From Planctomycetales bacterium (GTDB lineage: Bacteria > 4484-113 > JAFGCY01): a stretch of 32,000 nucleotides of DNA. Positions within the stretch are counted from its first letter, which is position 1. Every line of letters starts with the position of its first letter. The notes beneath the pieces are model-generated. The model made no database searches, was not told the DNA's origin, and saw only the letters and a list, made by a program, of their open reading frames with translations. Below, piece by piece: positions 1 to 32,000 of the stretch. The stretch covers positions 1,740,001 through 1,772,000 of the forward strand of contig CP060262.1 in the NCBI GenBank assembly GCA_022646745.1. The letters run 5' to 3'. The position numbers and the translations under genes were made by a program.

Positions 1-1
1 C

Positions 2-319
2 GACACGCCCTTCGCGCAGGACAAGCCGGGCCGCCTGCTGCACCACCAGACCCTGATGACGCACGCGATGCTGTTCACCGGCGTGGACGTGGTTGACAAC
101 GACCCGCGGCGCTGGCGCGTGGAGAACTCCTGGGGCAGCGAGGGCGGCGAGCAGGGCTTCTACGTGATGAATGACAACTGGTTCGACGAATACATGTTCG
201 AGATCGCCGTACCAAAGGCGCTGCTGAGTGCTGAGCTGCAGCAGGCGCTGGAGGGCGAGCCGACAGTGCTGCCGGCATGGGACCCGATGGGCGCCCTGGC
301 CGGGGAGTGCATGGGCTGA
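2..319 (+). CDS. pepC: Aminopeptidase C / bleomycin-hydrolase-type cysteine peptidase (MEROPS C1B), C-terminal fragment; 5' end lies outside the window
   Basis: Open to the window edge in frame 2. Carries papain-fold C-terminal motifs: catalytic His in TLMTHAMLFTGVD, catalytic Asn in WRVENSWG, and GFYVMNDNWFDEYMFEI. Stop TGA 317-319 is followed by a terminator hairpin. Confidence 0.8.
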   Translation, partial: DTPFAQDKPGRLLHHQTLMTHAMLFTGVDVVDNDPRRWRVENSWGSEGGEQGFYVMNDNWFDEYMFEIAVPKALLSAELQQALEGEPTVLPAWDPMGALAGECMG

Positions 320-326
320 AATGAGC

Positions 327-352
327 GGGGCCACTGCGGTGGCCCCTTTTCA
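327..352 (+). terminator. Rho-independent terminator after pepC
   Basis: GGGGCCAC (327-334), loop TGCG, GTGGCCCC (339-346), then TTTTCATTT. Confidence 0.8.
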
Positions 353-363
353 TTTGGAGAGAG

Positions 364-1071
364 ATGAGCGAGGACAACACACAGCAGGAGCAGCCGCAGG
401 AGCCGAAGCGGGCGAAGTATGCGCCGGACCCGGGCTTCACCGCCGAGCGCGACCGGCGCATGATCGTGCTCAGCTGCGCGGTGCTCGTGGTGATGACGCT
501 CGTGATCTTCCTGATGGTGCGCCACCGGTACATCCAGCTGAAGGACGTAGCGCCGGTGAACGTGCAGATCTCCATGACGGACAAGCAGGTGATCCGCGAC
601 GAGGCGAGCGTGGTGGATCCGGCGGCCATCGTGGCCGACCCGGAGGGCAGCCTGGCCGTCTGGACGGAAAGCAGCGGCAGTGTGCTGTTCGTGCATGACA
701 AGAAGGGAGACCCGATCAACTGGGATGATCCGAATCCCTCGCTTGGGACGGTCTACTGGCTGGACTGCGGCCTGCCGGTGACGGCGGTCAAGCCACAGGC
801 ACCGGTGACGGGCGTCGGCGGGCGGATCCGCTTCTGGGGCCAGGTGGCGGCGACTTCAACGGACAAGCTTGAGTTCTCCGACAGCGTGGCCAGTGAGGTG
901 CTGCCGGAATTCGGCATCGAACCCGGCCAGCGCATCGCGATCTTCTTCGCCTCGGAGATCGAGGAAGAGGGGCGCGACACCCCGCTGGGTGAGGAGATTG
1001 ACCCATTGGCGGAAATCAGCGGAGCAGGCTCCGCTGGGCAGGGCAGTGCGGCGGACACCGCAGGAGAGTAG
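364..1071 (+). CDS. Hypothetical single-pass membrane protein with acidic C-terminal tail
   Basis: ATG preceded by GGAGAGAG. One hydrophobic helix ([20 protein letters not shown]). GC3-rich codon usage. No family recognised. Confidence 0.7.
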
Positions 1072-1076
1072 CTTCA

Positions 1077-1625
1077 ATGGCCCATTGCTGGCATGACGTA
1101 CCGATCGGGGACAACGCCCCGCGCGAATTCAACGCCGTGATTGAGATCATGAAGGGCGGCAAGGTTAAGTACGAGCTGGACAAGCCCACCGGGCTGATGC
1201 GGGTGGACCGCGTGCTCTACAGCTCCGTGTTCTACCCGGCCAACTACGGCTTCATCCCGCAGACGCTGGGCGACGACCACGACCCGCTTGACGTGCTGGT
1301 GCTGATGCAGGAGCCGGTGTTCCCGATGAGCATCCTGCGTGCCAAGCCGATCGGGGTGATGATGATGGTTGACCAGGGCGAGAACGACGAGAAGATTATC
1401 TGCGTGCACATGGACGACCCGGAGTACAACGGCTTTGACCACATCAAGGAGATCCCACGCCACCGGCTGTTCGAGCTGAAGGCCTTCTTCGAGGACTACA
1501 AGAAGCTCGAGGAGAAGGATGTGAAGGTGGAGGATTTCCTCGGCCCGCTGGACGCGATCACGGCGATTGAGAAGTCGATGGCCAACTACGTGAGCAAGTT
1601 CGGCGAGAAGGGTGTCGGTGTCTGA
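1077..1625 (+). CDS. ppa: Inorganic pyrophosphatase, family I
   Basis: Typical family I PPase sequence: [27 protein letters not shown]-like [30 protein letters not shown] lies 8 nt upstream. Confidence 0.93.
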
Positions 1626-1750
1626 GAATTCCGGGATTTGTGATTTATCTTTGATTTAACCGGACTTAAAGAACCGATCTTGATTAATAATGGTCTAGTG
1701 TCTTGGTGGGGTCTGCCCCCGGGGCAAGGCACAAAGATCGGGAGTCAGGA

Positions 1751-3919
1751 TTGGCGCAGTTCGTGAATCTCAGTAACAGCATCCTGCTGATGACAATGCT
1801 CATGCTGGCGTTCAGCTGGGCATTGACTTCGATTCGCCGCTCCCTGCCATCCCTCCAGCGTTTCACCGGCATGCTGATGTTCACCGGGATCGCCCTGATC
1901 GCCAGCTTCGTGATCATTCCGCTGCAGGAAGGCGTGATCCTCAACCGCGGCGCTGAGCGCCTGCACTGGGTGGACCCGAGTGCAGCCACCATCGTGATCG
2001 CGCTGGCAATCGTGCTGGCCGGAGTGCTCGACGGACTGGTGACAGCCGTCGCCGTTGCCGTGCTGGCCTACTTCCTTAACGGTTCACTGAGCACGGTTAT
2101 GCTGCTGCCGGTGCTGTACAGCGTGGCGGCCGGGCTGGTGGTGCGCCATTTCTGGGGCCTGCACCGCGACTTCATCTCCAGCCGTGTACTGCTGCTGCTG
2201 GGCCTGGCGCTCAGCCTGCCGCAGGCCGTGCTGTTCTACTCGCACTTCCACAGTGCGCCGAACTTTGAACCCAAGGCCATGCTGGCCAGCATGGCGGTGA
2301 TCATCATCGCCTATCCGACCGCGGCACTCGTGATCGGCAACCTCGTCAGCCAGCCCTACCACCAGATCCTGCTCGAGAACCAGCTGCTGGATACCCAGGA
2401 ACGCAACCGCCAGATGGTCAAGCTGGCGGGCAATGCGATCGTGAACTTCAATGCGGACCTCGAAGTGATCGACTACAACGAGGAGGCTGAGCGGATCTTC
2501 GGCTACCCGCGGCAGTACCTGATCGGGCGCAAGTACCTGAGCCTGCTGTTCCCGAGCTACATCTGGGCGGGGATCGAGACGGACGCCCAGCGCGTGATGG
2601 ACGGCGGGCAGATCCGCGAGCATGAGGTGCAGGTGGTCAGCCGGGACGGCAAGGAAACCCCGATGATCTGGAGCTTCTCGCGCATCACCAATGCACGGGA
2701 TGAACCGCTTGGCATGATGGCCATCGGGCAGGACATCTCGCAGCGTAAGCGCAACGAACTGAAGCTGGCCGAGAACGAGGAGCGCGTGCGCCTGGCACTG
2801 AGCGGCGCGGACCTCGCGATGTGGGACTGGAACCTCGCAACCGAGGAGTTCGTCACCAATGATCGCTGGGCGGATATGCTTGGCTACGTCCCGGACGTGC
2901 AGGACACAGATGTCGCTTCCTGGGACGAGCGGATCCATCCGGAGGACCGCGACCACGTACTGGCCTGCATGGAACAGCACCTGTCGGGAGATACTGACAG
3001 CTTTGAGGTGGAGTATCGCATGCGCAGGCGTAATGGGGACTACCTGTGGGTGCTGTCCCGCGCACGTGTGATCCAGCGCAACGAGGAGGGCCAGCCGCTG
3101 CGCATGACGGGCACGCTGCTGGACATCTCGCAGCGCGTTGCCAGCGAGCAGGAACGCCGCCGGCTGGAGCGCCAGCTGCGCTACTCGCAGAAGATGGAGA
3201 CCATTGGCACACTGGCCGGTGGCATCGCACATGACTTCAACAACATCCTGCAGGCAATCATGGGCTACACCACTCTCGGCTCGACCCGCCTGCCTGATGA
3301 CCACCCGGTCCAGCATGACCTCGAGCGCGTGCTCAGTGCCAGCGACCGGGCCCGCAGCCTGGTGGACCAGATGCTTGTGTTCAGCCGCCAGGCCCAGCAG
3401 AGCCGCGCGCTGGTGGACGTTGAGCAGCTCTGCCGTGAGGTACTGCGCATCCTCGGCCCCCAGCTGGACCCGCGCGAGGACATCGAGGTGGTGCTTGATA
3501 TCGCACCGGACAGCCCGCAGATCCTGGCTGACCCTACCCAGATCCACCAGGTGGTGATGAACCTTGTGATCAACGCCCTGCATGCGATGAAGGACGGTGG
3601 CGGCAGGCTCGGGATCTCACTCAGGCGCCTGGACAGCGCTGCCGTTGACCTGGAGCAGACCGGGCTAGCGGAACCGCCGGCGGCCTGGCTGGAGCTCGTC
3701 GTCAGCGACACGGGTTGTGGCATCGACCCGAAGCACCTCAGCCGCCTGTTCGAGCCGTTCTTCACCACAAAAAGCGTGGAAGAGGGCACCGGGCTTGGCC
3801 TGTCGGTGGTGCATGGCATCGTCACCAACCATGGCGGTGCGATCAACGTGGACAGCGAACCGGGCCAGGGCAGCCGCTTCATCGCAGTGATGCCGGTGCA
3901 TGGCGACCTTGCCAGCTGA
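1751..3919 (+). CDS. Membrane-bound PAS/PAS sensor histidine kinase (no receiver)
   Basis: N-terminal polytopic hydrophobic region and two PAS-like blocks. H-box GIAHDFNNILQAIMGY, N-box VVMNLVINALHAM, G1 DTGCGID, G2 GTGLGLSVV. The start is uncertain: TTG 1751 has GGGAG 6 nt upstream; alternatives are TTG 1703 (ORF-track start) and ATG 1790. Confidence 0.85.
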   Translation: MAQFVNLSNSILLMTMLMLAFSWALTSIRRSLPSLQRFTGMLMFTGIALIASFVIIPLQEGVILNRGAERLHWVDPSAATIVIALAIVLAGVLDGLVTAVAVAVLAYFLNGSLSTVMLLPVLYSVAAGLVVRHFWGLHRDFISSRVLLLLGLALSLPQAVLFYSHFHSAPNFEPKAMLASMAVIIIAYPTAALVIGNLVSQPYHQILLENQLLDTQERNRQMVKLAGNAIVNFNADLEVIDYNEEAERIFGYPRQYLIGRKYLSLLFPSYIWAGIETDAQRVMDGGQIREHEVQVVSRDGKETPMIWSFSRITNARDEPLGMMAIGQDISQRKRNELKLAENEERVRLALSGADLAMWDWNLATEEFVTNDRWADMLGYVPDVQDTDVASWDERIHPEDRDHVLACMEQHLSGDTDSFEVEYRMRRRNGDYLWVLSRARVIQRNEEGQPLRMTGTLLDISQRVASEQERRRLERQLRYSQKMETIGTLAGGIAHDFNNILQAIMGYTTLGSTRLPDDHPVQHDLERVLSASDRARSLVDQMLVFSRQAQQSRALVDVEQLCREVLRILGPQLDPREDIEVVLDIAPDSPQILADPTQIHQVVMNLVINALHAMKDGGGRLGISLRRLDSAAVDLEQTGLAEPPAAWLELVVSDTGCGIDPKHLSRLFEPFFTTKSVEEGTGLGLSVVHGIVTNHGGAINVDSEPGQGSRFIAVMPVHGDLAS

Positions 3920-4030
3920 GCCGTTCACAACTGGTTAAGCCCCGGTTATCAATTCACAGACAATTCCCAGACCGGCCGTCCTGCGGTATCTATTAAGCAT
4001 AGGAATTCCCGGCGGGAACCGATACTGACC

Positions 4031-6202
4031 ATGCAGCTCAACAGGCCGGATCTGGAGATTGTTGCCATCACTGGCGGGCAGCCCGGTGCGCACGTCCCGC
4101 TGCAGGCCAACCTGATGTCCCCGGCACTGTTCATCGGCCTCTGTGGCCTGGCCGGCTGCCTCTACCTCGCACTGCTGCTCTCCCGCTCCCGCCGCCAGCT
4201 CGAGGCGATCCGGGGCCGGCTGCAGGAATCACATGACAACGAAGCGGAGTTGAGCGGCCGGCTGCACGTGCTGGAGCACAGCGCCCCGGACGCCGTGCTG
4301 ACGATCTCGCCGGAGGGCTTTATCGACGGCTTCAACCGGGCAGCCGAGCGACTGTTCGGCTACTCGGCGGCTGAGATTGTCAACCACCACTTCCGCGAGC
4401 TGTTCCCCGAGCCGGAGGACGGAGAGTGCCACCTCAACAGCGTGGTCCACGGCAATGGCAACGACCTCCTCGGCAGTGTGCGTGAGGTCAGCGCGCAGCG
4501 GCGGGATGGCAGCCTGTTCACTGCGGAATGCAGCGCGGCGGAACTGACCCGCAGCGGACAGCGCGGTGTGCTGGCGATCGTGCGCGACGTCAGTGCGCAG
4601 CGAATGCATGAGCGCCTGCTGGAGCAGAGCGAGCTGCGCCTGCGTGAGGCCCAGCAGCTGGCGCGGCTTGGCAACCTGGAGCTGGACCTGCAGGACGGCC
4701 GGATGTTCTGGTCTGATGAGCTGTTCCACCAGTTCGGCCTTGAGGCCGGGCAGGTCGAGCCGGACATGCGCCTGCTGATCTCGCTCGTGCACCCGGAGGA
4801 CCGCGACGGGATCGAGATGGCGATGGACAGCCTGATCCGCCAGGGCAGCTGCCATGAACAGAGCTACCGCCTGCTGCCTGGCAGCGGCCTGCAGCGCTGG
4901 CACCATGCGCGCTTCATCGTGGACCGCAATGAAAGCGGCCAGGCGCTGCGCCTGCTGGCAACCGTGCAGGACGTGACCGAGCAGCACAGCCTGGCGGAGA
5001 CACGCCGCCGGATGGAGGAGAAGCTGGACCAGATCCGCAAGCTGGAGACCATCGGCAGCGTCTCATCCGCGATCGCCCACGACTTCAACAACATCCTGAC
5101 GCCGATCATCGGCTTCACCGACCTCGGGCTGGAGGAGACTGAAAGCTCCAGCAGCGTGCACCGGCACCTGCAGCAGGTGCGCCGCGGGGCCAGCCGGGCC
5201 CGCGAGCTGGTGCAGCGCATCCTCTCATTCAGTGACTCACCACAGCAGGAGCCCAATCCGGTGGCATTGCGCAGCGTGGCCGAGGAGGTGCTCGGGCTGC
5301 TCAGTGTGCGGGCCGGCCGGCGCGTGCGCCTCGAGCTGCATGAATCCGGCGGGCCGCATTACGTGATGGCGGATGCCACCCACCTGCACCAGGTGCTGCT
5401 GAACCTCTGCACGAATGCGCTGCAGGCGATCGGCACCGGTGAAGGCCGCATCAGCGTGGCGCTGGAGACGGTGAACATTGACCTCGGTTCGCTGGAGCGC
5501 CTGCCAGCGCTGAAGCTCGGGCCGCATGTGCTCCTCAGCGTGCGGGATGACGGCAGCGGGATCAGCCGCCAGGACATGGAGCTGATCTTCCAGCCCTTCT
5601 TCTCCAGCCGGCCCGGCGAGGGCGGCAGCGGGATCGGGCTGTCGGTGGTGCACGGCATCGTGCTCAGCCACGGTGGAGAGATCGAGGTGGAGAGCCGCCC
5701 CGGCAGCGGCAGCTGCTTCAGGGTCTACCTGCCGCTGTGCCGCGAGCTGCCATCGCGCAGTGGTACGACTGGTGCTGAACTGGAGCAGGATGAACTTGAA
5801 CTGCGGGGGACTGGCGAAAGCATCCTGTTCGTGGATGACGAACCGGACATCAACCGGCTTGTGGTGCAGCAGCTGGAACGGCTGGGCTACCGGGTCAGCA
5901 CTTGCAGGCAGCCGGCACAGGCCCTGGACCTGCTGCGGGAGCAGCCCGGAAGCTTCCAGCTGCTGGTGACGGACCTGACCATGCCGCGCATGGACGGAGA
6001 GAAGCTGGTGCGCAGCCTGCGGGCATCCGGGGAGATGCTGCCGGTAATCATGATCACGGGATACAGCGAAGGCCTGCCACGGGATATCATGGAGGAACTG
6101 CGGATCGAGACGGTGGTTAACAAGCCGCTGGAGCAGAACTCACTGGCAAGCGCCATCAGGCGGGTGCTGGGTCCGGTTTCCGCAGTGCCAGCCAATGACT
6201 AG
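4031..6202 (+). CDS. Hybrid sensor histidine kinase (TM, two PAS, HisKA, HATPase_c, C-terminal receiver)
   Basis: H-box AIAHDFNNILTPIIGF, N-box VLLNLCTNALQAI, DDGSGIS, GSGIGLSVV. Receiver has ILFVDDEPD and LLVTDLTMPRMDG. The start could alternatively be ATG 4115. Confidence 0.88.
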   Translation: MQLNRPDLEIVAITGGQPGAHVPLQANLMSPALFIGLCGLAGCLYLALLLSRSRRQLEAIRGRLQESHDNEAELSGRLHVLEHSAPDAVLTISPEGFIDGFNRAAERLFGYSAAEIVNHHFRELFPEPEDGECHLNSVVHGNGNDLLGSVREVSAQRRDGSLFTAECSAAELTRSGQRGVLAIVRDVSAQRMHERLLEQSELRLREAQQLARLGNLELDLQDGRMFWSDELFHQFGLEAGQVEPDMRLLISLVHPEDRDGIEMAMDSLIRQGSCHEQSYRLLPGSGLQRWHHARFIVDRNESGQALRLLATVQDVTEQHSLAETRRRMEEKLDQIRKLETIGSVSSAIAHDFNNILTPIIGFTDLGLEETESSSSVHRHLQQVRRGASRARELVQRILSFSDSPQQEPNPVALRSVAEEVLGLLSVRAGRRVRLELHESGGPHYVMADATHLHQVLLNLCTNALQAIGTGEGRISVALETVNIDLGSLERLPALKLGPHVLLSVRDDGSGISRQDMELIFQPFFSSRPGEGGSGIGLSVVHGIVLSHGGEIEVESRPGSGSCFRVYLPLCRELPSRSGTTGAELEQDELELRGTGESILFVDDEPDINRLVVQQLERLGYRVSTCRQPAQALDLLREQPGSFQLLVTDLTMPRMDGEKLVRSLRASGEMLPVIMITGYSEGLPRDIMEELRIETVVNKPLEQNSLASAIRRVLGPVSAVPAND

Positions 6203-6572
6203 GATCCTCTTGGTAGATGATGACAAGGACGTGCGGGACGTACTGCACAGCATCCTGCTCAGCTCCGGCTATGAGGTTGAGGCTGTCGAGGACGGCGCAC
6301 AGGCCGTGGCCGCATTCAGGCTGTCCAGTTTCGACATCGTGATCACGGACATCGTGATGCCGGTCAAGGACGGGCTGGAGACCATCATGGAAATCCTTGA
6401 ACTCAGGCCCGGCACGAAGATCATCGCCATGTCCGGCGGTGGCCGGCTGGACAATGTGGACTTCCTCGAGACGGCGAAGGCGCTCGGTGCCTCGCTGACC
6501 TTCAACAAGCCCTTCAACCTGCGCGAGCTGATCGGCGGGATCGAGCAGCTGGCCGCAGAGCCGGCTGAGTAA
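6195..6572 (+). CDS. Single-domain response regulator (CheY-like receiver, no output domain)
   Basis: ILLVDDDKD, VITDIVMPVKDG, MSGG, NKPF. Its ATG overlaps the kinase stop by 8 nt (ATGACTAG). Confidence 0.9.
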   Translation: MTRILLVDDDKDVRDVLHSILLSSGYEVEAVEDGAQAVAAFRLSSFDIVITDIVMPVKDGLETIMEILELRPGTKIIAMSGGGRLDNVDFLETAKALGASLTFNKPFNLRELIGGIEQLAAEPAE

Positions 6573-6610
6573 GCCCCTGCCGCAAGCCGGCCGGGCCACG
6601 GACGCGCCGT

Positions 6611-6616
6611 TATAAT
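6611..6616 (+). promoter_or_regulatory. Candidate -10 box (TATAAT) for the dehydrogenase gene
   Basis: CCGTTATAAT sits in the loop between GCGCC and GGCGC arms, 32 nt upstream of GTG 6649. AGGGG SD lies 6 nt before the start. No good -35. Confidence 0.35.
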
Positions 6617-6648
6617 AGGCGCGCCACATTCACTATCAGGGGTAGATT

Positions 6649-7851
6649 GTGTCCAACGAAGCCATCAACAGAGCAACAGCACACTTCGGCAAACTGCTGG
6701 AGGACATGCAGGCCCGCGCCGAGCGCCTGAAGAACGAGCCGGACTGGCTTGACTTCGGATCGCTTGATCCGATCATCATCGGCATCCTGCCGGGCGACGG
6801 CATCGGCACAAGCATCGCCGCGGATGCGGAGTGGATCATGCGCCAGGTGCTGAAGGACGAGGTCGCCAGCGGCAAGATCGAGATGCGCAACATCGAGGGC
6901 CTGACCATCGAGCGCCGCGCCGAGGTCAACCAGGCCGTGCCGGACGAGGTGCTCGAGGAGTGCAAGCAGTGCCACGTGCTGCTGAAGGGCCCGACCACCA
7001 CGCCGCGCAAGGGTGACCCCTGGCCGAACATCGAAAGTGCCAACGTCGCGCTCAGGAAGAAGCTCGACCTGTTTGCCAACGTGCGCCCGGTGCAGATCCC
7101 GGAACAGGGCATCGACTGGACTTTCTTCCGTGAGAACACCGAGGACCTCTACGCGCTCGGGCCCTACGGCCTCGACGTTGACGACGACATCTCGATCGAC
7201 TTCCGCCTGATCACCACCCAGGGCAGTGAGCGCATCGCGCGCATGGCCTTCGAGTATGCGAAGAAGCAGGGCAAGCAGCAGGTCACGATAGTCACCAAGG
7301 CGAACGTCGTCAAGACCAGCGACGGTCGCTTCCTGCGTGTCTGCCAGGAGGTGGCGAAGGACTACCCGGGCATCAATGTCGACGACTGGTACATCGACAT
7401 CATGACCGCCAAGCTGATCGACGAGAAGCGCCGCCGCCAGTTCCAGGTGATGATCCTGCCGAACCTGTACGGCGACATCCTGACTGACGAAGCCGCCGAG
7501 ATGCAGGGAGGCGTCGGCACCGCGGGTTCCGCCAACATAGGCAAGCGCTACGCGATGTTCGAGGCGATCCACGGCTCCGCCCCGCGCATGGTGGACGAGG
7601 GCCGCGCGCAGTACGCCGACCCCTCGAGCATGATCCGTGCCACGGCGATGATGCTTGGGCACATCGGCTACCCGGCGCTGCAGAAGAAACTTGAAATGGC
7701 ACTGGACATCTGCGGCCAGTTCGAGCAGAAGGTCGTCACCACCGGCCGCGATACGGGGGCGACGGGCCATGAACTGGCGGAGTACATCCATGCCACGCTG
7801 ACGAGCTCCGACCTCGAGGAGAAGTGGAACGGTTTCAGGAGCCAGCACTAG
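6649..7851 (+). CDS. icd: Isocitrate/isopropylmalate dehydrogenase-family enzyme, most like isocitrate dehydrogenase
   Basis: LKGPTTTP...SANVALRKKLDLFANVRPV, NLYGDILTDEAAEMQGGVGTAGSANIG and MFEAIHGSAPRM parallel the Icd substrate and metal motifs. GTG start. Substrate assignment is not certain. Confidence 0.8.
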   Translation: MSNEAINRATAHFGKLLEDMQARAERLKNEPDWLDFGSLDPIIIGILPGDGIGTSIAADAEWIMRQVLKDEVASGKIEMRNIEGLTIERRAEVNQAVPDEVLEECKQCHVLLKGPTTTPRKGDPWPNIESANVALRKKLDLFANVRPVQIPEQGIDWTFFRENTEDLYALGPYGLDVDDDISIDFRLITTQGSERIARMAFEYAKKQGKQQVTIVTKANVVKTSDGRFLRVCQEVAKDYPGINVDDWYIDIMTAKLIDEKRRRQFQVMILPNLYGDILTDEAAEMQGGVGTAGSANIGKRYAMFEAIHGSAPRMVDEGRAQYADPSSMIRATAMMLGHIGYPALQKKLEMALDICGQFEQKVVTTGRDTGATGHELAEYIHATLTSSDLEEKWNGFRSQH

Positions 7852-7875
7852 GAGGTCAGACGAAAGTCTGACAAC
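7851..7875 (+). repeat. Left terminal inverted repeat of intergenic element A; contains a GNRA hairpin
   Basis: GGAGGTCAGACGAAAGTCTGACAAC. Stem GTCAGAC/GTCTGAC (7855-7861, 7866-7872), loop GAAA. Its first base is the G of the dehydrogenase TAG stop. Confidence 0.85.
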
Positions 7876-7908
7876 CACGCCTCACATGCGCTCCGCGTGG
7901 CAGGCAGT

Positions 7909-7945
7909 GGGAATAGTCTGAATAGTGCGAATAGTTGAAGAAGTG
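7909..7945 (+). repeat. Degenerate 9-nt tandem array (NNGAATAGT-type), forward copy
   Basis: gggaatagt ctgaatagt gcgaatagt tgaagaagt g. Related arrays are at 8044, 8171(rc), 12791, 26989, 27306(rc) and 31940(rc). Confidence 0.8.
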
Positions 7946-7953
7946 ATCGCACA

Positions 7954-7980
7954 GGGCAGGTCAACGGGCCTGCCCTTTTC
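7954..7980 (+). terminator. Rho-independent terminator for the dehydrogenase gene
   Basis: GGGCAGG (7954-7960), 8-nt loop, CCTGCCC (7969-7975), then TTTTCATATT. Confidence 0.7.
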
Positions 7981-7986
7981 ATATTC

Positions 7987-8013
7987 GGAGGCGCGCAACT
8001 TGCTTGCGCGCAA
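7987..8013. repeat. GCGCGCAA hairpin box, copy 1
   Basis: GGAGGCGCGCAACTTGCTTGCGCGCAA: an 8-bp stem GCGCGCAA/TTGCGCGC with a 5-nt loop. It matches 27090-27116 at 26/27 positions. Confidence 0.85.
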
Positions 8014-8043
8014 GGCGGCCGGGATTCAGTCTGGCAACGGAGT

Positions 8044-8092
8044 GGGAATAGTCTGTATAGTATTTGTAGTGCCAATAGTGGATTTAGTGAGG
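8044..8092 (+). repeat. Second forward 9-nt tandem array inside element A
   Basis: gggaatagt ctgtatagt atttgtagt gccaatagt ggatttagt gagg. Confidence 0.7.
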
Positions 8093-8170
8093 AGTTGGAC
8101 AGTGGACGGCATTTAGTTGCTGAATGCCGTTGGGCTGGCGAGCTGAATGCCCGCGCTTCATCCGATTCCC

Positions 8171-8199
8171 CACACTATTGGAACTATTCGGACTATCCC
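8171..8199 (-). repeat. Reverse-orientation 9-nt array (right arm of element A)
   Basis: cacactattggaactattcggactatccc is the reverse complement of gggatagtccgaatagttccaatagtgtg, which resembles the 7909 array. Confidence 0.75.
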
Positions 8200-8203
8200 A
8201 TCT

Positions 8204-8228
8204 GTTGTCAGACTCTCGTCTGACCTCC
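8204..8228 (-). repeat. Right terminal inverted repeat of element A; overlaps the RND gene 3' end
   Basis: The reverse complement GGAGGTCAGACGAGAGTCTGACAAC matches 7851-7875 at 24/25 positions. Its loop is GAGA (also GNRA) on the minus strand. It encodes the last six codons (GGQTRV) and the TGA of the RND permease. Confidence 0.85.
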
Positions 8229-11200
8229 GCCGCGCAGCTTCGCCTGCATGTCGTTGACAAGGCTCATCATGGTCGGCACCACCAGCAGGGTGAAGATCGT
8301 CGAGCTGATCAGGCCGCCCACCACCACGATGCCCAGGCCGCGGTACAGCTCGGAGCCGCTGCCCTGTCCCAGTGCCAGCGGTGCCATGCCGAACACCGCC
8401 GCCAGCACCGTCATCATGATCGGGCGCAGGCGGCTGGCAGCGCTTTTCTGCAGCGCTTCGTTCGGCCCGAGACCCTCCTGCTGGAAGTTCAGCATCTGCG
8501 CGATGATCAGGATTGCGTTGGCAGCGACGATGCCGGACATGATGATCAACCCGAGCATGCCGAGCACGTCGAACTGCACCACGCCGTCCGTCAGCCGGTA
8601 GGCCAGTGAGATCGCAAGGAAGCTGCCGCTCCAGGCCAGCGGGATCGTGATCAGCACCACGAAGGGGTAGTAGAAGGAGCGGAACAGCGCGACCAGCAGC
8701 AGGTAGATGATCACCACGGCGAGGATGCCCTGGAAGATCAGCGACTGGAAGGTCGAGCGCAGCTTGTCAGCCGCCTCACCGAAGCTGATGGTGTAGCCCT
8801 CCGGCAGCGTTGCCAGCATCGGGGTCACCACCTCGTCCTCGGTCAATTCAAGTGCGGTCTGCGTCGGCAGCTCGGCGCGCGTGTTGACTGTCAGCGAGAT
8901 GCTGCGCTCGCGGTTGAAGTGCCGCACACTGGTCGGGCCGGTGCCCTCGCTGATGGAGGCTATCTCATCCAGCCGCACCAGCCGGCCGTCCGGGCTCTGC
9001 AGCAGGATCGCACCCAGCCTGTCACGGCTGTTGATCACGGCCGGGTCGCCAAGGATCTCGAGGTCGTACTCACGGCCGGCCTCGGTGTAGGTTGACACCC
9101 TGCGCCCGGCGACCATGCTCTCCACCACGCTGGCAACGTCCGACAGGTACAGGCCCAGTGCGCGGGTGCGGTGCGGGTCGATCTGCACACGCAGTTCCGG
9201 CACGCCCTCCACGTAGCTTGAGCGCACGGCGCTCTGCCCCGGTTCGACGATGTCCTGGCGGGCCAGCAGCTTGCGCTGCAGCTCACCGGCAATCTGGTTG
9301 AGGGTCTCCAGCTCAGGGCCGGTCACCTCCAGCGTGAACTGCTTGTCCTCGATACGGAAGATCGAGCGCTGGCCGGGGCGCACATAGTTGAAGCCGGACA
9401 ATGAGCCACCGGCCTTGCGCAACATAGCGATCACCTCGGCGATGTCCGCCGGTGTCGAGTGCTCCTCCTTGAGGCGCACGCCGACCGCGGTGAAACCGCC
9501 GGCGATGCTGAACACGCTGTCAACGCGCTCATCGGCCAGCGCGGCCTGCACCAGCGGTTCGAAGGCCTCGATCGTCACATCCGGGCGCTGGCCGACAAGC
9601 GCCTGGGCCCGGCAGAGGATGAAGCCCTGGCTGCCGTTGGGCAGGTAGCTGGCGGCGGGCAGCAGTGCGAAGCTGGCCAGCCAGAGGATGGCAACGGTGG
9701 CCAGCAGCGCCAGCCGGCCGATGTCATGCATCCGGTTGTGGCTGGTGCAGGCCCAGACCGTGAAGCGCTCGTAGTTGCGCTGCACGAACTCACCGAGCCA
9801 CTGCAGCTCTATCACGCTCAGCGTGCGGTGCAGTGCCGGGTTGGTGGTCTCCAGTCGCTTGCGCGCACTTTCACTGCGCAGCAACAGGGCGGCGAAGCTT
9901 GGCACGACGGACAGTGTGACCAGCAGCGATACCATCACACTGGCAACGATCGCGATCGCGATGTCCTTGAACAGCAGCCCGGCCTCGGTGGTGTTCAGCA
10001 CGATCGGGATGAACACGGCGATGCGCACGAGCGTGATCGACAGCACTGCACCCCAGACCTCCTCCACACCGTCGCGTGCGGCCTGCTTCGGCGGTTTCTT
10101 CAGCTCCGTCATGTGGCGCTCGATGTTCTCCAGCGCCACGATCGCGTCGTCAACCACGAGGCCGACGGCGAATGCCAGGCCGGCCAGCGCGATGATGTTG
10201 ACACTGCGGTCCAGAGCCAGCAGCACGAGGAACACGCTCACGAGCGAGATCGGGATGGACAGCACGGTGATCAGGATCGGGCGGCCGGCGCGCAGGAACA
10301 GCGCCAGCACGATGCTGGCCAGCAGCGCACCGATCAGCAGGTCGTGCCAGACCAGGTGGATGCCGTCCTCCACGTAGCGCCGCTCGCTCGACAGCACCTC
10401 GATGCGGATGTCCAGTCCCTGCTTGGCGAACTGCTCGTTGTAGTGGGCGAAGACCTCCTCCACGCCCTCGATCGCCTTGACCGTGTTGGCACCGCTCTGC
10501 TTCTCGATGCGCAGGCTGAGCGCCGGGCGGCCGTTGATGCGCACCAGCGAGCGCGACTGGTCACGGCCGTCGTACACGCGGGCGATGTCGGATAGCAGGG
10601 TGTCGCCTGACACGCCGCTGCGGACCACCGTGTTGCGCACATCGTCAAGGTTCTGGAAGCGGCCGGTGGTGCGCACCGTGAAGCGGCGCTCGCCCTCGTC
10701 CAGCAGGCCGCCGCGCGCATCGCGGTTCTCCAGCGAGAGCACGCGCGACAGTTCGCTGATGCTGATCCCGCGTGCGGCCATCGCGTTGACATCGGGCTCG
10801 ACGATGATGCGGCGTTCCTCGGCGCCGGACAGGATTGCGCCGCCCACGCCGTTGACACGCAGGAGCGCCGGGATCACCAGCTCATTGACAGCATCGAAGC
10901 GAGCGTTGACATCGCCCTCGCCAAGCACGCCGCTCCAGAGGATCACGTCGCCAAAGGCGTTGCTGCGCGTGATGCGCGGGCGCTCCGCTGCTTCTGGAAT
11001 GTCGCGCACGCCCTCCACGGCGGAGATGATGTTGAACAGGATCTCCTGCGTGTTGGCGGATTCCGCGAAGGTCAGGTTGATGCGGCTCTCTCCCTCATTC
11101 GAGTCACTGGTCAGCTGGTAGAGGTCGGGCAGCGCGGCCAGCTCCTTCTCCAGCTTGTTCGTGATCTGGTCCTCCACCTCAAGCGCGGAGGCACCGGTGT

Positions 11201-11345
11201 AGCTGGTGCGCACGTTGTACTCGAGCGGGTCGACCTCGGGCTTGAGCTGCACCGGGATCTGCATGTAGGCCAGCACGCTGAAGATCACGAGGATCATCAC
11301 GCCGACGAACACGGCGTGCGGGTTGCCAATCGATGCGCGGATCAT
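8208..11345 (-). CDS. Efflux RND transporter permease subunit (AcrB/CzcA superfamily)
   Basis: 1045 aa with the 12-TM, two-large-loop architecture and typical N-terminus MIRASIGNPHAVFVGVMILVIF. ATGA overlap with the upstream adaptor gene. Confidence 0.93.
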   Translation of the reverse strand: MIRASIGNPHAVFVGVMILVIFSVLAYMQIPVQLKPEVDPLEYNVRTSYTGASALEVEDQITNKLEKELAALPDLYQLTSDSNEGESRINLTFAESANTQEILFNIISAVEGVRDIPEAAERPRITRSNAFGDVILWSGVLGEGDVNARFDAVNELVIPALLRVNGVGGAILSGAEERRIIVEPDVNAMAARGISISELSRVLSLENRDARGGLLDEGERRFTVRTTGRFQNLDDVRNTVVRSGVSGDTLLSDIARVYDGRDQSRSLVRINGRPALSLRIEKQSGANTVKAIEGVEEVFAHYNEQFAKQGLDIRIEVLSSERRYVEDGIHLVWHDLLIGALLASIVLALFLRAGRPILITVLSIPISLVSVFLVLLALDRSVNIIALAGLAFAVGLVVDDAIVALENIERHMTELKKPPKQAARDGVEEVWGAVLSITLVRIAVFIPIVLNTTEAGLLFKDIAIAIVASVMVSLLVTLSVVPSFAALLLRSESARKRLETTNPALHRTLSVIELQWLGEFVQRNYERFTVWACTSHNRMHDIGRLALLATVAILWLASFALLPAASYLPNGSQGFILCRAQALVGQRPDVTIEAFEPLVQAALADERVDSVFSIAGGFTAVGVRLKEEHSTPADIAEVIAMLRKAGGSLSGFNYVRPGQRSIFRIEDKQFTLEVTGPELETLNQIAGELQRKLLARQDIVEPGQSAVRSSYVEGVPELRVQIDPHRTRALGLYLSDVASVVESMVAGRRVSTYTEAGREYDLEILGDPAVINSRDRLGAILLQSPDGRLVRLDEIASISEGTGPTSVRHFNRERSISLTVNTRAELPTQTALELTEDEVVTPMLATLPEGYTISFGEAADKLRSTFQSLIFQGILAVVIIYLLLVALFRSFYYPFVVLITIPLAWSGSFLAISLAYRLTDGVVQFDVLGMLGLIIMSGIVAANAILIIAQMLNFQQEGLGPNEALQKSAASRLRPIMMTVLAAVFGMAPLALGQGSGSELYRGLGIVVVGGLISSTIFTLLVVPTMMSLVNDMQAKLRGGGQTRV

Positions 11346-12685
11346 TTCGCCGCTTCACCGGAGCCAGGCGGGGACTGCTGCTGGATACGCAGCTTCGCGC
11401 CCTCGAACAGGCTCTCCTTGCCGCGGGTGACAAGCTGGTCACCGGCACTGAGATTGCCTTCCTCCAGCACCACCAGGCCGTCCACGCGCTCCCCGAGCAC
11501 CACTGGAATGGTCTCGAAGCCCGGTGGATCCTCACCGCTGGACGGGGCCACACGATAAACAACCTGGCCCATGCGGCTGTCGTAGGCGGCATCCTGGCTG
11601 AACAGCAGGCGCGGGGCCGGCTCGGTCAGCAGCAGGCGAGCGCGCACGCTCATGCCGGGCAGCAGGCGCGCTTCGCTGGCAGTGACGCGCAGCGGGAACT
11701 GCCGGGTGCTGGGGTCAGCCGCGGCACTGATGCCGGCCACCGTGCCCAGGAACACCTCATCCGGGATCGCATCGGCGCGCAGTTCGACCGCCGTGCCGTT
11801 GCCAATCACGTCGCGCTGCTGCTCCGGCAGGCTGAACCAGGCTTCCGCCGGCTCACTGCTGACGAGCTCGGCAAGCGGGCTGCCGGCGTTGACATACTGG
11901 CCGACCTCCACCAGCAGCATTGTCACAGAGGCATCGAAATCGGCGGCGATGCTGCAGCGCTCAACATCAAGCGCGGCCAGCTCCTGCGCCCGGCGGGCGG
12001 ATTCCACCCGGGCGGCTGCACTGTCAACCTGTTCCTGCCGCGTGCCGGCCAGCAGGCGGTCCAGCACACGCTGTTCCTCTTCAAGCGCGGCCTGCGATTC
12101 ACGCAGGGCATTGCGCGCCGTCACCAGCTCACTTTCGCTGACGACATTGCCGGCGCTGAGCTGCTCAAGGCGCGCCAGCCGGTCGGCGGCATCATCACGG
12201 CCGGCCTCGGCCTGCTGCACAGCGGCCTGCTGGGCGGCGATGTCCTCCGGGCGGGAGCCACTGCGGGCCTCAGCCAGCGCCAGCTCGGCCTCGTTCAGGT
12301 TTGCCTCCGCAATCGCCAGCCGGGCACGGTACTCACTGTCGTCAATCTGCACAAGCGCCCGGCCGGCGGACAGGTTGTCACCGACACGCGCGGTGATGCT
12401 GTCAATCCGGCCGCTCAGTTCGCTGGCGAGCGTCACCTTCTGCAGCGGGCGCATCTCGCCGATCAGTTCGATGGCGGGGGCGTAAGCCAGCTCCTGCACA
12501 GTCGTTGTCTTCACGTTGACAGGCGGAGGTCCGGATGATGCACCGCCACCTCCTCCACCTGAAGAGGGTGCTGGATCCTCATTGCATGCAGTGGCCAGCA
12601 GGCAGGCAAGCATTGCCAGTACGGACAGGATTGGCAGCCGGGCATACCCGGGGGGGCATGCCGGCCGGATGCGTCGCATGCGCAT
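11342..12685 (-). CDS. Efflux RND periplasmic adaptor (membrane fusion protein, HlyD-like) lipoprotein
   Basis: Lipobox LLATAC after MRMRRIRP, a poly-Gly linker, and coiled-coil plus beta-barrel MFP sequence. The start ATG 12685 was chosen because GAGGAAGG lies just upstream. The ORF-track extension to 12829 runs into intergenic repeat sequence. Confidence 0.88.
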   Translation of the reverse strand: MRMRRIRPACPPGYARLPILSVLAMLACLLATACNEDPAPSSGGGGGGASSGPPPVNVKTTTVQELAYAPAIELIGEMRPLQKVTLASELSGRIDSITARVGDNLSAGRALVQIDDSEYRARLAIAEANLNEAELALAEARSGSRPEDIAAQQAAVQQAEAGRDDAADRLARLEQLSAGNVVSESELVTARNALRESQAALEEEQRVLDRLLAGTRQEQVDSAAARVESARRAQELAALDVERCSIAADFDASVTMLLVEVGQYVNAGSPLAELVSSEPAEAWFSLPEQQRDVIGNGTAVELRADAIPDEVFLGTVAGISAAADPSTRQFPLRVTASEARLLPGMSVRARLLLTEPAPRLLFSQDAAYDSRMGQVVYRVAPSSGEDPPGFETIPVVLGERVDGLVVLEEGNLSAGDQLVTRGKESLFEGAKLRIQQQSPPGSGEAAK

Positions 12686-12790
12686 GGGCCTTCCTCGGGG
12701 CGGTGCGGGGAACTGCTGCACCGCGGACTCAACCAGTTGTATCAGCTGCATGTCCGGCCAGCAGCCAGGCAGCTGAGACTTGCCCGGGCT

Positions 12791-12808
12791 GGAATAGTCT
12801 GAGTATAG
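12791..12808 (+). repeat. Solitary copy of the GAATAGT-type repeat word
   Basis: ggaatagtctgagtatag, compare gggaatagtctgaatagtg at 7909. Confidence 0.55.
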
Positions 12809-12829
12809 CCTGCTGTTGACTGGCGGCAA
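12802..12829 (-). promoter_or_regulatory. Candidate sigma70-type promoter of the RND operon
   Basis: On the minus strand: TTGCCG, 16 nt, TATACT. It lies about 115 nt upstream of the adaptor start. Confidence 0.3.
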
Positions 12830-12881
12830 TCACTGCGGCAGGGCGCAAACTGTGTGATTTCTGTGGCGAAATGAGACTGGC

Positions 12882-13502
12882 TCAGCCCACCAGGCGCTGC
12901 CAGCAGGCCTGGTCCTGCGCGCCATACTCCCGCAGAAGTGCAATCACGTCATCGTCCGTTGCCAGCTGCAGTGGTGTGCGGCTGTGGTAAGCGCTGCCCT
13001 CCACCTGTGCACCATTGCGCAGCAGCAGTTCCACGATGCGGATGTCGCCATTGGCCGCCGAGACGGAAAGAGCGGTGTTGCCATCGTGGTCTGCGGTGTC
13101 AACCGGAGCTTCGTGCTCCAGCAGCAGTCGCACGATGGTTTCATTGCGCCGCATGGCCGCCAGCAGCAGCGGGCTGCGGCCCTCGCCGTCGCGTGATTCC
13201 ACCATCCGCGGGCTGCGCACCAGCTGCCGCACCCGTGGCAGGTGCTCAATCCAGACCATGATGTGCAGCACGCTGCCATCCTCATCCAGCACCTCGCCCA
13301 GTTCAGCGCCATGGTGCAAAAGGAAGCGGGCCGCCTTCGCGCAGTCGTGCAGCACGGCGGTCAGGAAGGGGGTCATGCCGGTGCGGTCCCGGCAATTGAT
13401 GTCCACGCCGTTGCTGATCAGCTCGCGCAGCAGCGGCAGGTCGCCGGCAGCGCTGGCGGAGAACATGCGTTGTTGCAGGTCGAAATACAGCATATCCATC
13501 AC
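12882..13502 (-). CDS. Ankyrin-repeat protein
   Basis: Repeated ~33-aa ANK units: DINCRDRTGMTPFLTAV, GRSPLLLAAMRRNETIVRLLLEHEAPVD, DGNTALSVSAANGDIRIVELLLRNGAQV, RTPLQLA. GTG start with GGAGGG 8 nt upstream. Confidence 0.88.
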   Translation of the reverse strand: MMDMLYFDLQQRMFSASAAGDLPLLRELISNGVDINCRDRTGMTPFLTAVLHDCAKAARFLLHHGAELGEVLDEDGSVLHIMVWIEHLPRVRQLVRSPRMVESRDGEGRSPLLLAAMRRNETIVRLLLEHEAPVDTADHDGNTALSVSAANGDIRIVELLLRNGAQVEGSAYHSRTPLQLATDDDVIALLREYGAQDQACWQRLVG

Positions 13503-13544
13503 GGTCTCAACCCTCCGTTTGGAACTGCAGCCTGAGTTGAGTTG

Positions 13545-13550
13545 ATTATA
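13545..13550 (-). promoter_or_regulatory. Candidate -10 box for the ankyrin gene
   Basis: The minus strand reads CGTTATAAT, the same extended context as at 6608. It lies about 43 nt upstream of GTG 13502. Confidence 0.35.
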
Positions 13551-13584
13551 ACGTGATCAGTTTGATGAATCAGTGGGGATTCAG

Positions 13585-13833
13585 TTAAGGCCAGACCCTT
13601 CTGCATTCTCCGGAGTGCTGAATGTTTCCGCACCAATACATGCCGGGATAGAGGTACATGTGCCTGCAGGATGGACACAGGCCCTGGAGTTCCTGCAGCT
13701 CATCCTGCATAGGAGTTGCAAATGTGAAGGCGGAAGCTCCGGTTGTAGTGAATGTAATCGGACTCATCAGGCCAAGCAGCAGGACCACAGTTGCTGTCCC
13801 CAGGCGCTGGCCGAGTCGACGATATGTCTGCAT
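13585..13833 (-). CDS. Small secreted Cys-containing protein (hypothetical)
   Basis: N-terminal signal-like segment RRLGQRLGTATVVLLLGLM...GASA. The mature part has a CPSC motif plus two more Cys. Local GC is lower and GC3 weaker than in neighbours, so coding status is uncertain. Confidence 0.4.
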   Translation of the reverse strand: MQTYRRLGQRLGTATVVLLLGLMSPITFTTTGASAFTFATPMQDELQELQGLCPSCRHMYLYPGMYWCGNIQHSGECRRVWP

Positions 13834-13840
13834 CAACTGG

Positions 13841-13849
13841 ATTCTAACA
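13841..13849 (-). promoter_or_regulatory. Extended -10 box (TGTTAGAAT) immediately upstream of the small secreted ORF
   Basis: The minus strand reads TGTTAGAAT ccagttg ATG. Only 7 nt separate the box from the ATG and there is no SD. Confidence 0.3.
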
Positions 13850-13862
13850 CTGCTGAGGTGGT

Positions 13863-14459
13863 TCAGCGTGGCGGGTAAGGCACATCCGGCCGGCTGCCGG
13901 CGCAGGCTGCACCCATTTTTGAGGGTGGATTGAGCTGCTCCAGTGGTTCATCGGGAGCTTTCGCGTCCAGCAGGCTGTCCGGGTCCAGCAGCGGCAGGCC
14001 CCCCGGTTCGATGCTCAGGCGCAATTGCCCTGTCAGCTCAACCCAGCGATCCTGCTGCAGGCTGCCAGTGTCATCCGGCAAGGTTCCAAGGGCAATCACG
14101 GCCGGGACGCTGTGACCGGGGCAGCAGTCCACCACATAGCGGTACAGCACGTAGTCGCCCGGCTGGGGTGCCCCGGCGGACTGGGGCAGCCATTGTTCGC
14201 TGCCGTCACAGCGGTGCAGGCGGCCGGTGATCCGTACATTGCGGGCCGGACCGACGGCAGACCAGGAGTAGACCGTTGCGAAACCGACATCGAGGTATTC
14301 AGCCTGCTGTCCCGAGTCAACAGCGGATACTGCATCGGTGGTATCCACACTTCCGTCAGCTTCCACGTTGTTGCGTGTACAGGCGGCACAAAGCAGGATG
14401 GCCAGTCCGACCAGGATGGCGGGTTTGATTCGATGCAGCAGGCTCGGTGACATATTCAT
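13863..14459 (-). CDS. Lipoprotein, hypothetical, with a double-Cys motif
   Basis: The start MNMSPSLLHRIKPAILVGLAILLCAAC contains a lipobox. The motif YVLYRYVVDCCPGHSVPAVIAL weakly recalls the CC motif of DUF1980/TIGR03943 C-terminal domains (not verified). The ORF-track extension to 15080 is antisense to the 14541 gene and is rejected. Confidence 0.7.
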   Translation of the reverse strand: MNMSPSLLHRIKPAILVGLAILLCAACTRNNVEADGSVDTTDAVSAVDSGQQAEYLDVGFATVYSWSAVGPARNVRITGRLHRCDGSEQWLPQSAGAPQPGDYVLYRYVVDCCPGHSVPAVIALGTLPDDTGSLQQDRWVELTGQLRLSIEPGGLPLLDPDSLLDAKAPDEPLEQLNPPSKMGAACAGSRPDVPYPPR

Positions 14460-14508
14460 TAATGTATCCGACCAGCCGCTGCACGCAGGCCACGGGGCAG
14501 GGCGGCGG

Positions 14509-14517
14509 TGATAAAAT
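14509..14517 (+). promoter_or_regulatory. Extended -10 box (TGATAAAAT) for the 14541 operon
   Basis: TG-n-TAAAAT lies 24 nt upstream of ATG 14541, with GGAGGAAGG SD in between. Confidence 0.4.
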
Positions 14518-14540
14518 CGTGCCCTTAACGGAGGAAGGAA

Positions 14541-15209
14541 ATGCGTATTCTCGCAAGCACACTGTTCATCCTGCTGCTGCTGGCCGGCAGCGCCATGGCC
14601 CAGATGTCCGACGACGACTATGTGGACCATTACTTCGGCACGCAGCTGCTGATCACCACCCAGGAGCGTCCCTACAACTATGACGCGGGAGAGTGGTGGG
14701 GCCAGTCCCTGCCCATGCAGCTGACTGACTACGACAACAGCTACCTGGCCGGCGTGGTGAATGCCGGCCGCATCGCCAAGGGCGACGAGAACCTGTTGAA
14801 TGACCCAAACGGCGTCCTGTTGCTCGGCTACGAGATCGAGACGGAGGGCGGCTACCAGTACGACATCAGCTTCCGCGGCATCCGCCCGAGCGAGGTGAAG
14901 ATCCTGCTCAAGGCGCTGTCCATGCCCGACAGCGTGCTGGCCGGAGCGCAGGTGGAGTACATGCCGCTGATGACCACCACCTTTGGCTACTACGGCAGCA
15001 TGGAGGAGGAGCCGCAGATGATCACGATCGGTGACATGAGCTTCCCGCTTGAGCTGGACATGGCGGCCAGCGGCCTGCACGATACGTTCGTGGAGATGTT
15101 CAGGAAGAGCCTTGGCAAGGAAGTGATGATCGACATCTACTACGGCCAGAGCCTCGGACAGTATGGCAATTCCTGTGACCTGACCGTCACGGCGACCATT
15201 AACGAATAG
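14541..15209 (+). CDS. Secreted hypothetical protein
   Basis: Strong SD and signal peptide MRILASTLFILLLLAGSAMA/Q. No recognisable family. Confidence 0.75.
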   Translation: MRILASTLFILLLLAGSAMAQMSDDDYVDHYFGTQLLITTQERPYNYDAGEWWGQSLPMQLTDYDNSYLAGVVNAGRIAKGDENLLNDPNGVLLLGYEIETEGGYQYDISFRGIRPSEVKILLKALSMPDSVLAGAQVEYMPLMTTTFGYYGSMEEEPQMITIGDMSFPLELDMAASGLHDTFVEMFRKSLGKEVMIDIYYGQSLGQYGNSCDLTVTATINE

Positions 15210-15227
15210 TCCCGGACTGGCTTCATT

Positions 15228-16439
15228 ATGAGCAAGAAGGAAAGCAAAGCGGCGCTGAAGCTCGCCCCGGAGGCCCTGTTCATCTTCGGGCTGGTGGCGG
15301 TCGTCGGCTGGTATGCGGCCTGGCGGATCTTCAACCCGCCCGTGAGCACAGGTACCTCGCAGTCCGAGCAGCAGGCGGAGCAGGCGCTGAAGGACCTCGA
15401 GAAGCAGCTGGAGCAGAAGCCCGTGCTGGATTCCCCGGTGCGTGATGAACTGGCTGAGTTCTACCAGCGCCTGGCTGAAGTCGCCCCGACCTATGTCACA
15501 CGCGAGGCGCAGTGCCCGCTGGACAATTCACCGCTGGAGCTGCCGGTCTCGAAGATCAATGAGGCCGGCCAGCGGATGGACAACTCGGTCGGCGGCATCG
15601 CTTCGGACTTCATGAAGATCGCGGTCGGTCCGCCTGCAGGCAGCACTGCAATGCCGGATGTTCTGGTGCAGCAGTGGGAACAGCTGCCGGTGACCTGCCC
15701 GAGCTGCCTCAACACCTACCAGGAGCAGGACCTCAACAACCTGCGCTGGCCGGAACGCCTGGCGCAGCTGCGGGAGAACTGGGACCTTACGAAGCTCAGT
15801 CCTGCCCTCGCTGCCATTGACTCCACAGAGTGGACACCGGACCTGGTGCAGTTTGACCATTACCTCTCCACCAGTGCTGCAGGGACGGAGCATATCGAGC
15901 GCGGCTGGACCGCACTGAGCGGGGCCTACGCCTCGAACTTCTCCGTCTGGTCCGGTGAGCATGGCTATTACATCCCGGCGGCGGCCTTCTATGCGCTGGC
16001 TGCCTCGGAATTCCAGACAGCGATCGACCTTGACTGGGAGGGCCTGCCGGACAAGAGCAAGGCCGAGACCGTGATGGCGCTCCTGGTCTGCCAGCGCTTG
16101 CTGGGCCGCGCGGATGACGCCAGGGCAACGATCGAGCTGGCCCGGCAGGTGGTGCAGAACGAGCCTGCAATGCTGCCCGCGCTCGAGATGGAGGAGCAGT
16201 ACCTGAACGAGGGCCGCTTCTCACTGGAGCGGGTCAACCTCGAGAACCGTCCGGCACCGCCGATCGGCTGGCAGCTCGACCTGATGCTGCCTGCGATGAA
16301 CGGACATATCAGCGAGTTCCGCGAGCAGTGGGCCGTACTGCGCTCAACTGACGAGATCGTGGCTGCAATCAACGAGCGGATTGCTGCGGTTGAGGCACAG
16401 AATTCAGGTTCCGGCGAGGACAAGGGCTGGAACCAGTAG
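15228..16439 (+). CDS. N-terminally membrane-anchored hypothetical protein
   Basis: 18 nt after the preceding gene. One TM (ALFIFGLVAVVGWYAAWRIF), then a coiled-coil-like QQAEQALKDLEKQLEQ segment. Two Cys pairs (QCPLD, CPSC). No family recognised. Confidence 0.75.
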   Translation: MSKKESKAALKLAPEALFIFGLVAVVGWYAAWRIFNPPVSTGTSQSEQQAEQALKDLEKQLEQKPVLDSPVRDELAEFYQRLAEVAPTYVTREAQCPLDNSPLELPVSKINEAGQRMDNSVGGIASDFMKIAVGPPAGSTAMPDVLVQQWEQLPVTCPSCLNTYQEQDLNNLRWPERLAQLRENWDLTKLSPALAAIDSTEWTPDLVQFDHYLSTSAAGTEHIERGWTALSGAYASNFSVWSGEHGYYIPAAAFYALAASEFQTAIDLDWEGLPDKSKAETVMALLVCQRLLGRADDARATIELARQVVQNEPAMLPALEMEEQYLNEGRFSLERVNLENRPAPPIGWQLDLMLPAMNGHISEFREQWAVLRSTDEIVAAINERIAAVEAQNSGSGEDKGWNQ

Positions 16440-16462
16440 GCACATGGCGGCCAGGCCGCTGG

Positions 16463-16471
16463 TGCTAGAAT
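16463..16471 (+). promoter_or_regulatory. Extended -10 box (TGCTAGAAT) for the M42 peptidase gene
   Basis: TG-n-TAGAAT lies 27 nt upstream of ATG 16498, with AGGAGG and GGAAGG in between. Confidence 0.4.
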
Positions 16472-16497
16472 CGGATGTTCAGGAGGACTAGGAAGGC

Positions 16498-17544
16498 ATG
16501 AAATTTCTCAAGGCACTGTGCGAGACCCCCGGCATTCCCGGACGCGAGGAGCGCGTCCGCGAGCTGCTGCAGAAGCATACCGAGGGCTGGTGGGACAGCA
16601 GCGAGGTCGACCGCGTTGGCAACCTGTGGGGCCGCCTGAAGGCGTCCACCCCCAACTGCGGTGACGAGAAGAGCGTCGTGATCGCCTGCCACATGGACCA
16701 GATCGGTTTCTATGTGCGCCACGTGGACGATGAGGGCTTCCTGCGCATCCAGCAGGCCGGCGGTTTTGACACCCGCAACCTGTTCGCCCGCCGCGTGCTG
16801 GTGATGACCAGCAAGGGCGGTGACATCGTCGGCATCCTCAACCCGGCCACCAAGCCGGTGCACGTCGCCTCTCCCGAGGAGCGCAAGAAGATCCCCGACG
16901 TTTCCGAGTTCGTGATCGACACCGGCCTCTCCAAGGAGAAGATAAAGGAAATCGTGCGCCCCGGTGACCCGGTGGTGCTGGAGCAGACCACGATCGAAAT
17001 GGGCGACCACGTCTGCGGGCAGTGCATGGACAACCGCATCAGCCAGTGGGTCGCGCTCAACGCCATCGAGAAGGCGAAGGGCAAGACGGTGTATGACATC
17101 GACTGGGTGGGCACAGTGCAGGAGGAGGTCGGCCTGCGTGGCGCGACCGTCGCGGCCCAGACCAGCAAGGCCGATGTCGGCATCGCAATCGACGTCACGC
17201 TCGCCGTGGACACCCCCGGCATCAGCAAAGAGGAGGGCATCACCCGCCTCGGCAACGGCGTGGCCATCAAGGTGATGGACAGCTCGGCGATCAGCGACCG
17301 CTCACTGTTTGAAGAGTTCGTCGCACTTGCCGAAAGAAATAACATCAAGTACCAGTACGAGGTACTGCCGCTGGGTGGCACGGACGCCGCCGCCCTGCAG
17401 CGATTCGGACCGGGAAGGCGTGCGATATGCCTGTCAGTCCCCTGCCGCTACGTGCATACGGTGGTGGAAACCGTGCACAAGGATGACCTGAACGCGGCGG
17501 TGGACCTGCTGGCTGCATGGCTGACGACGGATTCCGGCCGCTGA
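16498..17544 (+). CDS. M42 family metallopeptidase (FrvX/YsdC-like aminopeptidase)
   Basis: MKFLKALCETPGIPGREERVRELL, VVIACHMDQIGFYV, QEEVGLRGA and GGTDAA are typical of M42 glutamyl aminopeptidase/cellulase-like proteins. Confidence 0.88.
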   Translation: MKFLKALCETPGIPGREERVRELLQKHTEGWWDSSEVDRVGNLWGRLKASTPNCGDEKSVVIACHMDQIGFYVRHVDDEGFLRIQQAGGFDTRNLFARRVLVMTSKGGDIVGILNPATKPVHVASPEERKKIPDVSEFVIDTGLSKEKIKEIVRPGDPVVLEQTTIEMGDHVCGQCMDNRISQWVALNAIEKAKGKTVYDIDWVGTVQEEVGLRGATVAAQTSKADVGIAIDVTLAVDTPGISKEEGITRLGNGVAIKVMDSSAISDRSLFEEFVALAERNNIKYQYEVLPLGGTDAAALQRFGPGRRAICLSVPCRYVHTVVETVHKDDLNAAVDLLAAWLTTDSGR

Positions 17545-17626
17545 TACTGAATGGAAACGGTGCGCGGCACCGTCTGGATTAGAGAGGAGGACCGCTGCCC
17601 ACGGGTGGCGGAGCGAGGGCAACAAC

Positions 17627-19177
17627 ATGACAGGAAAGGAGCTGGCCTCCTATTACCGGGCTGCGGTAGAGTACATCGACCCGCGGCTGCGGGATGACTG
17701 TCCCGTCGAGGACATCTGTGCCGCCGCCAAGGCGCGCCAGCATGCGCTGCGCGCACATGACAGCGACACCGCCCGCCTGGAGCTCGAGAAGATTGAGGAG
17801 GCCCTGCAGTTCATCCAGCGTGTGCACCCGGATGTGGTCGATATCTGCCGGGAGCAGGTGACTGCGGAATATGCCGCAGAAGTTGAACCAGCGTTGGATC
17901 TTGCGCATATTGCCCAGTCTGAACCGGAAGTGCAGGATGCCAGCCAGCTGGTCGCGGATTTCCATGCGGAGGAAGCAATACAGCCTGCCGTGGAAACCGA
18001 CGAGGCCTCCCTAGTTGACAACTCCGTTGCCGCGCCGGCTGAACGCGATGACTACGCCGGTGTGCTGCTGAGCGGCACGACTGCGGATCCCGCGGAAGAC
18101 GAAATGGTCGAGCTCGTGCTCGGTTCCGGCAGCCATTTCGAGGCGGCAGTGGAATCCGCAACTGAACTGGAGACAGCAACGGCGGATGAACCGGAACCGG
18201 AAGCCATCAGTATTGATTTCGCCGCTGAGCCGCAGGTCATCCAGCCGGAATCCGTGCTGGAAATTGACGACGCGATTGCTTCCAGTATTGACAACGAAGC
18301 TGAAGCAGAATCAGGCGATGCCGGCAGCGAGCTGGCCGCCGCCATGGCTGCCTCGCGTGAGCATGTGGAAGTGCCGAGCCGCCACCAGTTCATCGCTGAA
18401 CTGCGAGAGCGCCGCCTCAGCAGCCAGCATGAACTGGCCGCAGAGGAAGCCGAGCAGGTCATTTCCGAACTGCGTGAGGAGCAGCACAGCGAGGAGCGCG
18501 TCAGCGAGCTGATCAGCCGCGTGCCTGATGTCAGTGAACGCATGGAACAGGAGCTGCAGCAGGAAGAGCAGACCAGCCGCCCGCTGGACTTCCGCAGCCT
18601 GATGTCACGCGCCGGTGCCAACCCGTCGCTGAAGGTCCGCCCAGCCAGCCGTCCGCGCCTGAAGACCGAGGAAATCCTCGGGCGGGAGAGGCCGGCGCGC
18701 CGGATCCCGGAGGAACACGCTGCTCCGATCCTGCTTGGGATGCTCATGATCCTGTGGCAATTCAGTGCTGCGCTGCTGGCCGGATTTGCGCTCAGCCGTG
18801 CACTGGTCTGGCATTTCGGCACAGCCTTCTCATCCATGACCCCAATCAAGGCATTATTCACCTGCCTGGTAGGCCTCGGTACGGCCGCCCTGATCGGCGC
18901 CGGATTCCGCTATTACCGCCTGCGCAGCCACCGGCTGTCCCTGCCGGTGCACGTCAGTGCGCTGTCCATCGTGATGCTGCTGCTGTCCTGGCAGTTCAGC
19001 GCGAATGCCAACGCCTATGCCAGCGGCCCGCCGTTATGGCTGTGGTGCATGCTGTTCGCCGCCTGGCTGGTTGCCACAATCGCCGCCGGACTGCACGACC
19101 TGCGTGTGCCGCCTGTCTCTCGTGATCCGGAATCGGAAGTGGTAGCTGCCAAGCCTGCGGTACCGCTTGCCAACTGA
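17627..19177 (+). CDS. Hypothetical protein: long acidic low-complexity N-terminal region plus about 4 C-terminal TM helices
   Basis: GAGGG lies 8 nt upstream. E/D/A-rich for ~370 aa, then hydrophobic segments (ILLGMLMILWQFSAALLAGFAL, LFTCLVGLGTAALIGAGF, ALSIVMLLLSWQF, LWLWCMLFAAWLVATIAAGL). Confidence 0.7.
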   Translation: MTGKELASYYRAAVEYIDPRLRDDCPVEDICAAAKARQHALRAHDSDTARLELEKIEEALQFIQRVHPDVVDICREQVTAEYAAEVEPALDLAHIAQSEPEVQDASQLVADFHAEEAIQPAVETDEASLVDNSVAAPAERDDYAGVLLSGTTADPAEDEMVELVLGSGSHFEAAVESATELETATADEPEPEAISIDFAAEPQVIQPESVLEIDDAIASSIDNEAEAESGDAGSELAAAMAASREHVEVPSRHQFIAELRERRLSSQHELAAEEAEQVISELREEQHSEERVSELISRVPDVSERMEQELQQEEQTSRPLDFRSLMSRAGANPSLKVRPASRPRLKTEEILGRERPARRIPEEHAAPILLGMLMILWQFSAALLAGFALSRALVWHFGTAFSSMTPIKALFTCLVGLGTAALIGAGFRYYRLRSHRLSLPVHVSALSIVMLLLSWQFSANANAYASGPPLWLWCMLFAAWLVATIAAGLHDLRVPPVSRDPESEVVAAKPAVPLAN

Positions 19178-19404
19178 GATTTCCACCGATTCAACTGAGA
19201 TATTCCGAAAATTCTCGAAATTTCTTTAGCCCTGTCCAGCACAGGGCTCAACGCATTCCGGTGCGGTGATTTTGCAGGATTTCGTTGCCATTTGGGGAAC
19301 AAAGCAGCCAGGCTGCTCGTCTATCTGCCCGTGATGGGGTTCCTCCCCAGTCACGGAAAACAGAGTCGGATTGCCAAGTTATGCAACCGTATAGGAGGCA
19401 ATGG

Positions 19405-19542
19405 ATGACGGAGAAGGATGATAAGCCGCGAGAACCGCGCATGCTGCCAGGGAGCACTGGCAGCGACCGTGATCCGGGATGCGTCCCGTTGACACGGTAC
19501 CCGGGCTGTACCAGCCAGGCCACACGCACCGACGGCCTGTAG
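19405..19542 (+). CDS. Possible 45-aa hydrophilic micro-protein
   Basis: AGGAGG, then 6 nt, then ATG. Sequence MTEKDDKPREPRMLPGSTGSDRDPGCVPLTRYPGCTSQATRTDGL. GC3 is moderately high. It could equally be part of a structured leader. Confidence 0.3.
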   Translation: MTEKDDKPREPRMLPGSTGSDRDPGCVPLTRYPGCTSQATRTDGL

Positions 19543-19674
19543 CGACCACGGACTGCAGCCCTGACCTGATTCACTGAACCACGGCCGTGCGTGCACGGCA
19601 AGCCACGGGCTCAGTGCATCCCATACCAAGCTTTGCAGCGGCGCTGCCGACTGTGGCCGCCGCGAGGAGGAAAC

Positions 19675-19758
19675 ATGCTGGTCATGCTCGCATTGATACT
19701 GACAACGCTCTGGGTCCTGGCAATGCTGCCTGGGACCGTGCCACAGACACGCTTCTGA
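19675..19758 (+). CDS. Possible 27-aa hydrophobic micro-protein
   Basis: GAGGAGGAAAC then ATG, the same SD context as the next gene. Sequence MLVMLALILTTLWVLAMLPGTVPQTRF, one predicted TM. Not in the ORF track because it is under 60 aa. Confidence 0.4.
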   Translation: MLVMLALILTTLWVLAMLPGTVPQTRF

Positions 19759-19847
19759 TCCGGGACCACCGGGCAGGCACAGGAATCTCATTCATCCGGT
19801 GGCTGGATCACCGGAACAGGGACCGGTTTGGTCCACGGGAGGAAACA

Positions 19848-20264
19848 ATGTACTACCTTGACAACAACAACAATGACAACATCAACAGCTGGCAGAACCA
19901 TGGCCTCGACAATGAGGACCGTGACGGCGCGCAGTTCGGAGAGGACGTGCGCTACAGCATTGACAACGGGCAGGAGAGCCTGGAGTCAGCCTGGAAGTCA
20001 CGGATGGCCGAGATCGACGGCTACATCACCCAGTTCATGCATGAGGCCGATGAGCTCTCCGAGGAGATGATCGATGACCTCAGCCACAACTTCAGCGAGT
20101 GGTGGGAGAAGCAGCCGATGTCCGACAAGGTCCGTGCCGAGTGGCAGAAGGCCAGGGCAGACGGCAAGGTGGTGCGGGCCCGCATGGAGCAGCGCCTGAC
20201 GCACCTGGTTGAGGATGGCAAGCTCAAGTGGAAGGAATGGACCCGCCGCAACGGCGCCGGATAG
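19848..20264 (+). CDS. Hypothetical Trp-rich helical protein, paralog A
   Basis: GGGAGGAAACA then ATG. Asn/Asp-rich N-terminus. The core aligns with the 20911 and 21279 products (E.AW...EID..I..FM....W....EW...RAR.EQR..HLV.DG.L). The ORF-track extension to 19587 is rejected. Confidence 0.75.
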   Translation: MYYLDNNNNDNINSWQNHGLDNEDRDGAQFGEDVRYSIDNGQESLESAWKSRMAEIDGYITQFMHEADELSEEMIDDLSHNFSEWWEKQPMSDKVRAEWQKARADGKVVRARMEQRLTHLVEDGKLKWKEWTRRNGAG

Positions 20265-20334
20265 GCGACCCCGCGCAGCATCCACTGACAAGCACTGACT
20301 GGGCGGCCGCCGTGCGACCGCCGGGAGAAATCCA

Positions 20335-20487
20335 ATGCTTTACACCATCGCCGTAATCCTGATCATCCTCTGGCTGCTGGGACTCGTCGGGTTCCCGACC
20401 ATCGGAGGCTTCATCCACATCCTGCTGGTGATCGCAATCATCATGATCCTCGTGAACATCATCAGTGGACGCCGCGCGATCCTCTAG
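20335..20487 (+). CDS. lmo0937/DUF5670-like small membrane protein, copy 1 (50 aa)
   Basis: MLYTIAVILIILWLLGLVGFPTIGGFIHILLVIAIIMILVNIISGRRAIL has the two-helix hairpin and GRR tail typical of the lmo0937 family. Absent from the ORF track. Confidence 0.8.
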   Translation: MLYTIAVILIILWLLGLVGFPTIGGFIHILLVIAIIMILVNIISGRRAIL

Positions 20488-20642
20488 GAACACCACTGCA
20501 TTCCATCCTGTGCGGGAGGTGCCCACGGCCTGGTGGCCCCTCCCCCCAATGATGCCAACGAACTACACCATCCGGTCCCGCTGCCCTGCAGCGGGGCCGG
20601 GAATAAACCAAACCAACCTGTCCGGTTGAAGTGAGGAGAACA

Positions 20643-20792
20643 ATGCTTTACACCATCGCCGTAATCCTGATCGTCCTGTGGCTGCTCGGATTCGTGGGAT
20701 TCCACGTACTTGGCAACTTCATCCACATCCTGCTGGTGATTGCGATCATCATGATCCTCGTGAACATCATCAGCGGCCGCAGGCCACTTTAG
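20643..20792 (+). CDS. lmo0937/DUF5670-like small membrane protein, copy 2 (49 aa)
   Basis: GAGGAGAACA then ATG. MLYTIAVILIVLWLLGFVGFHVLGNFIHILLVIAIIMILVNIISGRRPL is near-identical to copy 1 at both ends. Confidence 0.8.
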   Translation: MLYTIAVILIVLWLLGFVGFHVLGNFIHILLVIAIIMILVNIISGRRPL

Positions 20793-20834
20793 GCAGTGGA
20801 ATCGGGAACTTTTCCCGGCCTCCCTTCGTCTGTA

Positions 20835-20870
20835 AACTCGCAGGGGGCCGTGGGTGGACCCCTGCGAGTT
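20835..20870 (+). terminator. Strong hairpin after the second micro-protein gene (possible terminator or attenuator)
   Basis: AACTCGCAGGGG (20835-20846), 12-nt loop, CCCCTGCGAGTT (20859-20870). It is followed by GTCAGACT, a half-site of the GNRA hairpin motif. There is no long U tract. Confidence 0.4.
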
Positions 20871-20910
20871 GTCAGACTGCCACGGCACACTGCCGGATTC
20901 GGAGGCAAGT

Positions 20911-21231
20911 ATGACCATCAGAGAACAAAGCACCAGCGCCCAGGGCTGGCAGCGCGAATGGGAAGAGCGGACGGACCACATCGACACCCTTATCATGCGC
21001 TATACACGCCGCTGCGGTGAGCTGACATCCGACCGCGTGCAGCGCCTGACCGACGAGCTCCGGCTCTGGTTTGACCAGGAAGTGCCCCACATCAACTACG
21101 ACCCCGACTGGCAGCGCACGAAGTGCGATCCGCATTGCCTGCAGCAGCTGCTTGCCGGGCGCCTCAGCCACCTGCTGGCGGACAACCGCCTGTATATCTC
21201 GGTTGTCGAGGCCCCGGTTGTTGAGGAGTAG
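20911..21231 (+). CDS. Hypothetical Trp-rich helical protein, paralog B
   Basis: GGAGGCAAGT then ATG, an upstream context paralogous to that of 21279. It aligns with paralogs A and C (W..W....ID..I...L....W....DW....RL.HLL.D.RL). Confidence 0.75.
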   Translation: MTIREQSTSAQGWQREWEERTDHIDTLIMRYTRRCGELTSDRVQRLTDELRLWFDQEVPHINYDPDWQRTKCDPHCLQQLLAGRLSHLLADNRLYISVVEAPVVEE

Positions 21232-21278
21232 GCACAGGCTCCGGTTATCCGTGCGGACACGCGGATGGGAGGCAAGCC

Positions 21279-21602
21279 ATGAATGTTGATTACCAGACTG
21301 AGACGGAGCAGTTCGGGGCCTGGGAGGCCGCCTGGAGCAAGCACTGTCCGGAGATCGACCGGCGCATCGTCCGCTTCATGGAGGACAGCCCAAGCTTCAG
21401 CCCCGAATCGCTGGCTATCCTGACCAGTGAGATCAGTGACTGGCTGGATACGCGCCAGATCAACGGGGAAGCCTGGGTGGAGTGGCGCCGGATCAGGCTT
21501 GAGCCGGACTGGCTGCGGGCTCGCGTCGAGCAGCGCATTGCGCATCTCGTGGCGGACGGCAGCCTCAGGCTCAACATCTGGCGCGAGGGCTGGCACTACT
21601 AG
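21279..21602 (+). CDS. Hypothetical Trp-rich helical protein, paralog C
   Basis: GGGAGGCAAGCC then ATG. It is closest to paralog A: EAAWSKHCPEIDRRIVRFM / ESAWKSRMAEIDGYITQFM, and RARVEQRIAHLVADGSLRL / RARMEQRLTHLVEDGKLKW. Confidence 0.8.
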   Translation: MNVDYQTETEQFGAWEAAWSKHCPEIDRRIVRFMEDSPSFSPESLAILTSEISDWLDTRQINGEAWVEWRRIRLEPDWLRARVEQRIAHLVADGSLRLNIWREGWHY

Positions 21603-21659
21603 CCCTCTGTCCGCTGGGGTCCGCAGCAGCCGGATTTGAATTCAGCGCGCATTCTGGGC

Positions 21660-21665
21660 GATAAT
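21660..21665 (+). promoter_or_regulatory. -10-like box (GATAAT) overlapping or just preceding the carboxypeptidase start
   Basis: GGGCGATAAT gtttcac GTG. The in-frame GTG 21673 lies 7 nt after the box and would give MLRLRCIYTGMLLALLQLGAAQA. Confidence 0.3.
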
Positions 21666-22476
21666 GTTTCACGTGCTGAGGTTGAGATGTATCTACACAG
21701 GTATGCTGCTGGCGCTGCTGCAGCTTGGTGCTGCGCAGGCCCAGACGCATGACCTGAATGAACTGTCCTGCAAGTCCTACCTGATCTTCGACCTGCAGAG
21801 TGAACGCATCGTGGCCCAGGGCAACCCGGACCGCAGCCAGCCGATTGCTTCCATCACGAAGCTGATGACGAGCATCCTGGCGGCCGAACGCCTGCGCTTC
21901 GATGGCCGCTACATCCTGACCGCGGAGGAACAGAAGACCTTCCACTGTGAGACGATGCGTGGGCAGAAGATGCTGGAGATGATGCTGATCCCGAGCAACA
22001 ACAAGATGTGCAGCGTGGTGGCACGCATCATCAGCGGCTCCGACGACGCCTTCGTGAAGGAAATGAATGCCAAGGCGCAGCAGCTCGGGATGTACAACAC
22101 ACGTTTCGCGACCCCGAGCGGCCTGCCGCGGGACGGGCAGTACTCCACGATGGAGGACGTGCTGCTGATGACCCGCGTGGCGCTGACCTACCCGCGAATC
22201 CGTGATGCGATGACCCGTGAAACGGTTGAACTCAACGGCGAGGTCTACTCCGGTACCCTGCGCGACCTGTATGGCCGCCATCCGGGACTGATCGGTGGCA
22301 AGACCGGCTACACCAATGCGGCCGGGCGCTGCCTGACCCTGTGGTACCGCAGCGGCGGGCGCGACTACATCGTGATCACCCTGTGCAGCAAGGGCAGCAA
22401 GTCTAGCTTCCGCGACGCCGAGATCCTGCTGAGCAACTTCGGCCTGTGGGACGGCGAGGTCGGTGCCTGGGAATGA
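21664..22476 (+). CDS. D-alanyl-D-alanine carboxypeptidase (peptidase S11, class C low-molecular-weight PBP)
   Basis: SxxK SITK, SxN SNN, KTG in GGKTGYT, and a signal peptide ending AAQA. The alternative leaderless start is GTG 21673. Confidence 0.88.
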   Translation: MFHVLRLRCIYTGMLLALLQLGAAQAQTHDLNELSCKSYLIFDLQSERIVAQGNPDRSQPIASITKLMTSILAAERLRFDGRYILTAEEQKTFHCETMRGQKMLEMMLIPSNNKMCSVVARIISGSDDAFVKEMNAKAQQLGMYNTRFATPSGLPRDGQYSTMEDVLLMTRVALTYPRIRDAMTRETVELNGEVYSGTLRDLYGRHPGLIGGKTGYTNAAGRCLTLWYRSGGRDYIVITLCSKGSKSSFRDAEILLSNFGLWDGEVGAWE

Positions 22477-23567
22477 CGCGCTGCCTGCCGCTCCTGCTGC
22501 TGGCGCTGGTGCTCTGTGCATCATGTGAACAGCTGCAGCGCGCGGCGAACAAGCCCGGCGGCGTATTCGGGCCATCCGAGAAGGTGCTGCGGGAGTACCA
22601 TGACTCGCGCTGGCAGGCCGTTGTCAATGCGGTGGCAGAGGGCAGTGATGAAGTCGTGCTGCCGGATGAACCGGAAGTGCCGAAGGCACTGGAGAAGCTG
22701 AACCTCGAGCAGGGCTACCAGGCGCTGGCTGCCAACCGCACTTCCGAAGAGCTGAGCTGGCAGGCCCTGATAGAGCAGAGTGACCTCAGCATGCGCTTCT
22801 CGGCGGAGGTGCTGGACGTGCTGGAGCGCAATGACGCGGACAGCATCAGCCAGATCGTGCCGCAGATTGACGACTATGCCTCGCAGCAGGAGACGGCGAT
22901 GTCCGACTGGCGCGCACTGCGCAGCCAGCTGCGCGGCAGCCTGGACTCCCTGCAGCAGGACTGGGACAGTGCCTGGCCGGACAACGAGTTCGACTTTGAC
23001 CTGCTGGCCCAGGTGGAGCGCATCCAGGCGGACCAGCTCGGGCGGCTCAGCCCGGAACGGATCGCTGCGCTGACACACTACCATGACAACGAATTCTCAC
23101 GGCTGGCAACGGACTACCTGGAGTATGAACCGGCGGAAGCTGAGGAGATCAGCGCCGTGGCGCATGTGCCGGCGGACTGCGAGGGCATCAGTGATGCCAC
23201 GCGCCGGCTGGAGGCCGCGCTGATCGTGCGCCATGCGCTGGACAGCGCGATCGTGCGTGACCGCGAGCTGGTGGAGAGCTACGTGCCGGGCGTGCTGGGC
23301 AAGGGCCCGATCAGCAATGTGAGCATCCCGGACACGCGCTACGGCAGCCACCGCGCGCGGCTGGCCGTTGCCAGGCTGGAGCTGTACAGCATGCTCGACG
23401 GGCTGGTGACGGATGTGCTGGACGTGATGATCTACGATGTCAACCGGGAGTGGACGCTGGCCTGGCCGGGCAATGAGCTGGAGAACAACATCTTCGCCTA
23501 TGCCGGGGTGCAGCAGACGGTGCCGCGGCTGGAGGACCCCTACGAGGCCCCGGCGTCCAAGCCCTGA
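22473..23567 (+). CDS. Hypothetical lipoprotein
   Basis: ATGA overlap with the preceding stop. MTRCLPLLLLALVLCASC contains a lipobox. Helical, acidic mature part. No family recognised. Confidence 0.75.
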   Translation: MTRCLPLLLLALVLCASCEQLQRAANKPGGVFGPSEKVLREYHDSRWQAVVNAVAEGSDEVVLPDEPEVPKALEKLNLEQGYQALAANRTSEELSWQALIEQSDLSMRFSAEVLDVLERNDADSISQIVPQIDDYASQQETAMSDWRALRSQLRGSLDSLQQDWDSAWPDNEFDFDLLAQVERIQADQLGRLSPERIAALTHYHDNEFSRLATDYLEYEPAEAEEISAVAHVPADCEGISDATRRLEAALIVRHALDSAIVRDRELVESYVPGVLGKGPISNVSIPDTRYGSHRARLAVARLELYSMLDGLVTDVLDVMIYDVNREWTLAWPGNELENNIFAYAGVQQTVPRLEDPYEAPASKP

Positions 23568-23656
23568 GCTGACAGTCGGTCCAATCCCGCTTAAGCCCCG
23601 GTGAACTCCCTGACAACCCACTTGGCCCCGGTGTTTCCATGCCTTAGGCTCTAGCC

Positions 23657-23848
23657 GTGGAAGACAAAGCAACAGTTGAGCAGCTGCAGCAGCGCGTCGA
23701 GCAGCTGGAGGCGCAGGTGGCGGGCCTGCTGGAATCAAACCGCAATATCGTGGATGCCCTGCGCCAGATCGAGAGCTGGATCGTGAATGCCAGCAAGGTG
23801 CTGACAGCGCAGATCCAGCAGCAGGGTTCAGGCGAGCAGGGACAGTAG
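23657..23848 (+). CDS. Possible small coiled-coil protein (63 aa)
   Basis: GTG start. Heptad-like VEQLQQRVEQLEAQVAGLLESNRNIVDALRQIESWI. GC3-rich. The 3' end overlaps the convergent HAD gene by 21 nt. No clear SD. Confidence 0.45.
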   Translation: MEDKATVEQLQQRVEQLEAQVAGLLESNRNIVDALRQIESWIVNASKVLTAQIQQQGSGEQGQ

Positions 23849-24664
23849 GTAGCGGCCCAGTTCCGCTTCGCCGTTGTCAGGCAGCACATGGCTTGCCAAC
23901 GCCAGCGCCTGCGGATGGGAATGGCCCATTGCCACCGCCCTGCCGGCTGCTGCCAGCATCGGCAGGTCGTTGGCATCGTCGCCGACGGCCATGGTCTCAC
24001 TTATGTCCAGCCCGAGCAGCTGCGCGAATCTCCCCAGCGCCCAGCCCTTGTTGCCATCGGGATGGAACACCTCCAGTGCGTGGCAGGGCATGCGCGGCCA
24101 GAGCACGCATTCGGCGAACACATCGTCGCCAAGCCCGGTTTCAAGGGTGCGCTTGCCTTCGAGCACGAGCTCCTCAGTGCCGGGCATGCTCAGCTGCAGC
24201 ACCTGGCGCTCGGGCAGCTCTTCGAGTGATGCAATCGTGCCGCCGCGTGCGCCATACTCCGAGAAGTAACGTGTCTGCAGCACGGACTCGGCGCGCTTAA
24301 GCCAGGCGAAGTCCATCGGGTCCTCGTCATCCCATTCGAAGTAGAGGTTCAGCGAATGCGGCTCCAGCAGGGAGACGGCCTGCTCGACGAGGCGGTGCTC
24401 CAGCGGCTTGCTGGCCAGCCGGGTCCAGTCAGGCAGCTGCCAGAGCTGGGTGCCGGAGTTGCTGCTGGCGAGGATCGGCAGGCCGATCTGGTCCATGTAG
24501 GGTTCGAGGGTGGTGCGCCGCCGGCCGGTGATCACCGCCAGCGCCACGCCGGCTTCATGCAGCTCACGCAGGGCCCGCAGGTTGATCTCCGGGATGCGGT
24601 GGTCATCGACGGGCAGCAGCGTGCGGTCGAGGTCCAGGGCGATCAGCTTTGGCAGGGTGGGCAC
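23828..24664 (-). CDS. Cof-type HAD-IIB family phosphatase
   Basis: Motif I LIALDLDRTLL, motif IV GDDANDLPML, and a cap domain between them. GTG start. Confidence 0.88.
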   Translation of the reverse strand: MPTLPKLIALDLDRTLLPVDDHRIPEINLRALRELHEAGVALAVITGRRRTTLEPYMDQIGLPILASSNSGTQLWQLPDWTRLASKPLEHRLVEQAVSLLEPHSLNLYFEWDDEDPMDFAWLKRAESVLQTRYFSEYGARGGTIASLEELPERQVLQLSMPGTEELVLEGKRTLETGLGDDVFAECVLWPRMPCHALEVFHPDGNKGWALGRFAQLLGLDISETMAVGDDANDLPMLAAAGRAVAMGHSHPQALALASHVLPDNGEAELGRYLLSLLA

Positions 24665-24670
24665 GGAGGG

Positions 24671-24676
24671 ATTATC
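24671..24676 (-). promoter_or_regulatory. -10-like box (GATAAT) 6 nt upstream of the HAD start codon
   Basis: The minus strand reads GCGATAAT ccctcc GTG, with no SD. Compare GCGTATAAT cccc ATG at 29737-29721. Confidence 0.35.
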
Positions 24677-24708
24677 GCAGGTGGGCGTGGAGGAAGTGTG
24701 GAGAAGAA

Positions 24709-24738
24709 GGGACCGGGGACCAGGGACCAGGGATCGGG
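24709..24738 (+). repeat. Heptamer array GGGACCR x4, left arm of inverted repeat B
   Basis: gggaccg gggacca gggacca gggatcg gg. It pairs with 24805-24815 (11/11) and 24833-24863 (about 25/29). Confidence 0.85.
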
Positions 24739-24804
24739 TGGGAATGGTGATCAGGAATTAGCGGAAATACAAACAATGTACCGGTTATCCGTTTGATGCA
24801 TAAA

Positions 24805-24863
24805 CCCGATCCCTGCACCCTGAAACCGGATTCTGGTCCCCGGTCCCAGGTCCCCGGTCCCTG
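24805..24863 (-). repeat. Right arm of inverted repeat B (split by a 17-nt insert)
   Basis: cccgatccctg ... ctggtccccggtcccaggtccccggtccctg is the reverse complement of the GGGACCR array. Confidence 0.85.
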
Positions 24864-24872
24864 CTATATACT
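24862..24872 (+). promoter_or_regulatory. Candidate extended -10 (TGCTATATACT) for the ABC exporter gene
   Basis: It directly abuts the right arm of repeat B and lies about 75 nt upstream of ATG 24946. It resembles GCTATACTCAG at the RND promoter. Confidence 0.3.
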
Positions 24873-24945
24873 CAGCCCGTGGCACTTTACAGGTGTTGGG
24901 ATGAAACTGCCAGTGCGTCCCGCAACGTAACTGTCACTGGAACAT

Positions 24946-26988
24946 ATGCCAACTGAGCAGAACAAGCCGGCCCCTCCAGCCGCGGAAAGCAGCCAGCAGA
25001 AGGCGCAGCGCACCAGCTTGCGCAACTCGCGGCGCTTCATCGCGCGCTGGATCATCATCTCGAGCGTGGTCTCGCTGCTGCTGGGTGGCCTGCTGCTCGT
25101 CTTCAATACAAAGATCAACACGCTGCTGGCGGACTTCGACTCGCTCGGCAGCATCGAGGGCGGCCCGCTGGCGGTATCCATCTTCATGCTGGCCGGCGGC
25201 TGCGGCCTGCTGCTCCTGCTGCCGGTGCTTGGCGGCGAGCGGCGCGAGTGGGAACGGATCATGCCGCTGATCTTCGAGCAGCGCGGCCACTTCTCGAAGA
25301 TGCTGATGGGCAGCGCGATCTTCGTCGTGACCGAGATGTCATTGCCGGCCTTCATCGGCTACATGGTGAATGACATTGTCAACACACAGCGCAGCATGCC
25401 CGGGCTCTACATCGCGATCGGCGTGCTGCTGGCGGTGCTGGTGCTGCGCGCCGTCGGCGGCTACTTCCGCCAGAACCACGCACAGGCGCTGGCCTACAGC
25501 ATCTCCGCCGACCTGCGCCAGAAGCTGTACTCGCACCTGCAGAAGATGAACTTCAGCTACTTTGACAAGGCCCGCCAGGGCGACCTGATGTCAACGCTGA
25601 CGAACGACGTGGAGAAGCTGCAGTTCTTCCTGCTGAACTCCAGCGAGGACTTCTTCGTGGCCCCGCTGAAGGTCTACATCGGCATCGCCTGCGTGATCTT
25701 CCTCAACTGGAAGCTGGCGGTGGTGATCATCCTGACGATGCCGCTGATCTCGATCATGCTGAAGTTCGCCGGCGGGCGGCTCAGGCGCATCAACCGCGAG
25801 GCGCAGGACTGGGTGGCTAAACTGACGGCGGAGCTGGCGGAGGGCATCAACACCATCCGCCTGGCCCAGAGCTTCGGCCTCGAGCGCACCGAGCTGTCAC
25901 GCTTCCAGCACACCAATGAGGAGACCCGGCGGCACCTGCTCGGGCATGCCCAGGTCAGCGCGGTGCTGCTGCCGATCGTCGAGGCGATCGGCTTCATCGG
26001 CCCGCTGGTGATCATCATCTCGCTGTGCTGGTGGGCGATCAGCGGCGGGGTGGACCTGAAGGCGGCGGAGATCCTCACACTGGCCGGCTACGGCGCGCTG
26101 ATTGCCAACCCGCTTGGCAAGGTCAGCCGCCTGATGGTGACCCTGTCCCAGGGCGAGGCCGCCAGTTCCCGCATCAACGGCATCCTCGACACCGAGGCCG
26201 CGATCCACGACCTGCCGGATGCCAAGGAGATCGCCGAGGTGGACGGCCGGATCGAGTTTGACAACGTGACCCTGCAGTACGGCGCGAAGGATGCCTACGC
26301 CCTGCGCGAGGTCAACCTCGTGATCCAGCCCGGCACACTGACGGCATTCGTCGGCGAAAGCGGCAGCGGCAAGTCCAGCCTCGTGCACCTCGTGCCGCGC
26401 TTCTACGAGGTGAGCAGCGGGCGGGTGCTGCTGGACGGGCATGACGTGCGCGGCCTGAAGCTTGCCAACCTGCGCAGCCACATCGGGCTCGTCAGCCAGG
26501 ACACGATCCTCGTGCATGGCACGATCGCCGAGAACATCGCCTACGGCACGCCGGATGCGGACCATGTGGAGATCCTCGGCGCGGCCCAGAGTGCCAACGC
26601 CCACACCTTCATCATGGAGTTCCCGGATGGCTATGACACGGTGGTCGGCGAGAAGGGCGTGACCCTGTCCGGCGGCCAACGCCAGCGCATCGCGATTGCG
26701 CGCGCATTGCTGCGCGACCCGCGCATCCTGCTCTTGGATGAGGCCACGAGCGCACTCGACAGCGTGAGTGAGGCGATGGTGCAGGATGCGCTCAACAAGC
26801 TGATGTTCGGCCGCACCACGCTCCTCGTCGCACACCGCCTGTCAACGGTGCGCCATGCTGACAATATCGTGGTGCTGAAGGCCGGCCGCATCTTCGAACA
26901 GGGCAACCATGAGGCACTGATCGCGAAGGGTGGGGAGTACGCACGGCTCGTGAAGCTGCAGGGCATGGCGCGGGAAGAGTCCGGATAG
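24946..26988 (+). CDS. ABC exporter, fused permease and ATPase (MsbA/ABCB-like), with an N-terminal extension
   Basis: Walker A GESGSGKSS, Q-loop VSQD, signature LSGGQRQR, Walker B ILLLDEATSALD, H-loop LLVAHRLS. Roughly 90 extra N-terminal residues carry two further hydrophobic segments. Confidence 0.92.
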   Translation: MPTEQNKPAPPAAESSQQKAQRTSLRNSRRFIARWIIISSVVSLLLGGLLLVFNTKINTLLADFDSLGSIEGGPLAVSIFMLAGGCGLLLLLPVLGGERREWERIMPLIFEQRGHFSKMLMGSAIFVVTEMSLPAFIGYMVNDIVNTQRSMPGLYIAIGVLLAVLVLRAVGGYFRQNHAQALAYSISADLRQKLYSHLQKMNFSYFDKARQGDLMSTLTNDVEKLQFFLLNSSEDFFVAPLKVYIGIACVIFLNWKLAVVIILTMPLISIMLKFAGGRLRRINREAQDWVAKLTAELAEGINTIRLAQSFGLERTELSRFQHTNEETRRHLLGHAQVSAVLLPIVEAIGFIGPLVIIISLCWWAISGGVDLKAAEILTLAGYGALIANPLGKVSRLMVTLSQGEAASSRINGILDTEAAIHDLPDAKEIAEVDGRIEFDNVTLQYGAKDAYALREVNLVIQPGTLTAFVGESGSGKSSLVHLVPRFYEVSSGRVLLDGHDVRGLKLANLRSHIGLVSQDTILVHGTIAENIAYGTPDADHVEILGAAQSANAHTFIMEFPDGYDTVVGEKGVTLSGGQRQRIAIARALLRDPRILLLDEATSALDSVSEAMVQDALNKLMFGRTTLLVAHRLSTVRHADNIVVLKAGRIFEQGNHEALIAKGGEYARLVKLQGMAREESG

Positions 26989-27019
26989 TGGAAGAAGTCT
27001 GAATAGTGGAAGAAGTGAT
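26989..27019 (+). repeat. 9-nt tandem array, left arm of element D
   Basis: tggaagaagt ctgaatagt ggaagaagt gat begins immediately after the ABC stop codon. Confidence 0.75.
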
Positions 27020-27062
27020 TAGTGTTTAGTTCTTAGTAGCGGCGGCGCCCCCGCCGCTGGGG
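27020..27062 (+). repeat. Direct repeat 1 (~44 bp) with an internal GC hairpin
   Basis: tagtgtttagttcttagtagcggcggcgcccccgccgctgggg, with stem AGCGGCGG/CCGCCGCT. About 41/44 identity to 27155-27198. Confidence 0.85.
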
Positions 27063-27089
27063 CAGGTTGGAGTGGGGAGTTTGGAGTTG

Positions 27090-27116
27090 GGAGGCGCGCA
27101 ACTTGTTTGCGCGCAA
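27090..27116. repeat. GCGCGCAA hairpin box, copy 2
   Basis: GGAGGCGCGCAACTTGTTTGCGCGCAA matches 7987-8013 at 26/27 positions. Confidence 0.85.
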
Positions 27117-27154
27117 TTCGATGGTGAAGCAGTCCGAAGAGGGTAAGAAGTTGC

Positions 27155-27198
27155 TAGTGTTTAGTTCTGAGTAGCAGCGGCGCCCCCGCCGCTGAGGG
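27155..27198 (+). repeat. Direct repeat 2 (~44 bp) with an internal GC hairpin
   Basis: tagtgtttagttctgagtagcagcggcgcccccgccgctgaggg. Confidence 0.85.
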
Positions 27199-27200
27199 AT

Positions 27201-27221
27201 GTCAGACGAAAGTCTGGCAAC
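27201..27221 (+). repeat. Third copy of the GNRA hairpin motif
   Basis: GTCAGACGAAAGTCTGGCAAC. One stem position has changed to a U-G wobble. Compare 7855-7875. Confidence 0.8.
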
Positions 27222-27231
27222 AGTTAGCAAA

Positions 27232-27291
27232 GGGCAGTAGGCAGCGGGCAGTAGGCAGGATGAGAATGAGAAACAGAATGAGAAGCAGCAG
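27232..27291 (+). repeat. Two adjacent short tandem repeats
   Basis: gggcagtaggcag c gggcagtaggcag, then gatgaga atgagaa acagaatgaga agcagcag. Confidence 0.75.
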
Positions 27292-27305
27292 ATGCCTATG
27301 CTCCC

Positions 27306-27348
27306 CTACTTCTTTCACTTCCCCCACTATGCAGACTATCCAGACTAC
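27306..27348 (-). repeat. Reverse-orientation GAAGAAGT/GAATAGT-type array, right arm of element D
   Basis: The reverse complement gtagtctggatagtctgcatagtgggggaagtgaaagaagtag resembles the 26989 array. Confidence 0.7.
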
Positions 27349-27399
27349 CGCTGAAGCAGGTAGCTCCGCACATCCCTCATCCCGCATCCCCAGCCAGGC

Positions 27400-28140
27400 T
27401 TACAGCCTGGCCTCCCGTTCCTCCCTGTCACGCAGCCGCACATGTTCGCGCAGCACACCCGTTCCGAGCGTGATCTCCAGCAGGTTGGCAAAGCCCCATT
27501 GCCAGAGTGGCGTGGAGAGGATGAGCATGCCCAGCGGTGTGAAGCTGGCGATGCTCTGCGCATCGTGCAGCAGCAGGTTGAGCGCGGAAAGGATCATCAG
27601 CGGGGCAAGGGCGATCGTGCTGATTGCAGTCGCTGCACCTGGCCTGCGACGCAGCTCCAGCAGGTAGGGTAGCTGCATCCCCGCGGCCCGGGCCCGGCCG
27701 AAGCCCGTTGCCAGGTTGAGGTGGATATGGTCGAGCCGGGCAAGGTATCCGCTAGCGTAGTCCTCCACCGGTGGGTAGTTGTCGTCGCTGAGCAGCCGCA
27801 GCAGCAGGTCAGAACCGGCAATGCGTCGGCGCAGCTCCACGAGTAGCATCCCCAGCCGCAGCAGCTGGAACAGGCCGAAGCAGAATGAGAGGATGAAGCC
27901 CGCCATCAGCAGGCGGAAGGGTGGTGTCTGGCTCACGCTGCCAGCCAGCGGGTAGTCAGCCGCAAGTGAGTACACCACGCGCCAGCCGCAGATAAGGTAG
28001 AGCACTACGGGGATGATCACGAGGAACAGCCAGGCGGCAAGCATTGTCATTTCCGGTCCCAGCACGCGGCCGGCCGGCAGCACGCGCTCTCCCTGCGGCG
28101 GGGTGAACAGGATGCGCTCGAAACTGTGCCGCTCAGGCAT
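27400..28140 (-). CDS. Hypothetical 4-TM membrane protein, paralog 3 of 3 (last gene of the operon)
   Basis: The start ATG 28140 overlaps the stop of the upstream paralog by 8 nt (ATGCCTGA). Shared motifs: SFERILF, RRRIAGSDLLLRLL, VLREHVRLRD. TM pairs flank a ~65-aa soluble loop. Confidence 0.8.
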   Translation of the reverse strand: MPERHSFERILFTPPQGERVLPAGRVLGPEMTMLAAWLFLVIIPVVLYLICGWRVVYSLAADYPLAGSVSQTPPFRLLMAGFILSFCFGLFQLLRLGMLLVELRRRIAGSDLLLRLLSDDNYPPVEDYASGYLARLDHIHLNLATGFGRARAAGMQLPYLLELRRRPGAATAISTIALAPLMILSALNLLLHDAQSIASFTPLGMLILSTPLWQWGFANLLEITLGTGVLREHVRLRDREEREARL

Positions 28141-28948
28141 CGGTTGTCTGTCCTGTGTCAGACGGCTGGTCGATGTGCAGTAGGCCGTTGTCAAGCTCGC
28201 GCAGGTGCTCACGCAGCAGGGATTGCTGTACAAGCTGGTACATCACCGGCAGGGCCAGCCAGGTGATGATTACGGCCAGCACAACCTGCGTGACAGCAAT
28301 GATGAATGTCTCGTTACCGCTGCCGTTGGCCGGCGCATTGGACCGCAGATGGCTCAGTGGAACCAGGACTGGAACTGAGAGGCACAACCAGATCAGCAGC
28401 AGGTTCACGATCAGGGGAGGCCAGGGGGATTTCCTCAGGCCAATGCAGTAATCAAGCTGGCGGAAAGCCTCGATGAAGTGGTTCATCATTGTCTCTTTGC
28501 GCAATGCCAGCAGTTCGAAGCTGCGCAGCCAGCCCGCCAGCGGGCCATCGTGGTACTCCACCCGCCAGCCATGCATCAGCCGGACCGCGATGTCGGACTG
28601 CTTCAGCCGGCTGCGCACCCTGTCCAGATGCGCCCGGGCGCGGCTGGTGAGGAACAGTGTTGCCAGCACCGGGGCCAGTACCGCAAGCACAAGAGCTGCG
28701 ATGGTGAGGCCGTCCAGCTGCGGGTTGCCCTGGCTCGAGCCCAGCGTTGCCATCATCATGTCCACTATCAGGGAGATTGCAACAAACAGCAGGCTGATCA
28801 TTGGCGCAAGCGTCAGGCCCATTGCCATCACCATGTTGATGAAGGCATCCGCAGAATCCATCCGGCTCAGGCCGAAGCTCCTGCGGTCCATCTCGCCGAA
28901 CACCTGCTGCTCCAGGCTGGCCCTGGGAGTGTCGGACACATCAGCCAT
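28133..28948 (-). CDS. Hypothetical 4-TM membrane protein, paralog 2 of 3
   Basis: The start ATG 28948 overlaps the upstream stop by 8 nt (ATGGCTGA). Motifs: SLEQQVFGE, RSRLKQSDIAVRLMHGW, LLREHLRELD. Confidence 0.85.
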   Translation of the reverse strand: MADVSDTPRASLEQQVFGEMDRRSFGLSRMDSADAFINMVMAMGLTLAPMISLLFVAISLIVDMMMATLGSSQGNPQLDGLTIAALVLAVLAPVLATLFLTSRARAHLDRVRSRLKQSDIAVRLMHGWRVEYHDGPLAGWLRSFELLALRKETMMNHFIEAFRQLDYCIGLRKSPWPPLIVNLLLIWLCLSVPVLVPLSHLRSNAPANGSGNETFIIAVTQVVLAVIITWLALPVMYQLVQQSLLREHLRELDNGLLHIDQPSDTGQTTDA

Positions 28949-29723
28949 GCAACACCTCCACTGCCGCTGGCCGTTGGCTCACGCTGGATGCCTGCTTGTC
29001 AAGGTCGCGCAGGTGCTCGCGCAGCAGCAATGCTTCACAGCGCTGCGCAAGAAAGGCATGCAGGCAGACATGCGTTGCCAGCAGCAGGCATGCTTCAATG
29101 GCTGCATAATTCAGGAAACTGTAGAAGTTGACCGGGGCATTGAGCACAATGGCAACCAGCAGGGCTGCAAGCATGGGCAGCATCAGGATTGAAGGCAGCC
29201 AGCGCTGTTTTTCTCGGCCCTGCATGAAGGACAGCTGCTGGAATACCAGCCGCAGCTGCAGCGCCAGATCCCTGCCGGAATCAGTTTGCATTCCCTGCTC
29301 AATCTCCCTCAGCAATGCCAGGAACGGTGCATCCGGGCTGTCGGGTTGCCAGCCGGTCATGACCCTCGCCACCAGGTCAGAACGTCTCAGCATGCGCCTG
29401 GCGACGGAGATCCTGCGTGCCAGCAGCAGCAGGTTCAGCAGGCTGAGCAGTACGGCACTGAGCGCGAGCGACCAGCCAATGGTCTCAATGTATTCGTAAT
29501 CAAAGGCATGGCGCACACCGGGATTGATAGCCTTGATTGGAGCGAGCGTGTACTGTAACCATAGGAGCGGCGGCAGCAGCGAAGGCACGAGGATGGCCAG
29601 CGCAGGCCACAGGGGATAGAGGTAAGTGCTGCGTGGTTCGCGACTGGCGTGCTCGCCAAACACCCGGTTCTCAAAGCTGGCCGTCTGCATCGTCCCCTCT
29701 GTATCAAGCATGTCCATTCCCAT
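28941..29723 (-). CDS. Hypothetical 4-TM membrane protein, paralog 1 of 3 (first gene)
   Basis: Motifs: SFENRVFGE, RRMLRRSDLVARVMTGW, LLREHLRDLD. The start is uncertain: ATG 29723 lies 4 nt after a TATAAT box, while ATG 29690 has AGAGGGG upstream. The ORF-track extension to 29837 reads through the intergenic heptamer array and is rejected. Confidence 0.8.
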   Translation of the reverse strand: MGMDMLDTEGTMQTASFENRVFGEHASREPRSTYLYPLWPALAILVPSLLPPLLWLQYTLAPIKAINPGVRHAFDYEYIETIGWSLALSAVLLSLLNLLLLARRISVARRMLRRSDLVARVMTGWQPDSPDAPFLALLREIEQGMQTDSGRDLALQLRLVFQQLSFMQGREKQRWLPSILMLPMLAALLVAIVLNAPVNFYSFLNYAAIEACLLLATHVCLHAFLAQRCEALLLREHLRDLDKQASSVSQRPAAVEVLHG

Positions 29724-29727
29724 GGGG

Positions 29728-29733
29728 ATTATA
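29728..29733 (-). promoter_or_regulatory. TATAAT box at the head of the three-paralog operon
   Basis: The minus strand reads GGCGTATAAT cccc ATG. No convincing -35. Confidence 0.4.
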
Positions 29734-29764
29734 CGCCTGCGGGCATGGCTGCGCCAGCCTTGAC

Positions 29765-29831
29765 AGCAATGAGCAATGAAGAGTGAGCAATGAGTAGGAA
29801 GCAATGAGTAGGGATCAATGAAGAATGATCC
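29765..29831 (+). repeat. Heptamer array (AGCAATG-type, about 9 units), left arm of inverted repeat C
   Basis: agcaatg agcaatg aagagtg agcaatg agtagga agcaatg agtaggg atcaatg aagaatg. Positions 29765-29794 pair with 29867-29896 at 29/30. Confidence 0.88.
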
Positions 29832-29866
29832 TATCAATGTTTAGCAGGACTCGATGCAGGTTCAGT

Positions 29867-29915
29867 CTCATTGCTCACTCTTCAGTGCTCATTGCTCCCC
29901 ACTCATTGCTCCCCC
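29867..29915 (-). repeat. Right arm of inverted repeat C
   Basis: ctcattgctcactcttcagtgctcattgct ccccactcattgctccccc is the reverse complement of the AGCAATG-type array. Confidence 0.88.
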
Positions 29916-29917
29916 GC

Positions 29918-29946
29918 TTGACCCGCAAGCCGCATCCGCGGATAAT
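29918..29946 (+). promoter_or_regulatory. Sigma70-type promoter for the Tyr-rich lipoprotein gene
   Basis: TTGACC (29918-29923), 17 nt, GATAAT (29941-29946). AAGGGGA SD, then ATG 29976. Confidence 0.55.
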
Positions 29947-29975
29947 TGACTGGTAGTCCATCCAAGGGGAATAGC

Positions 29976-30827
29976 ATGGGAACGCAGAAGGGTATCGGTT
30001 TCGCAGGCGTGCTCGCCATCAGCCTGGCCTCACTGGTCTTCGGGGCCTGCGGCGGCGGAGGGGGCAACATCACCGGCTACGTGGTGCCGGACAACCCCTA
30101 TTACTACGGTGGCAACAACGGCCCCTACTACTCAGGTAACAGCGACTACTACTACCAGAACGGCTACTACTACGACCAGTATGGCTACTATGACCAGTTC
30201 GGCTACTACGACGGTTATGGCAACCAGCTGTACAACTCGAATGACCCGGCCTACGTGAACATCGTCAACCGCAACGGACGTGGCAACGACCCCTTCATGC
30301 AGAACTATGCCAACATCAACGACCGCACGGTCTCGCAGTTCGTCAACTCAACCTACTCCGAGATGCTGGCGGACTTCGGCGGCAGCCTGCAGGACCTGCT
30401 GGTGCGCGTGGATGGCAACTCAGTTGACATCCCGCCCGGGGAGTACACGCTGGCAAGCCGCAATGCGGTGCTCAGTGAGGACGGCGGCCTGGACAGCGCG
30501 ATCACGCTCAACTCCAGCTATGACGGAGTCAGCCTCGTGACCTACACGCTCGAGGAGTTCTCCGGCTACGAGCAGCTGGCCAGCTTCGCCATCAACGGCA
30601 CGGGCAGCTTCGGCAGTGGCGACCGCAACGGGGTGTACTTCGGCATCCGCCAGTACGGCGACCGTGACACCCGCTGGTACGGCCCCTACCGCAACGGGAT
30701 GGAGTGGAAGGTGCGCCCGCTGCGCTGGGATGAGCGCTACCAGTCGCGCCACTGCTTCGTGACCGTGGCTGTGTTCGGTGGAGACAGCGTGACCGTGAAC
30801 CACATGCGCGCTGAGGTCGTTTACTGA
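29976..30827 (+). CDS. Lipoprotein with a Tyr/Gly/Asn-rich low-complexity region (hypothetical)
   Basis: MGTQKGIGFAGVLAISLASLVFGAC contains a lipobox. It is followed by GGGGG, then NPYYYGGNNGPYYSGNSDYYYQNGYYYDQYGYYDQFGYYDGYG, then a ~190-aa globular part. The start was chosen by SD; the ORF-track start is 29946. Confidence 0.8.
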   Translation: MGTQKGIGFAGVLAISLASLVFGACGGGGGNITGYVVPDNPYYYGGNNGPYYSGNSDYYYQNGYYYDQYGYYDQFGYYDGYGNQLYNSNDPAYVNIVNRNGRGNDPFMQNYANINDRTVSQFVNSTYSEMLADFGGSLQDLLVRVDGNSVDIPPGEYTLASRNAVLSEDGGLDSAITLNSSYDGVSLVTYTLEEFSGYEQLASFAINGTGSFGSGDRNGVYFGIRQYGDRDTRWYGPYRNGMEWKVRPLRWDERYQSRHCFVTVAVFGGDSVTVNHMRAEVVY

Positions 30828-30916
30828 ATCGAGGACTGACGAGGCACTGAATCTCGTGCTGAGGGAATTCCATGGAATCTCCACATTCCGGCATGCCTGC
30901 ATTGCGCAGCCCGGGC

Positions 30917-30922
30917 TATAAT
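30917..30922 (+). promoter_or_regulatory. TATAAT box 6 nt upstream of an in-frame GTG of the next lipoprotein gene
   Basis: GGGCTATAAT cgccca GTG (30929). Starting there gives a canonical lipoprotein signal, MAKSSVWLCIVCFALLLAGAC. Confidence 0.35.
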
Positions 30923-30928
30923 CGCCCA

Positions 30929-31369
30929 GTGGCGAAAAGCTCAGTCTGGTTATGCATTGTATGCTTTGCACTGCTGCTGGCAGGTGCCTGCGGCAGTTCA
31001 TCCACATATTCCTACCGCCTGCCGGCCGGCGTTGACAACAACCTGCGCATCGTGCGCGCCGGTGACCCGAACTCGGTGCTGGCCGACACGCAGGACAAGG
31101 GGCGGATCACGATGCGGGTCGGCGAGACGCTGACGGTCTCGGCGATCTACCGCTTCCGTTCTGCGATCTTCACCGGCACTGACGAAAAGGATGAATTCGT
31201 CACCGCGGACAGCAGCTGGCACTGGCTGGAGGCCGTGAATGACACACTCAGCTTTGACAACGGGGTGGTCACGGCACTCAAGCCAGGGGTGGACACGCTC
31301 AAGGCGGAGTACCGCGACAACGACATCTTCGAGGACTTCGACGCCAAGCTGGAAATCACCGTTGAATAG
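30929..31369 (+). CDS. Small lipoprotein, possibly an Ig-like (Big_2-like) fold, paralog 1
   Basis: Lipobox LLAGAC. ITMRVGETLTVSAIYRF...VTALKPGVDTLKAEY resembles bacterial Ig-like group 2 strands (not verified). Alternative starts are ATG 30872 and 30893. Confidence 0.75.
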   Translation: MAKSSVWLCIVCFALLLAGACGSSSTYSYRLPAGVDNNLRIVRAGDPNSVLADTQDKGRITMRVGETLTVSAIYRFRSAIFTGTDEKDEFVTADSSWHWLEAVNDTLSFDNGVVTALKPGVDTLKAEYRDNDIFEDFDAKLEITVE

Positions 31370-31426
31370 GGGCACGGTACCGGGATGGGCAGACGGATCA
31401 GGAAACCACAGTTACAGGAGCTGGAA

Positions 31427-31861
31427 ATGACAATCAACAGGATGGCGGGGATCTTCCTCGCAATGGTGGCGATGCTGGCGCTGGCCGCCTGCGGCGGTGG
31501 CGGCAGCGAGTACATGCTGCCCACCGGCCAGGACTACAGCCTGCGCCTCGTGAAGGGCGGCGACCCGAATGACGTGCTGGCCTCCACCGAGCGCAAGGGC
31601 CACATCACGATGAATGTCGGCGAGACGCTGAATGTCACGACGATTTACCGCTTCCGCTCGGCGATCGGCGACAAGGAGAAGGATGAGTTCGTCACGGCGA
31701 CCTCGGCCTATGTCTGGCTGGAGGACGTGAATGACAAGCTGAGCTACAGCAACGGCAAGATCACCGCGGTCAAGGCCGGGCTGGACACCCTGCTCGTTAA
31801 CTACGTTGACAACAATGCCAATGAGACCGTGTCCTGCCGGCTGGAGATCACGGTCAACTGA
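31427..31861 (+). CDS. Small lipoprotein, paralog 2 of the 30929 gene
   Basis: AGGAG SD then ATG. MTINRMAGIFLAMVAMLALAAC contains a lipobox. ITMNVGETLNVTTIYRFRSAI...KDEFVTA...ITAVKAGLDTLLVNY...LEITV is colinear with the upstream paralog. Confidence 0.82.
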   Translation: MTINRMAGIFLAMVAMLALAACGGGGSEYMLPTGQDYSLRLVKGGDPNDVLASTERKGHITMNVGETLNVTTIYRFRSAIGDKEKDEFVTATSAYVWLEDVNDKLSYSNGKITAVKAGLDTLLVNYVDNNANETVSCRLEITVN

Positions 31862-31884
31862 TCTTCATCGGATTGATCCACAGT

Positions 31885-31912
31885 GGGCCCGCTTCGGCGG
31901 GCCCTTTCTGCT
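31885..31912 (+). terminator. Rho-independent terminator
   Basis: GGGCCCGC (31885-31892), loop TTCG, GCGGGCCC (31897-31904), then TTTCTGCTTTCTG. Confidence 0.85.
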
Positions 31913-31939
31913 TTCTGCTCCCTGGCTCCGCCTAACAAT

Positions 31940-31996
31940 CTCCTTCTTCATTTACTTCTCCCACTTCTTCAACTATTCAGACTATCTACACTATTG
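31940..31996 (-). repeat. Reverse-orientation GAAGAAGT/GAATAGT-type array at the window edge
   Basis: The reverse complement caatagtgtagatagtctgaatagttgaagaagtgggagaagtaaatgaagaaggag shares ATAGTCTGAATAGTTGAAGAAGTG with 7913-7945. Confidence 0.75.
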
Positions 31997-32000
31997 CCAG

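Follow-up and report, generated by a model that had tools for sequence, protein, structure and literature searches.

DUF5670/lmo0937 proteins are microproteins for which we know of neither a function nor a partner. Few annotated bacterial microproteins are commoner (sORFdb preprint), and in Listeria, lmo0937 is strongly sigma-B dependent (54-fold; PMC2813243) and is down in a sigB mutant (PMC7690807). In 80 DUF5670 loci taken from other bacteria, the gene was the single DUF5670 gene at its locus in 78, and the recurrent neighbours were BON-domain proteins (20), OmpA (9), glycine-zipper 2TM proteins (7), DUF3185 (6) and CsbD (about 4-6). The BON, CsbD, DUF3185 and glycine-zipper neighbours point to a role in envelope or osmotic stress for the whole DUF5670 family. 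Two other described systems bear comparison with the locus reported here. In the E. coli ghoST pair, the gene for a soluble protein of ~100 aa lies immediately 5' of the gene for a two-helix membrane peptide of ~50 aa, GhoS itself having a ferredoxin-like (Cas2-like) fold, while class IIa bacteriocin immunity proteins are four-helix bundles of ~100 aa.

The window analysed here, a stretch of 32,000 nucleotides from an uncultured, sludge-derived bacterium of a candidate lineage, carries five open reading frames at 19848-21602, all on the plus strand and each preceded by a Shine-Dalgarno (SD) sequence. A first-pass annotation, made from the letters alone, had given their order as A, m1, m2, B, C, and all were found at the coordinates that it assigned: A (19848-20264, 138 aa) stands immediately 5' of the first microprotein gene, m1 (20335-20487, 50 aa), and is followed by the tandem duplicate of the latter, m2 (20643-20792, 49 aa), and by B (20911-21231, 106 aa) and C (21279-21602, 107 aa). 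The two SD contexts that had been described as paralogous were also present as quoted. A sixth reading frame on the same strand, u27 (19675-19758), lies 90 bp 5' of A behind a strong SD (GAGGAGG) and encodes a single helix of 27 aa, MLVMLALILTTLWVLAMLPGTVPQTRF. Against orthologues, pN/pS was 0.12-0.59 for all six reading frames, which are therefore coding genes and not chance ORFs, and the array genes are all under purifying selection. The array contains no BON, CsbD or DUF3185 gene, and no tRNA was found in the window.

Microproteins m1 and m2 matched PF18919 (DUF5670) at 55.7 bits (E 5.1e-15) and 56.9 bits (E 2.1e-15), respectively, in both cases over profile positions 1-43 of 43, and NF033488 (lmo0937_fam_TM) at 62.9 bits (E 2e-17) and 65.0 bits (E 4.4e-18), the curated cut-offs being 23.5 and 30 bits. 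Their proposed likeness to lmo0937/DUF5670 was thus borne out far above both cut-offs, and by profile evidence m1 and m2 are full-length, bona fide members of the family. They had also been called almost identical, a slight overstatement for two proteins that share 84% identity, although m2 is a tandem duplicate of m1, as DNA repeats D1 and D2 also show. Each is predicted to form two hydrophobic helices with a short loop between them, and the tail at the C-terminus is basic (GRRxxL; GRAVY 2.18 and 2.02, pI 10.8). The length and the tail recur unchanged in 82 relatives, and pN/pS for m1 was 0.16-0.34. A tblastn search of plasmids with m1 returned nothing, probably owing to the low-complexity filter. 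At 49-50 aa, with two hydrophobic helices and the same motifs (LWLLG, IHxLLV, GRR), m1 and m2 resemble DUF5670 proteins elsewhere, and share 60-83% identity with copies in many other bacteria, across genomes of 33-72% GC. Whereas DUF5670 usually occurs singly near BON, DUF3185, CsbD or glycine-zipper genes, m1 and m2 are in tandem and interleaved with a second family. The predicted periplasmic loop reads GF..IG in the DUF5670 proteins of the array and commonly S/T-S-Y-T elsewhere; the DUF5670 proteins linked to the second family look ordinary, with no sign of a special partner. As for u27, it resembles the first helix of DUF5670 only, gave no full-length match to the DUF5670 profile, and is a half-length derivative and not a family member. 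Its length of 27-28 aa, its stop and its SD are retained in L001, L005, L010, L012 and L008 (pN/pS 0.29-0.47), the L008 counterpart being found at E 0.0011 with a two-sequence profile and the window copy located by motif only. It may form part of the same unit as its neighbours.

That A, B and C are paralogues, as first proposed, was confirmed by pairwise BLASTP, which gave 35% identity for A and C (E 4e-18), 24% for B and C (E 3e-11) and 23% for A and B (E 3e-10). The colinear motif said to run through all three is a good fit to A and C and fits B, the most divergent of them, in part; orthologues of B were recovered as P0005, P0012, P0013 and P0014. The proteins are acidic (pI about 5) and rich in Trp (5.1% in A, 3.8% in B, 7.5% in C), and the family is predicted to form small helical bundles with invariant Trp and Arg residues. 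The AF2 models of A and C are all-helical: in A, residues 1-41 make up a disordered N-terminus rich in Asn and Asp, ahead of a helical core (45-122) with pLDDT 80-92, while C is modelled as a compact five-helix domain (mean pLDDT 79.3, pTM 0.68, helices within 13-93).

The annotation had been unable to place A, B and C in any family, and the HMM and structure searches led to the same result. None of the three matched Pfam, NCBIfam, PADLOC or PHROGs at E<=0.1, save for a spurious 12-bit match for A, and a sequence profile search of the PDB returned chance matches only (best E 0.24). With a match defined as E <= 0.001 or TM >= 0.5, Foldseek found none for the models of A and C in the PDB (best E 2.8 and 3.9, TM <=0.32) or in BFVD (best E 1.3, TM <=0.46), so that, taken together, these searches matched A, B and C to no characterised family. 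Their own family, of ~105-residue proteins, is rare: 1.84 billion proteins include 52 representative clusters. A profile search with the 58-sequence family alignment retrieved only 8 proteins, and a metagenome scan with the pattern of the CxxC subfamily found no relatives. We regard A, B and C, from their sequences, as a real and previously undescribed protein family. No domain common to its members was found among the 58 scanned. One of these carries a YtxH-like C-terminal tail (E 1.1e-5), which is a likeness to the general-stress clusters (CsbD, YtxH, OsmY/BON, DUF3185), as is the presence of several very small soluble and membrane proteins beside DUF5670. Unlike those clusters, the array has in A, B and C proteins that share homology with neither CsbD nor any other Pfam family, and CsbD (PF05532) homology was rejected at an hhalign probability of 0.14% (59-sequence family alignment against the CsbD neighbours). 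In size, in their predicted all-helical cytoplasmic nature and in their paralogous arrays, the proteins also recall class IIa bacteriocin immunity proteins; however, they gave no Pfam or Foldseek PDB match, and DUF5670, unlike a bacteriocin, lacks a leader peptide and is a conserved, chromosomally encoded membrane protein. Both class II bacteriocin immunity proteins and WXG100 proteins were rejected as identities for A, B and C, there being no Pfam or fold match.

All retrievable members of the helical family come from one candidate lineage, UBP7 / 4484-113, a placement with which a comparison of RibD sequences agrees. Within this lineage, at least four neighbourhoods that are not syntenic with one another place a family gene 30-95 bp 5' of a DUF5670 gene. 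That of the window is flanked by genes for an M42 peptidase, a protein of ~516 aa and an S11 peptidase. A second (L009) holds seven family genes and two DUF5670 genes, two of the former stopping 55 and 30 bp short of the start of a DUF5670 gene. In a third (L015/L016), the arrangement is reduced to a minimal pair, a single 103-aa family gene and a 50-aa DUF5670 gene separated by 43 bp, with RsfS on one side and a PKD-domain protein on the other. In a fourth (L018/L019), a 106-aa gene is followed by a 50-aa gene and then by more paralogues, between TerC and HicAB/AtpC. Two JGI contigs show the gene orders 106-50-201 and 125-50 ... 98-50-50-171-49-109-106 (lengths in aa). Since DUF5670 is normally single at its locus, this repeated adjacency is far beyond chance, and since the L015 genome is only distantly related to that of the window, its RibD being 53% identical to the copy on a 4,112,261-bp contig, the linkage is old. 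These data support a genuine genetic linkage between the soluble helical protein and the two-helix microprotein. It is confined to the lineage, however, and is neither general nor obligatory, nor is it 1:1: no relative of A, B or C was found within 3 kb of DUF5670 in any of the 80 loci from other bacteria, and helical genes stand to DUF5670 genes in ratios from 1:1 to 7:2, with 3:2 in the window. The functional pairing that had been read from the duplication of both partners is thus upheld in part, as a genetic pairing that recurs in unrelated neighbourhoods of a single lineage and is neither obligatory nor one-to-one. The claim that such a pairing had not been described also held, in that no prior description was found in the literature searched, where the term 'DUF5670' was absent.

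The explanation that we favour, and regard as evenly balanced between right and wrong, is that the array is a lineage-specific module of small proteins for envelope or general stress, in which the helical proteins serve as cytoplasmic partners or modulators of DUF5670. The core of the module would be DUF5670/lmo0937, a helical hairpin of 50 aa that sits in the cytoplasmic membrane and of which the N-terminus and the basic GRRxxL tail alone are predicted to face the cytoplasm. To this core the candidate phylum would have added new small, acidic, Trp-rich and all-helical cytoplasmic proteins (A, B and C). The ancestral unit may have been one helical-protein gene, a spacer of 30-95 bp and one DUF5670 gene, presumably co-transcribed, as the genes of the present array probably are, and arrays would have arisen from it by tandem duplication, gene conversion, recombination and decay. 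The helical proteins would then share a process with DUF5670, in which they most likely figure as its cytoplasmic partners or modulators and possibly touch it physically, the process itself being, on this model, envelope adaptation to general or osmotic stress. By analogy, a stress role in this organism is plausible; it is drawn from Listeria and from the neighbours of DUF5670 in other phyla. Several observations count against the model. Helical genes usually outnumber DUF5670 genes, and genes of the B and C types do not lie directly 5' of a DUF5670 gene; at best, only some of the paralogues would be direct partners. The linked DUF5670 proteins look ordinary, the pairing is missing from L013 and L014, and the contexts come from one lineage.

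A more specific and more tentative proposal, which we consider doubtful, is that A, B and C are dedicated cytoplasmic binding partners of DUF5670, the acidic helical domain docking onto an oligomer of the membrane hairpin at the latter's basic GRRxxL tails and gating or stabilising it, with expansion of the paralogues diversifying the interaction. Were such binding to occur, DUF5670, which ranks with the most widespread bacterial microproteins lacking a known function, would gain its first molecular partner, and the two together would constitute a new two-component microprotein system. The helical family is thus a possible route to the function of DUF5670, and a soluble family genetically locked to DUF5670 makes the pair cheaply testable; the significance is bounded by the rarity of the family and its confinement to one uncultured candidate phylum.

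Alternatively, the two families might be co-located without any direct coupling, a duplication and recombination hot spot having gathered small, dispensable, co-regulated genes, so that, within one lineage, helical genes and DUF5670 travel together through common descent and the segmental duplication of units that contain both. With every context coming from one candidate lineage, few of the events are truly independent. Unrelated small genes also occur in the arrays (L009 and L018 contain small basic low-complexity proteins), copy numbers vary freely, and a recombination breakpoint lies at the B/C border. Moreover, a syntenic genome (L013) has B and C only, A, m1 and m2 being absent, and the 2.2 kb of L014 carry two family genes but no DUF5670 gene, so that adjacency can be dispensed with in cis. 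What makes this explanation unlikely is the minimal pair of L015/L016, with one gene of each kind in an unrelated neighbourhood, and the retention of an oriented order of helical gene, short spacer and DUF5670 gene where RibD has fallen to about 53% identity, both of which are hard to explain without selection for linkage.

We consider it very unlikely that the array encodes toxin-antidote pairs of the type V GhoS/GhoT kind, in which DUF5670 would damage the membrane, the upstream soluble protein would neutralise the peptide or its mRNA, and the arrays would reflect a turnover like that of an arms race. The gene architecture is indeed that of ghoST, and in the arrays tandem expansion is accompanied by decay, as seen in the half-gene u27 and, in L008, in a C-terminal remnant. 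A HicAB pair lies near the L018 array, and when two near-identical strains are compared, no alignable coding stretch is more diverged than A-m1-m2-B. That divergence, however, is mostly synonymous (pN/pS 0.12-0.34), and conservation of DUF5670 at the level seen across the genomes of 33-72% GC is unlike that of toxins of such systems. DUF5670 had no relative of A, B or C in 80/80 loci of other bacteria, where its usual neighbours are stress proteins and not antitoxins; helical genes exceed DUF5670 genes in number, and a locus with B and C only exists. Nor is there sequence or fold similarity to GhoS, A-C being predicted all-alpha in contrast to its ferredoxin-like fold. PADLOC and Pfam scans gave no toxin or antitoxin match, and the Pfam scan placed m1 and m2 in DUF5670 only and not in GhoT.

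The spacers of the array are structured. That between m1 and m2, which contains inverted repeat I13, folds at an MFE of -61.4 kcal/mol (z -3.25 against shuffles), and its two GC-rich hairpins, at about 20515-20548 and 20572-20600 (20515-20600 overall, plus strand), have both stems conserved in L001 and L005. The spacer between m2 and B folds at -61.7 kcal/mol (z -4.24) and holds the leader hairpin of B (20828-20877, plus strand), with 22-nt arms, a conserved GGGTGG loop and compensatory changes in 5/22 pairs across five closely related orthologues. At gathering thresholds, Rfam 15 matched nothing anywhere in the window; in E-value mode it gave only miRNA and snoRNA matches at chance level (about 20 bits). 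It might be argued from these conserved, significantly structured spacers, and from the invariant Trp and Arg of the small acidic bundles, that the helical proteins are small cytoplasmic regulators (e.g. anti-sigma, anti-adaptor or RNA-binding) that control DUF5670 genes or structured leaders and do not bind the microprotein, but this we hold to be highly improbable, as they resemble no regulator family or fold, nucleic-acid binding is made less likely by their acidic pI (about 5), and the covariation in the hairpin comes from five closely related sequences only. An anti-SD in the m2-B spacer is predicted to pair with the SD of B in the window; its sequestering of that SD was rejected, the anti-SD not being conserved in L005 or L001. 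The strong hairpins first placed at 20561-20579 and 20835-20870 are real, although these coordinates are slightly off and the m1-m2 spacer holds two. They do lie in the spacers, but the hairpin at 20828-20877 is not merely a separator of units, because it is still found 5' of B in L013, where m2 is absent.

Five plus-strand ORFs lie within 19848-21602, as the first-pass annotation had described, and each is preceded by a Shine-Dalgarno (SD) sequence. They encode three Trp-rich helical proteins, A (19848-20264, 138 aa), B (20911-21231, 106 aa) and C (21279-21602, 107 aa), and, between A and B, two tandem membrane microproteins, m1 (20335-20487, 50 aa) and m2 (20643-20792, 49 aa). The paralogous SD contexts quoted in that annotation were likewise found in the window. 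Since pN/pS against orthologues was 0.12-0.59 for every gene, the array ORFs are genuine coding genes. The proposed paralogy of A, B and C was borne out by significant pairwise BLASTP similarity (A-C, 35% identity, E 4e-18; B-C, 24%, E 3e-11; A-B, 23%, E 3e-10), and all three are acidic (pI about 5) with a Trp content of 3.8-7.5%. The microproteins, 84% identical to each other, widely exceeded the curated thresholds of PF18919 (DUF5670) and NF033488 (lmo0937 family), which confirmed their suggested membership.

The helical proteins had been left without a family, and HMM and structure searches agreed: A, B and C had no match in Pfam, NCBIfam, PADLOC or PHROGs and nothing significant among PDB sequence profiles, while Foldseek searches of PDB and BFVD with AlphaFold2 models of A and C returned no match at E<=0.001. 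Each of the two is predicted to form a compact five-helix domain (A, pLDDT 80-92 over residues 45-125; C, mean pLDDT 79, pTM 0.68), preceded in the A model by an Asn/Asp-rich, apparently disordered N-terminus. Relatives numbered only 15 in a word-indexed search; exhaustive HMMER against 1.84 billion representatives recovered 52 clusters at E<=0.001, of which 33 reached E<=1e-10. Members are mostly about 105 aa long and share an invariant Trp and an invariant Arg, with a near-invariant Asp and Leu; Q/G/S/P-rich tails occur in some, a tandem pair of domains in one and a YtxH-like tail in one. The family is genuine, rare and previously undescribed. CsbD proteins were considered as homologues and rejected. 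A metagenomic subfamily (P0029, P0030, P0038, P0040, P0052 and P0058) bears a conserved FCxxCxGxP motif after helix 2 together with long Q/G/S/P-rich tails, both absent from the window paralogues, and is possibly a variant sensitive to metals or redox state.

The window belongs to GTDB phylum 4484-113 ('Ca. Niteriota'), for which a review (PMC11382960) lists 12 genomes, 1.54-4.11 Mb in size and recovered from activated sludge and bioreactors. Syntenic loci share the order AcrB, MFP, Ank, M42 peptidase, a protein of about 516 aa, the array, S11 peptidase, a protein of about 365 aa, HAD hydrolase and ABC transporter. The array itself reads A-m-m-B-C in the window, L001/L011, L005/L012 and L010; in L008 the family genes number six and DUF5670 is present as two genes plus remnants, L020 has genes for 149-161-50-50-113 aa, and L013 has B and C only, lacking A, m1 and m2.

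The pairing recurred where the flanks were unrelated to those of the window. DUF5670 occurs twice in L009, alongside seven family genes; in L015/L016, flanked by the genes for RsfS and a PKD protein, there is just one 103-aa family gene, with just one DUF5670 gene 43 bp downstream of it; L018/L019 carry genes for 106-50-108-106-84-107 aa between TerC and HicAB/AtpC; and of two JGI contigs one has 106-50-201 and the other a longer mixed array. In all of these non-syntenic loci DUF5670 starts 30-95 bp after the end of a family gene. The RibD of L015 is only 53% identical to the window-lineage copy and still groups with that lineage, below which identity drops sharply to 45% or less; the linkage is thus old and restricted to one broad lineage. 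The L009 (3995-4279, 6939-7184, 7990-8360) and L018 (6646-6972, 7740-7994) arrays also hold two further small-protein families, both without a Pfam match, one of 94-108 aa starting MSYRV[FY]F and the other basic, of low complexity and rich in His/Gln/Lys (MKAHGRKAKAKLHKQH...).

A reverse sample of 80 metagenomic loci with close DUF5670 relatives (60-83% identical to m1, 33-72% GC) gave a different picture. The association of A-C homologues with DUF5670, found in non-syntenic loci of their own lineage, was seen within 3 kb in none of these 80. DUF5670 was single in 78 of them, and given this normal state we infer that the repeated oriented adjacency lies far above chance expectation. Its neighbours were a BON-domain protein upstream (20/80), a 70-90-aa two-helix protein downstream (19/80), OmpA-family (9), glycine-zipper 2TM (7), DUF3185 (6) and CsbD (about 4-6) proteins. 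Together these genes resemble a conserved neighbourhood of the stress type, for which we searched for a published description and found none. Listeria lmo0937 is strongly sigma-B dependent (PMC2813243, PMC7690807) and is bound by the sRNA Rli51 (PMC11394854). The recurrent neighbours and this sigma-B dependence place DUF5670 generally among envelope/general-stress small proteins. The A/B/C family is a lineage-specific addition to that setting, and it is this partner family that is new in a DUF5670-centred small-protein cluster.

The functional pairing proposed in the first-pass annotation was therefore upheld only in part. Judged from gene neighbourhoods, the conserved genetic pairing is real and recurs in unrelated flanks, but it is restricted to one lineage, departs from a 1:1 ratio and is not obligatory. 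The reading we favour, at roughly even confidence, is a co-expressed unit of helical-protein gene followed by DUF5670 gene, in which the membrane hairpin and the acidic helical protein would serve one envelope-stress process, the helical protein plausibly docking on the hairpin's short, basic cytoplasmic tail; from this unit the arrays would have arisen through tandem duplication, gene conversion and decay. That the two families form a dedicated two-component microprotein system is a tentative, rather doubtful suggestion. Mere co-location without functional coupling is unlikely, as the minimal pair of L015 speaks against it. A GhoST-like toxin-antidote pair is decidedly improbable, since DUF5670 is elsewhere partner-less and highly conserved, and the copy ratios of the helical and DUF5670 genes are unfavourable.

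Signs of array turnover were seen in the 94% identity of m1 and m2 in L005, a C-terminal DUF5670 remnant in L008 and u27 (19675-19758, plus strand), a 27-aa hydrophobic ORF (MLVMLALILTTLWVLAMLPGTVPQTRF) upstream of A with a strong SD, resembling the DUF5670 first helix alone. This ORF keeps its length, stop codon and SD in L001, L005, L010, L012 and L008, with pN/pS 0.29-0.47, and might represent either a microprotein with a single helix or a conserved leader peptide of A. Over 19686-24475, DNA of the near-identical strain HKST-UBA01 (L012) was 100% identical to the window from 21275 (taken as the first base of C) over about 3.2 kb, up to about 24475, and only 79-94% identical over A-m1-m2-B, rising to about 96% further upstream. 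This mosaic implies recombination with its breakpoint exactly at the border of B and C, and the mostly synonymous divergence of A-m1-m2-B favours a replacement of alleles by recombination over positive selection.

Hairpins had been reported between the units, and inverted repeats and folding located them at slightly different coordinates, 20515-20548 and 20572-20600 in the m1-m2 spacer (z -3.25 against shuffled controls) and 20828-20877 in the m2-B spacer (z -4.24); none matched an Rfam family. The last has a conserved GGGTGG loop and compensatory changes in 5 of 22 predicted pairs, among five related orthologues only. As it is kept upstream of B in L013, where m2 is missing, it would be an element of B's leader and not an m2 terminator, a thin case drawn from five related sequences. 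That the helical proteins are small regulators acting on such structured leaders is very improbable. Conserved blocks without an Rfam match occupy 19290-19545, where a hydrophilic, Pro/Arg-rich 45-aa ORF (19405-19542, plus strand), which gene calling also picked out in L001 and L005, has an SD context (GGAGGCAATGG ATG) paralogous to those of B and C.

Directly upstream of every syntenic array, L013 included, is the gene for the 516-aa protein (17627-19177, plus strand), whose N-terminal part is long, acidic and of low complexity and whose C-terminal part has about four transmembrane helices; it has no family match, and non-syntenic arrays are without it. Downstream of the array in every syntenic genome, a 270-aa S11 D-Ala-D-Ala carboxypeptidase gene overlaps by 31 nt that of an acidic 373-aa protein (21664-23567, plus strand) that matches no family and whose N-terminus resembles that of a secreted protein or lipoprotein. 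At 1703-6202 (plus strand), two large histidine kinases with PAS domains lie side by side, the second being a hybrid that includes a receiver domain; they precede an isocitrate/isopropylmalate dehydrogenase-family gene, the AcrB/MFP efflux pair and the ankyrin-repeat protein.

Follow-up and report, generated by a model that had tools for sequence, protein, structure and literature searches.

What do three back-to-back membrane protein genes encode when no described family claims them? The question arises on the minus strand of the window, by which we mean the whole stretch of 32,000 nt analyzed here, where three co-oriented, overlapping ORFs can be read from the sequence:

28941-29717, minus strand: gene A, class-I four-TM paralogue of about 258 aa
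28133-28948, minus strand: gene B, class-I four-TM paralogue of 271 aa
27400-28140, minus strand: gene C, class-II ("C-type") four-TM paralogue of 246 aa, the terminal gene of the array

The start of gene A at 29717 (ATGGACATG) is kept in the window and in L001, L004, L008, and L009. The ATG at 29723 is not conserved, being CCG in L001, a 97% relative, and the alternative start is an ATG at 29690 with the SD sequence GAGGGG upstream. Genes A and B are related by direct comparison (BLASTP, E=2e-11). Pairwise comparison does not detect C from A or B, and the link to C comes from profiles: an HMM of class I, without any C-type sequence, matches C with E=1e-8 at Z=1e6, and aligning class I with class II in hhalign yields a probability of 98.5%. 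By these comparisons A, B, and C are judged true paralogues, similar beyond chance. The orthologue of A is P0008 (46% identical), those of B are P0001 (97%) and P0002 (47%), and those of C are P0006, P0007, and P0010 (72, 69, and 33% identity, respectively). Across ten orthologue pairs (46-98% identity) dN/dS is 0.18-0.55, and the three are therefore taken to be genuine genes. The value is 0.69 for the gene A pair of the window and L001, which has almost no substitutions.

The proteins share one layout. Hydropathy gives four TM segments in each, and K and R make up 14-16% of the N tail, the central loop, and the C tail, and 4-6% of the two short loops. This distribution gives an N-in/C-in topology, so that A, B, and C are inner-membrane four-helix proteins, each about 250 aa long. 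Their outer loops span no more than 0-20 aa, and the central loop measures 73-76 aa in all 16 family members. Each protein has three conserved cytoplasmic motifs, found in every member: an N-terminal helix, S-[LF]-E-x2-[VIL]-F; in the central loop, R-x2-L-x2-SD[LI]-x2-R and QL-x-Y-x-LG-x4-P-x2-P; and a juxtamembrane LLREHLRE[IL]D helix that continues TM4. The residues conserved in the 16 members are, in B numbering, E13, F17, R112, D119, R123, Q164, L165, L245, R250, and D253, and a proline pair is conserved at the cytoplasmic start of TM3. The first-pass annotation had described two TM pairs around a basic loop, with a list of motifs; these are real and hold across the 16 members. The mean BLOSUM sum-of-pairs score is 1.3-2.5 in three juxtamembrane segments and about 0 in TM2-TM4 and the outer loops. 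Conservation thus lies at the cytoplasmic face, with the TM helices and short outer loops variable. The AF2 model of B is of moderate confidence (pLDDT 76.6, pTM 0.73) and consists of four long helices, of which TM2 (80-117) and TM4 (210-253) run as helices into the cytoplasmic motif regions.

The family had not been recognized on first reading, and neither profile searches nor monomer Foldseek brought a confident match to a characterized transporter or channel. Scans of A, B, C, the other family members, and their neighbors against Pfam, NCBIfam, PADLOC, and PHROGs gave nothing above noise, the best Pfam match being DUF898 at E=0.011, whose 15 bits fall short of the cut-off of 28. PDB sequences, searched with a profile, returned noise only (nAChR delta, rhodopsin, FliQ; E>=0.24). 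Foldseek with two AF2 models (pLDDT 62.8 and 76.6) found nothing at E<0.2 in PDB or BFVD. The best E values were 0.24 and 0.46, respectively, with TM-scores <=0.33, and the top matches were generic designed four-helix bundles. Genes A, B, and C therefore belong to a new orphan family, without a match among described families or folds. Candidate phyla are rich in orphan families, and the range of this one is extremely narrow: when 1.84 billion cluster representatives were searched exhaustively with a profile, only 12 proteins were recovered, and just 2 of 185,579 species genomes, both UBP7-lineage MAGs, carry it. The family is thus confined to a handful of uncultured UBP7-lineage bacteria. In the literature, UBP7 MAGs come from saline activated sludge. 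Two JGI metagenome contig scans and one IMG/VR viral contig scan contained no relatives, so a phage origin is not supported.

How the genes are expressed can be read in part from three further features:

28941-28959, minus strand: A/B coupling junction, SD GGAGG (28959-28955), then 6 nt, then ATGGCTGA (28948-28941)
28133-28154, minus strand: B/C coupling junction, weak SD AGGA (28154-28151), then ATGCCTGA (28140-28133)
29728-29733, minus strand: -10 box TATAAT in GCAGGCGTATAATCC, the likely operon promoter, conserved

An 8-nt start/stop overlap at both junctions is confirmed by direct reading. At A/B (...GGAGGTGTTGCATGGCTGA) the ATG occupies 28948-28946 and the TGA 28943-28941; at B/C (...GATGCCTGA) they occupy 28140-28138 and 28135-28133, respectively. 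Translational coupling, as first proposed, fits these tight overlaps and the SD ahead of each, and is a prediction from sequence. The CATGGCTGAG junction, as at A/B of the window, is also found in L008 and L009. The (G/A)TGCCTGAG junction occurs at four boundaries in L011, at B/C of L008 and L009, and at both boundaries of L014; in L012 it survives as an out-of-frame relic, the junction having decayed. GGAGG-N5-6-GATGCCTGAG is found again at nearly every junction in every genome, and L013 has a 31-nt gap ahead of its C-type gene. The SD plus ATGCCTGA junction is kept between paralogues that are just 15-30% identical. In L008 and L009 one array member has been lost by an in-frame deletion, and the 32-codon relic that remains (MDMPETAGTVGSAS...AEAADA*) still begins at the conserved start near the promoter and ends at the ATGCCTGA junction with the gene that follows. 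Since the junction outlasts both paralogue divergence and in-frame gene loss, coupling is conserved and appears to be under selection, and the relic ORF, if the family is as it seems, would be a clean natural example of such selection. Because GGAGG-N5-6-GATGCCTGAG recurs nearly everywhere, identical junctions are better explained as an inherited tandem-duplication boundary, with the SD plus (A/G)TGCCTGA marking the edge of the duplicated unit. The conserved unit ends could be partly a matter of concerted evolution, not function. Coupling and the pairing of classes are not obligatory, because L012 has no class II and a decayed junction and L013 has its gap.

In the window, L001, L004, L008, L009, and L012 the TATAAT motif precedes the gene that opens the array, with CATATAATC in its place in L011. 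A promoter consensus scan did not call the box, for want of a good -35 element. The conserved ATG of gene A is 10 nt downstream of the box, so the mRNA may be nearly leaderless.

The operon had been described as boxed in by repeat elements and as co-encoding no enzyme, ATPase, or regulator. The latter is borne out. The repeats are as follows:

29765-29911, no strand assigned: inverted array of AGCAATGAG, 3 + 3 copies, in the divergent promoter region of gene A and a lipoprotein gene
26973-27230, no strand assigned: two direct repeats with a 135-nt period and an aligned core of 77 nt, between the convergent gene C and ABC exporter

Six exact copies of AGCAATGAG compare with 0.39 expected, and none is found elsewhere in the window. 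Folding of the array gives an imperfect hairpin, about 140 nt long (z=-6.1), and one of its arms is conserved upstream of gene A in L008 and L009. It is best regarded as a neighboring feature of the operon, putative at most as a part of the system. Each of the direct repeats bears a G+C hairpin, GCGGCGCCCCCGCCGC, at 27042 and 27177, and the pair is likely a bidirectional terminator or a REP-like element. An Rfam scan of 26800-30100 gave nothing but a sub-threshold miRNA-like match to the hairpin repeat. The repeats are thus real, but they are of two different kinds and are general intergenic features of the genome rather than specific to the operon. An inverted array of the same architecture, built from a different heptamer, occupies another divergent intergenic region of the window, and the relatives L004, L011, and L012 lack the upstream repeats. 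L001 has an extra 266-aa gene D, absent from the window, with three copies of the direct repeat after it and one inverted copy before. That the repeats are the ends of a mobile element carrying the operon was considered and rejected, the flanks being different, the site syntenic in all genomes, and the architecture recurring at an unrelated intergenic region. In every locus the array is flanked by lipoproteins, soluble D proteins, or an ABC exporter. These clade-specific neighbor paralogues also vary in number, the soluble D genes from 0 to 3 and the lipoprotein paralogues likewise, and IS200 transposase and DUF2283 genes lie near some loci.

The array itself differs from genome to genome. The one chromosomal site holds two copies in L012, three in the window and L001, 1+3 in L008 and L009, and four plus a stub in L011. 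The family thus takes the form of tandem arrays, from two copies to five or more, that gain and lose units by recombination. As to whether homologues also occur singly, they are essentially always in tandem, and the lone, separately transcribed "up" copy of L008/L009 adjoins an array. In an NJ tree and identity matrix, A of the window groups with P0008 and B with P0002; in the tree, A and B of L008 belong to subtypes other than those of the window, and the C-type alone is common to both. A C-type gene closes the array in the window, L001, L008, L009, L013, and L014. Both deep classes are present together in six of eight informative arrays (the window, L001, L008, L009, L014, and, as a remnant, L011), and L012 consists of two class-I genes. 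Between the window and L001, housekeeping DNA (21250-24550) is 100% identical and the array just 86-99%. A recombination patch in the outer-facing part of C has a dS of 0.77 against about 0.18, and 11 of the 18 differences in C fall within residues 44-75 (Fisher p=6e-7). C and A of L009 and L008 show outer-side differences that are likewise clustered. At the strain level, replacement falls in the TM helices and short outer loops, and the array is one of few strain-variable loci in UBP7, a candidate phylum with no cultured member.

The reading that we tentatively prefer is a mixed membrane oligomer, assembled from co-translated, interchangeable subunits by way of the constant cytoplasmic module. 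Transcription would start at the conserved TATAAT promoter, translation would be coupled, and the paralogues would co-assemble in the inner membrane via the module, the make-up of the oligomer being interchangeable: one or more class-I subunits and usually a terminal class-II, C-type subunit. The complex would work at the cytoplasmic face, in docking, gating, or signaling. Its membrane- and periplasm-facing surface would be diversified, and it would probably not be a pore with a conserved lumen. This reading is favored because the cytoplasmic module is constant, coupling is conserved, both classes are present in most informative arrays, and variation is on the outer side. However, copy-number and subtype variation among close relatives fits independent paralogues at least as well, and L012 and L013, with the exceptions described above, also count against a mixed oligomer. 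It is rather unlikely that the locus goes as far as a combinatorial complex, in which a cytoplasmic "hub" (the N-helix, the 74-aa loop, and the LLREHLRE helix) oligomerizes swappable class-I and class-II 4-TM subunits, and unit gain, loss, and recombination re-tool the membrane-facing surface between strains. If true, the complex would be a bacterial counterpart of the receptor or channel families that swap subunits, unrelated to known folds. If the family is as it seems, it adds a membrane-protein fold and family without a described relative, and an unusual mode of evolution, in which a coupled tandem array conserves the unit boundary while the units diversify. The array could also show how UBP7-type organisms meet membrane-directed attack or signaling.

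It is possible, though doubtful, that the paralogues are a collection and not a complex: independently acting, immunity-like specificity variants, each a monomer or homo-oligomer serving as a protective inner-membrane protein or receptor decoy against a different membrane-targeting agent, such as a bacteriocin or effector, or against phage entry. Copy number and subtype do vary at one syntenic site (2, 3, 3+1, or >=4), hypervariability is at the strain level, with the dS patch of C facing outward, and neighboring paralogue arrays vary too, some loci having the transposase and DUF2283 genes nearby. Copy-variable tandem arrays of polytopic immunity proteins are known, as with DUF443/TsaI beside TspA in Staphylococcus aureus. 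However, no linked toxin, Rhs/LXG/CDI domain, or secretion system was found by Pfam in the window, nor toxin or secretion genes in the flanks of relatives, a search to which orphan immunity islands would be invisible. Pfam, NCBIfam, PADLOC, and PHROGs placed the proteins in no described family of immunity or defense proteins. Outer loops of 0-20 aa offer little recognition surface, the strongest conservation is in charged cytoplasmic motifs that a passive immunity protein does not obviously need, and the coupling junction is kept even through in-frame gene loss.

That A, B, and C make up a fixed 1:1:1 hetero-oligomeric channel, pore, or sensor, as the first-pass annotation suggested, is improbable. 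The 8-nt overlaps at both junctions, the triplet with the same overlaps in L001, L008, and L009, and the recurrently last C-type gene are what this proposal would predict. However, the triplets of the window and L008 differ in subtype except for C, and arrays of two and of four or more exist; a conserved triplet of fixed stoichiometry is not supported by these comparisons. A channel or pore is disfavored because conservation is lowest in the TM helices, unlike in channels and transporters, and a periplasmic sensor would need longer outer loops.

A family of ion-driven stator subunits like MotA, PomA, ExbB, or TolQ is very improbable. PomA and MotA share the topology and size found here. Two TM pairs are separated by a cytoplasmic loop of about 75-100 aa and followed by a cytoplasmic tail, hydropathy and K/R distribution agree with the 4-TM topology of MotA, the proline pair at the cytoplasmic start of TM3 is conserved, and ExbB, TolQ, and PomA were among the noise-level Foldseek matches of the first, low-confidence model. 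With the better model (pLDDT 76.6), however, ExbB and PomA are gone from the matches listed and TolQ remains at E 2.4-2.9 and TM-score 0.15-0.20. PF01618 (MotA_ExbB) is unmatched in all 16 members even at E<=1 (hmmscan, Pfam), a single-TM partner gene of the MotB/ExbD/TolR type is absent in or beside every array, and TM3/TM4, the conserved core of stators, are unconserved here. Last, although the opposite strand also holds long ORFs (28473-29192 and 28478-29131), as is usual at about 62% G+C, the idea that the three genes are pseudogenes undergoing decay, or spurious reading frames of G+C-rich DNA, has a negligible chance of being right and is refuted by the selection and conservation analyses: dN/dS is low in all but the one near-identical pair, the motifs are kept in frame over about eight subtypes, the SD and junctions are conserved, and the AF2 model was reckoned confident.

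Among known systems, the arrays of polytopic immunity proteins (DUF443/TsaI, the immunity proteins of pore-forming colicins) resemble the array here in that multi-TM proteins are encoded by copy-variable tandem paralogues at a strain-hypervariable locus, with recognition presumed to be within the membrane or on its outer face. Unlike them, the present array has neither homology nor nearby toxin or secretion genes, and it occupies a chromosomal syntenic site, with a strongly conserved cytoplasmic motif cluster and conserved coupling. MotA/PomA and ExbB/TolQ (PF01618) are likewise inner-membrane proteins, of about 250-295 aa, N-in/C-in, with very short periplasmic loops, a large TM2-TM3 cytoplasmic loop, and a C-tail, where charged residues are functionally important. 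However, there one gene makes a homopentamer, whereas here there are several heterologous tandem paralogues, with no B-subunit gene and no sequence or fold similarity. In comparison with the pentameric ligand-gated channels and the FliP/Q/R export gate, a ligand-binding ectodomain and associated secretion or flagellar genes are lacking, and the matches to PDB sequences are at noise level (nAChR delta, E=0.24; FliQ, E=2.1). The likeness to the ligand-gated channels, and to Tim17/22/23, is in mixable paralogous subunits of helical-hairpin or 4-TM type, and that to FliP/Q/R is in adjacent, overlapping, translationally coupled genes.

ORF calling on the minus strand (27400-29837) gave three genes in succession, A, B and C, and direct reading of the sequence bore out both of the start/stop overlaps described in the first-pass annotation:

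28941-29717, minus strand: gene A, 258-260 aa
28133-28948, minus strand: gene B, 271 aa
27400-28140, minus strand: gene C, 246 aa
29717, minus strand: conserved start of A, ATGGACATG
29690, minus strand: alternative start of A, an ATG with an SD upstream
28959-28955, minus strand: GGAGG ahead of the A/B junction, from direct sequence reading
28948-28941, minus strand: A/B junction, ATGGCTGA; A ends ...CAT GGC TGA, B starts ATG GCT GA
28140-28133, minus strand: B/C junction, ATGCCTGA; B ends ...GAT GCC TGA, C starts ATG CCT GA

A, B and C are genuine genes, because dN/dS is 0.18-0.55 across orthologues that share 46-98% identity (0.69 when A of the window is compared with the nearly identical A of L001, the locus of a 97% relative). 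Spurious ORFs are excluded. The ATG of gene A at 29723 is not conserved, being CCG in L001. The start at 29717 lies 10 nt past a conserved -10 box, TATAAT (29733-29728), which suggests that the mRNA of A is near-leaderless.

The three proteins are paralogues beyond chance. A matches B directly (BLASTP E=2e-11), and C has no detectable pairwise similarity to either. An HMM built from 11 A- and B-like (class I) members, without any C-type (class II) sequence, nevertheless matches C with 40.5 bits (E=1e-8 at a nominal database size of 10^6), and hhalign relates the two classes with 98.5% probability. Hydropathy gives two TM pairs per protein. The predicted orientation is N-in/C-in, since K and R make up 14-16% of the N tail, central loop and C tail as against 4-6% of the two short loops. 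The motifs noticed earlier are conserved columns in an alignment of 16 members, in which the best-conserved positions (B numbering) are E13, F17, P49, R112, D119, R123, W128, Q164, L165, Y167, G170, P175, P178, L244-R250 (LLREHLR) and D253. AF2 modelled B from 17 sequences (pLDDT 76.6, pTM 0.73) as a long four-helix bundle, with TM2 (80-117) and TM4 (210-253) extending helically into the cytoplasm.

The first-pass annotation had not recognised the family, and no characterised transporter or channel was matched in Pfam, NCBIfam, PADLOC, PHROGs, the PDB profile search or Foldseek. Pfam and NCBIfam returned noise (top match DUF898, 15 bits where the cut-off is 28), with no recurrent family when the 16 members were scanned one by one, and PADLOC and PHROGs returned nothing. 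The lowest E of the family profile against all PDB sequences was 0.24; Foldseek with the B model reached 0.24 in PDB, where designed four-helix bundles came top, and 0.46 in BFVD, with TM-scores of at most 0.33. Word-indexed searches of 5.8 billion proteins recovered near-identical orthologues and three diverged ones only, and an exhaustive HMMER search of 1.84 billion cluster representatives found 12 proteins in total, of 247-309 aa bar one fragment. Carriers number two among 185,579 species genomes ('UBP7 HKST-UBA03' and 'AC1.30'), and JGI metagenome and IMG/VR scans did not find the family. A, B and C belong to a new orphan family of extremely narrow distribution, without known relatives. 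One MAG that NCBI lists as 'Planctomycetales bacterium' encodes a protein 100% identical to C. The relatives go under the labels UBP7, 'bacterium' and 'Bacteria 4484-113' and point to candidate phylum UBP7 rather than Planctomycetales; the source taxonomy is probably mislabelled or unsettled. Saline activated sludge is a reported source of UBP7 MAGs (PMC8495973).

Relatives share the gene order around the array: purC-purB-purE, clade-specific lipoprotein paralogues, the divergently transcribed 4-TM array, zero to three soluble 'D' paralogues, then a convergent ABC exporter, HAD hydrolase and D-Ala-D-Ala carboxypeptidase. Within it, members have been gained and lost in tandem:

L012: two genes, the junction decayed to an out-of-frame ATGCCTGAG relic
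window and L001: three genes
L008 and L009: three genes and one separately transcribed copy
L011: four full-length genes and, after them, a C-type-like stub of 75 codons adjoining an IS200 transposase
L013 and L014 (short contigs): at least two and at least three genes, respectively

By identity matrix and NJ tree, the members fall into two deep classes with about eight subtypes in all. Window A clusters with P0008 (46%), B with P0002 (44%), and C with the C protein of L008 (68%) and P0010 (33%), these being homologues from other genomes; L008 'A' and 'B' are subtypes other than window A and B. By this grouping the triplet has not been conserved as a unit, and the fixed stoichiometry proposed for it is not supported, as copy number also varies. 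What recurs is the tandem arrangement with a C-type gene last (window, L001, L008, L009, L013, L014). The L004 contig ends in Illumina adapter sequence (2760-2800, AGATCGGAAGAGCACACGTCTGAACTCCAGTCA), so the stop codon of P0002 is an assembly artefact; the true sequence probably runs on as GATGCCTGA into a further paralogue.

Almost every array boundary carries the junction GGAGG-N5-6-G(A/G)TGCCTGAG, which explains why many members end ...DA and start MPE; as the edge of the duplicated unit, the junction has been inherited with it. In L008 (6237-6335) and L009 (9661-9759) a 32-codon ORF, MDMPETAGTVGSAS...AEAADA*, directly follows the conserved promoter, starts like window A, ends in a class-I tail and overlaps the following gene via ATGCCTGA. 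This ORF is what an in-frame deletion left of a window-A-type gene, with promoter, start codon and translation into the junction kept, and we take it as the best available evidence for putative selection for coupling.

Constraint is concentrated on the cytoplasmic side. Mean BLOSUM sum-of-pairs is 1.34 in the post-TM2 helix, 1.71 in the pre-TM3 segment and 2.45 in the post-TM4 helix, as against 0.23, -0.07 and 0.03 in TM2, TM3 and TM4 and about -0.3 in the outer loops. All 16 members have a central loop of 73-76 aa; the outer loops are 0-20 aa long. The cytoplasmic module is constant, and the membrane scaffold that carries it varies. Between window and L001, 3.3 kb of housekeeping DNA (21250-24550) is 100% identical and the array 86-99%. 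Divergence over 19100-31900 is mosaic. Identity drops to 81-88% in patches at 20350-21250 (unannotated small ORFs), 27720-28320 (the tail of B and the N-half of C) and 30720-31019 (boundary of a lipoprotein gene); these are hot spots of recombination in clade-specific genes. Of the 18 amino-acid differences in C, 11 lie within residues 44-75 (Fisher p=6e-7), from the end of TM1 through outer loop 1 to the start of TM2. Because dS is raised there too (0.77 against about 0.18), the sequence comparison points to a patch imported by recombination and not to simple positive selection. Differences in C and A cluster alike between L009 and L008.

Our preferred reading, a tentative one, is that the paralogues A, B and C are translated together and that their constant cytoplasmic module joins them, as interchangeable subunits, in a mixed oligomer. 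A class I subunit would pair with the usually terminal class II subunit, and the oligomer would work at the cytoplasmic face, exposing a diversified membrane/periplasmic surface. The main rival, somewhat less likely, is that the paralogues act independently of one another, as immunity-like or entry-blocking specificity variants. The variation of the array in copy number and between strains and the variable arrays in its neighbourhood would suit such a role, but toxin or secretion genes were not found in the 32-kb window, the outer loops are very short and the charged cytoplasmic cluster is conserved. The fixed 1:1:1 channel of the first-pass annotation is improbable; its novel family and coupled genes stand, whereas the fixed trio does not and a conserved pore probably does not. 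A MotA/ExbB-like stator is most improbable, as it matches in topology but failed profile, fold, partner-gene and TM-conservation tests.

Around the array lie further orphan genes and ordinary chromosomal DNA:

29946-30827, 30872-31369, 31385-31861: predicted lipoproteins, divergent from the array
L001 11808-12608; L008 8937-9809, 9931-10809, 11415-11846; L009 12467-13369: D genes
8208-12829, 1703-6202: RND efflux pump (AcrB-like and HlyD-type adaptor), ankyrin-repeat protein, two PAS histidine kinases, isocitrate/isopropylmalate dehydrogenase, inorganic pyrophosphatase

One lipoprotein (293 aa) has a Tyr/Gly-rich tandem-repeat region (30138-30213) and the other two are paralogues of about 160 aa; the three have no match in Pfam, PADLOC or PHROGs and are kept beside the array in L001, L004, L008, L009 and L012. 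D is a second orphan family, soluble, of about 270-290 aa, in zero to three copies downstream of the array, with N-terminal DNWSRDISAELEEL and C-terminal GVD-x-YVYILD motifs; database matches to it were not found.

Repeats occur on both sides of the array and in a second divergent intergenic region:

29765-29911: upstream inverted array, three AGCAATGAG copies facing three inverted copies
24700-24865: second divergent intergenic region, GGGACCN x4 facing GGTCCCN x4, another heptamer
26973-27230: downstream direct repeats, two copies, 135-nt period, aligned core 77 nt

The downstream units are REP-like, lie between convergent genes and each carry a GCGGCGCCCCCGCCGC G+C hairpin. In L001 (11540-12990) four units of the same period bracket an extra 266-aa soluble gene D absent from the window, which suggests that its gain or loss may be repeat-mediated. 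Upstream, AGCAATGAG has 6 matches against 0.39 expected and is absent from the rest of the window. The repeats said to box in the array are real, but they are genome-wide intergenic features outside the system: the same design recurs at 24700-24865, and the upstream repeats are missing from L004, L011 and L012. Both inverted regions fold into imperfect hairpins, of about 140 nt at 29765-29911 (z=-6.1) and also long at 24700-24865 (z=-4.9). In each, three to four tandem copies of a region-specific 7-9-mer oppose an equal number inverted, the arms about 60-100 nt apart and each abutting one of two divergent promoters. These regions may serve as operator arrays or may belong to a repeat class found genome-wide, and their inverted arrays are reminiscent of heptameric STRR repeats.
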